Assembly (NCBI GenBank): GCA_004431415.1
Contig: QPMI01000638.1
Span: 1-64,000, forward strand
Length of the DNA: 64,000 bases
Origin: Cyanophora paradoxa CCMP329
Taxonomy: Eukaryota > Plantae > Glaucophyta
Direction of reading: 5' to 3'
The notes beneath the pieces were generated by a model. The model made no database searches, was not told the DNA's origin, and saw only the letters and a list, made by a program, of their open reading frames with translations. Below are positions 1 through 64,000 of the stretch, piece after piece. How positions within the stretch are numbered: position 1 is the first letter of the stretch; each line of letters begins with the position of its first letter. The translations under genes were made by a program, and so were the position numbers.

Positions 1-437
1 CGGATCCGCCGCGGCCGGCGCTGACGCTCGTAGCCAGAAGCGTGAGCGGGCCCTGGGCTGGTGTTCGAGCTCACGAGGAAGCAGCCGCAGCCTGCCGGCA
101 GGTGCTGTCCCGGGGCCAGAACCAGAGCTTCTGAAAAGCCTTTGAAGCTCAGCGGCTCGTGCGAACAGCAAGCTCAGATGGCTTCAGGCTAGGTCCGCTT
201 TCCGAGGGCCCAGGCCCTGAGGGCTCGGGGGACTGAGCTGTGCCTACAGTAGCATGTGCAGTGTAATTAAGGCTAGCACTGGAGCCGGGGTCGCCCCGTA
301 GCTAGAGCCTTGAATTCGAAGGCACGCCGCTGGGCCGCGCGCGTGGCCGGGCCACGAGCTCGAGCTCGCAATCGAGCCTTTGATTTTGCGGCTTGCCCTG
401 TTTGCCCTCACGGCGTCCACTCCCCCTTCTCGCTAGC

Positions 438-443
438 ACCGTC
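438..443 (+). repeat. Left target-site duplication ACCGTC
   Basis: Identical hexamer immediately outside both TIRs (438-443 and 28433-28438). A 6-bp TSD is typical of Polinton rve integrases. Confidence 0.95.
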
Positions 444-539
444 ACACATATGTATAAACTTATTTTAAATCCCTCGTTCATCTCGATCGCTTCGCGATCT
501 CGATTCACTCAGGATTTAAATAAGTTTATACATATGTGT
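444..539 (-). other. Left terminal fold-back hairpin (3' end of the minus strand)
   Basis: ACACATATGTATAAACTTATT(T)TAAATCC at 444-472 is inverted at 512-539, with inner gatcgc-ttc-gcgatc. Confidence 0.9.
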
Positions 540-853
540 CAAAATTAATACTAAAATACGTATTTTATCGATTAAATTCTTTAACTTTTTATGCAAACTT
601 TGTATAAATTAATGCAAACTTTGTATTAAAAAATGAAAACGCGTTTAACTTTATGCATATTTACGATTGCATCAATTGATCTTATATCGATTGATTATGT
701 TATTTTGTCGATTACATATAAAACTGCGATTAATTTGCATTAAACTACTTAAAGATCGATATAATCGCGATTAAATTGCATAAATTCGCATAAACTCGAT
801 ATATCTCTCTTGTATTGAAGTAGACCACCGCCCATTCTGTATCGAAAAACGCA

Positions 854-1107
854 AAAAGTGTCACAGAGTTGCATTGTGTCCAATTGAACAATCGATGAGA
901 TTGCTGATTTGCATTTTTGCACCCAAAAACTGTCACAGAGTTGCATTATCTCCAATTAAACAATCGATTATAATGGGAGGGCACTTTTGCACCCAAAAAT
1001 GACACATAGTTGCATGGTTCCAATTAAACAATCGATGAGATTGCGGATGTATATTTTAGATCGAAAAAGTGTCACAGAGTTGCATGGTCTCCAATTGAAC
1101 AATCGAT
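854..1107 (+). repeat. Four ~70-bp-period direct repeats in the TIR (mirrored at ~27765-28025)
   Basis: Core AAAAgTGTCACAGAGTTGCATnnnnnCCAATTrAACAATCGAT at ~854, 926, 995 and 1064. Confidence 0.85.
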
Positions 1108-1226
1108 AGATTGCATATGTTCTATAAAACAGAATAATTGAGATCAAGTGTGACAGGTAGTATTCAAATGATATTCAGTAAGAGATATTTTTGTTTTTGA
1201 GACAAGCAGTAAGAGGGGTAGAATGT

Positions 1227-1663
1227 CTGTGACGCCTGTGACGGCTGGACGCCTGTTTTCAGAAGTCTGTCATTTTGAAAAATTTTAAAAAGTTTGAAAA
1301 GTAGGCGTCACAGGCGTCACAGGCGTCACACACAATTAAATTAGGTGTCACAGCGAAATTGCAGACCATTTCCAGTAAGACAACTTCGCATTTTCAAAAA
1401 GGTTGATTAATGGATAGTGTTTTGGAGGTGTCAGAGGTGTCACAAGACGGATTTCAGTAAGACAAGAATATATTCTCGAAAATCTCAGTAAGAGAAAGAG
1501 ATTCCATTTTTAATTGGGTGTGACGCCTGTGACGGCTGTGACGGCTGTTTTCAGAAGTATGTAGATTTTTGAAATTTTAAAAAGTTTGAAAGTAGGCGTC
1601 ACAGGCGTCACAGGCGTCACAGTCAATTAAAGAGGCGTCACAGTCAATTAAAAAGTTGTCACA
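1227..1663. repeat. Two palindromic iteron-like modules, (TGTGACGCC)x3 - AT-rich spacer - (GGCGTCACA)x3
   Basis: Copies at ~1227-1350 and ~1518-1663, mirrored at ~27211-27357 and ~27522-27647, plus an internal copy at ~17658-17792. Confidence 0.88.
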
Positions 1664-1718
1664 CCCGATTATCTGACCATTTTCAGTAAGACCATCTGAA
1701 ATTCTGAATTTCTCAGTG

Positions 1719-2123
1719 TCAACTAACTCGGAAATCGCAATACTCTATGTTTCTCCAATTTCTCCAACCTGAAAACACACCTGTTATTCTCTCATCTATC
1801 TCATGAGATACTCTCGTGGTTTTTCTCTCTGCTTCTAATCCACAACTGAATATATCAATCGCCAGCATACCTTCATTTGAGTAACAATGAGCAGTGCAAG
1901 TGGCTCTCATCCAGCAGAGAACCATTGCAAAACCAGGAGGAGAAATACCACCATCGAAAATCTCGCAATGCTTGTGAACTACTCGAATACCTTGCTCTTG
2001 AATAATAGTTTGTAAGAACTGCATTAACCACCTGGTTGTTGTCTTCAAGTCCTCCACTCCTATTGCTAATTGGTTTTTGAACTTGTAATCCAGCATTACA
2101 TGGAAGCCTCGATGAGTATTCAT
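1719..2123 (-). CDS. speD: S-adenosylmethionine decarboxylase proenzyme (prokaryotic SpeD/SpeH-like), with apparent indels
   Basis: Motifs G.H..LD, GFAMV.LLDESH (ESH pyruvoyl site, in the alternative frame at ~1900-1915) and CTAHCY.NEGMLAIDIFSCG. The right-TIR copy of the 3' end reads ...FSGLEKSEKHRVLRFPS*. Confidence 0.85.
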   Translation of the reverse strand: MNTHRGFHVMLDYKFKNQLAIGVEDLKTTTRWLMQFLQTIIQEQGIRVVHKHCEIFDGGISPPGFAMVLCWMRATCTAHCYSNEGMLAIDIFSCGLEAERKTTRVSHEIDERITGVFSGWRNWRNIEYCDFRVS

Positions 2124-2125
2124 TT

Positions 2126-2356
2126 ATGAATAATTTAGAAAAATTAAAAAACGCGATTGGTAGAATGCGAACCATCTTAGCAAGAGTGCTACCTTATGAG
2201 TTGGTGGATATCATTCTTCTGCACTACCACAAGACCTGTCCAAACTGCTTTGACACATGCATAATCACAAAGGGAAAATGGGGAATTCCTCATTTCTCTC
2301 TCAAAGATCTAATCAAAGTACAGTACCACTGGTTTATCATCTATCACAATTCCTGA
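2126..2356 (+). CDS. Small hypothetical protein with a weak F-box-like start (LPYELVDIIL)
   Basis: ORF divergent from the decarboxylase; only a short motif resemblance. Confidence 0.35.
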   Translation: MNNLEKLKNAIGRMRTILARVLPYELVDIILLHYHKTCPNCFDTCIITKGKWGIPHFSLKDLIKVQYHWFIIYHNS

Positions 2357-2581
2357 TGTAGTCTTTTTTCTGTAAGCATGAGAGGATTTCTTGTTGCACT
2401 CTCTGCATCCACTTCCCCTTACATGATTAAATGGGTAGGTTTGGAGGATCTTGTTGCATTTAAGGCATCTAACAGATACCTTCTCTTGTGCTTTCTTATA
2501 GACTGTCGCACTATAATCGAATTTAGTATCACCATGAACCATCATTGCAGATTCTATGAATTTCTTCGTTTTATCATCCAT
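2309..2581 (-). CDS. Single DUF723/CapR-like Zn-binding repeat protein (truncated homing-endonuclease paralog)
   Basis: FI..A..VHG..FDYS..VY......V.V.C..C......P.NH..GSGC..C, the same repeat as in 22481-23218, without a nuclease domain. Confidence 0.65.
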   Translation of the reverse strand: MDDKTKKFIESAMMVHGDTKFDYSATVYKKAQEKVSVRCLKCNKILQTYPFNHVRGSGCRECNKKSSHAYRKKTTSGIVIDDKPVVLYFD

Positions 2582-2608
2582 CCCTCTCTCTATATATACC
2601 TGAGATTT

Positions 2609-3439
2609 CTATGGAGCAGTATCCTGCCCGAAAATGGGGAAGTAGCGATTTGTGCCGTAATATTCTGCATATGTATTCTGTTTTGCAATAGCATCGGTTC
2701 TCTCAGCATAGAGAATGCATTTGTAGATACCAAATCTGGTGGCTCTCACCAAGAATTGGTAATCTTCAAGACCGAAATTCACTCCATGATAAGCAATTCC
2801 GAAATTCATATGGAGTGATCACAACTGCAATATTTGGGGTTCCACCCTCTACTTGACAGACAGCATAAACATCTGGTGGAATATCCACGACCACCTTGTA
2901 GTGGTCACCAATCTCAACAAGAGAATCTACTACTGATGTCTGCTCATTCACAACAATTGGGAAGATCTTGATAATATATGGTGCATTCATACTGGGGACA
3001 TAGGTGCGAATTCTGGTGTTGGGATCAATGGGATTGGGTTGATCATTTACGAAAAGAGGCGCACCAACAGCTCCACCAATCCGAAGACCATCACCAATAT
3101 ATGCTCCCCCCGTTTTGCAGTTAATAGCTCCCGACCGAGATTCAAAAGAATAAGTAGAAAGAGGATCACCATAACTGTCTGGTCTCCATAATGGGCAGAA
3201 AAGTTCGCATTTGTGACAAGGAGTTTCGTTGTCTTAACTATACCATTATTTTTATCACATCTGAGTTCCTGCAATCTCAGTTTATGGGTGGAACCAAAGG
3301 TATTCATTGTAGGTTGTACTTCTGTGGATTGGAGACCTTCGACATCATCAAAGGTAGCATGCTGTAAAACGTGATTTGCAGGTGCTGCTAATGATAGCTG
3401 GGGTGTAATAATTCGCTCTACTGGTGCTGGGGCAGCCAT
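2609..3439 (-). CDS. Fibre-like protein 1 (shared N-terminal module, C-terminal phage/giant-virus fibre-type domain), frameshifted
   Basis: ELRCDKNNGIVKTTKLLVTNANF and GGAYIGDG motifs. The C-terminus reads ...PNPIDPN...VVITPYMNFG...ILYAERTD, pieced from three ORF fragments. Confidence 0.6.
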
Positions 3440-3462
3440 TTTATATTAAACAGATATATCTT

Positions 3463-4316
3463 TTATGGGGTGGGGTCGTCTATAATATCTGGCTCCGCAT
3501 AGAATCCGGTTGTGAATATATCTGCAACATTTACCCCACGAAGTGCTGAAACAGCTGCTATATCTGTTCTCAGTCCCATAATCATAGTATTGTAAACTCC
3601 AACCTCAGTGACAAACAAATCATAAGTAAATGTCAGATTGTTATAAACACAATATCCCCGACCGAAATGATTTGATGCTTGAACAAAGAATAGGTAATTG
3701 TGACCCTGTTGGTTATTATTTGCTCTGCACATTGAGAGCATTGCTGTGGGAAGAGGAATATTCCTTCTCACTCGATCAGTTCCTGTAATGGAAACCAATT
3801 CTGAATTTTCAAGAGTGACAGATGATGCAATATAGAAATGCAGAAAAGGTTGCTGTGCAACTGGGGTATAGAACCGAATTCGTTGTGGGTTCTCTACATT
3901 TTGTTCAAGAGTATCTGGGACATCATTATACGAAATTGAGGATGAAAGCTGACCTGAAACTCTGCAACCACCACCAATAAATGCTCCTCCTGATCTCACA
4001 GTTACAGCAGCAGTGTTTTTATCATAATCAAGGGCTTTCAGATCAACACTGTAAGCATCAGGACCTCCATTGGTAGGTTGGAAGAAATTCGCATTTGAGA
4101 CAAGGAGTCGAGTTGTTTTAACCACACCGAATTCTTGTCTGCTCTCAGTTCTTTAACTCGAATAATCGAATTTTTATCAAAGGAGTTACCATTGGAGTTG
4201 GGTCTCTCTGTGGATTCTAAACCACGAACCTCATCATTAACTTCATGCTGGCGAAAGTGCATAGCAGGGGATCCAAGGGAATATATTGGAAGTTGAACTC
4301 GATTATATTCACCCAT
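3463..4316 (-). CDS. Fibre-like protein 2 (shared N-terminal module, unique head), one frameshift
   Basis: ELRADKNS.VKTTRLLVSNANF and VRSGGAFIGGG. ORFs 4038-4355 and 3463-4125 join at ~4125. Confidence 0.6.
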
Positions 4317-4354
4317 TGCTTCTTTTACTAAGAAGGAAAGAAAAATAATGTTCA

Positions 4355-4615
4355 CTACTCTTCTGTGACATTGTTATACTCGATGCCTTTCTTTACAGTT
4401 CCCCTTTGGAATGCTGTAACACATGGCTTCCTTTGAGGTTGGTATTTGAACTCCTGATGAGATGCAAGATTGAATTTCTTTCTGAACAATCTCATCATTG
4501 CAATTCTTGCCCTGTTATGAACAACATTATCAATCCAATCCTGAACAGAGGCAGCACAGTATTCCATTCCCAACTTCTCAGTATCTGATAGAACTACTTG
4601 GTAGATATTTGACAT
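4355..4615 (-). CDS. Small phage-like protein, putative fibre assembly chaperone
   Basis: YQVVLSDTEKLGMEYCAASVQDWIDNVVHNRARIA resembles small proteins that follow C1q-tipped tail-fibre genes in marine phages (recalled, not searched). Confidence 0.5.
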   Translation of the reverse strand: MSNIYQVVLSDTEKLGMEYCAASVQDWIDNVVHNRARIAMMRLFRKKFNLASHQEFKYQPQRKPCVTAFQRGTVKKGIEYNNVTEE

Positions 4616-4636
4616 TCCTACTTAATAGAAAGAAAA

Positions 4637-5656
4637 TTATGTGATACTTAGAAGTTCAGCTGTAAACATGGTTCGACTTGAATAACCACCTGTGGTTCCT
4701 GTGACAAGTGTTACATATTCTCCGCAGCAAGATTGAGTATAACATTAATATATAGAGGTTTTACACCAATTGTAGTTGAAGATCCAGAGGTGAAGATGGA
4801 TATACCCCAGGGTTAGTGTCATTCACTTGCATTGTGAGACTTACAGCAGATGAGGTTGTTGATTGAGAGTTTGCTGTAAGTCTGTAATGACCAGCGACAG
4901 GGCTGTAAATCTTCCATTACCTGTATTGAATGCACCTCTGTTATCAATAAAAACGGTTGTCCAATTGATTAGAACAGCAAGCACTTGTTGCAGTGTGTAT
5001 GTAACCCAGTTGCGCACAGAATCGAGTTGAAATCATACTTTAAATAACAACCTGTATTCAGGGTCAAACTATTGGCTTCCAGGGTCGCCATGACATCACT
5101 ATTGCGTTTAAAAACCAGATTTGCGCTTGATCCTGTGTCTATTTCAGGTGTAACTATTTTGGTAGGTTGCTGTGACAATAGATTGCTGTGCACCAGGAAC
5201 ATAAACACCTCCATTGGCTGTTACCAAATCATTAAATGTAGTTGTTCCTGTTACAGTGATTTGTTCAGTTGTGAGATTCCATTATTCTTGCTCCATCTCC
5301 AATGTAGGCACCTCCACTTTTTACCACAAGAGCAGAGTTATTACTTGTGTTATCAAAAGTAACAATCTTGGGTGTGGTGAACCCTCCCACATCATCATAA
5401 ATTGCAGAATCCGAAACGATTTGACCTGATTGAAACTTGGTTCTTATTCGAAACTATGAGACCTGTGGTTCTCACCTTGCCCCCATTTCGATCACATCGA
5501 ATTCTTTGCATCTTATCACAGAGTTTTGCGAAAATGAATCTGCTCCTGTTGTTTCTGTGCAAATAAAACCAGGGTAGCATCTGTTACAGCATGGTTAAGT
5601 TGATGTATTTTTGGGGCGGCATAACAGAAAACAGGGACTGCTATTTGAGTAGCCAT
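4637..5656 (-). CDS. Fibre-like protein 3 with C-terminal C1q/TNF-like head, multiple frameshifts
   Basis: IRCDRNGGKVRTTGLIVSNKNQV and VKSGGAYIGDG. C1q signature FNTGNGRFTA.VAGHY at ~4885-4930. Confidence 0.65.
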
Positions 5657-5678
5657 TCTTTATATTACATAGACAATA

Positions 5679-6747
5679 TTATATGGTGCTTACCAGATAA
5701 CAACCCAAGAAAGATCGTGTGTCCAGTGTGATAGTAACACAGATGAGTTCACCACTGAAACATAGTCCCCAGTATTTAGAGTTATTAATGTTTCATATGT
5801 GATTGCTGGCGAGACATATCCATTATGTGAACAACTAAATTCGTAATTGGATGCAACTCCATTTATGTGTAGCCGAAAGACAGTTACATAAGAAGTCTGA
5901 TTATCTGTTCTCATAGTTGTAAAGAAAAACCGGTAAACACCTGCAACAGGTGCAGTAAATCGTGAGGATCCAAAGTTGCCTTCATTGTTGATAAGATAAG
6001 TGCCGTAAGTAGGTGGTGAAATGAAGACAGATTGACCATTTGAACATGTTGAAGTTCCTGTCTGATTAGGAACCTGTCTTGCAACACACAGTCGTGGGCA
6101 ATAAGTTCTTTTCAAATAGCAAGTAGGAGAAAGTGTAAATGATTTTATCTCTGTCTGTGCAACTGTTGTTTTTTCAAGAGTGACAATTGTGTTACCATTT
6201 CGTTTGTAGGTCGAATTCGAATCTGTCCCATTACCAATTTCGGGTGCTTGAACTCTCAGAAATGCTTGAAGAGTCCATAAATTATGTTTCCTAAAGACCA
6301 GAGTTAATATTCATCAACTGAGTGAAAACACTTGTCCCATTCACAGTCAACTGATTTGCTGTGACAGTCCCCACCACAATTGCCCCATCACCATGTAGGC
6401 TCCTCCACTTCTGACTACAAGAGCGAATTATTTATTGTGTTATCGAAATTAACTATCTTTGCTGTGCTGAATCCACCCACATTATCATATACTGCTGAAT
6501 CGGGGACTACTTGACCTGCTTGAACTTGATTTTTATTCGAGATAATAATGCCTGTGGTTCTAATCTTGCCTCCATTTCGATCACATCGAATTTCTTTGAA
6601 TCTGAGTATATTATTCTCTGTGAAAGAGGTATTACTTGATGTTTCAGTGCAGATATTCCCAGGTGTTGAATCAACTACTCCATGAGAGGTGCTGTGCAGT
6701 GATTTTGCTGCAAGTTCGTAGTTTGGGATTTCTAATAGAGAGGTCAT
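5679..6747 (-). CDS. Fibre-like protein 4 with C-terminal C1q/TNF-like head, frameshifted
   Basis: EIRCDRNGGKIRTTGIIISNKNQV and VRSGGAY. C1q signature RFTAPVAGVYRFFF...LNTGDYVSV. Confidence 0.7.
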
Positions 6748-6782
6748 CTTTATAATAGTAAAAGATTGAAATCAAGCAGTTG

Positions 6783-9648
6783 CTATCCAATGCACTGTAA
6801 CATGAAGGTTTGGGGTTGTATGTTTATATATCCTGCTGCCCAAACAACAAGATTTATGGTGGTTGAGGTGGTTGAGTTGCTTGATATTCCCATTTTGTAG
6901 TCGATCTCTACATTAGTTGCAGGCAGTCCTCCAATGTTGCAACAACAGATGGGGTTGATGCAAAAGCAGGACTCCAACTTAATGTAATGGTATGATTTTG
7001 CCTTGCTGAACTACCACCAATTTGGGGATTGTTTATGACGAAATTGTATGTCCCCTTCCTTATTCCAGTAGTAGTGTAATTATCAAAAACATATTGGGGC
7101 ATCAACTTGGTAACAGCAGCATTATTGCGAGGATCCCTGACCCACATTTCTCTTGCATATGCATTACCGCGAACAAGAAGTGTTTTATCCTGGTAGTATG
7201 ATATTGTGTTAGTAGAAAGAGTTGAATTGTGGAAATTCCAAATCACAGGAGGATTGGGCATAATGTAGGGGTCGTAGTCAAGAAAGTAACCTGATCCAAC
7301 AAGAAGGTTTGCATTTGCTGTGATGTTATTGGCTGTAAGGGATCAAGAGTTGGTCTATTGGTCAAATCGAGGTAGTTGCCTGAGAAAATCGCTGGTTTGT
7401 TATAAATATCTGTATTCCAATCATGAGTGTGTGCAAAATCTGTAATCTCCGCCTTAGTGTGATTGTGTGCAAAATCTGTAATCTCTGCCTTCGTATGGGT
7501 GTGACAACATATGCAACATTTCCAAGATCTGTTATCTCTGATTTAACATGAGTGTGAGCGAAATTCGTAATATCTGCTCTGGTGTGGGTGTGTGCAAAAT
7601 CTGTTATCTGGGATTTTGTGTGAGTGTGAGTATTGAAATCTGTGATCTCTGCTCTTGTGTGGGTGTGTGCTCTATTATTAAGATCAAGGAAGCTTCCAGA
7701 AAATGCAACAGGGTGTAGATTTGCAGCTGTTGGTTTGTTTAGGAGATCATTATAGTCTCCTGTAAAAGCGATTATTTTCAGTTCACCCTTCCCACATAAT
7801 CAGAAGGGAGATCAATCTTAATGGGCATAATAGCTGGATCATCTGGGATCTCATATTCACCTCCTGGGTGAACCACAGGAAAGGTTTGATTGCTTTCAGT
7901 ATGGACAAAGAAGTTGCATGCTGTTACTGTTCCATCAATAATCCTCTGTGAGAGGAAGGTAATCCCTGTCACACCAATATTAATACCTGCAATAATTGTA
8001 TTCAGTTCTGTTTCATCTATGTAGTTCTGGGCTTGCAGGTAATCCTCTGTTACCACTCTGGATATGGTCTCATTGTGAATATTCTTTGCTGCTGCCCTCT
8101 GATTGATTTCTAAGAGACCCTCACCCACTCACCATTATAATTCGTTTTTATCCATGAGATTTCGCATCTCTTGTAGTCATCTCGATTTCCAATGAGAGCA
8201 TTGGGTAACAATCTTTCTCTGGTGAATATTAATTTGGGTCTTGAACTATCTAAATCACTCACATCAGTTACATTAATTTGGATTGCTGCATCTTTGTCAT
8301 CATAGTTTGCTGGATCAGATGGTAGAGAGATCAATCCTCCTGTCATTGGGATGTCATCTGCATAGTAACTGGTTAAATAGATACCTGGTTTGGTGTCCAT
8401 CAAACCGAAATTTCCGCCTGCTGCAATTATCTGCATCCTTGTAGGGGGTCTGATGTATAATTCACCCTGCATTTTGGTTCCTGCATCTATTCCTTTGAGA
8501 TTCAGGTAATATTCATCTAATCTTAATCTCTCTGGTATGATATTACTTTGGTAGAGAGTAACACCATGTAAGGTGTCGAAATCATCACCTGCTGATGCGA
8601 ATTTTGGTTGTTCATCTATTTCGCTCCATTTATGTCTGTGATCTTCTGGTGGAAACTCTTCTGGTTTTCCATCAATATCACCCCAGTCATGCCTGTGATC
8701 CTCTGGTGGGAATTTGTCTGGTTTACCTAATATCTCATCCAGTCATGGTTGTGATCCTCTGGTGGAAATCTGGCTGGTTTATTGTTGATCTGCTCCCAAT
8801 CTGGGAAGAATTCCCAAATCTCTGGGCGAAATCCATCTGGTAATAATTCTTCATGGGGTTCATATGGTTGCTCATATCAACAACTGGTGGTTGGAGACCA
8901 TCTGCTAAATATTCCTCATGGGGTTCATAATTCTGTTCATACTCATACTCTTGTGGATCTAAACCATCTGGTAGATACTCTTCCTCATTGGGGTCATACT
9001 GATCATATTCATACTCTTGTGGGTCGAAACCATCTGGTAAATATCTTCCTCATCTGGGACGAATTGGTATTCATCAAGCTCCAAATATCGATTTCAGGAG
9101 GTAAATATTACTTGATTAATCTCTGATGTGAGTGATTCGAACTCTCTGCGCTTCAGTGATTCGAACTTCAGTGTTAGTGAACTCGATTTTGTTGGTTTCT
9201 GCATGGGGTGCTATCTGTAATATTTCGGGAATTTGTGCAATTGCATTTGATCCTTCATTATAGATTCTTAAACCACTCTGATGCCCACCCTTCTCATTTT
9301 GAACATTGAATATCAACCTTCCACTATCGAATCGAGTTGGAATATCTGGATGGGTTGCACTGGTTTTCAGTTTTCTTGGTCTGCTCCTGGTTGCTTTAAT
9401 CTGGGCTACCTGATTCGATTTCACATTCCCCATGCTGAAAGCAACACTCACATCCTCTTTTTCAGGATCCATTTCGTTTATTGAAAGTGCATGCATTCTT
9501 GGGTGAGTCTTTGAGGGTTCATCTGCACTATGGTCGATTGAGATTGACCCTCTGGCTGTCAAGTTATCGAAATTTACATGTTTGTTATCTGCCTTCCCTC
9601 TTCCTGATGAAGGAATGGTTTGCAGGTTGCTGGATAATTGAAACTCAT
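6783..9648 (-). CDS. Long fibre protein (~950 aa if indels are corrected) with acidic region, GKP..FPP..HxHxW repeats and HTHTKAEITDF repeats
   Basis: Consecutive minus-strand fragments. KP..FPPEDH.H.W x3 at ~8620-8780, about 8 HxH..(A/S)EITDF units at ~7420-7670, and C-terminal AFASTPSVVAT. Confidence 0.7.
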
Positions 9649-9697
9649 CCCAATTTACTCTACTTATAGAGATTTATTAAATTTGAGTTAAGTAAAG

Positions 9698-11235
9698 ATG
9701 CCCCTTCGTGTAATTCTCTCATTATCAGGTGGGGAGCTCGTGGTATAATTATTACGAGATTGCTAAAAGAAATCGAAACTCGAACAGGAAAAAGAGTAAT
9801 AGATCTTGTTGACCTGGTGAGTGGAACATCCACTGGTGGGATAATTGCGATTGGTCTCAATGTGAAAACCCCGAATTTCCAAACGAACCTAAACTCACTG
9901 CAACCGATTTGCATTCCACTTATCTCAACCAACTGCCTTTAATCTTTGCAAATCCCCGAAATATTATAGATAATGCCCTCTTCAACACCAAGTATGATGT
10001 GACCCCATTGGAGACAGCCATTCTCACTGTTACTGGTGAGTCTCTCATCCAAGACTCTCTAAAAGATGTGGTGATCACAAGTTTTGATACTGTGAGTATG
10101 AAGCCCATCTTTATCACCAATGATAACTCCTACAAATCTATCCCCAGCAAGATTGCTGCAAGATCCACCTCTGCTGCACCTACTTACTTCTCACCTGTGA
10201 ACTATGATGGGATGTCTCTAATTGATGGTGCAATATCAGGTTACAACAATCCCAGTGTATGTGGTTACAGCCATGCTAAAAAGATCTATGATGATGATGA
10301 TGATATAATTGTGATCAGTATATCCTGTGGTGAGGTCAATGAAACAGATGCCCCAAATGTGGGATATTCCTATGAAGATGTCAACAGCTGGGGCATTCTC
10401 TCATGGATTGCTTCGACCTCTGGGAGTCCATTAATTAATATGTTGATGGCTGCAAGTGAACTCTCAGCCCTGGAAAAGATGCAAGAGTTTCTCCCATATA
10501 ATGATGACCAAGGATATGCAAGATATTATAGACTCTCTGTTCCACTTCCAAAGACCATAGTAAACTCTCTGGATGATACCTCTAAGATACCAGATATGAT
10601 AGATGCAACCGAAATGTATATAGCAGCAAACACTGTGATGATTGATAGACTCTGTGATTTACTGGTTGCAAATTATGAAATCAAGAACCCTGCAAGGTTC
10701 TATATATCATCCACTCTGAATAACATACCTCCCATTGATGCTAACTGGTATCTTCTATCAGATGGTGCATTCACTGCTTCATCATCAAAAATTGGAAGGA
10801 GGCATTTAAAGCAAGACCTTCATTAACTGGTTGGAGGCAAATGCATCTGCTCCTGATGGGATATGGAGTGTTCCCACTGAGTATCTCCAAGTATCCTTCC
10901 CATATATATTTGAGGTTGCATCTATAATTGCATATGGTTCTGGTGTGACCAATGCCTTTATTAAGACCTTCAATGTTGCAACATCACAAGATGGTGTTTC
11001 CTGGTCATTTATCAAGTATGAAGGTGTCAACAGAGTGTTCATGTGTGAAACTATTAATAATGCCCATAACAGTGGTGATGTCTCATACAGTTCTGGGTTT
11101 CCCACCTCTATTAGAGACGTTTTCTATGTTGGCTACCCTGTGAGGACAAGGTATATTCGTATTTATCCAATTGTATATATAAATGCCCCAACTATGAGAG
11201 TGGATGTTACAGGTGCATTTATTCGAAGTGTATAG
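9698..11235 (+). CDS. Patatin-like phospholipase fused to an F5/8 type C (discoidin) domain, about 3 frameshifts
   Basis: Patatin motifs ILSLSGG(G)ARG, SGTSTGG, ARSTSAAPTYF and IDGA. Discoidin pattern EYLQVSF...SQDGVSW...PVRTRYIRIYP...MRVDVTG. Confidence 0.88.
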
Positions 11236-11658
11236 AAATTCAGGACTTCTGATGTATGGTGCGCCAGATTATGGCGATTTTTTACAGTAGCTACTGTATC
11301 GTCGTATACATTGTAGAGATTTTTAACAGTAGCTACTGTATTTTCGCATTATTTTACTGTATGTAATATATACGTATATATACTTGATACCTATATCGTC
11401 GTGTAGATCTTTTCAAGCGCTTTCTAACGCTATTTTAGCGGGTGCGAGCGGATGATCTGGTGAGGAGATACAAGCGTTTGAAGATGGCGAAATCGCCACA
11501 GCAGCAACGCGATGCCCACAGTAGTAACGCGAACCGTCAAGTATATATATGCATATATATACACTTTTTTACCAGAAATTCCGTCTGAGTCAACCGGTCA
11601 TGCGGAGGTTTTGTGTATATCTGCAATATATATGTTTTCATATGCATCATAGTTTTAT

Positions 11659-11860
11659 TTGTCACCTGTGACATAATTAATGTGGTCACCGGTGACTTAA
11701 TTTGTCACCGGTGACATAATTTCTTATGTGAATGTGGTCAACAATGACTTAATTTGTCACCGGTGACATAATTTCTTTGGTGAATTCGGTCATCGACGAC
11801 ATAATTTTGTCACCGATGACATAATTTGTCACCGGTGACATAATTTGTCACTGGTGACAA
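11659..11860. repeat. Array of palindromic GTCACCGGTGAC-type units
   Basis: About 8 variants of (TAATTT)GTCACCGGTGAC(ATAA) at 19-40 bp spacing. Confidence 0.85.
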
Positions 11861-11890
11861 ATTAATTTATTTCGTCAAATTATCCTATTG

Positions 11891-11991
11891 ACCGAAACTT
11901 CACCGAAACTTCACCGAAACTTCACCGAAACTTCTTTGAAACTTCGCTCCGAAACTTCATTGAAACTTCACCGAAACTTCACCGAAACTTC
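11891..11991 (+). repeat. 11-bp tandem minisatellite ACCGAAACTTC, about 9 copies
   Basis: Directly visible, with a few variant units. Confidence 0.9.
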
Positions 11992-12152
11992 AATATCGGT
12001 CATATATATGTATTTTATCACCAACTGCTCCGTTTTTAATACTAAAAACAGATTCAAAATCCTCTCACCAGCGGCTATCAGGTTTCGGTGAGATCGGGCA
12101 CTAACAAAATAAAGAATTGACAAGGATTTCCTGGATTCTCTCAACTTCTGCT

Positions 12153-12395
12153 ATGGATCCCATCTACCAAGACCCTGCTATCATCCATGCTGCCCAATCA
12201 GACTGGATCCATGATTTCAAAACTGCTTTCTATTACAATTTCTTCATGTCACAGCCAGAGCATGTGAGACTGTTCTTTGTTTATAATTACCAGCTGGTTT
12301 CAAACCTTGAAACTTTCTTCTTGGAAATTATTGAAAAAGATAGACAAATGAGGAAAATTCGCCAGAGGTCTAAGAGATTCCGAAAGCGTTGTTAA
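12153..12395 (+). CDS. Hypothetical protein with basic C-terminus
   Basis: ATG at 12153 preceded by an AGAATTGAC early-promoter-like motif; convergent with the integrase. Confidence 0.55.
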   Translation: MDPIYQDPAIIHAAQSDWIHDFKTAFYYNFFMSQPEHVRLFFVYNYQLVSNLETFFLEIIEKDRQMRKIRQRSKRFRKRC

Positions 12396-12396
12396 T

Positions 12397-13795
12397 CTAT
12401 TTCCTCTGCCCACTTCGTAGATTGAATCGAGTTTGGGGTGCAGTATATGTTTCCTTGGTGGTTGAAAAGTCATTATACCATCTCTGACTGTTAACTTCTG
12501 ATAATTTCTGGGTTCCTGCTATGGTCAACTTCTTTAATTCTTTCTCTACTCTACCCTTCTTTTGTGCTCTTGCTTCTGTAAGGGGTTCTTTTGGAACTTC
12601 ACTTGCTTTTTCTATGCCCTCCTTTCTGATTGCTGAATCAACCCTGGCTTCCTCTTTTGCCTGTTCAAGGGCATCCACTGTGGGAGTTTCATGATACTCA
12701 ACACCTTTAATGGGCAGCAGTTCATGAAAAGCGAATCTACCATCAACTATCTCACCACTGGGACTTCTGATTCTGAACTTGAAGCCCTCTCTGCCCTCCA
12801 CACTATAAACAATTCGAGACCAATTAACTCCCTGCTTTGCAAATGGGTTCTTTTCAACTTTCACTCTCACAAACATTCCAGGTTTCAGGGCATCAAGATA
12901 CTCAATCGATTTCTTGAATCTCTGATCCTCCATATTCACTATCTCTTTGTAGTGGGCTTCTGTGGTCTCTGCTGGTTTTCTCTTGGTTGCAGAGTGAATG
13001 GTATTATTATAATTAAACTCAATATCACCCAACACATCAAAAAATCGTGCAGTATTATTTGCAATGCAGTAGTTTGTGATCAATCTCTTGATCTGTCTGT
13101 TAAAGGCTTCAATTCGACCTTGGGTTCTGTGATCTGCAACATCACTTAGTTGATGCTCAATGAATTTCGTTCCCAAATAATCTGTGAATAACACATTGGT
13201 AAATTCGCTTCCACTATCACTCTGAATGCGAACAATAGGTCTGGGGACTCTCTGTTCAAGTTGCTTGAATGCTGCAAGTGTAGTAAGAGCACTTTTGTCT
13301 CTCATTGGAATAATGAACCCTGTTCTCAGGGTTGACTCCATTGCACTCATAAATGTATCATAACCATCATTCTGCTTTTTGTATGCAGGAAAGAAGAGCA
13401 GATCAATCACATAGGTATCAAGGGGTTGCCTAATTGGAATCATGGATCTCTCTTTCGAGATAGGGTGGGTGCATTAATTTGGACAACCTCCTGCTTATCA
13501 TACCATTCTCTCATCTTCTTGTAGTTCTCCTCTGGTAGTTCCTGTCTCATTGCAGTAAATCCCTTGTAGCCTGTCCTGGGATCATAGAACTTCTTAGCAA
13601 TCTTTGACTCTTTTGGTGCTGTCTCAGCTGGGAGTGTCTCTGGGATTAATTGCTTGACCATCTCTGATCTTTTAATATTCGACTGCTCTTCTCCTCCACT
13701 GGAACTGTGATGGGCAGGATATTCCCTCGATCTTCAATTGCCTCTTTTCTCACAATTCTTGGTGGTTGTCTCAATCCTATTTGTGTAGAAGGCAT
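12397..13795 (-). CDS. Retroviral-like (rve, DDE) integrase of Polinton type, frameshifted at the 5' end
   Basis: YVIDL (D), IQSDSGSEF (D), QGRIEAFNRQIK (E) and YNNTIHSATKRKP. The N-terminal FYDPRTGYKG lies in ORF 13440-13661. No chromodomain is visible. Confidence 0.92.
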
Positions 13796-13978
13796 CTTTA
13801 CCTTATCTCTCATATAATAAATGCAAGAGTCTGTGTGGAAGGAGAACACAATTCCAAACTACTTTGCAATTGAGCCCAATGATCCAGGATTAAGATGTAT
13901 ATGGCTGCTGCATTTAATTCGCGGTTTGTTACTTCTTGGAGAGCGAAACCAAAGAAAAAGAAAGATCAATGAAGTAGA

Positions 13979-16900
13979 TTAGAGCCCAAATGGAATGCTG
14001 TGAATTCCATCGTCTAATATCTTCCTTTTGCTATCGAGTTGGTTTAGAGCCACCCTTCTGCTCTCCAAATCATATAGGTTGTGGTCTTGCCTTCGCTTGT
14101 TTACTACTGCTACTGTTTTGGTGATGCCTTCAAACAGGCATCTTTTGAAATCATCAAAGTGAACCTCTTTTGAGGAAGTCCCAGACATCTTTATTTTATC
14201 AAAGGTCTCAGTTCTGAAAGCATAGAGTTTCGATCTCAGACCTACATACTCCACAATCTTTGCATTGGGAAACTCGTTTTTATATTTACCTGGAATCAAA
14301 CGATTGCTCCTATCAAAGAGAGGGTGGGAGGGATCATAATTACTGCAATCCAGGTGTTCAGAAATTCGCTTCATCTCATTATTTAGATCATTGGTATGCA
14401 GCAGTAGGCAGAAAGAATCTGTATCATGGAATAGTAGCTCTGCTGTTTCCCAAGTTCTCCTCACCACATCAAAAAAGAACCTGCTATTATGGAGTTTCGC
14501 AAAATCCAGCACGAAAGCACCAATTGCAACAGGTTTATCTAAGTGAACATGCTTGGAATACATCTCAAAGGCAACAGCATTTTCGTTTAATACATTGGTT
14601 GCCTTGATGAGTGGACTTGCAGCATATTTCTTGCAGAGTTTCTCACTGTTTGCAATCTTTACCACAGAGCGACCCCTGCATGATTCGAGGCATTTACCAT
14701 AGATTGCATTGTTCATTAATTTAAAGAAGTCACTCTCGAATCTGGACATAGATTGGCGCCTCAATTTCGTATTTAGATCAATATAACTATTCATAAATGC
14801 AGAGGTTGCAAATGAGAGAACCCTGTGAACCTTCGTGATTATAATACCTTTGCTCACAAGATAGACCAAGAGAGGTTGGGAAATCACATAGTTGTTTTTG
14901 GGTGAGAATGTTGCTGTGAGTTTGGGGTCTTTGCTTATCTTCTCACCTGTGATATCCAGTAACTTTCTTTGATACCCACCCAGCATTTCGGTGGTGACAT
15001 GCTCTTTATTCACTACAAGTGGAAAATCGTAATGATCTGTGAGAGTTTGTGGGTATTCCAGGTCAACTTCAATGAAGGCACTTCGTCCTGGGGTCTCTTT
15101 AAGTGCCTCTGAGACATCTTCCCATCGAAAATCGCCAATGGGCAGTTCTTGACTGAGAGCATAACCATACAGATTATTTGCATCCAAGAGAACTATATGG
15201 TCATCTGGGTTTTCCACCTTTGCATATCGAGTAGGCATTGTAGCAAACCCACCTCGAATTGCCCTCTCAATAAATTCGTATTGCCCTACATCACTGATCT
15301 GCTCAATCTTTGCTCTGGTATAAATTAGCATTGCATCCCAGGATAATCCAGGAGCCGAAACATAATGGGCAGGATCTAATCCATATTGGGAAAACGCCAA
15401 TTCTCGGAAAGTCTGGAATTTACCCATTAGATCACTTGCATCCACTGCCTGGAAGTCCATGAAATGCGAAGCATCAATGAATTTCCACATGCCCCATTGC
15501 AGGGAGAGGTATTGGTCGAAATTCTTGCTCAGAATCTCAACACGAAGTCTATCATCTTGCTGTGCAATTTTGCGGAATATTTCGTGTCCACATTCATCCA
15601 TGTGATCCACCACAATTGCTACCTTGGTTTGCTTTGAGATTCTTCTGTGGAGGTTGCAGTTTCGGCATGCTTTCCCAATAAATGCTCCTGATTGATGACA
15701 ATGGTCTCTCACTGGGAAATTCTCATGGGTAAATCGTTCGGCACAGATATAACAGTGTTTAGTGATCTTGTATTGTGCTTTCTGCTCTTCTGTGAGTGGG
15801 TGCATTGGAATATTGGTGAATAGAGTGCGGATTACTTGGGGTCTGATCTCTGTGAGAGTGGTAAACAGAGCACCAAGTGGATCTGATCCTCGAAATGATG
15901 AGAGATCACCTCATCCCCCATCACAACTGTTAGAGAAACCGATTTTACCTCTCTTTTACTGCGGTTCTCATCAATTGGAACCGAGTGACTATCCATTTTT
16001 ACATAGCAGATAGTGGGAAGCCACACAGTTTTGCGAAGGTGTTGAAGCCCAAATGCAATTTGACTTCCAGATTTCGGGCATTTACCTTTGCTCTCCCTCC
16101 AATCAATGCAGCGATTGGCTTCTAAGTGAATGTCCAGCTTCTCCTGAGTTCTGAAACGAGACAGGCAGGTCTCACAGTAATAAATGCGACCATCATGGGC
16201 TTTATCAAAGGTGGTTTTCAGGAGTCTACTCAGAGACATGATGGTGATATAATGCCCTCTATCATCCTCTTCGTTTTCGATTAATAAAAGGTTAATCTTG
16301 GTCTTTCTCCTGGGGTTGCTGGATTGATGGAGAGGATAGAAACACTGTGCTTGATTATCTGCACCATAAATGTTGATACTCAGTTCAGGGTTCTGCTCCT
16401 CAAATCGATCAATAACCTCTGCATCACAGGCAACTGGAAACTGGATGCCTTCGAAATTGAGTTCGTTTAACCATCTTCTATACTGGCTGGGTTCATTGCT
16501 CTTGTGTTTATTAATATCATTTCGGTGCAGGTAAGCCAAGATTGCATACTTGAAGCAGTCTTGACCATCAATATTCTTCACATTCACAGTTGCTCTCTTT
16601 GATCCAATCCACTCAGGTGTTGAGAAGAAGCAACCACCCACAGGAGCATAAGACATTATAACCACTCTCAGCATCTCAATGCGATCCAGTCTGTAACTGT
16701 CCACTTGCATCATCTGCTCCTGCATGGATTGAAGGGCATTTCGCAGTTCAACATCAATATTTCGTGATCTTGTGATGACAAAGTAATCACTATAAATGAA
16801 TTTGGTGATCCACACCCTTGGATCACTCACTTTGGTGAATTTACAAATGAAGGTCAACCGAGTCTTAATTGCTCTCAGGTCTTGGAGTTTCTGTCTGAGT

Positions 16901-17259
16901 CTCTGAGGTAGAGTGGGTGCAATTCTCTCCAAGAATTCAATCCCATCTTGGATAACCTCCCCTCTTGCTCGATAGGTTAACCAAGAATATGCTTTGTTCA
17001 TGGCTTCCCCATCCTCAATCTCGGGTTCAATTGTTCCCAACCTTAAACCTTCATCCCTGAATTCCTCCATTTTCTCAAAACGATCATAGAGGCGATTTGT
17101 AATTTCTGTGAGTTGAGATAATCTTGGTCTCCTATCCAAGATTGCTGCCTGGCGATCATATTCGAATTCTGTAATATCACCAGTGACTAAAAGGGTTCCT
17201 AAAAGACCGAGTATTTCGTTTTTCTTTTCTTTGATGATTCTATTGGATTGGCGGGGCAT
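13979..17259 (-). CDS. polB: Polinton-type family B DNA polymerase (N-terminal region, vOTU-like domain, EndoVII-like Zn finger, Pol), frameshift at ~15830-15880
   Basis: Pol motifs DANNLYG, KLMNNAIYGK, DTDS and GLRSKLY. Also NIDGQDCFKYAI...GHY and CYIC...VRDHCHQSG...AC..CN. Confidence 0.93.
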
Positions 17260-17315
17260 CTTTTACTTTAAGGGAACATATTATTTTTGGGCGTTTTAAA
17301 CGCATTTCGCATTTT

Positions 17316-17507
17316 TCAGGTTCTAATGATTCGCACATTCGTGCCTTTGGAGACATATACATTTACTGTGTCGAGTCTGCTTGCATAGAATCGCTTCTTT
17401 TGATATGGTCTACCATTAATCGCTCTGATCTTTGCAATATATTCCGCCACCTCTGCAATATCATTATTTTCGACCAGCTGCCGCTGAATTTCGTCGAAAT
17501 AATCCAT
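17316..17507 (-). CDS. Small hypothetical protein
   Basis: 63-aa ORF with AAAATTGA 49 bp upstream. Confidence 0.5.
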   Translation of the reverse strand: MDYFDEIQRQLVENNDIAEVAEYIAKIRAINGRPYQKKRFYASRLDTVNVYVSKGTNVRIIRT

Positions 17508-17555
17508 GTTCTGTCAAAGTCAAAGGGAAAACGCAATGAACCCTTAAATCGCCAG

Positions 17556-17563
17556 TCAATTTT
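17556..17563 (-). promoter_or_regulatory. AAAATTGA giant-virus-type early promoter motif
   Basis: AAAAATTGACTGGCGATTTAAGGG on the minus strand, upstream of the small ORF and PolB. Confidence 0.6.
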
Positions 17564-17649
17564 TGTCAAAACACACCGATTTGCGATACGTTTTTATATT
17601 GTCCGATAAAGAATCGAAAAAGTCATCGAACCACAGGGGGGAGTCTGTG

Positions 17650-17810
17650 GTTAATTGGGTGTGACGCCTGTGACGCCTGTGACACCTTTTTTCAAAGGTT
17701 TGTAGATTTTTGAAATTTTAAAAAGTTTGAAAGTAGGCGTCACAGCCGTCACAGGCGTCACACTCAATAAAAAAGGTGTCACAGCTGTCACACAAACCAT
17801 TTACAGTAAG
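17650..17810. repeat. Internal copy of the TIR TGTGAC palindromic module
   Basis: Near-identical to ~1510-1690, in the same orientation as the left TIR. Confidence 0.9.
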
Positions 17811-17861
17811 GTTTTTAAAAAATAAGAAATTCAATCAGTATTAGAATCGATTCTGTTTTGT

Positions 17862-19980
17862 TTACTCATCCCCACCTTCAACATCACTGTCATCCACCAA
17901 CTTGCGACTATGCTTCTTTTTGATCCCAAAGTAACCACGAGCAAGAACACCATTGACTCGCTTTCTCTCAGCCTTCACATTAAAGACTTCGCGAAGTCTC
18001 TTCAAGATAGTGCATTCTGTGATTTTCTCATCAGATTTGCCCATGTGATCCATCTTAAAGTGACTGATAATGGACTCACTTGTGGCGAAATCCCCTTGAC
18101 TCTTGGTGAGTTCATAACTCTCACGAATCCATTCTCCAATCTTGTCATTCTCATTGAAATATTCAACACCTTGATCAACAATGGACTGGGGTGGTTTGGT
18201 GACGAATTCATTGAGAGAATGGGTTCTCCACATTTCCAGGAGAATGGACATATGCGCCATTTTATAATCGTCATCATTCTTCATTAGGCGCATTAGAGTG
18301 GTGTCTGCTTTCTTCTCACCAGGCTGAGGATCGACCTTGAAGACATTTTCGAATCGGTAGTAGATAATTCGCCTTTGGATTGCTGCATCTGGTTTACTGA
18401 TTCCCAGGTTGTCATTTGTGGACAAGAACAACTGGAACATGGGAATGAATGTAACAAGATCTTTGAAAAGAGCTCGAACCTTCATCTCATTCCCACCAGT
18501 AACCTGTTTGATTTTGTTCAGTTGAAGCATATCACCATCTTCTGCTTCATTACTGAAAACAATTCGTTTACCAAGAATGCAAGCGAGTTCTGGGAAGCCT
18601 CTGACGAACTCTTCTTGGTTTAGTCCAATATGTCATGTCCAGTGACCCATAATACTCACCAAATGTGTCTTTCACCAACTCTTGGAGCAGTGATTTCCCA
18701 TTTGCTCCAATTCCAGTCCAGCAAGTGTATCTCTGATTTTCTGTCAAACCACTCAGGGCATAGGCGATTAATCCCAGCATGAATTCGCGGTCTGTATCCG
18801 ATTCAATAATATCTGCATAGATGGATTTAATCTTTGCAACCTTCTCTTGGTCAATTTCTGTGGTGTAATCGTAGCCAACAGTCTTACTCACCATATCATA
18901 TGGGAGTCCCTGTCGAAAAGTCATGGAGTTCAAGTCAAATACACCATTTGTGAACCCAATGATGTTGGGAACAGTATCAAGTCTCTCGAAAAAGGTCTTG
19001 TCACTGAACAGAACTGAAAGATCAGACATAAGTGCAGTTCTGTATGTAGTCTGTTTGAGGCTCTTAGCAATTCCCAGCAGAATCTTTGACCTTTCCTCCA
19101 AGGAATTGCGGTTCTCTTCATCACGAAGAGCTCTCTGTGCGAGTTGAACAGAACGTTGAAGATAAACTGGACAGACCTTGCAGCTCAAACAGAGAAAGAT
19201 TCGCTTCCCAGTTTCATCCATCTCCCAAATCCCACATACATCATTGAACTTGAACCAGGTCTTGTTGGAATACTTGTATTTGTCTTGCAGAACAAGATAG
19301 GCAACCTGTGCAACATCATAATGGGCACCATCAGATCCAGCAGACCGATCAATCAGATTTTCGATATTCGCATCTGTCTCTTCCTTCACACGAATTGTGA
19401 TAAGTCGCTTCTTGCAGTTTGCACTGTAACTCGAAACAATATATTTGTCCTTCTCCTTCCCTTGAACAATATACCAATTGTTCGAGTCATGGCTTCCCTT
19501 GCAGCAGGGACAGACCAGACCTTTGTTCTCAGCAGTGAAATTGTATCCCATCTTGGTCTCATTGATGATTGTGGGCAAGATGAAACCGAATTCTTCGAGT
19601 TTAGAAAGAATATGTTTCTGCAAATTCTCCTCAGCGCACCTTGCATAATAAGAATGTGCACCTTTGGGGAATTCGTAGTTTTCAACAATCCACTTTTGCA
19701 ACTCAGCCGTGGGTTCATTTAACTCACACTCAGATGCCCATGGCTCTCTGATCCATGTTTTGTTGGGACTGGGGCAAACATTAATCACCCCAGCAGTCCC
19801 AGTGGATGCAATCGTTTTGCAGTCATCGAATTTATCCCAAGACCAGGTTCCGTCTTTATGAGCGAAAAGCGGTCTCTTGGTATCAGGATCAACAGGAATT
19901 ACGATATTCTCAGACAGGACATCGTCTTCACGAAGCCAGTCAACAAGGCGTTTCAGGGATTTCTTGGCGGCAGCGTTCAT
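17862..19980 (-). CDS. D5-like primase-helicase (SF3), frameshift at ~18600
   Basis: D5_N-like IGFTNGVFDL...FRQG.PYDMVS.TVGYDY, Walker A GIGANGKS, IKQVTGGNEMKVRALF, AIQRRI, and a Zn-finger CPCCKGSH. Confidence 0.9.
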
Positions 19981-20037
19981 TTCAACAATCGGGGGCTTCT
20001 TATCCTTAATGGAGAAATTAATTTCTCCGGATCCTTG

Positions 20038-20045
20038 TCATTTTT
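20038..20045 (-). promoter_or_regulatory. AAAAATGA(C) early-promoter-like motif
   Basis: 58 bp upstream of the helicase ATG, next to the perfect palindrome GGAGAAATTAATTTCTCC (20011-20028). Confidence 0.5.
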
Positions 20046-20174
20046 TGGCGGCTAACCTTTAAATACCTTTGGGTTTTCCGATTGGCGCTCGATATATGGT
20101 AATGATCCATCGAAAAGTCGATTGATCATGGTAACAAAAAGGATTCAGCGGATATTTGGGACTTTGGGGGCGGT

Positions 20175-20402
20175 TCAGTATTTCCTGGGACGACCTACTG
20201 GGCGTTTTACTGGATTATTGGGATCCATCTCAGCAGCTTTCCTGCGATAATATCGTTCCAGTGCCTTTTTACGATATAATTCACGAAACTCCTCATCTTG
20301 ATAGCGTTTCTGGAAGTACAAGCGGTCATACAACCTTTTCCTCTCATTGGGATCCATTTCGCTCATTGCAAGTTCGAATTCGACCACAGATTCAGTTTCC
20401 AT
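20175..20402 (-). CDS. Small basic DNA-binding protein with C-terminal AT-hook
   Basis: Ends in KRPVGRPRKY after an R/K/Y-rich helix; promoter motif at 20484-20491. Confidence 0.75.
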   Translation of the reverse strand: METESVVEFELAMSEMDPNERKRLYDRLYFQKRYQDEEFRELYRKKALERYYRRKAAEMDPNNPVKRPVGRPRKY

Positions 20403-20622
20403 TTGATATGTTCCTTATATTTGGACGAGAAAATAATTTGTCCGGGTTCACCAATCAAACACACCTTACCCTTAAATCCCTTGTCATTTTTTGCAGATCG
20501 AGACCAGTTCCTGTCTACGCTTTTTTATTGCGGCTTCTGTCGCATATTCAGCGGTTTTCCTGTCAAGGATAGCATAGATCTCTGGGAGACTGAGCATTCG
20601 ATACTATCTACCAAGAAATAAA

Positions 20623-20898
20623 TTATTGCCTGTTCAGTGTTGGTGAGTGTGAGAACGATTTGCGCCTTAATTCTCTGCTATCGGTTCTGCGAAATCGACG
20701 GACTGGGGGTGGATCATCAGGTTCAGGTGTATGTGGTCGAGATTCAATTGATCCAGTCGAGTTTCTCCTACTACTTATGCTCCCTGTACCTTCACCATCT
20801 GATATCTCAATTTCGACCTCTGTCTCACAGCATCCACTATGACATCTACTCACCACATGTAAATTAAACATCTCAATCATCTGTCTGATTAAATCCAT
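20623..20898 (-). CDS. Small hypothetical protein (CHSGCC motif, Ser/Arg-rich tail)
   Basis: Co-oriented ORF in the morphogenesis gene run. Confidence 0.55.
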   Translation of the reverse strand: MDLIRQMIEMFNLHVVSRCHSGCCETEVEIEISDGEGTGSISSRRNSTGSIESRPHTPEPDDPPPVRRFRRTDSRELRRKSFSHSPTLNRQ

Positions 20899-20927
20899 GA
20901 TACTCTCTCTCTATTAATGTGAGATAA

Positions 20928-21662
20928 TTAAAGCCATACTCGTCGTTTATATACTGTGGGGGCAACACCTTTATCAACCTCTGCTTTGGTAGCACCAGGT
21001 TCAATGGTGCCCTTCTGGGTTTTGGTCTTCATCTCATCAACTGCCTGCTCATCAATTTGAGTCTCTTTCTTACCAATGAATTGCTTATCTGGGAGACCAG
21101 CGATTCCCATTCTATACACCTCCTTTCGCAGCATCTCCTTTAATTTCGCTCTCTCTTTCTTCTCAGAGACATACTGTTCGAGAGCACTCGATTTCGCTTC
21201 CAGATCTTTAAGTTTCGCAGTCATTTCGTCCCATTGGGCTTTGGGAATTCGATGAATATTCTGTGTAGGTGCGACCTTGTAGGTGACCTCACCAGCCATG
21301 GATTGAATTACCTTGTCTGATTCTTTGGAGACACCTTCACCTTTGCGAGCAAGTGAGAGATCTTGCAGACCCAGTCCTTTGTCATCAGCAGCACCAATAA
21401 TTCGACGAGCACCTTCACCAACTGCTTTCATCTTAGAGGTTTCGGGCGAAATATTCAACTGGTCACTTGTGGATGTCTGGGGCGCTTTATCATCTGGTGA
21501 TTCTTCGTAAGCAGCATTGAGGGGATCTTCCTGTTGCTGTGATGCTTTCACTTCATTGACACCATTGAATTTCAGGGGCTCTGTGTTAATAGAACCGGTT
21601 CCAGAGGATGCAGAATATGACATAGCACCAGCAGGAACACCAACTTTGCGTTTGGAAGGCAT
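20928..21662 (-). CDS. Hypothetical Lys/Glu-rich protein, possible virion core protein
   Basis: Intact 244-aa ORF directly downstream of the packaging ATPase; function is a guess. Confidence 0.6.
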   Translation of the reverse strand: MPSKRKVGVPAGAMSYSASSGTGSINTEPLKFNGVNEVKASQQQEDPLNAAYEESPDDKAPQTSTSDQLNISPETSKMKAVGEGARRIIGAADDKGLGLQDLSLARKGEGVSKESDKVIQSMAGEVTYKVAPTQNIHRIPKAQWDEMTAKLKDLEAKSSALEQYVSEKKERAKLKEMLRKEVYRMGIAGLPDKQFIGKKETQIDEQAVDEMKTKTQKGTIEPGATKAEVDKGVAPTVYKRRVWL

Positions 21663-21690
21663 TGTATATTTATTAGAAGCAGAGATTATT

Positions 21691-22473
21691 TTATAAACCT
21701 CTCTTATATCGCATCAGTTTATTCGAATGAACACCACTCTTGACCTCTTTGGGGGCTTCCTCTTTCTGTGGAGGTGGTAGTTCGTCCTCTTTCTTTTTGG
21801 GCTTCCTGTGGAACCGAGGAAATGCGAAATCTTTCACCAGATCCGCTTTATCAACATAATAGTTCACCGAATAATTTGCAGAAGACCACACAATATATTG
21901 GTAGGAGTGCACATACTCCTCAAACATCTTATAGAAATCGTCTTTGTTTCGCATGATATTATATTCCTCTTCAATTGCTTCGAGCTCTTTGCGATTAGCA
22001 GCACTCAGGAACACAGCATAATCCGAATTTACTCGAATTGTTGAAGAAACCTTCCTTAGCTTCTGCGTGATGCAGATAATCGAGATTTTCGAGTGGCGAC
22101 CTCTGGAATAGAGAGATCCCACGATTTTGTCTCGGGTCAAATCAATAATTTCGTTGTCTATGAGATCATCTAAGACCACACAGAGGTGATTGACAGGTTC
22201 CCCTTTTTCGATTTTCTCCTGCCTTTCATCCAGTAGTTTGGAAATGTAAGCAGCATCCCATTTCCCGAGTTGCAATGTTGCTACTGCATCCCAGAAATGA
22301 TTGAAGGACGTCCCACTCACTACAAGAACAGTATCAATCTTTTTCGCATCATGCAGCTGTTTCAACCAATATTTCACACATTCTGACTTACCTGTTGCAG
22401 ACTTTCCTATGAAAAGAGCACGAAATGGTGGGGTTATCATTTCACCAGCCACAAATTCTTCCAAGTCACCCAT
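21691..22473 (-). CDS. A32/FtsK-HerA-like DNA packaging ATPase
   Basis: Walker A GKSATGKS, Walker B CVVLDD, SRGRHSKISIICITQ and IRVNSDY. Likely start is MGDLEEF at 22473. Confidence 0.92.
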   Translation of the reverse strand: MGDLEEFVAGEMITPPFRALFIGKSATGKSECVKYWLKQLHDAKKIDTVLVVSGTSFNHFWDAVATLQLGKWDAAYISKLLDERQEKIEKGEPVNHLCVVLDDLIDNEIIDLTRDKIVGSLYSRGRHSKISIICITQKLRKVSSTIRVNSDYAVFLSAANRKELEAIEEEYNIMRNKDDFYKMFEEYVHSYQYIVWSSANYSVNYYVDKADLVKDFAFPRFHRKPKKKEDELPPPQKEEAPKEVKSGVHSNKLMRYKRGL

Positions 22474-22480
22474 AGTTTCA

Positions 22481-23218
22481 CTATAAAGACGAAAGAAATG
22501 TTTTAACAAAGCGTTTAATATCGGTTTCAGTGTAAGGCACACGAAGAAGTTTAATATTGTTTGCCTCACAGTATCGGTTCTTTATTCCATCACGAACTAA
22601 TATTTTTTCGAACTCTTCCTGTCCTCCAAATTGATCCACGGGCTCAAAGTGCTGTCTACCATCAAATTCAATGGCGATTCGTAAGGAAGAAATGTAGAAA
22701 TCAAAGCGAAGAGGATGCCGTAACCGACAGTCTGGAAACGAATATTGACGCTCGAAATCTAAATCCAGCTCTTTAAGAATATTTGAAATGCACTCTTCAC
22801 CTTTCGAACATTGACATCTTGGACACCCAGAAGCTCTTGCATGAGTCATTGCTTTCTGTTCAAAGTCATTCATGCAAGTGTTACATTTGATGGTCACTTT
22901 GTTCTTCATTCCTTTATAGACTGTATTTGTGTAGTCATATCTATCTCCATGAATCTTTTTGCACAAATTTACAAACTCTTCTTGTGTCCATTTGCAGTTA
23001 TTTGCAGCTTTAAGTTTTCCATGTGTAGGACAGCCACTTTTCTGAATGATGTGATTGAATGGTGCTTGTTCAAAGAATGTTTGACATTGTTTACAGTAGA
23101 TCTTGACCTTTGTTTTCGTATTTTTGAAGATTGCTTCCTTATAATCATACAAGTCACCATGAATTAATTTTGCCTTCTCAACAAACAGCTCTTGTGTATA
23201 GTGAGTTCTCTTAGCCAT
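22481..23218 (-). CDS. Homing-endonuclease-like protein: two DUF723-like repeats plus a Vsr/PD-(D/E)XK-like nuclease
   Basis: SKGE..I...L, LRFDFYI...IAIEFDGRQHF and RDGIKNRYC..NNIKLLRVPY. Confidence 0.85.
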   Translation of the reverse strand: MAKRTHYTQELFVEKAKLIHGDLYDYKEAIFKNTKTKVKIYCKQCQTFFEQAPFNHIIQKSGCPTHGKLKAANNCKWTQEEFVNLCKKIHGDRYDYTNTVYKGMKNKVTIKCNTCMNDFEQKAMTHARASGCPRCQCSKGEECISNILKELDLDFERQYSFPDCRLRHPLRFDFYISSLRIAIEFDGRQHFEPVDQFGGQEEFEKILVRDGIKNRYCEANNIKLLRVPYTETDIKRFVKTFLSSL

Positions 23219-23352
23219 GTCACAATATCTGAGGATCTTCTAAAATATCATGTCATTTTTTTCTTAAATGCATTCTTCTAAATCGTTCATGGCTTTGTAG
23301 ATCTTTCTTATTAAAGATAGATAAAAATAACGAAACGTTACTGATCATGGTT

Positions 23353-24726
23353 TTACAGATTAATTCGTCGGAGCCCATCTTTGTCAACGATAATGAAACT
23401 GTGCATGAGAGCACGAACATTAACTGTGATTGTCTGGTCAGAAGGCATGTATAGAGTGAGGAAAGAGGAGGAGGAGTTCGTGAGATCAACATAGCCAGAC
23501 TGGGCAATGTTGCGAATCGCTTTCTCTCCATCAACACAGAATGGTAGACCACTGAGGACATATTTGTCTGCAACCTTGTCCATATTCGAGCACTTGAAGG
23601 CATCCGCAATTAATTCGGCACCTTTGAGGAGAGGGATGGGCTCAGTAGCATAGAGACGTTGACCATTAATTTCAACAGTGAAAGTAATGTCTTTTGAGTT
23701 AGCATGCGTTTTTAGGACACTGTGGGAACCATTGAAACCATCAATACCTGCGGCATCACGAACTGAAACAAGAAGACCATAGACAAGACCAGAGATCTGT
23801 GACAGGTTAATACGATTTGGTTGAGCATTGCCTTTTGCAGCAAAATTGACACTGTCAACAAAACCAATATCCAGAGCAGGAATAGCCATACCAGTGGTCT
23901 TCACCTTCTCAATGACAGTAGCAAACAGTTCATCAGAAACATTAATAGCATGCATGTAAAGACGAGGAGAAGTGACTTTAATTTCGGGGGTTGTTGTTGC
24001 ACCAATTCCAAAAGTGGTGATCTGTTGACCAACATGGGCAAGAGTAGCATTAGCAGTAGCACCAAGTCCATCATCCTCTGTCTTATCAGCAGCTGTTCCA
24101 CCAACAACTGGAAGAGCACGACCACCATAAGAAGTCTCAACATAACCCTTTCCAGCATCCTTGAACCAGACAGTTACCACCATTTCTCCTGAGAGAGCAC
24201 CAAGAGGTAGGTAGTGGTTTAGCCATGGGACTGGGATTTCAGTGAAAAATGACCCACCAAGTCGGTTGGTTCCATGGGCAGGGATACCATGAACCATTCC
24301 CATTGAACGCTTCTTCTTGGCGAGTTGATCCTCACTGTAATAGATAAGAGGGAAATGAGCAAGGAAATCAGAAGGCACATGGAAGGTGTAAGATCCATAG
24401 GTGATTTCAAGTCGAGAGACAAGAGCACCAACTGGGCGAACGTATCCATTGCGAACAAGGTCGGTATCACCAGCAAAAGTGACAGCTGGAAGGTCAAACG
24501 CAAGTTCGAGTTTTCCACAGAAATTGTAGCGAGGGAGCTTGAAACTAATGCGATTTCCAGCATTATTCTCGAAAGTGTTGCTTGGGTTCACAACAACAAG
24601 AACTGGCTTCGACTTGGATTCAAGACCAAGCATGAGAGAGTTGTCCAAGAAGAACGCCTTGGCTTCTTCTGGGGTTGTTAGAGCTTCTTTCAGAGAAAGA
24701 CGTTGGAGGGTCGAAGTAATATCCAT
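23353..24726 (-). CDS. Major capsid protein (double jelly-roll, putative)
   Basis: ~457 aa, beta-rich, between the penton and ATPase genes. ISFKLPRYNFCGKLELAFDLP resembles the N-terminal strands of NCLDV-type MCPs. Confidence 0.75.
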   Translation of the reverse strand: MDITSTLQRLSLKEALTTPEEAKAFFLDNSLMLGLESKSKPVLVVVNPSNTFENNAGNRISFKLPRYNFCGKLELAFDLPAVTFAGDTDLVRNGYVRPVGALVSRLEITYGSYTFHVPSDFLAHFPLIYYSEDQLAKKKRSMGMVHGIPAHGTNRLGGSFFTEIPVPWLNHYLPLGALSGEMVVTVWFKDAGKGYVETSYGGRALPVVGGTAADKTEDDGLGATANATLAHVGQQITTFGIGATTTPEIKVTSPRLYMHAINVSDELFATVIEKVKTTGMAIPALDIGFVDSVNFAAKGNAQPNRINLSQISGLVYGLLVSVRDAAGIDGFNGSHSVLKTHANSKDITFTVEINGQRLYATEPIPLLKGAELIADAFKCSNMDKVADKYVLSGLPFCVDGEKAIRNIAQSGYVDLTNSSSSFLTLYMPSDQTITVNVRALMHSFIIVDKDGLRRINL

Positions 24727-24780
24727 GATTATCTCTTTTATTATACTGCAACATAAAAAATTCACCAATGATCCTTGATT

Positions 24781-25791
24781 TTACGCAAAATTCGCAATAA
24801 CCGGATATGATGGATGTGTTTCCGCCATTCTCCTCTTGAAATATTCATACACAGGATCACCAGCAGGTTCATCACCATATCGAATTTCGAAGGTGAGGTG
24901 GACAGGTTGACCCTCGAAATCAATTGGTTCATTAACTGCATTCACAATATCAACCGAAAATGTGGAAAGTCCCAGATTCTTGTTATAGTATTTATAAATC
25001 GGATGGGCTTCTGTCGAATTATAAACGACATGCTCACCATAATCTTTATCTGGAACAACGATTTTGTGGAAATATCCAGTGAGGAGACCATCACCACATT
25101 GAACCAGATCACCCAACTCCTTTACTCTCACAAACAGAACACTATCCCTGGTCTTTTCAGGTTCAAATGAAGATATGATACCATGCACCATCGACCCAGT
25201 AAAGATACCATCAGTCAGAGTATTATAAACTTGTGATTGGATTGGGGTGTTACCATATCTCCCAGGATCAAGACCAAGCAGTCGAGCAGAACTCAAAAAC
25301 CTCTGAATCTGCGCCTGGTTTGGGTTAATTGCGGTTGAGAAAGCCAGGTAAAACGGTATGGTTGAATGGAATATAACTCGTTTCAGTGTATCATCCCATT
25401 TACAGCGAATTGCTACTGGTGGCTCTCTCAATGCAAGTTTGGAGTTAATTACATTCACCAGTTGTTGGTGGTTTTGAATGGGTGTGCTGCGACTTATCAC
25501 AATGTGTTTCCATTGCTCATAATCGGCAGCAGGTCGATCAGTTGGAATACCAGTGCTTCCTGCACCAGAATAATATTCAGACCAATAAAGGTAGATTGCA
25601 TTATCTATTGTCACATCTCCTGGTTTGGTTTCACCACTCACCATGGGAATGCTGTTATAGAATTCTGCTGAAACCAGTCTTACTGCTCTCACAAATTCAT
25701 AGGTGCTGGGGAGGCGAGCAATAAAACTCGAAGTAGGTCCATCTCCCGAAATTGTATTGAAAGAGCTCACTTCGATGTAATCCACAGGCAT
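24781..25791 (-). CDS. Minor capsid (penton-like) protein A
   Basis: VRLVSAEFYNS, LFVRVKEL and FSVDIVNAVNEPIDFEGQPVHLTFEI. Confidence 0.75.
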   Translation of the reverse strand: MPVDYIEVSSFNTISGDGPTSSFIARLPSTYEFVRAVRLVSAEFYNSIPMVSGETKPGDVTIDNAIYLYWSEYYSGAGSTGIPTDRPAADYEQWKHIVISRSTPIQNHQQLVNVINSKLALREPPVAIRCKWDDTLKRVIFHSTIPFYLAFSTAINPNQAQIQRFLSSARLLGLDPGRYGNTPIQSQVYNTLTDGIFTGSMVHGIISSFEPEKTRDSVLFVRVKELGDLVQCGDGLLTGYFHKIVVPDKDYGEHVVYNSTEAHPIYKYYNKNLGLSTFSVDIVNAVNEPIDFEGQPVHLTFEIRYGDEPAGDPVYEYFKRRMAETHPSYPVIANFA

Positions 25792-25819
25792 CTTCTTTTA
25801 TCTATAAACATATATTAAA

Positions 25820-26752
25820 ATGATTCGGCTGGTCAATATAGATAGCAGAGACCGATCAGATGGACAAATAGAAAACTCCTACAAAGTTTCACTCACAACC
25901 CCAGTGACCAAACCAAGAGAATGTCGAGTTTTGTATGCAGAGATCCCCAACAGCATCTATAATTCCATTGGAACAGACCACCTTCTTGTCAGATTCTTCT
26001 ACCAAGGCATCTCTGAAACCAAACAGGTCTTCCTTCTCCCAAGTGGTTATATTAATCAAGGGCATTTCGGGGTCACCAGTCCATATAATTATGGTCTGAA
26101 TTTCACCTTTACTGGAAGCAACAATCTCACATATGCATTCAAGGTCTACTACAACCCTACTTCCTACAAATTGGAGTTTTACAGTAATGTTCAATTCGAG
26201 ATGGTAGCATCTACACAGAGATTGGGTAAACTTCTTGGGGTTAGTTCTGTGGAGTGGGTCGCTTCAATTGAGCAAACCTACGATTTCCCAGAGTCTGCAA
26301 GGTCTTTATATGCCCCCGAGAATTTCCTCTATTTTGCAGGAATCCCAATCACCCCAAACCATCCCCAATGGGGAATCACATTCACAGGATATGAATTCGA
26401 GGCATCTCGCTTAAACTACAAGTTAGAAGCATCCAAGATGACAGACATGAATGCAGAACAGTATTTATACATGCACATTAAAGAACTCTCCCCATTTGCT
26501 ACAAACCACAATATTGTCCCAAGATCACAACCACAGAATCAAGGGGCGATTCTCAGATTGCAATTGAGTAAAGATATTGGACAGTATGTTTATCACAGTG
26601 GAGAGCACAGTGAATACATAAAAATAACCGATCGAAACCTTGTGATTAGAGAGTTAACAGTTGAGTTTCGAGATTATTATGGTGATCTTGTTGATATGAA
26701 TGGAATAGACAACTCATTCCAGTTGGAGTTCTTGGCTATTGGTAATGATTAA
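25820..26752 (+). CDS. Minor capsid (penton-like) protein B
   Basis: LVNIDSRDR, YAEIPNS, YLYMHIKEL and LTVEFRDYYGDLVDMNGIDNSFQLEF. Confidence 0.8.
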   Translation: MIRLVNIDSRDRSDGQIENSYKVSLTTPVTKPRECRVLYAEIPNSIYNSIGTDHLLVRFFYQGISETKQVFLLPSGYINQGHFGVTSPYNYGLNFTFTGSNNLTYAFKVYYNPTSYKLEFYSNVQFEMVASTQRLGKLLGVSSVEWVASIEQTYDFPESARSLYAPENFLYFAGIPITPNHPQWGITFTGYEFEASRLNYKLEASKMTDMNAEQYLYMHIKELSPFATNHNIVPRSQPQNQGAILRLQLSKDIGQYVYHSGEHSEYIKITDRNLVIRELTVEFRDYYGDLVDMNGIDNSFQLEFLAIGND

Positions 26753-27002
26753 ACCGATCCTGATAGAAAAACTCCCCATCTGTCTCGAAAATATTAAGAA
26801 GGGGACTCTTAGCATCCTCTGTATACCATCGGCGAATTGTCTTATCCCATTTAGCACCATTCTTTTTCAAGAATCTACAAAGAGTTGATCTCCTTGTAAT
26901 TCGCAATCCCATCTCTTGAAAGATCTCATAATGATCTTGCATTCTATTCACAATCAAGATGTAAGTCCCATGGAAATTGTGATATTGCTGGTTAATCGGC
27001 AT
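26736..27002 (-). CDS. Small protein with DUF5710-like motif
   Basis: KKNGAKWDKTIRRWY; AAAATTGA at 27035-27042 supports the ATG at 27002. Confidence 0.55.
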   Translation of the reverse strand: MPINQQYHNFHGTYILIVNRMQDHYEIFQEMGLRITRRSTLCRFLKKNGAKWDKTIRRWYTEDAKSPLLNIFETDGEFFYQDRFNHYQ

Positions 27003-27049
27003 GTTTCCTTTACAGCATGATGGGAAATCGTTTGTCAATTTTTGGCGAA

Positions 27050-28432
27050 ACGAGAGTATCTCATGAGATAGATGAGAGAATAACAGGTGTGTTTTCAGGG
27101 TTGGAGAAATCGGAGAAACATAGAGTATTGCGATTTCCGAGTTAGTTGACACTGAGAAATTCAGATACTGAAAATGAAAATGGTCTTACTCTTAATGGTC
27201 AGATAATCGGGTGTGACACCTATTTAATTGACTGTGACGCCTCTTTAATTGACTGTGACGCCTGTGACGCCTGTGACGCCTACTTTCAAACTTTTTAAAA
27301 TTTCAAAAATCTACATACTTCTGAAAACAGCCGTCACAGCCGTCACAGGCGTCACACCCAATTAAAAATGGAATCTCTTTCTCTTACTGAGATTTTCGAG
27401 AATATATTCTTGTCTTACTGAAATCCGTCTTGTGACACCTCTGACACCTCCAAAACACTATCCATTAATCAACCTTTTTGAAAATGCGAAGTTGTCTTAC
27501 TGGAAATGGTCTGCAATTTCGCTGTGACACCTAATTTAATTGTGTGTGACGCCTGTGACGCCTGTGACGCCTATTTTCAAACTTTTTAAAATTTTCAAAA
27601 ATGACAGACTTCTGAAAACAGGCGTCACAGCCGTCACAGGCGTCACAGACATTCTACCCTCTTACTGCTTGTCTCAAAAACAAAAATATCTCTTACTGAA
27701 TATCATTTGAATACTACCTGTCACACTTGATCTCAATTATTCTGTTTTATAGAACATATGCAATCTAATCGATTGTTCAATTGGAGACCATGCACCTCTG
27801 TGACACTTTTCGATCTAAAATATACATCCGCAATCTCATCGATTGTTTAATTGGAGACCATGCAACTATGTGTCACTTTTTGGGTGCAAAAGTGCCCATC
27901 CCCATTATAATCGATTGTTTAATTGGAGATAATGCAACTCTGTGACAGTTTTTGGGTGCAAAAATGCAAATCAGCAATCTCATCGATTGTTCAATTGGAC
28001 ACAATGCAACTCTGTGACACTTTTTGCGTTTTTCGATACAGAATGGGCGGTGGTCTACTTCAATACAAGAGAGATATATCGAGTTTATGCGAATTTATGC
28101 AATTTAATCGCGATTATATCGATCTTTAAGTAGTTTAATGCAAATTAATCGCAGTTTTATATGTAATCGACAAAGAACATAATCAATCGATATAAGATCA
28201 ATTGATGCAATCGTAAATATGCATAAAGTTAAACGCGTTTTTCATTTTTTAATACAAAGTTTGCATTAATTTATACAAAGTTTGCATAAAAAGTTAAAGA
28301 ATTTAATCGATAAATACGTATTTTAGTATTAATTTTGACACATATGTATAAACTTATTTAAATCCTGAGTGAATCGAGATCGCGAAGCGATCGAGATGAA
28401 CGAGGGATTTAAATAAGTTTATACATATGTGT
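27050..28432 (-). repeat. Right terminal inverted repeat
   Basis: Reverse complement of 444-1817. Confidence 0.95.
28338..28432 (+). other. Right terminal fold-back hairpin (3' end of the plus strand)
   Basis: Perfect 28-bp stem (28338-28365 with 28405-28432) enclosing a symmetric 39-nt GA-rich arm. Confidence 0.92.
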
Positions 28433-28438
28433 ACCGTC
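28433..28438 (+). repeat. Right target-site duplication ACCGTC
   Basis: Matches 438-443. Confidence 0.95.
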
Positions 28439-29212
28439 CGCGGTGCTTGCAATAGAATCTTGGAGAGAATTCAAGGCGGTGATGCCACTTTTAGCGCGCA
28501 GCCTGGCAGCGTGAGGCCTAGGGCCGGGCCGGCTGCCGCGGCTCAGCGGCTGGCGGTCGCGGCCGCGCCACGGGATTCACGCCTTGCCAAGTTGGGCTGG
28601 AGCCGGATCGGAGCTCGAGCTTGGGCCTCGATCGATCACGAGTTCCGTCTCCAGGCTTTTGTTTTGCAGCCTTGCCATGCATATGGCAGTACTGGTTGTG
28701 TTCCTGAGCAGCTAGCCGTGCACGTGTAGCCTGCCAGGCTGCAGCGGCATGCACGCAGCTCATGATCAGCGGCCGGCATGTATATGCGCCGGACCGGATC
28801 TGGATCAGAGCTAGGCTCATGATCAGTGATCAGGGCCCAACTGAGTTCGGAGATTGCATGCGCAATTGCAATTGGGCGAGGCCTGCATGCGCAGCTGATC
28901 ATCTCGCACGGTGCGGTCGACGTCACCGGGTCACGAGCGCTAGCGCTGCGCGCTGGTCGGCGTGAAAAAGCCGCGAGCTCGGAGCTCGAGCTCGTGATCT
29001 CGTTCCGGATCCGCATGCACGCTAGCGCTGTGCGTGGGTCGAGAGTCTGCACTGTATAGCTAGCTATAGCTCAAGGCCAGTGTTCTGGCCAAGAGTCTGC
29101 ACTAGCTATAGAGTACATGTACAGAGGACATTCTTCACACGAAAAGCTCGCAGCGTAAAGCCAAGCTTATCGCGCAGAATGTCCACGATCCAAGTCATCG
29201 ATGTCGTCCGAT

Positions 29213-29466
29213 CAAGCACGCCCTCTCAAGAAGACAGGTTCACGACTAAGTCGAAGAACACTGCTTCGGGCGGCTAGCGATGCAACGGTGACTCGAGCAG
29301 TCTGCCTCGGTCCCGGTTCGCTTTCTCTCCTCTCCATCGTCGGCTGAACAAGCACGCCCTTTCAAGAAGACAGGTTCACGACTAAGTCGAAGAACACTGC
29401 TTCGGGCAGCTAGCGATGCAACGGTGACTCGAGCAGTCTGCCTCGGTCCCGGTTCGCTTTCTCTCC
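29213..29466 (+). repeat. Host direct repeat, 2 x ~118 bp, period 136
   Basis: CAAGCACGCCCT...TTTCTCTCC at 29213 and 29349. Confidence 0.85.
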
Positions 29467-29734
29467 GTCGCTCGGGGCCTAGGGCCGCCGAGGTGAGCAA
29501 GCTCACATCGCACGAAACCGGAGCGATCTGCCCCCGGATCGTGTTTGCGCTCTATTTGCGAGAGCAGCACGCCCCAGTCGTAACCGCGCTGAGCCAGAAC
29601 CTCAGCCCGCGGCCGTGGGCGCCAGGCTAAGCCACGCGGCTGCCCCACGTCTCCTCCGCTGAAAGATCTGCGTGCGAGCGGCTCGCCGGGCTCTATAGGT
29701 GGCCGGCGACCGCCCGCGCTTAGTGCCGCGCGGC

Positions 29735-30024
29735 GCGAGCGAGGTCCGCGGCCGACCCCAGCAGATCAAATCTGCCGACCCCAGCAGATCAAATCTCACG
29801 GGCGAGGCGCGGCGCGCACCCCGGGAGGCCGTGCGTGTGCGCAGCGACAGCACAGGCCATGATGAACTCGGGCGCGGAGCGAGCGAGGTCCGCGGCCGAC
29901 CCCAGCAGATCAAATCTGCCGACCCCAGCAGATCAAATCTCACGGGCGAGGCGCGGCGCGCACCCCGGGAGGCCGTGCGCGTGCGCAGCGACAGCACAGG
30001 CCATGATGAACTCGGGCGCGGAGC
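29735..30024 (+). repeat. Host tandem duplication, 2 x 144 bp
   Basis: Units start at 29735 and 29879, each with an internal GCCGACCCCAGCAGATCAAATCT doublet. Confidence 0.85.
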
Positions 30025-31465
30025 GCTGGGCTCGGGGTGCAAGGCTCGCGAGGGCCAGCACGGCCGATCGACCAGGCTCGATGTACGCCTCGGTCTTGGG
30101 CGAGGCTCGCGGGTCGCCGGTCATCGTACAGGTCTTCTTTCGTCTGCGCGAGGCCGTGCGCGCGGCGCGGCGCCGCAGGGGGCGCGTACTAGCATGGGCA
30201 TCGAGGTTGTCCCTCCGAGATCCGGACAAGATCTGCGACGTCCGTCGGCGAGGGCGACGGGAGGGCGCGTCCGACCGCATTTAGCAGTTCTCCAGAGCTA
30301 GTTCTACGTTTTCGGTGAGCTGACGGAGAGCCTGCCGGCTCGCTGTGGCTGATCGCTGTGTGCATCCCGATCGCATGCCGATCTGGGCTCGCCGGTGCGC
30401 GGGGGTCGCCGATCGGTGCTGAAATGATGTCATAGAGCTACTGGCGATGCGCCCGCATCGCTGCTGGTCGCCGATCGTGCCGGGCTGATGTTGACGATGA
30501 GCTGCCCACGGGTTGCTCCGTAGGCAGTGGCGCCTGTCGGATAGGAGGATTCCCACCCGATTGGGCGCCCGCGCGGTCCAGCGCGGGGCCGGCTCCCTGT
30601 GCTGGAGCAGCTGTGGATGCAGGCTGGTGTATTCTCTGTGTACCCGGAAGACTACTGACACTGTACCCCTAGGACAGGTAGAGGCAGGCCGGCGTAGGCT
30701 ACCGCGAGGTAAACCTACAGGAAGAGAGACTATGCTAAGGCACTCGGACAGCGTCAGGCACCAACTAGCTCTAGTCACTAAGTCACCGCAAGGCCAGGGA
30801 ATCGCGCCATGCGACACTACCGTAGTGCGGTACGCCGGCCGGCGGGCCCAGCCTGCAGCTGGCAGATCGTGGTTTCGAGCTCGATCGAGTCCGATCTATC
30901 CGGTCAGTCCAGCTGCTGAGCTCCGAGGCTCCACGGGCACCATGCATATGCCCGAAAGGTTCTCAATCAAGATCATGAATTGATGGGTATCATGATTAGC
31001 ATGTGTCATGTGTCACATGATTAGCACTTCGGCAAGCGACCACCGTGGCACAATGGATATCGATGTCAATTTAGAGCATTGAGCACCGTGATCATGACAC
31101 ATACACAGAGGTGAAACCACTCAGAAGGCATCAAAAAGACTCGGCGAGGGCGCGGCACAACACAAATTACGAATCGCGGAAGAGGATAGCCTGGCGAACT
31201 ACAGCTTTACAGGCTGGCGGTAATCGATATCCCTACGCGCGCACTATCTGTTCCTACGAGCGTGGCCTAGCTATAGGCTTCAGACAAAAGAAAGCATCTA
31301 CGTCTACAAATAAAATCCGAGTGGCGAATAAATACGCGTGAAAAAAAATACGGAGCATGAAGCAAACAGGGAATATGGAGAGGATGGGAAGATTGGCTGG
31401 GCCCTGCAGCTGCGAGCGGAGCAGATGCGGAGCAGATAGGATCCGTCCCCCGCGGCCTCGAGCGC

Positions 31466-33500
31466 TCAGGCCTCCTGCCTGGCGTCGTCCACGGCCCCGG
31501 GGGAGACCAGGTACGCCTGCTCCCGCCTTGAGGGGGCGGCCGCCCGGGCGGTCGGCCCCCGCTCGAGCGGCGCCACTGCGGAGGGCGTCAGGCGGGGCGA
31601 TGGGGGCGGGGGCAGGGGGCGGGGCGGCTGACCGCGGGAGCCGTGGAAGGGCGGGGGCAGGGCGGGGGCGGCGGTGCGGCGGTAGCGGTAGACGGCGACA
31701 GCGGCGACAGCCGCGACGATTACGACCATGCCGCCGACGACCGCCCCGACGACCACCGCCACCAGCGTCGACGTGCCCGCCAGCGCCGGCGTCGGCGGCT
31801 GCGCCCCCGGCGTGCGCGTCAGACGAGCAGCAAGGGCCTGGGGCTGGGGCGCTCTGGCTCGCAGCGGACCAAGGGCGCGACCTCCGGGCCGCTCGCCACG
31901 AGAGCGAAGGTCGTCTGGGGGCGGGGGTCGGGGGAGGGCGTGGCGCGGCGGGGAGCAGCGGCGGGGCGGCGGGGGGCGGACGAGGTGGCTGCAGAGGCAG
32001 CGCTTGGGGCGCCAGCCGAGGGAGCTCCAGTCCTCGACCTCCTCCTCCTCTGCGGCGGCGTCGAGCAGGCGGCGCCGCGCGGGGCCCTCCGCCTCGGCGA
32101 GGGCGAGGGCCCCCGTGTACGCCCCCGCGATCACCTGCCGCGGCGCCTCGGCGAGCGCGGCGCGCCGGCGAGCTCGGGCCCGGGGCGCACCCCGACGGTC
32201 GTCCCGTTGGGCCCCGCGCGGGTGACGCAGAGGCCCTTCTTGCTGCTGCTGCACTCGTAGACGGTGGTGCAGCCCTCCGCCGACCAAGCCGCGTTCGCCG
32301 CGTCCCACCACTTGCACTCGAGCACTGCGCCGGCGTCGGGTTCGTCGGGGGCGGGCGGCAGGCCGGGGGCGGAGGGGCCGCACCGCTCGGCGCCACGCAG
32401 CGGGGCTTGGGGCAGGCGTTGAGGCTCGGGCACGTGGTCACGAGCGTCAGCGGCCGCGTCGGGTTCTTCCCGTTCGCCGCCAGGTTGCCGTTGTTGTTGT
32501 CTGCGCGGGGTGAGGCCGGGGGTTGGGCGGGCGGGGGGGCGGGCGGACCCATGGCCTGCCCGGTGGAGAGGATGCGGAAGAAGCGGCTGCCGAGGCCGTA
32601 GCCGGCGGCGAAGGCGAAGGTGCCCGTCTGGAGCGAGGCCGGCGCGAGCGACACGGAGGCGTCCTGCTGCCAGCACGCGAGGAGGAAGCGCTCGCCGGCC
32701 TTGACCGGCTTGTTCTCGAGGTTCGTGACCGTGTAGGTGACGGTGCGCGTGAAGAGGCCCGTCGTGGCGTTGTACGAGCCGGCGCCCACGAGCTGGCCCT
32801 CGTCGACGCTCACCGTGCGAATCGCCTCCTCGCTCGACCACAGCAGCCTCGTCACCGGCGGCGTCGCCGCCGGCGTCGGCGTCGGCGTCGGCGCCGCCGC
32901 CGAGGGCGCCGGGGCGGTGGCGTTGACGCCGGGGCGGGGCGTGGAGCCGGGCGGGGCGCCGTTGAGGCAGAAGCAGGCGGGGAGGGTGCAGGCGTCGGGG
33001 CGCGGGCAGCGGACGACGAGGGCGAAGTCGGAGGCGCCGCCGGGCGGCATGTAGTAGCCGACGTCGCGGAGGAGGAAGACGGGGTCTGTGGGGAGGCTCG
33101 CCCCGTCCAGCCGCTGGTTCCACGCGCTCTCGTACGGGCTCCCGCCCTCCGTCGAGAGCTGCGCCGTCGCCGACGTCTGCCGCGCCGCCCCGGCCCGTCA
33201 GCGCGCGCGCGGGGCGTGCGAGGGCGGGTCGAGGGCGCGGGGCCGGCGAGCGCGCCTGCTGGCACTGGACGAAGGGGACGGGCCCCGCGATGGCGGCGCT
33301 GCCCAGGTTCCGGATGGTGTAGGCGACCTGCACGAAGTACCCGGCCGCGTTGCTCCACGGCACCGCCGCGAGCGCCCCGACGCTCACGGAGCAGATCGGC
33401 ACGGGCGTCGCCACCGGCACCGCCGACGGCTCCGGCGTCGGGCTCGCCGCGGGCGTCGGTGACGCCGTCGGGCTCGGAAGACGCGCCGGCGTGGGCCGCT

Positions 33501-33531
<31 letters not shown>

Positions 33532-36500
33532 ACTCGGACTCGGGCTCGGGCTCGGAGACGGGCTCGGGCTCGGCGAGGCGGAGGGCGTGGCGGAGGGCGT
33601 GGCGGAGGGCGTGGCGGAGGGCGTCGCGAGCGGAAGCGTCCGCGCGAGCACCGGGGCGCTCCGCTCGCCTCCGACGCCGCCGCGTACAGGCTGACGCTGC
33701 GCGGGCGGCTCGGGCGGCGCGGCGGGGGCGGGGAGGGGCGGACCTGTACTCGACGGCGGTGTCGGGGTCGAGGGGGCCGTCGACGAAGGCCGTGCCGTTG
33801 GCGCGCGCGAGGGTCGCGGCGAGGGTCCCGTTGCGGAAGAGGCGGGCGCCGAGGACGTAGGCGAGGCTGGCGTCCTCGGGGAGCGAGAAGGCGACCGCGA
33901 CGGAGCGCGCCGTCGCGTTCGCCGCCGCCACGCGCGGCGCCTCCAGCCGCCGCGTCCACAGCGCCGCCTCCCCCGAGAGCGCGCTCGCCGCCCCGCCGCC
34001 GTCTCGAAGCGCGCCGCGTACGCGTGGGCCGTCGCCGGCGCGAGGGGCCCGTCGGTGTGGGCGAACGAGGCCGAGGCGGGGCGGCGGAGCACGAGGGAGC
34101 CTACGGGCGGGGCGGGCGTGAGGGGCGGCGGGGGCGGGGCGAGGGGGGCGCGGGGCGGACCGTTGCGGAAGAGGGAGACGAAGGCGATGGCGGGCCCCGC
34201 CTCCTCGGGCCCCGGGAGGGCCACGAGCACGCGCACCGAGCTCGCCGTCGCGTTGACGAGCGCCACGCTGGGCGCCCCCGGCGCCGCCGTCGCCACGCGC
34301 GCCGCGGCGGACGGGGCGGAGAGGCGGCCGGCGTTGGAGATGTAGCGGGCGGCGAAGAGGTAGACGGTGGACGGGAGCAGGGCGGTGTCGGTGAGGGCGG
34401 GCAGCTGCACGGGCCCGCTCCGCACGAGCGTCCCGTTCCGCAGCAGCTGCAGGTCGCGGCACCGCGACGCGCTGCCGTCCGCCGGCGGGCGCACGAGGAA
34501 GGAGACGCGCGTGGCGGAGACGGCGGCGAGCTCGATCACCGGGGGCGAGGGCGGCGTGCTGGCCGCCACGGCCGCCGACGGGGCCGACGTGCCGCCGGCG
34601 GCGTCCCGCGCGACGGCCGTGTAGGAGAAGGAGGAGGCCGGCGGGGCGGGGTCCACGAAGAGGACCCGCGAGGCGGCGCCGCCCTCGACGGCGATCGTGC
34701 CGACGGGCGCGCCGTCGCGGAGCACGGCGACCTCCACGACGGGCGCCGCCGCGCCGGCGCTCGAGACGGAGACGCTCAGGGTCACCGAGGAGGCCGTGTC
34801 GCCCTCGTGCGCGAGGCTCGGCGGCGGCGGCGGCAGCGGCCGCGTGCTCGCCAGCAGCGGCGCCGAGAGCGCGCTCTGCTCGCCCCGCGCGTTCAGGAAG
34901 ATCGCCACGTACGAGTGGAGCGTGTTCGGCGGCAGGCCTGCTCGCGCCGGTCGGAGAGGGCGCGCAGGACAGGCAGGGGAGGGCGCGCGGACCGGAGTCG
35001 GTGTAGACCGTGTCCGAGTTGGTCAGCTGGCCGACGTAGGAGCTGTTGCGGAAGACGAGAGTGGCGGCGACGGGCGCCCCGGCGCTGGACCCCGGGCGCG
35101 TCACGTTGATCACGACGGACGAGGTGTCCGCGCCCAGCAGCGCGAGCTGCGGCGGCTCGGACACGGGCCCCGAATCCCCGACGGCGCCCGTGTTGAAGCC
35201 GCGCGGCGGTCCGAGGGGTGAGGGCGTTGGCAAGGCGAAGGCAATAGGCGCCTGCAGGTTCGTTACGTTGAGTGCCGCGCCTGCGAAAAGGGAGGGGGGG
35301 GGGGGGGGGGGGGGGGGGAGGGGGAGACGAGGCGATTCAGTACGCGGAACGAGCACCGGAAAGCGAGCAAGCAGCGAACCGGTTGCGGAGTCGTAGAGGG
35401 TCAAGGATGTGGCGCCGCCTTTCTCGCCGAATCCGAAAACCAAGCCCGTCCAGGTAATGACCGTGCTGTCGACCGGGTTCCCCTCGAGCAGGCCCGCTGT
35501 CGTCAGATTCATACTGAGCGGGATGCGGAAACCGCCGACGTCGCCGCCAAGGAGCATGCTGTCGTCCAGGCGCTGGCCTGCGCACAAGCGGGGAGATTAC
35601 GAGGGAGGCGGCGAGCGGAGCGGCGGCGCAGCGGACATGATATGGTCATCGACCCCGTCGACAGGACGATGGGCTTCTCGCCCACGAGGCGCCCGTTCAG
35701 GATGATCTGGGGGCAGGTGAGCGACGGGACACGACAGCAATGAAACGGAGGACGAACCTGCGCGATGCGCTCCACGGCCTCCGCGATCGCGTTGCTCGCG
35801 GCAACGGTGTTCACCGGCGGCGGCGTGGGCAACGGGGTGGGCGTCGGCGTGGCGAGACGGGAGGGCAGGGGCAAGGATGACGGCCTTGGCGTTGTGCGGG
35901 TAGGCGGCCGCAGCGATGGCGTGGGCGTGGGGAGCGCAGCTGCAATGTACGCCGAGGCGTTGCTCGTCAAACCGTTGGCCACGAAGACCTAGGAGCGATT
36001 CAGTGCACAATCTCAACAGCCGCGGGTAACACGGAAAACGGACCACTGCGGAGTACCAGTATGTCAAACCGCCCGTGAGACCGCTGTCCGTCCACGTGCG
36101 CGTCCCATTTGTGAGCGTCGCGATGAGGACCTCCCGACAACCGAGCGCCCTATCGCACTCCTTCCGCCCTGAAGGCCCGTTGTTCCCGTTCCCTGGACAG
36201 ACAAGACACACATGTCAGATGCGAACACATTCTCGTGTTTCAGTGTGCGCACCGCAGCCTTGATTCCCTTCGCCGTTGCCGCCAGCCTGCAAGTTTGCAC
36301 CGGCGTTGTTCTGACTAAGGTGACGCCGGGACGCGGTGGACAAGCAGCGCTTCAAGACCGAATCATAGACGGAAGCAGTGCAAGGGTTGCCGCTGCTAGT
36401 CTGGATCCCGTTACTGCTCAAAATCCAGACGTAGTTCTCGCAGATCCCGCAGGGCACTGTAATGTTCCACACATCATACCGCCGGCCGGGGCGGAAGAGG

Positions 36501-39500
36501 GTCGGTGGAGCAATCGGGCCGAACGATGACGGGGCGACTAGACGGTTGTGTTCGTTGTCGCGAATCCTGTACGACCGGACACCAGGATTCAGGTAGCCTG
36601 CCGAGCGCGCAGTCGTGATCAGATCAGAGCAAGCAAAAGACGAAGGAGAGGCCGAACCAAAGCTGATCGAACAGGAACCGCCGTCGCCATCGACGTCACC
36701 ACGCAGGCAAACCACGCGGTCAACGAACACGCGGATCTTTGGCAGATTGTCGTCCCCGGAATCGTCATCCTCATCGTCCCCAGTGTCATCGTCGACGATG
36801 CCCCCGCTGCTGCCACCTCCATCGCCGCCGCTCTCTTCGTCGGCGATGGGCGAACCCGTGCAGGCTGTGCGGTAGATCCGCGTGCCCGCCGCCAAGTCCG
36901 TCCCCTCGGAGGGGTACGTCACCAGCAGCGAGACCGAGGAAGAGGTGCTGTCGGTTACGACGAGGGCCGGGGGCTCCGGAGGGCCCGTGGAGACGACCAG
37001 CACGTCGGAGGGTGCGGAGGAGACGTCGGAAAGGGATGTGACGATGGCGTGGAACGAGTACTGCGTGCCGGCCTGCAGGCTTCCGGCTACATATGAAGCC
37101 TGGTCAGGAGCCAAACGCGCAACAGCCGCCCCGTCTTGGAAAACGGTCAGATAGGCCACGCCCTCCGCGGCCTGCAGAGTGACGCGTAGCTCGATATATC
37201 GCGAGGAGACTGACACAACGCGCAGGAGCGGCGCGGCCGGTGCGGCGGTCCATACAACAAGGCGCGCCGAGATGGAGGAGTTCACACAGGCTGAAGGACC
37301 GCAGGCCTGCACGTAAGCCGCGTAGAGGTACATGGCGCCAGGAAGCAAGTCTAAGAGACAAGGATGTAAGTACCCGCAGCCAAACAAGTCCAAAGGAAAA
37401 GGGGGTGTACCTGTATCGTTAAAAACCAACGCATTCGCGCTCCGAACGCCCACAAGCGTGTCATTCCGGAGAACAACAATGCTGGTGATGAAAGGAGCAG
37501 AGCCGTCAGTGGGAAGAAGCGCCTGCAAAGAGGCACTGGTCCGCGATGCTCCACCAGGGCCAAGAGTGAGGAGAGGCGAGCCGGGAGCGCCGGTCCTGAA
37601 GATTACAGGCGACGAAACAGGCGTCTGGCCGCTGGAGCCCGAAATGAGAATGTAATAAGCGGAAACCGAATACACAGATCCTGGTGCAAGATCTCTGAGG
37701 GTGATTGCTGCCGCGGCAGCGCCCTGTGCTATCTGAATCGCCGAGCCATTCAAGAGAAGCTGGACGCCCGAAATCACTGACGCGGTTGAATCTGTCGGGA
37801 GCTGGACTGACACTGTTGCCGCCGTCGGGAAGACAGAGAGAACGGAGACAACAGGGGCCGGAGGCGCGAGCGTTAAGACATGCAGCGCGGCGGAAACATC
37901 GCTGGACACTGAAGCCCCCCCGCGAGTTGTCCCAACGAACTGCGCCGTGTACATATACGCGGTCCCAGGGAGCAAGCTGTCATCTACGAAGTACGGGACC
38001 CGATCCAGCCCCACGGTGGCAAGAAGAGTGCCGTTCCTGAAGACAAGCACAGCGCTCAACCCGCCATTGGTCGGCGACGGAGGCACCCAGGACACGTTGA
38101 CATCGATTGCGGAGACCGGCGCCCCGATGACAAGGATCGGTGCACTTGGGGCCGTCCAAACCAGAAGCACCCCGCTCTCAAGCGACGGCGCGCCCATCGT
38201 CGTGTAGTCTGCGGCGTAGCTGTACTGCACCCCAGGGCTCAGCCCGGTGTCCAGAAACTCTCGCACATTTGCTGACAATGTCGTCAAGAGCGCTGCGTCT
38301 CGATACACACGCACTCCCGTGATTATACCATCCACATTAAGGCCCGATTCTTGACGAAGTGAAATTGCGATGCTCGAGCTGGTCGCGTTCAACAGAGCCA
38401 TTGCGGGTGGGTGGGCGCTGCGCGTCGTAACCGAAACTAGCGTCGATGCCGCCGACGTAGTGATATTCGTTGTCAGAATCGCGTCATAAGAGTACGTCGT
38501 GCCCGGAAGGAGACGATCCGTGAACGATGCGGCCAAGCACGACAGCGTAGCAATCTCTGTCCCGTTGCGCCGGATCAAAACTGATTCGCAGTACGCGAAC
38601 GAGTCGTCCTCTGGGAGTGCTATGCCGATATTCGCGCTCGTCTGGGTAATTGACTGTAGAGCCAAGATCGGCGCATCCGGAGCAAGTGCCGACACCTGGA
38701 TTCCCGTCGACGGGAGAGAGCCTGCGCCAGCGGACAGCGATATCGCGGTATACACCACGGAAGATCCCGGTGCCAGATCATCGACGAAGCTGAAGTCGTT
38801 CAGAGCCGTTGTCCGCCACAGTGTCATGAGAGCTCGATTGTCCCGGAATACGCGGAAGCCGGTGACAACCGATTCCGATCCATCCGATGCCATCTTGACA
38901 GCAATCGCAACATATGTGTTTCTGACGAGAATTGTTTCGAGCGTCGGGGGGCCTGGAAGAGGCACGATAGCAACAAATGGACTAGACAGGCGACTCTCCG
39001 TTCCACTCAAACAAGTCCGTGAAAGCTGGTACGAGTACACGGCGCCTGGAAGAACTGATGTATCGTTGAAGACGGCGTGTCCTACATCAAAAGAAGCAAC
39101 GAACGAGCCGTTTCTGTAAAGACGCGACGAGGTCGATGCATCAACAGCCGGCGTCAAACTGATGGTGACAACCGATGTAGTTCGCGTGGCGGAAACGATG
39201 GATGGCTCCCCAGAGAGAGTCCAAAACACAACAGTTGGAGAGGAGTGCGAAGGAGCACCGGTCGTGGTATAGTCCGCAAAATACGAGAACGATGAGCATG
39301 ACTGAAGGCCGACAGCTTCGAACCATCGTGCACTAGGTATCAGCGTCGCAACAGGCCCTGCCGCCCCGACTCGGTAGATGCGAATCGACGTCACCGTCAC
39401 CGCCGCATCATCTGGCATGGCGATCGACATCCCGATGGTTGACGCCGTGGCATTGACAAGGCTCAGTGCAGGAGCGCTCGCCGTCGCCGTCTTCACCGCC

Positions 39501-42500
39501 AGCGGTGCTGATTCAGCCGAGTTCCCAGCAATCGACTCCAGGATCGCCGTGTAGACGTACAGCGTCCCGGGAAGAAGACCCGCGTCGCGAGTGTCATTCG
39601 TCATCCCGGCGCCGAGCGCAAGGGTCGCCACCAGCGTCCCATTGCGCAGCACCCGCGCTGCGCTCACCACCCGCGAGCTCCCATCCGTCGGCACAGAAAT
39701 CCTCAGATGCACTGTCGATGTCGACACGTCGAGTACCGATGCCACTGGCGCAGACGGCCGCGCCGTCACCGTCAGGTTCCCCGACCGTGCGCTCGTTGAG
39801 CCGCCCACGCCGCCGAACTCGCACGCATAGTCGTACGCCTGTCCCGGTACCACCCCCGCGTCCACCAGAGTTGTCGCCCCTGCACCCAGTGCCGGCAGCT
39901 CCACGCCGCTGCGGAAGCAGCGCGTCGAGACGATGGCCCCCGCGCTCCCGTCTGTCGGCATCGCGATGGCGAGCGTCGCCGATGTCGCGGTCGTCGATAC
40001 CAGCTGAATGGAGGGCGCGGAGGGCGCTGTCACCACCACCAGCGCGGCCGACGGGACCGACTGCACCCCGCTCGTTGCTGTTGTCAGCACCAGCGTGTAG
40101 CTGTAGGGCTGGCCAGCATCGAGCCCGCCGTCCGTCGCACTCAGCACGCCGACCCCGAGTGTTTGCACTAGGGTTCCGTTCCTGAACAGCTGTGCGCCGG
40201 TTGCCACAACCCCGCTCCCGTCGGCCGGCAGGACGACCCGCAGTGCAGCTGTTGTCGCCGTCAATGAGACGAGCTCCACCGATGCAGCGCTCGGCGCCGT
40301 CGTAACCGCGAACAAAGCTGATGGCGCCGATCGAACACCCGCCACGGACGTTTCCAGCACTGCAGTGTAGCCGTACGTCTGCCCAGGTTGCAAACCAGCG
40401 TCCAGGTACGTTCCGAATCCGGTCAACGACCCAACCAGCACCGAGTTCCGATAGATGCTCGCACTTGTTACGCCCGTCGTGCTCCCGTCCCCTGGATCCT
40501 GCACCTGAATACTGGCCGACGTCGCTGTCGCACTGCCGAAGCTGAGCGTTGGAGCGGACGGCGCCGTCCGCAGTGTCAGCGTCGGTGACGGCACCGACGC
40601 CGTCGAGCCTTGCCCTTCGACGACCGCCGTGTACACGTACTCCGTCCCTGCCACGAGTCCAGTATCCACGAATGTCCCCGACGTCGGTGGCGTGGATCCC
40701 GTCGGCGAGCCGCCCCTCGTCACCCGCACCAGCGTTGCCGCGCTCAGGCTCCCGTCCGCAGCATATATGATGCCCAGCGTGACCGCACTCGCGTTCGCAC
40801 CCAGGAATCTGAGAGTCGGAGCGCTCACTGGCGTCCACACCAGCAGCTCTGCGGATACTGTGCTCGCCGTCAACCCAAGACCGTCGTATGAAGCCGAGTA
40901 GGTGTACGAGCGGCCTGCCTGGATGCCCGTGTCTACAAACCAAGCGAGCGCCCCCTGCGACGCTGCAAGCTGCACGCCACCACGGTACACTCGAGTCGCT
41001 GTGATCGCGGCCTCCGACCCGTCTGCCAACGGCGAAATCGTCACATTGACTGATTCGGTCGTCGCAGATGCCAATGCCACCGTTGGTGCACTTGGTGCCG
41101 TCCGAGCAAGCAGCGCCACGCTCATGAGTGACGGTGCACCCGTCGTCGCGTAGTCTGCTGTGTAGCTGTACTGCACGCCGGCGCTCAGCCCCGAGTCGAC
41201 GGTCTCACGTACGCCTGGTTGCAATGTCGCCACAAGCTCTGTGTCTCGGTACATGCGAGCACTCGTGACAGTCACGCCCGCGTCCTCCGGGACGGCGATC
41301 GCCAGGCCTATCGACGAAGATGTGGCGTTCACGATCCTAAGCGCCGGCTCTCCAGCAAATGCGGTCCTCCTGCTCACCAGGGCGGACGCCGCTGACGTCG
41401 TGAGCAACGTCCGGACCGTTGCCGAGTACTCGTACATTGTCCCTGGAAGAAGGAGCGAGTCCGTGAACTCCAACTGCCCTGCATTCAATTGCACCACGGT
41501 CCCGTTGCGCGCAATGGACGCTCCCGTAACGAACGAGGCCGACCCGTCCAAAGGGTACGTGAGCCTAAGCTCCACCGTCGAGGTCGTCGCTCGGACCACT
41601 GATAGCTCTGGTGCCGGCGGCGATAGCTGGACCACGGTCAACGGAGTGGAGACGCCCGAACTCGCACCAAGCGTGCGGAATATTGCCGTGTACGTGGCCA
41701 CCGATCCTGGCGCACGCGCAGTGTCCGTGTGCACCGTCACCCCCGCCCCGAGACTCACAATCTCCGTCCCGTTGCGAAGGAGCACCGTTCCAACAATCGT
41801 CCTTTCGCTACCGTCCGAGGGGTACCCAATCGTCAGCGTCGTTGTCGTCGCCGCAGCATTCGCCAACGTCAGCATTGGCGCAGGCGGCACCGCTGCTTGC
41901 ACGAGCAGACTCGCCGACGACGCGCTGGTTGTAAGCTGTGCTGCAGACGCACCCAGACCATCGAACACCGCCCAGTACTCATACGAGAGCCCCGGGAGGA
42001 CCGCCAGGTCCTCGTAAAGAGCCAGCGCACCACCGCCGTGTGATTGGACCTGTGTCCCGTTTCTGAATACGCGAGTTCCGATAATAGCTGCACCCGAGCC
42101 GTCCCCTGGAGCAACGAGCGACAGAGTGATCTTTGTGGGCGTGGAGGACACCATGCTGATCACGGGAGCAGATGGCGAAGTGCGGCCCACAAGAGATGCG
42201 CTCATCGCAGAGTCTGCCCCCGTCGTGGTGTAGTCCGCCGTGTAGGTGTACGCCTGCCCGGCGGCAAGCCCCGTGTCCACGTACGCCCGGATGCTTGCCG
42301 CCAGCGTGGCAACAGGCCCTGCCGCCCCGACTCGGTAGATGCGAATCGACGTCACCGTCACCGCCGCATCATCTGGCATGGCGATCGACATCCCGATGGT
42401 TGACGCCGTGGCATTGACAAGGCTCAGTGCAGGCGCGTTCGCCGTCGCCGTCCTCACCGCCAGCGGTGCTGATTCAGCCGAGTTCCCAGCAATCGACTCC

Positions 42501-45500
42501 AGGATCGCCGTGTAGACGTACAGCGTCCCGGGAAGAAGACCCGCGTCGCGAGTGTCATTCGTCATCCCGGCGCCGAGCGCAAGGGCCGCAATCAGCGTTC
42601 CATTGCGCAGCACCCGCGCTGCGCTCACCACCCGCGAGCTGCCGTCCAAGGTAACAGCGACATGAACAAAGATAGATGTCGCTTGAACAGAAAATACAGT
42701 CAAAACAGGAGAGGATGGTCTGGTAGTAATTTGAAGAATGGTGGATAAGGAGGATCGAACACCCGCCACGGACGTTTCCAGCACTGCAGTGTAGCCGTAC
42801 GTCTGCCCAGGTTGCAAACCAGCGTCCAGGTACGTTCCGAATCCGGTCAACGACCCAACCAGCACCGAGTTCCGATAGATGCTCGCACTTGTTACGCCCG
42901 TCGTGCTCCCGTCCCCTGGATCCTGCACCTGAATACTGGCCGACGTCGCTGTCGCACTGCCGAAGCTGAGCGTTGGAGCGGACGGCGCCGTCCGCAGTGT
43001 CAGCGTCGGTGACGGCACCGACGCCGTCGAGCCTTGCCCTTCGACGACCGCCGTGTACACGTACTCCGTCCCTGCCACGAGTCCAGTATCCACGAATGTC
43101 CCCGACGTCGGTGGCGTGGATCCCGTCGGCGAGCCGCCCCTCGTCACCCGCACCACCGTTGCCGCGCTCAGGCTCCCGTCCGCAGCATATATGATGCCCA
43201 GCGTGACCGCACTCGCGTTCGCACCCAGGAATCTGAGAGTCGGAGCGCTCACTGGCGTCCACACCAGCAGCTCTGCGGATACTGTGCTCGCCGTCAACCC
43301 AAGACCGTCGTATGAAGCCGAGTAGGTGTACGAGCGGCCTGCCTGGATGCCCGTGTCTGACAGCACCTCCGGACCCAACAGACGACGCCCCACTGACAGC
43401 ACCTCCGGACCCAACGAAGACAACCCAGTAAGCGTACACCTGGCCTGTGAGAACGCCGTTGTCGCTGAACGCTGCCTGATGTGGATTCACAGTGGCAAGA
43501 AGCGTGCCGTTCCGGTACACTTGCATGGCCGTCGCTGATGCTGCAGAGCCATCTGCAGGAGGATCGATTCCGATGACCACAACAGGCAACGCGGCCGGCG
43601 ACGAAATTCTGTGCAATCTCGCAACTGAAGGCGCGGTCCACCCATTCAGCGGCGACGAGACTGCGGACGGAGCTCCAGTCGTCGTGTAGTCCGCCGTGTA
43701 GGTGTACGCCTGCCCGGCGGCAAGCCCCGTGTCCACGTACGCCCGGATGCTTGCCGCCAGCGTGGCAACAGGCCCTGCCGCCCCGACTCGGTAGATGCGA
43801 ATCGACGTCACCGTCACCGCCGCATCATCTGGCATGGCGATCGACATCCCGATGGTTGACGCCGTGGCATTGACAAGGCTCAGTGCAGGCGCGTTCGCCG
43901 TCGCCGTCCTCACCGCCAGCGGTGCTGATTCAGCCGAGTTCCCAGCAATCGACTCCAGGATCGCCGTGTAGACGTACAGCGTCCCGGGAAGAAGACCCGC
44001 GTCGCGAGTGTCATTCGTCATCCCGGCGCCGAGCGCAAGGGTCGCCACCAGCGTTCCATTGCGCAGCACCCGCGCTGCGCTCACCACCCGCGAGCTCCCA
44101 TCCGTCGGCACAGAAATCCTCAGATGCACTGCCGATGTCGACACCTCGAGCACCGATGCCACTGGTGCAGACGGCCGCGCCGTCACCGTCAGGTTCCCCG
44201 ACCGTGCGCTCGTTGAGCCGCCCACGCCGCCGAACTCGCACGCATAGTCGTACGCCTGTCCCGGTACCACCCCCGCGTCCACCAGAGTTGTCGCCCCTGC
44301 ACCCAGTGCCGGCAGCTCCACGCCGCTGCGGAAGCAGCGCGTCGAGACGATGGCCCCCGCGCTCCCGTCTGTCGGCATCGCGATGGCGAGCGTCGCCGAT
44401 GTCGCGGTCGTCGATACCAGCTGAATGGAGGGCGCGGAGGGCGCTGTCACCACCACCAGCGCGGCCGACGGGACCGACTGCACCCCGCTCGTTGCTGTTG
44501 TCAGCACCAGCGTGTAGCTGTAGGGCTGGCCAGCATCGAGCCCGCCGTCTGTCGCACTCAGCACGCCGACCCCGAGTGTTTGCACTAGGGTTCCGTTCCT
44601 GAACAGCTGTGCGCCGGTTGCCACAACCCCGCTCCCGTCGGCCGGCAGGACGACCCGCAGTGCAGCTGTTGTCGCCGTCAATGAGACGAGCTCCACCGAT
44701 GCAGCGCTCGGTGCCGTCGTGATGTTGCGTTCCAGGGAAGGTGCGGAGGACACACTTTGCCGCGCAGTCAGGAGTTGAGCTACGTAAGAATACGTTCTCC
44801 CAGGCGTGAGGCCGGCATCCGTGAACATGCCAGGCGCCGTCGTTGTTCCCAAGTCGGCGCCATCACGGCGGACAAAAGAACGTACCGCCTCAACCCCGCT
44901 TGAATCGAGCGGCAAATCTATGGATACGGTGATCGACGTGGATGACGCCGAGGCTAGTGCAAGACGTGGAGGCGACGGAGCCGCTCTCAGCAAAAGCGGA
45001 GCTGAGGGCGCCGAGCGCGCAGGCCTCTGTCCACCCGGCCCCACGACATCGTCATCATCATACGGGTCGCTGGCAACGTCAGAACCGCCATTCGAGCTAT
45101 CCAACTGCCCGTAGAACCGCGCAGTGTAACTGTAGACGACTCCTGGAAGCAGTCCAGAATCCTCAAAATGCCCAATAGACGGCAGAAGCCGGCCGACACG
45201 AGTGCCGTTGCGGTAGATCTTGACTGCTGTGATTTTGTCGTTGTTTCTGTTCGAGCGCTCGGCTGGGAGCTGGATGCCCAGCATGAACGAAGAAGCCGTC
45301 CCCGAAATCAAGTACAATCCAGGGCTTGCTGGCGGTGTCGCTGCAATGAGCACAGACGACGCCCCACTGACAGCACCTCCGGACCCAACGAAGACAACCC
45401 AGTAAGCGTACACCTGGCCTGTGAGAACGCCGTTGTCGCTGAACGCTGCCTGATGTGGATTCACAGTGGCAAGAAGCGTGCCGTTCCGGTACACTTGCAT

Positions 45501-48500
45501 GGCCGTCGCTGATGCTGCAGAGCCATCTGCAGGAGGATCGATTCCGATGACCACAACAGGCAACGCGGCCGGCGACGAAATTCTGTGCAATCTCGCAACT
45601 GAAGGCGCGGTCCACCCATTCAGCGGCGACGAGACTGCGGACGGAGCTCCAGTCGTCGTGTAGTCCGCCGTGTAGGTGTACGCCTGCCCGGCGGCAAGCC
45701 CCGTGTCCACGTACGCCCGGATGCTTGCCGCCAGCGTGGCAACAGGCCCTGCCGCCCCGACTCGGTAGATGCGAATCGACGTCACCGTCACCGCCGCATC
45801 ATCTGGCATGGCGATCGACATCCCGATGGTTGACGCCGTGGCATTGACAAGGCTCAGTGCAGGAGCGCTCGCCGTCGCCGTCCTCACCGCCAGCGGTGCT
45901 GATTCAGCCGAGTTCCCAGCAATCGACTCCAGGATCGCCGTGTAGACGTACAGCGTCCCGGGAAGAAGACCCGCGTCGCGAGTGTCATTCGTCATCCCGG
46001 CGCCGAGCGCAAGGGTCGCCACCAGCGTCCCATTGCGCAGCACCCGCGCTGCGCTCACCACCCGCGAGCTCCCATCCGTCGGCACAGAAATCCTCAGATG
46101 CACTGCCGATGTCGACACCTCGAGTACCGATGCCACTGGTGCAGACGGCCGCGCCGTCACCGTCAGGTTCCCCGACCGTGCGCTCGTTGAGCCGCCCACG
46201 CCACCGAACTCGCACGCATAGTCGTACGCCTGTCCCGGTACCACCCCCGCGTCCACCAGAGTTGTCGCCCCTGCACCCAGTGCCGGCAGCTCCACGCCGC
46301 TGCGGAAGCAGCGCGTCGAGACGATGGCCCCCGCGCTCCCGTCTGTCGGCATCGCGATGGCGAGCGTCGCCGATGTCGCGGTCGTCGATACCAGCTGAAT
46401 GGAGGGCGCGGAGGGCGCTGTCACCACCACCAGCGCGGCCGACGGGACCGACTGCACCCCGCTCGTTGCTGTTGTCAGCACCAGCGTGTAGCTGTAGGGC
46501 TGGCCAGCATCGAGCCCGCCGTCCGTCGCACTCAGCACGCCGACCCCGAGTGTTTGCACTAGGGTTCCGTTCCTGAACAGCTGTGCGCCGGTTGCCACAG
46601 CCCCGCTCCCGTCGGCCGGCAGGACGACCCGCAGTGCAGCTGTTGTCGCCGTCAATGAGACGAGCTCCACCGATGCAGCGCTCGGCGCCGTCGTAACCGC
46701 GAACAAAGCTGATGGCGCCGATCGAACACCCGCCACGGACGTTTCCAGCACTGCAGTGTAGCCGTACGTCTGCCCAGGTTGCAAACCAGCGTCCAGGTAC
46801 GTTCCGAATCCGGTCAACGACCCAACCAGCACCGAGTTCCGATAGATGCTCGCACTTGTTACGCCCGTCGTGCTCCCGTCCCCTGGATCCTGCACCTGAA
46901 TACTGGCCGACGTCGCTGTCGCACTGCCGAAGCTGAGCGTTGGAGCGGACGGCGCCGTCCGCAGTGTCAGCGTCGGTGACGGCACCGACGCCGTCGAGCC
47001 TTGCCCTTCGACGACCGCCGTGTACACGTACTCCGTCCCTGCCACGAGTCCAGTATCCACGAATGTCCCCGACGTCGGTGGCGTGGATCCCGTCGGCGAG
47101 CCGCCCCTCGTCACCCGCACCACCGTTGCCGCGCTCAGGCTCCCGTCCGCAGCATATATGATGCCCAGCGTGACCGCACTCGCGTTCGCACCCAGGAATC
47201 TGAGAGTCGGAGCGCTCACTGGCGTCCACACCAGCAGCTCTGCGGAGACTGTGCTCGCCGTCAACCCAAGACCGTCGTATGAAGCCGAGTAGGTGTACAA
47301 GCGGCCTGCCTGGATGCCCGTGTCTACAAACCAAGCGAGCGCCCCCTGCGACGCTGCAAGCTGCACGCCACCACGGTACACTCGAGTCGCTGTGATCGCG
47401 GCCTCCGACCCGTCTGCCAACGGCGAAATCGTCACATTGACTGATTCGGTCGTCGCAGATGCCAATGCCACCGTTGGTGCACTTGGTGCCGTCCGAGCAA
47501 GCAGCGCCACGCTCATGAGTGACGGTGCACCCGTCGTCGCGTAGTCTGCTGTGTAGCTGTACTGCACGCCGGCGCTCAGCCCCGAGTCGACGGTCTCGCG
47601 TACGCCTGGTTGCAATGTCGCCACAAGCTCTGTGCCTCGGTACACGCGAGCACTCGTGACAGTCACGCCCGCGTCCTCCGGGACGGCGATCGCCAGGCCT
47701 ATCGACGAAGATGTGGCGTTCACGATCCTAAGCGCCGGCTCTCCAGCAAATGCGGTCCTCCTGCTCACCAGGGCGGACGCCGCTGACGTCGTGAGCAACG
47801 TCCGGACCGTTGCCGAGTACTCGTACATTGTCCCTGGAAGAAGGAGCGAGTCCGTGAACTCCAACTGCCCTGCATTCAATTGCACCACGGTCCCGTTGCG
47901 CGCAATGGACGCTCCCGTAACGAACGAGGCCGACCCGTCCAAAGGGTACGTGAGCCTAAGCTCCACCGTCGAGGTCGTCGCTCGGACCACTGATAGCTCT
48001 GGTGCCGGCGGCGATAGCTGGACCACGGTCAACGGAGTGGAGACGCCCGAACTCGCACCAAGCGTGCGGAATATTGCTGTGTACGTGGCCACCGATCCTG
48101 GCGCACGCGCAGTGTCCGTGTGCACCGTCACCCCCGCCCCGAGACTCACAATCTCCGTCCCGTTGCGAAGGAGCACCGTTCCAACAATCGTCCTTTCGCT
48201 ACCGTCCGAGGGGTACCCAATCGTCAGCGTCGTTGTCGTCGCCGCAGCATTCGCCAACGTCAGCATTGGCGCAGGCGGCACCGCTGCTTGCACGAGCAGA
48301 CTCGCCGACGACGCGCTGGTTGTAAGCTGTGCTGCAGACGCACCCAGACCATCGAACACCGCCCAGTACTCATACGAGAGCCCCGGGAGGACCGCCAGGT
48401 CCTCGTAAAGAGCCAGCGCACCACCGCCGTGTGATTGGACCTGTGTCCCGTTTCTGAATACGCGAGTTCCGATAATAGCTGCACCCGAGCCGTCCCCTGG

Positions 48501-51500
48501 AGCAACGAGCGACAGAGTGATCTTTGTGGGCGTGGAGGACACCATGCTGATCACGGGAGCAGATGGCGAAGTGCGGCCCACGAGAGATGCGCTCATCGCA
48601 GAGTCTGCCCCCGTCGTGGTGTAGTCCGCCGTGTAGGTGTACGCCTGCCCGGCGGCAAGCCCCGTGTCCACGTACGCCCGGATGCTTGCCGCCAGCGTGG
48701 CAACAGGCCCTGCCGCCCCGACTCGGTAGATGCGAATCGACGTCACCGTCACCGCCGCATCATCTGGCATGGCGATCGACATCCCGATGGTTGACGCCGT
48801 GGCATTGACAAGGCTCAGTGCAGGTGCGTTCGCCGTCGCCGTCCTCACCGCCAGCGGTGCTGATTCAGCCGAGTTCCCAGCAGCTAAACTTCTTCGCGTA
48901 TGACGGGTTCCGAAAGAAGAAGCAGCAGAAGAAGATTCGAAGATCGCCGTGTAGACGTACAGCGTCCCGGGAAGAAGACCCGCGTCGCGAGTGTCGCTCG
49001 CCATCGCGCCGCCGAGCGCAAGGGTCGCCACCAGCGTCCCATTGCGCAGCACCCGCGCTGCGCTCACCACCCGCGAGCTCCCATCCGTCGGCACAGAAAT
49101 CCTCAGATGCACTGCCGATGTCGACACCTCGAGCACCGATGCCACTGGTGCAGACGGCCGCGCCGTCACCGTCAGGTTCCCCGACCGTGCGCTCGTTGAG
49201 CCGCCCACGCCGCCGAACTCGCACGCATAGTCGTACGCCTGTCCCGGTACCACCCCCGCGTCCACCAGAGTTGTCGCCCCTGCACCCAGTGCCGGCAGCT
49301 CCACGCCGCTGCGGAAGCAGCGCGTCGAGACGATGGCCCCCGCGCTCCCGTCTGTCGGCATCGCGATGGCGAGCGTCGCCGATGTCGCGGTCGTCGATAC
49401 CAGCTGAATGGAGGGCGCGGAGGGCGCTGTCACCACCACCAGCGCGGCCGACGGGACCGACTGCACCCCGCTCGTTGCTGTTGTCAGCACCAGCGTGTAG
49501 CTGTAGGGCTGGCCAGCATCGAGCCCGCCGTCCGTCGCACTCAGCACGCCGACCCCGAGTGTTTGCACTAGGGTTCCGTTCCTGAACAGCTGTGCGCCGG
49601 TTGCCACAACCCCGCTCCCGTCGGCCGGCAGGACGACCCGCAGTGCAGCTGTTGTCGCCGTCAATGAGACGAGCTCCACCGATGCAGCGCTCGGCGCCGT
49701 CGTAACCGCGAACAAAGCTGATGGCGCCGATCGAACACCCGCCACGGACGTTTCCAGCACTGCAGTGTAGCCGTACGTCTGCCCAGGTTGCAAACCAGCG
49801 TCCAGGTACGTTCCGAATCCGGTCAACGACCCAACCAGCACCGAGTTCCGATAGATGCTCGCACTTGTTACGCCCGTCGTGCTCCCGTCCCCTGGATCCT
49901 GCACCTGAATACTGGCCGACGTCGCTGTCGCACTGCCGAAGCTGAGCGTTGGAGCGGACGGCGCCGTCCGCAGTGTCAGCGTCGGTGACGGCACCGACGC
50001 CGTCGAGCCTTGCCCTTCGACGACCGCCGTGTACACGTACTCCGTCCCTGCCACGAGTCCAGTATCCACGAATGTCCCCGACGTCGGTGGCGTGGATCCC
50101 GTCGGCGAGCCGCCCCTCGTCACCCGCACCACCGTTGCCGCGCTCAGGCTCCCGTCCGCAGCATATATGATGCCCAGCGTGACCGCACTCGCGTTCGCAC
50201 CCAGGAATCTGAGAGTCGGAGCGCTCACTGGCGTCCACACCAGCAGCTCTGCGGATACTGTGCTCGCCGTCAACCCAAGACCGTCGTATGAAGCCGAGTA
50301 GGTGTACGAGCGGCCTGCCTGGACGCCCGTGTCTACAAACCAAGCGAGCGCCCCCTGCGACGCTGCAAGCTGCACGCCACCACGGTACACTCGAGTCGCT
50401 GTGATCGCGGCCTCCGACCCGTCTGCCAACGGCGAAATCGTCACATTGACTGATTCGGTCGTCGCAGATGCCAATGCCACCGTTGGTGCACTTGGTGCCG
50501 TCCGAGCAAGCAGCGCCACGCTCATGAGTGACGGTGCACCCGTCGTCGCGTAGTCTGCTGTGTAGCTGTACTGCACGCCGGCGCTCAGCCCCGAGTCGAC
50601 GGTCTCACGTACGCCTGGTTGCAATGTCGCCACAAGCTCTGTGCCTCGGTACACGCGAGCACTCGTGACAGTCACGCCCGCGTCCTCCGGGACGGCGATC
50701 GCCAGGCCTATCGACGAAGATGTGGAGTTGCGGACTCTTATAGATGGCGCCACAGCGAAGCGAGTTCTCGCTTCCAAGATGTGTGAGACCGACGAGTTTC
50801 CCGCTTTCGACAAGTACATGGCGGTATAGGCGTAAGTTCGCCCTGGAACGAGGCCGCCGTCCACAAGCTCGAAATTCGGCACGTCACCCGATGCAACTTG
50901 CGTGCCGTTGCGGAAAATTAAAGCACTTGTGATGATAGCAATACTTATGTCGGGAGAAGAAAGAATCAACGAGACTGCGTGAGTCGTTGTTTCGGTGACC
51001 CGTAAAAGCGGGGCGCTTGGAAGCATGGTAACCGTTACGATCACTGATTGTGCACTCGTTGAGCCGCCCAAGCCGCCGAACTCGCATCCGTAGTCGTACG
51101 TCTGTCCCGGTACCACCCCCGCGTCCACCAGAGTTGTCGCCCCTGCACCCAGTGCCGGCAGTGCCACGCCGCTGCGGAAGCAGCGCGTCGAGGCGATGGC
51201 CCCCGCGCTGCCATCCAGAGGTTCTACAATCTGGATCGTCACCGTGGTCGCGGATTTTGCAAGTAGCTGAAGCACAGGGGTGGAAGGAGCGGTCCAGAAT
51301 TTTACTTCATCGGCAAGCGAAGATGACACGTTGGTGAACTCGGTTCGAAACCGTGCCGTTGCATGATGGAGGGAGCCAGGTCGAAGACCTGTCAGTGTCG
51401 TAAAGTTCGTCGGATAGGCAATCACAGCGGCCAAAGATCCATTGATGAACACATCCGTCCGTTGAATTACTCTTAGGCTGCCATCTGTGGGATAGAGTAC

Positions 51501-54500
51501 TCGGAGCACGGCTGCGGAACCCGTTGTCTCTTGCGAGGGAACAATCAACAGTGGCTTTGATGGTGCAGTTATTATTGAAAGGAGAGGAGACAGTGGCGAT
51601 AGGAATCCAGCCGTGGTTTGGAAAACTGCAGAGTACGAGTACGTCTGACCGCTTTCGAGCCCCATATCTGTGAACACGCCAGGATGAAGTAGCGTTGTAA
51701 CGAACTCGCCATCTCGAAACACCCGAATTCCACTCGCAACAATGTTGCTGCCATCAGCTGGACCTGAAATTGATACAGTAACGGACGTGGGGGTGACTCC
51801 GTGAAGGGTGATATGTGGTGCCGATGGTGGAGTGGTGACATTCTGCTGGATACTAAGTTCTGACTTCGTTCCACCGCGACCCTCGAGCCATGAAGTAAAA
51901 CTGTATCTCATGCCAGGCTTAAGGGCATTGTCGTGCAGCAGCACTGATGACGAATCAACGAAAGGACCGGTAAGTTCCATCACTACTGATCCGTTCCGTG
52001 CAAGCTTTGCGGACACGGCAGTAGCCCCGCTGCCATCGAGTGGCAAGCTTAGGATAAAGACCGCGGATGTTGATGTAGCTGCTTGCAAGCGAATTGTTGG
52101 AGTGCTTGGCGCCGTGAATGCAACCAAGATTGACGATGTCGCCGATACCACGGAGCTCGTCGTCGCAACTACCACAGAGAAATTGTAGGCTGTGTGTGGT
52201 CGGAGCCCGCTGGCGACATACAGACCGGGGGCATGATTCGACCCAACTTTCACGGAGTCTCGGAACATGTGCAACCCAGTTGCGGCGGCAGTGGACCCAT
52301 CTTGCGGATATTGCAGGAACAGAGTCACGGATGTTGACGTGGAGCTTACTCGAGAAAGAGCTGGAATCGACGGCGCTGTCCGCACTTCTACCGCGGGAGA
52401 CGCGAATGACATAAAGCCGCCAAGCCCCACGTAGTGCGCATGGAAGATATATAGCGTGCCTGCGGGGATGTTTCATCAGTCAGCGTGATCATGATCCCAC
52501 ATCCATTCAGCACGAACCAGGTGACAGTTCCGATACAGCAATTTCATTAGGGAGTGCGGTTGGCAACTGTAGGAGAGATCCATTGCGGTAAAGCTGCAGC
52601 TGTGTCGCAGTTACCACGCTCCCGTCACTCGGCGCTTGCACGTTGATCGTGATGGATGTTGCAGAGACTGACTGCACAAGTAACACTGGCGAGGACGGCG
52701 GAGTGATCACTTCCGTTTCGGCCGAGATTCCCGAGAGGGCGCCCTGTACACTGATTGCAATAGCAGTGTACCTGAGCGCAATAAATACTCAAAACGCGTA
52801 CGTCTATTGCATAGGACAGTCAAAGTAGAGCGGACTGACCTATACGTTTGGCCCGCAGCCACTCCACTGTCAGAAACGTCCGCCGAGCCGTCGTTGGCGG
52901 AGTCGCTTTCAATGAGCTCGCCATCGCGGAACAGTTGAAAGGCAGCAGCTGTTCGACTGCTTGAGTCGTTCACCAGTAAGCGAAGAACGACTTCGGCAGC
53001 CGAAACCGACATCACAAGCACAGCCGGGGGAGCTGGAGCAGTAAGCGCAAGTGCTTCTTCTGCAAGAGCCGATGATGTGCTTCCTTTCCCGACCACCCAT
53101 GCTGTGTAAGAGTACCTGCACCACACACATTCGCAAGTAAGTCTTGATTCATCACGCGTGGCAAATATCCGAGCTTACCATACGCCGGGTATGAGACCAG
53201 TGTCAGTCAACGTGATGGATTCATTCTTGCTTGAAACGTCGAGGTCGAAGGTCGCGATGCGGGAACCATTGCGAAGTGTAATGATCGTTAGAGCGGCATC
53301 GGCGGAGCCGTCGGGGGCCAGCTCAATTCGGATAGTGAGCGACGCTGTTGTGTTGATCACGGCGATTCGGGGCTGACTGACGGCAGTCCAGGCGGTGAGA
53401 GGAGTAGATGGACTTGATCGTACAGTTTGCAGGGAATACTCTGCTATTAGCACTCCCTGATATTCGTAGCTGTGGCCTGGAAGCAGTGGTGAGTCTCGGA
53501 GAGTCCAGGGCCCTGGTCCGTCGTATCTTTCAACGAGCAGACCGCCGCGGTAGAGTTCAAGGCCCATGTCCACAGAACCACTTCCGTCAATCGGAAGCGA
53601 CACATTTAGATCAATACCAGTCGACGAGGAGCCAAGCAGTCGAATCTCCGGCGCAGACGGTGCAGTGCGAACTTGTATGGTCGGAGAATTCGAAGACGAC
53701 GTGTTGTGGATGCCCAGGAATAAAGCGAAGTACGAGAAGGAGCCGCTTGGAGAGAGGCCAGCGTCAAGGACGGTGCGAGTGCCTGCCCCAGCACTCCCAA
53801 CGGCTGAGCCGTCACGGAAGATAACCACCGACATAATAGCGTTTAGTGAACCGTCTGTGGGGTATGAGATGCCAAGCTCAACGGTCGACGAGGTGACGGC
53901 GAGCACAGACAACTCGGGGCCGGACGGCGCTGTGAACGCGGCAACCGGTCGAGAGGGCAAAGAGGCGAACCCCGACGGCAGCACGTATTCAGCCGTATAC
54001 TCGAAGGCCTTTCCAGGCAGCACAGATTTGTCTCCAAACGATGTCGCGGTTATATCAACGAAGCCGACGGGGTCCCCGTCTCTCGAAATGCGAAGATTCG
54101 CAGCCGCTGCAAAGGAGCCATCAACTGGCGGCGCAATATAAATTGTAACCAGGTTCGCTGTGGCTGATACAAATGACAATGATGGTGCCGAAGGTGTGGT
54201 TGTCGCCACGAACGGGTTGGACTCTGCGGAAGTTGCGCCATTTGATGCAAACAGCGTCGCAGTGTACTCGTATGACGTTCCTGGTTGCAGCGCGATGGCG
54301 TCCACAACCTCAAGCACACCGCCTGGTAATGACAGTTGTCGAGCACCATTTCGAAAAACGTGCACTGCAAGTATCGCGGTGCCATTGTCGAATGCGTCGT
54401 ACGTAAGCCGAAATGCGACACCTACGATAAACGTCATGAAAAAGCAGACAACTAGCGGCGTGTACTCAGGGCGCGACGTACTGGTTGAAGTCACGTTGAT

Positions 54501-57500
54501 CAGTCCCTGGATAACTGGCGCAGGTGGCGGAACTGGAGGAGGCACGAGGGTCTGGACCCGAAGCGGGGCAGAGAGAGAGCTTGACACGCCGGAAGCTGTA
54601 GAGAAGATCGCTGTGTACTCGTAGACAAAACCGCTGATGAGGTCTTCATCGTTGAACATTGTCTGGTTGCTTGTGAGCGTCGCAATGAGGGTTCCGTTCC
54701 GGTACACCAGTGTCAGAATGATTGGTGATGTGACGAATGGATATGAGACCGTCACAGCCACCGATGTCTGAGTGACATTGACGATGCTAAGCTGAGGTGC
54801 TGACGGCAGTGCGGATCTGCTAAAGGTAAGCCCAAATCTATCGGCCTATGCATAAGAATACACGCACGCAGCAGACGGCTGGTTGTTCTTCCTTAGCGCC
54901 TCGGCGAGCTTGTCCAGCGTTCGTAGAGCTGAGAGTGCAACATCCAGTGGGAGCTGACCGGCGGATCTGCGAAGAGAATTGTCGATAACAAACAGAAAGT
55001 TTCGCGACACACTGTACGACTCGAGCGCACTCTGAAGCCAGCAGAGTCGTGAGAATTTCGGCACCAGAAGCAGCAGTCCCCACAAGCAGGCCGTCAGTTG
55101 TGCCAACAATCTCGTTGATCGCTTGTATGGCTTGAATTGCCTCGCCAGGTTTAGATAGAAGGCCAGTGGAAAGCGAGCTGGAGACATTCGCAACAAGGTT
55201 CATGAAAACGTCCTTGACATCAGCTGCAGCGAGATCGTCGTCGCCAGAAGGGCAAAAACAGACGGGAAGTGCGCATGAAGCGACATTTGCCGACGAGCAT
55301 CTCACAATGATTGAAAAATCGCTGGCCCCGCCGATAGGCGTGAGGAAACCAACGTCTAGAAGAGTGAACGAGCGATCTGATGGTGTATTCTGCGGCGAGA
55401 GTCGTTGATTCCAGTGGTTGACATACCTGCGTGCGACTCGCAATCAAATGAACTCGCGCAAACGAAATGAAAATGGATCTTCACGCACGGGTCGCCCTGG
55501 TCAGCAGATACGCGAGTGGCGGTAGACACCTGCGTGCACGATACCTGGGAAGAAGGCGCTGAGTGAGTCTCTGCAAGTGCACGCGGGCAAAACATGTCAG
55601 TCGCACAGGAGAAATTGGCCCCGCTATGGTGGTGCGTCCAATGTTCTGCAAAATGTACGATCCTTGCATGTACACGTACAAGCCGTCAGGGCTTGTCCAC
55701 ATGGGGGCAGAAAGCGTCGGCAGGCCGATTGTGCATGCGAACGGCACTGAAATGTTTGACCCGGTGTTCATAAACGCCGACGAAGAGAGAATTGCATTGT
55801 AAGCGCCTCCAGCATCGCCAGCTTTGAGTAGGTCGGAGGCGATTCCTAGAGTCCTGCAGCGTAGGGAAGAGCATCGGGCGCATGAACGCATATTGGAACA
55901 GCCAATGCAGCAAGCAAACCGGTTGGAAAGAGAGAGAAGAGACAATGTTCCGTTTGGGTACACAATAGCGAGTGCCGATGCGCGTGTTGATGAATTGAAG
56001 GCGTCACGTACGTAAACCACGCAAGAAATGTAATAGAAAGGCATAATGCCGGGAGGCAAGTATATGTCCGCCAGTGTGTAGCTAGAAGTCCAATCCGACA
56101 AAAGCCTCTCGGAAGCAGAAATGTCGGACGCATTGATCGTGGACAACGCGGGGATGAACGCAAATCTATACGATAGGGGAGGGAATGGCGTATACCACGA
56201 CGGAGCCGTTAATGTAAACCTGGGCAGGAGTGTGTAAATAGATGAAGCAAAAGCGGTTCAGGTTGCGCGAATGACTACCTCGTGATAAGCGCAGAGCCGT
56301 TCGATGGTGATATCAAAAGGGCTCCGGCGCCTCCGGGCATTGGTGGTAGTGCAACAGTCACAGTGGTGGATGCCACACCAGTGCCAATCCGATCCGTGGC
56401 AATCTTTATTGAAGAATAAGCGCTGGGCAGCGTGCGGTGGTAAACCGCTTAAGATTGCACGCACGATGCTAAACACGTAAGTTGCTCCAGGCGTGAGAAT
56501 GTTTGACTTGATGACGAGGGTCGGCACATTCCGTGCGCTCGTCGTGTCAATTGTCGTCTCGTCTAGTACTAGCGTCGAGCCTGCGCAGGAACACATCAGC
56601 AACACGATCAAGAATAACCTGCGGTTGGCATCGCTGACCGGAGACACGCCACTCGTAGTCCAGGGTTTCGGGAGAAACGGGATCGTTAGATTTGATTGTG
56701 GCTGCCAGTTGCAGCCTCTGCGTGTAGCTGACTGGCCCCTCGGGCGCCATCTGTTGGATGGAAGTCAGACGGCGCACCAGCACGACAGGCACAGCGTGAC
56801 AGACCATTATTGTCACGGTGGGAACTGGGACATCGACTGCTGTCAAGGCTACAGATGCGTTACCACTCTTGAATCCTTGCGTCGCCAGGCACGTAAAGAT
56901 GTAGGGGGCAGATGAGACATCAGGAGGGAAGGCAACCGAGAGCGTCGATCCAACGGGGGCAGGTCCTGGCGGAAAAGCTGAGCTCTTAATGTGTCTGAAG
57001 CCGACCTATCACTTCGCACCGTCTACAAAACGCTCATCGAACGAGCATGGCCCTCCGAACTGGTCAATGCAAGACCACGTGAAATTCGCCGAGTGTGCTG
57101 GATCCGGAGTGGGCGCGGGAAGTTCAGTTGGAAAACCCCGAGCGCAATGCCCGGTAGCTTGGTCAAATATAGGCGATGAACAAGGGTTGCCAACCACCAT
57201 GCGTCCTCTCGAAATTGCGTTTTCAATCCCTTGAGCTTTCAGGTACCAAATAACGTCCTGCACGCAATTGTTGAGCACTCAAAAAACGTCCATACTGAAG
57301 TCAAATCGGAGTCACAGAAATTCGCACCTGACACGGCCTACAAGGTATCGAGACATTGAAAGCCGCCGAGTGGCGTCCTGGTGCAAACGATGACGGTAGA
57401 TTGATGCTTCCACGCTGAATAACAGCCGGCAAGCCGATGAAATTGTCCGGCCCCCAAGCCAAGCGAGAAACGGATGACGATGACGGATTATTCCACCCTA

Positions 57501-60500
57501 CCGGATAAAGTATTTAGTTGCAAGGAGGCGGATTCTTCATGGAATATATGGCGGGCACCAAAGTGCACAAAGCACATCGCAGTCTTGTTAGGTGATGCGG
57601 TGTCGATGCACGACACATCGTCGAGTGTAGGTGTGATAGGAACTTTCTCGCTGTCTCCAGACTGGCTGAGGAGCCGGCGGTCATGTGCAGAAACCAGCTC
57701 CATGAGCCTTCTCCGTGATCCAGAAGCGCCGGCTTTCCAGAGAGGCGCAGCATTTGCGTATGGGTCCGTGGCAGTGCATGTTAGGACCTGCGTCGCGTAC
57801 CGATCCCATCATCAGCCATTGGAGCAGTGCGCCAAAGATTTGGACACACGGTCGTGAGAACGACAGGGACGGTGCGATCGCCACCCTTGACTACAACGCT
57901 CAGAGGCGCATCCAGGGCGGCAAGCGTGATGGTGTCCGAGCTTGAAATGGACGGATCCGATGTCTGGAAAACCAAAAACGTAACAGCATATGTGGTTCGG
58001 GATTTGAGGGCGTTCGGAGGAATTGTCAGCGTTCTCGTTGAGGAACCTGCATACAGAGGGACCTCGATGGCCTGACCGGGAGGATCTATGGGCAGAATCG
58101 ACCACTGCCCCAATCCCCATAAGAAAGAGCGCGACCAGGATGTCAAACTCGCGTACCTGGAAGCTTAACTCCGGTGCGAGTCCTGGAAAAACGCCATAGC
58201 AGTACACGGGCGCAAGCGTCGTCTGCAGAACAAGAGCCGTTCTGGCCAGGAAAGATTGCGTCCTCGAACCGACGATACTCGCCTGCAAATTATGCGGCAA
58301 GTTCAAAAAACCGACAGCAGCGCCGCAAAGCGTCGATGCGCGTGCGCACCGCTGGAATAGGGAGAGGCAAAATTGTTGAGGTGGCGTAGGCTGTCGAGGT
58401 GGATCCGAATGTGTTCGCAGCAGTCACAATCCATGTGAACGTTGAGCCTGTGGATGAGAGGGGTTATGTAGAGGCGATCAGGGACTCCAAAGCTACATAC
58501 CGGCCAGCAAAAATTGGGAAGGGACCAACACGATCGATCGGGATTGCGAACGAAGAAATTGCTGGAGCCGTTCCACGATAGACGCATTGGTCGAGGCTGA
58601 TTCTGGAAATACGACGCGTTGAGAATTAAGGCGCGACTACTTGCATAATTGCGATCGCTGATCTCTTTGAGCGCGAGCAATAACAGGCTTACCTAGCCTC
58701 CACGTAAATGAGACGTGACGGCCTGCTGTTCCTGATGTCGCTGATGCATCAAGGGTTAGATCCGAGCACGGGGCTATTGTCGACGGAGCGAGCAGCGATG
58801 TTTTTGTTGTCTCATCACAGCTCGTTCCGGCCTGCCGCTGAACACGGACTGTGGCGCCAGGGTTCCAGGCTGCCCCTAGTCCCGTCACAGATGTCCTTCA
58901 AGTATAGACATGCATCAGAATCGGAGAAGACGCGCGCGATGCAGAGCATGTGGAATAACTTACGGCGTGCAGGAGTCAAAGAAATGGGGACGCAGAGGCG
59001 TCCAGGATGCAAGAGTCGGGGAGCCACAAACGACTGACGCGGTTGCGATTGCATTGGGGACAAGCGAGATGTTCTTGCCCTGGATTTTAAAGGATTGGTG
59101 TGGCATGCGGAAATCGAATCGGTGGGGTCAACTGACCTCGCGTAAACTCGATTCCTTGCCCAGCGAAACGGTTATCACGTTGGGTCCGGTGATTGCACAC
59201 ACTGCGTCCTCTCCAATAGCCGCAGACGTGGCCCCGTCGAACAATGTGCAGTTTGAGCCATATGTATCCGCTAGCGGGACCGCGGACGCGATGAAAGATG
59301 GTACGAACGAAACGAGACGCGAGCCCCGCGGTAGCGCCACGTTCTAAAAAAAAGTAAGACGCAGCGAAGCGTGCAAGAAGAGTCTGCCTCGCCTGATCGA
59401 AGACAATTTGCAGGCGTGTGCAATCCAACATGGTTGCTGCTGTCGGAACTGGCCCCGCGGGCTGATATTCAAAGTTCGCGATCGTCACTGCGTTTCACGT
59501 GCTAGTTAGTGCCCGGTTCAATGGGCAAGCGAAGAAAAGCAGAACTGCAATTCGTTCAAACCTTCGTACGATGTCGACGTGCGTGGCTCGGCGGCCGGGT
59601 AGCGCCAAAGATTCATTCGCACGCGCTGTTTCGCAGGGGTTGGGATGAACTGCCACACGACCAGGTCAGAAACATGCATACGGGCCAGGGAGGCGGAAAT
59701 CGGAGAGCGTGAAGTGAAAGCTCACCGGGGCGACGAGAGACCCCTCAAACATCGGCTCCGGCTTCACTTCTGTGCTCAGAAGATTTGAAGTACAATGCCT
59801 GCGCGTGGAGGGAATCATGAACAACGCTGCGCCAGACTCGCTCACTGCTAAAACAGACCAGCCCTTATATACACGGAAAAGCGCAGTGCCGGCAGTCCAG
59901 ACAACTGCGAAGGATTGAATGCGTGTGACGAGTGCATTGCTAATTTGAAGCCGCGCACCCTTGACCGTGAGACGCACCGCTGGATCGCCAGTTGCGTTCA
60001 TTACTACACGTAGCTTGGCTGGGCGATAGTTACGAATCTGCGCGAAAGTCAGTACGGAAAAGCGCGCTAGTTGAAAATGGTACAGTACCGGGTCATAGGC
60101 GGCTCCAAACTGCAAACGAGTCGGGTCACTGCCATTTCCAAACTGACTGAACTCCACAGCCATCTCGCGATTCGGCCACAACGGAGATCCCGTCTGCAAA
60201 ACCTTTAGGAATGATGCTCGACTGCTTTTGAGAGCAATGCAGTCACTCTGTCTGCGCACCCGCTCCTCTTCCTGCATGCAGCAAAGTGAGCAAACGAAAA
60301 ACCGCGAATCACAAAGATACGACAACACACCCAGAAGAAGAGACCCAGTACGACGTTGGGGTCATTAAAGGGCAGGGGTCCCTCGAGCCACCACAGGTAT
60401 GTGCCGTAGCTTAGCACCTGTGCCCTGCTCAGCTAGAGAGAGACTCAATATCGCTCAAAAGCGAGCACATCCTGGAGCACGACCTCCCTGCGGGAAAGCA

Positions 60501-62288
60501 ACGCAGGAAAATCAGCTGTCCGGCACAAGCCTGTTTAAGCTGTTAAAGACCACTATCACGTACGTTGAGAACCACCGCCCGTCTCTTCGGCGACGAAGGG
60601 AGAGATGAAGAGCGCCAGTTCCGTCGACGTAAAGGTCTTCTGCGCTGTTGCTCCAATCTGCAGAGGATGGTATTGAGACGGCGCGGAACGCCAAGGATGG
60701 AGAGAAAAAGACTACGGGTAGAGATGTGCAGGATGGGGAGCGAGGCGAGCGGGAGGGGGTAATAGGAGTGGGGAGGGGGGAGCAGTGAGAGAGATAGGAC
60801 GGCAGAGGGGGTTGGGCTTCCCCCCCTCTCCCAGGGGGGTGGGGAGGGGGTGACTGGGGGAGGAAAGGGGGTGGGAGGGGTGGGGGGTGGGGGGGGGGTT
60901 GGGGGGGGGGGGGGGAGAGGAGGAGGCGGGGAGGGGGGGGGGTGTCGGGTGGTGAAGGGGGAAAAAGGGGGAGAGGCGAGAAAGAGGGATTGGGGGGGGG
61001 GGGGGATAGGGGGTGAGAAGGGCGGGGGAGAAGGGGGGGGGGGGGGGGTGTCGGGTGGTGAAGGGGGAAAAAGGGGGAGAGGCGAGAAAGAGGGATTGGG
61101 GGGGATAGGGGTGAGAAGGGGCGGGGAGAAGGGGGGGGGGGGTGGGGGCGGGGGGCGGGGAGGGGGGGGCATAACGAAGGGTAACGCGAGACTGAACGAC
61201 GAGAGCGGGGGGCGGGGACGGGAACGGGGAAAAGGAAGGTGGGCAGGGGTAGCTGGCGGGAGCGGGGGCTTACAGTTCCCTGGAAAACAATGTGAAATGT
61301 CAGCACAGGGCAGCCGGGTAATGCCAAGTGAGGACGGCAAAAGGTATTCACCGCCTGGGTCAAGGACGGAATTTAACGCAACCTTCTTCGCCCAGACTCG
61401 CCCCGCCCATTGCAACTGGTCGCTGCCTCGCGCCACTAGTGCGCGGGCTAGCGCCAATGCCGGAAGGCCTTCGTGCGAATACCTGACCGAGGAGTGAGCT
61501 GCATTCCAACGAAGACGTTAGCGAGCGCACCGAGAGTTCAGCGACAGGGGGATCTGCGCGCTTCGCGGCACCAGCACCAGATCCAGGAGCGTTGCGCGTG
61601 GGTCGCCCGAAGCATCGATCTCCCATTCGCCCCCATCGCGCACTGGCACGGTGGGCTGGGCTTCCGACGGGCGGTTCAGCCAGCCTCCCGAGTATGTCGA
61701 GTACGTCTCCCGCGCGGCCGAGTTTAGCGTGTAGAAGTAAGCGGCGACCGACAAGTTGCTCCGGTCTATGCCCGGAGGCACGCTCACAGAGCCAGCTAAC
61801 CGGCCAGTCTCGTTTGTTGAGAGTGTGAGCCCGAAGTCAGGCACCGTGGAAACTGCGAGGTGTGTCAGGGCTGAGGGCGCGCGACAGCAGCCGCAGCGTC
61901 ATGAAAAGGCTAAAGGCACGCGGCGGCAGATGCGGCCGCGTGAAGAGCACAGGCGCGCGCGAGGCGGCAGCTGCAGCTGCAGCCGCATTCCACGCGCACC
62001 GAAAAGAGTCGGGCACGGGATAGAGGACTGGCTGAGGTTGGCGGTGGTTGCGGCCGCTGCCATGTCGACAAAGATGAAGTTCTCTTCCCCGGCGGCCTCG
62101 GCGATTCGCCGTTCCTCGTCCGGGGAAAGGAGTTTCCTCGAGCGCAAGGCATGCACGGCGGAGGCAGACACGACAACAATGAGCAGAACGATATATTGTT
62201 GATATTGCGGCCTCCGCTTCCGCCGACTGTGAAATGCTGCGCCGCTCTTCCTTAGACGAAACTGCGCCGACTTTCGCCTATCGGCCAT
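31466..62288 (-). CDS. Giant multi-exon cell-surface protein (order of 9,000 aa): hydrophobic N-terminus, GH16-like domain, REJ region, many FN3-like repeats, Pro/Ser/Thr linkers, GAIN/GPS, single TM helix
   Basis: Collinear minus-strand ORFs separated by short introns. FN3-like D.GL.PG..Y.Y repeats; REJ-like LTLDASATSG and YVRDAFN; GPS CKWWD...WSAEGC...CLCSHL; TM LVAVVVGAVVGGMVVIVAAVAAVAVYRYRR. Exon borders are not fully resolved, and it could be two genes. Confidence 0.75.
39346..50720. repeat. Near-identical kb-scale internal duplications of FN3 blocks
   Basis: Repeated blocks at offsets 6391, 3009, 2424 and 1974 bp, visible in the sequence and in duplicated shadow ORFs. Confidence 0.92.
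60760..61265 (+). repeat. G/purine-rich low-complexity intronic tract with an internal ~100-bp duplication
   Basis: Long G runs; GTGTCGGGTGGTGAAGGGGGAAAAAGGGGGAGAGGCGAGAAAGAGGGATT occurs twice. Confidence 0.75.
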
Positions 62289-62884
62289 CTCGCCTATTGC
62301 CTCAGTACTAACTGGATCTTGTCTTGTCGATCTAGTGCTCGGTAGTGCTCGGCCGCTCATCCTTAGACGACTAGTGCTCGGTCTAGACGACCAGCCGCTT
62401 TTGTGCCGAGCCTTGGTGCATTGCCACGCCGATCGCCCTAGCCCTAATAGCCTTTTCGCCGACTTGAGAACTAGCGAATTCGCGCCGAGTACTCGTTGTT
62501 TTGGCTGCGGTCCATTCGGCCGGCACGCACTTCAAATAGCGGGTCAGCGCCTCCGGAACCGCAGCAATGCCGCGATCTAGCTAGTCCGCCGGCGCGATGC
62601 GTCTTTCAACGGCGTACCCTGGCCAGAGGTACTTGCCTCCTAGGTACTTGCCAAGATTTAACTATGATGATAGTTTTAGGGCTCCATACTTGCAATTGCA
62701 CAAATGATCATGAAGGTTTATCGTATGCATACGATGCATATGGCCAGATGTACATGTTGGCCACATCGAAGGCCAGTCCCAATCCAAAATCGGAATCATC
62801 ACGAAAAGGCAGTGCAGCATTCATAATTTCTGGCAGACTGGATCTGAACTGTTAATGCATGTGCAAACCGCACTGCAGTGATTG

Positions 62885-64000
62885 CTACGACAGCTCTCGC
62901 CTATCAAAGACACCCTCGTCTACGAACTGTACCATCACGAGGTTCCCACCGAACTGATGATGAATTAAGAAAAAAAGCAGGCGAACAGGGAAATGATTCA
63001 CACACCTTCCGGCCTGCCAGTGCTCCCGTTGCCTTCTGTGCATCCTCGACCGTCGCGTACTTGACGTAAATCTATGTGCGTATGAAGAAAAGTGAGGCTG
63101 ATAATGCAAGGAGAAATCGATTGCACCTTGCCACATCCTGGTTGGCCTGGCCTCGGAATAACAACCTCAAGGAGGGACCCGTGCTTCGAGCACTCCGTTT
63201 GGATGTCTTCCATGAGCTGCAGAAAGATTGGCATTTTACAAGAGAAGTGCACACGGCAGGGCTCACGTCCAGGTAGTCCTGCTCATCCAACAGCTCCTCC
63301 GGTTTGACCATATTCGCCAGAGAGATGACCTTGCTTGTGGGACCCGTCGATGCTGGAGGCGTCGCGGCTGCCAAGCCAGGTCCGCCAGGTGTGGGAAGAA
63401 TGGGTACGTTGGCGGCCGGTGCGTTAGCGCCACCCATGAGCGCAAGCACTTGAGCGGCGCCAGGAATGCCTGGCTGCGAGTCACCAGGCAAAAGCACATG
63501 GTAAGGCCAGGGGGCAAACCAGCTGCAGCCATTGCTTGAGCAGAGGGAACGCCGCCGTTCGCGATGACATCATGCACCCCCGGAATGAAATCTGAGCGGC
63601 GTTCAGGGATCGCTTTTAATGGAAGGAGGGATGTGCACCTTTCGGGCGCCCCACACGTATTTGCCTTGCGTGCAGGGTGGCTCCGTCCTGAGGGGGCAGA
63701 GTGAGGCTGAAAGCCGCTCGGGCCCGAGAGTCGGGCGATAAGCACCAGGAGTAGGCAGTTCTGCGCATCAGGAGGGGTGCGGAGCTCGACAAAGCCGAAC
63801 TTGCCCTCGGTGGAGAGCCAGACCGAAGCAACGGGGGGCACGGTCGCGAGGCCAGCGGCAATCATTGCTTGGTTGAAGAACTCAGTGAGCGATGCCTGTG
63901 AAGTATTAGCAAAAAGGAAGAGGGAGGGGCAACTCGATACAGCACACCTCCGTCAGGCCGACGCCCGTGGGGAGGTTTCCTGAGGAAGAGGGGGTAACCC
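62885..64000 (-). CDS. U2AF2: U2AF large subunit (U2AF65)-like splicing factor, 3' part, multi-exon
   Basis: RRM1-like EFFNQAM...KFGFVELRT...DG..L..RQIRVGRPK; UHM-like SKVISLANMV.PEEL.D...EDIQTECSKHG....VVIPRP....GCGK. Confidence 0.8.

What the first reader, a model, noticed from the sequence alone, without database searches (positions are those of the whole stretch)
28338..28432. Strand-specific 95-nt terminal hairpin with three tandem sheared G.A pairs and a GCGAAGC cap: a candidate new telomere/priming system
Seen: the plus-strand 3' end folds symmetrically as a 28-bp perfect stem, T.G, GA/GA, 2 bp, GA/GA, 3 bp, GA/GA, 6 bp and a GAA loop. Every GA tandem is in Py-GA-Pu context. The same sequence forms the minus-strand 3' end at 444-539. 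Established: tandem sheared G.A pairs in Py-GA-Pu context and d(GCGAAGC) are exceptionally stable in DNA, whereas the complementary TC/TC version is not. Sheared-purine hairpins characterise the 3' overhangs of terminal-protein-capped Streptomyces telomeres, which have been likened to parvovirus ends. Inference: the 3' ends become single-stranded and fold back so the terminal 3'-OH pairs inward. This would allow either hairpin self-priming or Streptomyces-like end-patching after replication from an internal origin, unlike the standard adenovirus-like Polinton model.
Basis: partly seen in the sequence, partly recalled or inferred. Interest (0 to 1): 0.92.

Follow-up and report, generated by a model that had tools for sequence, protein, structure and literature searches.

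The report
One-strand G·A hairpin virus ends
A 28-kb polinton-like virus inserted in the genome of a likely algal host ends, on both 3' strands, in a 95-base palindrome whose tip is built from G·A mismatch motifs known to stabilise single-stranded DNA, so the free virus's ends are predicted to fold back and likely prime their own copying.

Summary
The hairpin is real. At 28338-28432 there are 28 perfect pairs, T·G, three GA/GA tandems (all Py-GA-Pu) and a GCGAAGC tip. Its last base abuts a 6-bp target-site duplication, and the other end (444-539, minus strand) repeats it with one extra base. It terminates a 27,989-bp integrated polinton-like virus (integrase, pPolB, D5 helicase, packaging ATPase, likely capsid). 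Short-read contigs of the organism that holds it show sister ends with a second stem (5 of 28 pairs swapped on both arms) and, by inferred join, a different cap built from GAA/GAA and GGA/GGA sheared-pair motifs. Structure, not sequence, appears to be kept. Terminal palindromes and hairpin priming were already proposed for such viruses in a 2026 preprint, and this scan noted palindromic ends in other genomes. The one-strand G·A design was not found in print. Only the 39-nt cap is strand-specific, since both strands can form the outer stem. The polymerase keeps terminal-protein and protease domains, so protein priming is not excluded. Best reading (45%): the single-stranded 3' end folds back and self-primes. 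Rivals: Streptomyces-like patching (20%), closed poxvirus-like telomere (15%), cap or integrase substrate only (13%). Nothing functional is shown.

The parts
28338..28432 (+). Right terminal hairpin, 95 nt, at the 3' end of the plus strand; last base abuts the TSD
28338..28365 (+). Inner arm of the 28-bp perfect stem (pairs with 28405-28432)
   Evidence: a second stem type with paired changes in sister ends
28366..28404 (+). 39-nt purine-rich cap (27 of 39 purines): T·G, three GA/GA tandems, GCGAAGC tip at 28382-28388
444..539 (-). Left terminal hairpin, same cap at the 3' end of the minus strand; 96 nt, one extra base in the terminal arm
438..443 (+). Left copy of the 6-bp target-site duplication
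28433..28438 (+). Right copy of the 6-bp target-site duplication
444..28432 (.). Whole integrated polinton-like virus, 27,989 bp, 40% GC in 62-65% GC flanks
444..1817 (+). Left terminal inverted repeat (1374 bp)
27050..28432 (-). Right terminal inverted repeat (1383 bp)
17651..17784 (+). Internal copy of a ~134-bp unit of facing 9-bp iterons around an AT-rich core, beside the helicase gene; four more copies in the TIRs (1219-1352, 1510-1643, 27245-27378, 27536-27669). Candidate duplex origin (inferred)
27760..28026 (+). 3.7 copies of a ~72-bp tandem repeat inside the right TIR (mirror copy 852-1114)
12397..13661 (-). rve-type integrase in two frames (break near 13440); a 74% identical relative is one ORF
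   Evidence: (Pfam rve E 0.0012, below cut-off)
13979..17259 (-). Protein-primed-type PolB in two frames: TP-like domain, OTU-like domain, endonuclease-VII-like insert, degenerate exonuclease, intact polymerase motifs
17862..19980 (-). D5-like primase-helicase in two frames; N-terminus resembles Prim-Pol (lead only) and looks shortened
21691..22473 (-). A32-like packaging ATPase
   Evidence: Pox_A32 E 5.9e-11
22481..23218 (-). Homing-endonuclease-like gene
23353..24726 (-). Likely major capsid protein; closest relative (59%) is a Cyanophora paradoxa EukProt entry

Best explanation
This is the palindromic tip of an integrated polinton-like virus, and its G·A-rich cap is likely selected so that each 3' end, when single-stranded, folds back into a predicted nuclease-resistant hairpin whose paired 3'-OH would prime synthesis of the complementary strand. 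Shown: the sequence design, its position flush with the TSD at both ends, the same orientation (G·A strand at 3') at 2 of 2 ends, and paired stem changes in sister ends. Inferred: single strands arise by strand displacement or excision; the virus's exonuclease-dead PolB or a host polymerase extends the folded 3' end inward, giving a molecule closed at that end; the newly made 3' end is again the G·A version and can fold in turn. Inferred and weakest: the closed end is reopened on the 3' side of the stem, which keeps the cap's orientation, and the missing 95 bases of the 5' strand are then filled by terminal-protein priming or by host gap repair at integration.
For: Design far beyond chance and found only at the two termini. 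Only GNA triloops form the stable DNA mini-hairpin, which resists 3' exonuclease, and the one RNA counterpart quoted (the GAAA-loop form) is far weaker (PMC13037366, passages). Py-GA-Pu tandems form sheared, cross-stacked pairs (PMC10085684 and PMC8163305, passages). Sister ends: a second stem differing at 5 of 28 positions appears on the inner arm (X2, X6, X7) and with the matching complements on the outer arm (X1, 3 contigs). One X6 contig spans 28338-28431 without gaps and with 11 other letters (10 expected from that stem). A second cap, seen as two overlapping loose ends in X1, X2, X6 and X7, would fold with a GAA triloop and GAA/GAA and GGA/GGA internal loops, the sheared-pair zipper motifs of PMC11014236 (passages). 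A perfect 28-bp stem ending in the last base offers a ready primer, as at the parvovirus 3' end (PMC1185569, passages). The PolB has lost its exonuclease motifs and about 95-105 residues of that domain (span 43 against 137 and 147 in two relatives). The same model was proposed independently for Halocafeteria elements.
Against: No experiment and no raw reads. The PolB keeps a TP-like domain with Ser188/Tyr189 in the alpha2-beta4 loop (low-confidence model, mean pLDDT 41) and OTU-like Cys235/His336, so ordinary protein priming at the tip remains possible and would need no hairpin primer. The end starts with a dinucleotide repeat, which is linked to protein priming in Polintons (PMC4196379, passage). 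In Halocafeteria the palindromes go preferentially with non-pPolB replicases, whereas this element has a pPolB. No HUH nickase was hit among 33 element ORFs, so the resolving enzyme is unidentified. The endonuclease-VII-like insert is only a weak candidate (Pfam E 0.0048, PHROG E 3.9e-5) and such inserts are read as homing endonucleases. Priming needs only the outer stem, which both strands can form, so it does not by itself explain the G·A cap. Palindromic arms can be homogenised by fold-back copying, so the paired stem changes are not proof of selection. The second cap's join, unit number and 3' orientation are inferred. No relative outside this organism was found with termini.
Confidence: 0.45

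Rival explanations
1. Streptomyces-like end patching. Replication starts at the iteron units with the D5 primase-helicase and leaves 3' overhangs; the folded G·A cap is a protein-binding landmark, and the terminal-protein domain of PolB primes the fill-in; the hairpin's own 3'-OH is not the primer.
For: TP-like and OTU-like domains kept; five origin-like iteron units, with all 23 copies of the 8-mer core (both strands) inside the element and none in about 36 kb of host flank; D5 primase-helicase; single cap orientation at 2 of 2 ends; GNA loops closed by sheared G·A mark Streptomyces overhangs (PMC4513846, PMC5449611, passages).
Against: The perfect 28-bp stem buries the terminal template bases and presents a paired 3'-OH. 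There is one palindrome of 95 nt against several in a ~300-nt overhang. The linking loop lacks the Gly/Pro seen in other D1 domains. The primase part is only an Atlas lead (0.89) and looks shortened.
Confidence: 0.2
2. Poxvirus-type covalently closed hairpin telomere: the free genome is sealed at both ends, concatemer junctions are resolved, and the mismatches serve packaging or maturation.
For: A32-like ATPase; mismatches in vaccinia hairpins are needed for maturation (PMC8956199, abstract); endonuclease-VII-like insert as a possible resolvase.
Against: Symmetric resolution gives both cap orientations, yet both ends here have G·A at 3' and the design favours one strand only; an rve integrase needs free 3' ends (established knowledge).
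Confidence: 0.15
3. The fold is a protective cap or a recognition structure (for the integrase, the packaging motor or a TP-PolB loading step) on displaced strands or overhangs, while all priming is by terminal protein.
For: Mini-hairpins resist nucleases and bind SSB poorly; the G·A cap lies 28 bp from the 3'-OH and is not needed for priming; the protein-priming parts are kept.
Against: A fully paired 3'-OH beside an exonuclease-dead polymerase would need active blocking to avoid extension (inference).
Confidence: 0.13
4. Neutral by-product: the palindrome arose by accidental fold-back copying and its mismatches are unselected, or the cap is a pair of duplex protein-binding repeats that happen to pair.
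For: The preprint raises accidental annealing as an alternative; symmetric GA/GA tandems are also short direct repeats.
Against: Three of three loops are GA/GA in the right context plus the most stable triloop; a sister cap of different sequence would use other sheared-pair motifs.
Confidence: 0.05

Closest known systems
Terminal palindromes of endogenous virophages (subtypes 1, 2, 5, 6) and PLV subtype 4 of Halocafeteria seosinensis (bioRxiv 10.64898/2026.07.28.741278; section 7 and passages read)
   Same: Palindrome inside the TIR next to the TSD; rve integrase; hairpin priming proposed.
   Different: The text mentions no mismatches, sheared pairs, loops or flip forms, and those palindromes go mostly with non-pPolB replicases. 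Their screen (at most 4 mismatches, gap at most 10, arm at least 20) would probably miss this cap, which has 7 non-Watson-Crick positions (inference). Their sequences (figure, supplements) could not be seen.
Typical Streptomyces telomeres (Tpg/Tap end patching; PMC4513846, PMC5449611, passages)
   Same: 3' strand folds with GNA loops closed by sheared G·A; terminal protein; internal origins proposed here.
   Different: One long rod, not several short palindromes; eukaryotic virus with a PolB-fused TP-like domain; 3' end fully paired.
Autonomous parvovirus 3' (left-end) hairpin, rolling-hairpin replication (PMC1185569, passages)
   Same: Paired 3'-OH at a terminal hairpin with purine mismatches; one orientation reported at that end.
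   Different: Parvoviruses are small single-stranded viruses with an NS1 nickase; this is a 28-kb capsid/ATPase/pPolB/integrase element and no such nickase was hit.
Polinton/Maverick protein-primed (racket) model and mavirus-like TP-vOTU-palm PolB plus S3 helicase (PMC11071308, section 7 and passages; PMC4196379, passages)
   Same: TIRs, 6-bp TSD, rve, TP-vOTU-PolB, short terminal repeat; exonuclease loss paired with a helicase as in mavirus.
   Different: A 95-nt terminal fold-back is no part of that model.
Poxvirus flip-flop mismatch hairpins (PMC8956199, abstract)
   Same: Mismatched terminal hairpin, A32-type ATPase.
   Different: Those are closed and occur in two complementary forms; here one form at both 3' ends and a one-strand design.

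Membership tests
Polinton-like viruses (rve-integrating Preplasmiviricota) | Terminal inverted repeats and 5-6-bp TSD | tested here: met
   1.38-kb TIRs, 6-bp TSD
Polinton-like viruses (rve-integrating Preplasmiviricota) | A32-like packaging ATPase | tested here: met
   Pox_A32 E 5.9e-11, above cut-off
Polinton-like viruses (rve-integrating Preplasmiviricota) | [quoted passage not shown] | tested here: inconclusive
   Atlas neighbours at 0.98 carry Capsid_N/Capsid_NCLDV (12-30% of members) but recognition was low; no Pfam hit; single-sequence model failed, pLDDT 32
Polinton-like viruses (rve-integrating Preplasmiviricota) | Retroviral-type integrase | tested here: met
   Pfam rve E 0.0012 (below cut-off), PHROG transposase E 8.5e-11; DDE assignment recalled; 6-bp TSD fits
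Polinton/Maverick in the strict sense | Protein-primed PolB with TP and vOTU domains | tested here: met
   DNA_pol_B_2 E 2.3e-12; OTU folds lead the list at Z 5-6.3, rmsd 2.9-3.9, 90-111 aligned; adintovirus and MELD PolB E 7.6e-12 to 4.5e-5; the TP part itself rests on alignment and low-confidence topology
Polinton/Maverick in the strict sense | Adenovirus-like maturation protease | tested here: inconclusive
   No hit among 33 element ORFs; the assembly has frameshifts
Polinton/Maverick in the strict sense | 5'-AG termini (recalled feature) | tested here: not met
   Both ends begin 5'-AC; a short terminal dinucleotide repeat is present
Halocafeteria-type palindrome-ended virophages/PLVs | Palindrome within the TIR adjacent to the TSD | tested here: met
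Halocafeteria-type palindrome-ended virophages/PLVs | Replication by non-pPolB genes (a preference, not a rule) | tested here: inconclusive
   Both a pPolB and a D5 primase-helicase are present
Halocafeteria-type palindrome-ended virophages/PLVs | Same integrase clade | not tested
Streptomyces telomere (Tpg/Tap) | GNA loops closed by sheared G·A on the 3' strand | tested here: met
   structure predicted from known chemistry
Streptomyces telomere (Tpg/Tap) | Several tightly packed palindromes over about 170-300 nt | tested here: not met
   One 95-nt palindrome; no other G·A hairpin in the TIR
Streptomyces telomere (Tpg/Tap) | Tpg and Tap proteins | tested here: inconclusive
   No such family hit in Pfam (33 ORFs) or PHROGs (10 ORFs); no dedicated search
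Streptomyces telomere (Tpg/Tap) | 5'-bound protein and 3' overhang in vivo | not testable with these tools
   needs free viral DNA
Parvovirus rolling-hairpin replicons | Terminal hairpin with paired 3'-OH | tested here: met
   predicted fold
Parvovirus rolling-hairpin replicons | HUH Rep/NS1 nickase | tested here: inconclusive
   no hit among 33 ORFs
Parvovirus rolling-hairpin replicons | Small single-stranded genome without its own polymerase | tested here: not met
   28 kb, encodes PolB, ATPase and integrase
Poxvirus-type closed hairpin telomeres | Flip and flop forms | tested here: inconclusive
   2 of 2 ends in the window have G·A at 3'; contigs cannot phase the cap across a 28-bp palindromic stem
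Poxvirus-type closed hairpin telomeres | Covalently closed ends | not testable with these tools
   needs free viral DNA

The most novel reading that the evidence does not exclude
This virus lineage has evolved a one-strand telomere, convergent with Streptomyces and parvovirus ends. The free double-stranded genome carries a 95-nt 3' fold-back whose cap is written in sheared G·A chemistry (tandem pairs in one family, G/A zippers in another, caps and stems exchanged as modules). That folded end both primes replication and is the substrate whose 3'-OH the integrase joins to host DNA, with the host copying the hairpin out into the palindrome seen beside the TSD.
Probability: 0.2. Interest if true: 0.85.

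Novelty: new variant of a known kind. Interest (0 to 1): 0.62.

Why it matters
How most polinton-like viruses start replication and keep their ends is unknown. Palindromic ends were only just reported, and they could be accidents. A cap whose mismatches all follow single-stranded-DNA chemistry on one strand, and which appears to be rebuilt with different sheared-pair motifs in a sister family, is direct sequence evidence that these ends are selected as folded DNA and says which strand folds. That gives a sharp, cheap test (natural G·A strand against natural TC strand, primer-free extension, cap orientation across copies) in a host for which many DNA runs exist. It also suggests that palindrome screens with tight mismatch limits overlook such ends.

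Tried and rejected
No whole genome is held for the window, so sister copies could not be read in full. Relatives with termini: exact cap core in viral contigs, 0 hits. Capsid protein in viral contigs, none confirmed; in metagenomes, none. Integrase in viral contigs, none. Inner-stem pattern in viral contigs: 51 loci, 34 distinct inner sequences, none with the mini-hairpin core, longest outer extension 10 bp. Half-stem pattern in metagenomes: 36 of 36 loci without a second arm (best 16 of 28). Second-cap motif in viral contigs: 1 locus, no surrounding stem. No RNA holder listed for the stretch. No strand-switch joint was listed, but this says nothing on flip/flop because the stem is nearly as long as the assembly word. 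The single-sequence capsid model was unusable. The little-finger fold expected for a TP domain was not among the 50 rows for a pLDDT-41 model; this is no evidence of absence. The endonuclease-VII-like piece had no match among solved structures. Rfam gave 15 matches, all below gathering score, mostly generic miRNA hairpins; an RNA role was rejected because the triloop type is DNA-specific and the position is the genome tip. ViennaRNA's DNA parameters cannot test the strand difference. Supplements of PMC12220804 held neither the TSD nor the terminal 9-mer (long files may be cut); supplements of the Halocafeteria preprint are closed and could show whether its palindromes carry G·A tandems. Searches that found no paper describing sheared G·A caps at virophage, PLV or Polinton ends: and the in-text search.

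Full report
Observation. All six GA halves are in Py-GA-Pu context. The fold has z = -13.8 and none of 200 shuffles matched it. The minus strand at 444-539 carries the same cap, with one extra base in a homopolymer run of the terminal arm. Given three 2x2 loops, the chance that all are GA/GA (or all TC/TC) is about 1-2e-6 from element composition and 3e-5 from the cap's own composition; this is a post hoc figure. Scanning every hairpin centre on both strands of the window found two or more such tandems only at these two ends, and none in 20 Markov controls of 28 kb.

One correction. The complementary strand also forms the 28-bp stem, and ViennaRNA separates the strands by only 1.9 kcal/mol because its DNA tables give GA/GA no special bonus. 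The asymmetry is confined to the 39-nt cap and rests on published chemistry. Of 64 triloops only GNA forms the mini-hairpin, GCGAAGC melts near 76 C and resists 3' exonuclease, and the RNA counterpart quoted (GAAA-loop form) is much weaker (PMC13037366, passages). Tandem Py-GA-Pu steps form sheared, cross-stacked pairs (PMC10085684, passages; PMC8163305, passages).

What it belongs to. The hairpins are the outermost bases of a 27,989-bp element (444-28432, 40% GC in 62-65% GC flanks) with 1.38-kb TIRs and the hexamer ACCGTC duplicated on both sides. Of 33 element ORFs scanned in Pfam, the informative hits were DNA_pol_B_2, D5_N, Pox_A32, patatin, F5/8 and AdoMet decarboxylase above cut-off, and rve below it; PHROGs supports the integrase and the primase-helicase (10 ORFs). 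The likely capsid protein has only two relatives among 1.84 billion representatives, the closer being a Cyanophora paradoxa entry at 59%, and its Atlas neighbours are NCLDV-type capsids (weak recognition). PLVs of glaucophytes with discoidin domains are mentioned in PMC12220804 (passages). So this is a polinton-like virus, likely in a glaucophyte or similar alga; the host is inferred. Integrase, PolB and D5 each lie in two frames. The TIRs differ largely by short indels (17 gap events, 13 substitutions), all contigs over 28245 lack one window base, and a 74% identical integrase is one ORF, so these breaks are probably assembly errors. That was not tested directly.

Sister ends. Fifteen of 24 listed runs hold at least half of the stretch's words, all under one organism label. 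Four were laid on 27900-28600; the output shows 24 of 63 loose ends and 32 of 530 pieces. First, a second stem that differs at 5 of 28 positions appears on the inner arm (X2, X6, X7) and with the exact complements on the outer arm (X1, three contigs). One X6 contig spans 28338-28431 with no gap and 11 other letters; its letters are not printed, but ten are expected from that stem, so its cap would differ from the window's by one base at most. Second, a different cap shows as a loose end after the inner arm (X1, X6) and one before the outer arm (X1, X2, X7). The two overlap by 11 letters. The shortest join is 29 nt and mirror-symmetric: a GAA triloop on a 4-bp stem, a GAA/GAA internal loop, 2 bp, and a GGA/GGA internal loop. 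GGA/GGA is the guanine zipper bracketed by sheared G·A pairs known from satellite III, where adenine zippers are noted as similar and the purine strand folds while the pyrimidine strand shows no clear melting (PMC11014236, passages). The join, the number of 7-nt units (three or more) and the 3' orientation of this cap are inferred. The places where contigs stop fit both stems occurring with both caps, if the assembly word is 31 letters (inference). Paired stem changes could come from fold-back copying alone, but a cap of different sequence using other sheared-pair motifs would be hard to explain without selection on a folded strand. Flip/flop cannot be read from these contigs. No relative with termini was found elsewhere.

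Replication genes. Against two full-length relatives the PolB keeps polymerase motifs A, B and C but has lost the acidic exonuclease motifs and about 95-105 residues of that domain (span 43 against 137 and 147); motif names are recalled. Its N-terminal part matches adintovirus and MELD-virus PolBs, contains an OTU-like fold (Z up to 6.3, rmsd 2.9, 90 aligned) with Cys235 and His336, and has a domain of the strand-helix order described for the terminal protein (model mean pLDDT 41). Ser188 and Tyr189 sit in the loop where the linking residue is expected, but without the nearby Gly or Pro (PMC11071308, section 7). Exonuclease loss paired with a helicase is known from mavirus. The D5 protein's N-terminus resembles Prim-Pol only as a lead (0.89). 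Five ~134-bp units of facing 9-bp iterons around an AT-rich core lie two in each TIR and one beside the helicase gene; all 23 copies of their 8-mer core are in the element. They look like duplex origins (inference) and carry no G·A tandems, which sets the terminal cap apart.

Mechanism. A strand released by displacement or excision has the TC version at its 5' end and the G·A version at its 3' end. The G·A end folds with its last base paired and pointing inward, a ready primer, as at the parvovirus 3' hairpin (PMC1185569, passages). Copying through gives a molecule closed at one end and a new G·A 3' end at the other. Resolving the closed end on the inner side would invert the cap, whereas opening it on the 3' side of the stem keeps the orientation seen at both ends here and leaves a 95-base gap on the 5' strand, which terminal-protein priming or host repair at integration could fill. 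I give this self-priming reading 45%. Streptomyces-like patching without self-priming (20%) fits the retained TP domain, the iterons and the GNA chemistry (PMC4513846 and PMC5449611, passages) but not the fully paired 3' end. A closed poxvirus-like telomere (15%; PMC8956199, abstract) predicts both orientations. A neutral by-product gets 5%. No nicking enzyme is identified; the endonuclease-VII-like insert in PolB is a weak candidate.

Comparison with what is known. A July 2026 preprint reports palindromes inside the TIRs next to the TSD in four virophage subtypes and one PLV subtype of Halocafeteria and proposes hairpin priming (section 7 and passages). Its text has no occurrence of 'sheared', 'mismatch', 'flip' or 'loop'; its figure sequences and supplements could not be seen. 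Its screen allowed four mismatches and a gap of ten, which this cap exceeds. Earlier notes of this scan list palindromic Polinton or PLV ends in other genomes (7 of 8 shown) and one-strand G·A hairpins at ends of other mobile elements; none shown combines the two, and I did not test them. Seven of my ten literature searches bore on this point and found no description of sheared G·A caps on such viruses. PMC11296320, PMC6061790 and PMC12085832 (passages) added nothing specific; PMC4196379 (passages) restates the Polinton racket model and its short terminal repeats.

Verdict. Observation confirmed; interpretation partly supported. It is a new variant of a known kind: a palindrome-ended polinton-like virus whose cap is written for one folded DNA strand, in an element that still encodes protein-priming parts. 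Function is untested. Interest 0.62.

Noticed in passing
window 1219-1352, 1510-1643, 17651-17784, 27245-27378, 27536-27669: Five copies of a ~134-bp unit: three 9-bp iterons facing three more across an AT-rich core; two per TIR and one internal beside the D5 gene. Origin-like; the 8-mer core is absent from the host flanks.
   Followed up: partly
window 13979-17259 (-): pPolB with a dead, partly deleted exonuclease domain but kept TP-like, OTU-like and endonuclease-VII-like parts; the usual Gly-Ser-Gly-Trp loop of one relative is replaced by a Gly-free loop.
   Followed up: partly
window 23353-24726 (-): Likely capsid protein with only two relatives among 1.84 billion representatives; may be an undersampled PLV capsid lineage.
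   Followed up: partly
window 9909-11235 (+): Patatin-like gene followed by an F5/8 (discoidin) gene; such fusions are noted for PLVs in PMC12220804.
   Followed up: no
window 1719-2123 (-): S-adenosylmethionine decarboxylase-like gene overlapping the inner edge of the left TIR.
   Followed up: no
window 11657-11992: Non-coding arrays of 19/52-bp and 11-bp units between the discoidin gene and the integrase.
   Followed up: no
window 24781-25791 (-) and 25820-26752 (+): Two divergently oriented ORFs that look like minor capsid proteins by a recalled N-terminal motif; no library hit.
   Followed up: no
window 36215-52430 (-): Very large host gene of near-identical fibronectin-III repeat blocks (1.5-3 kb duplications).
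   Followed up: no
   Followed up: no
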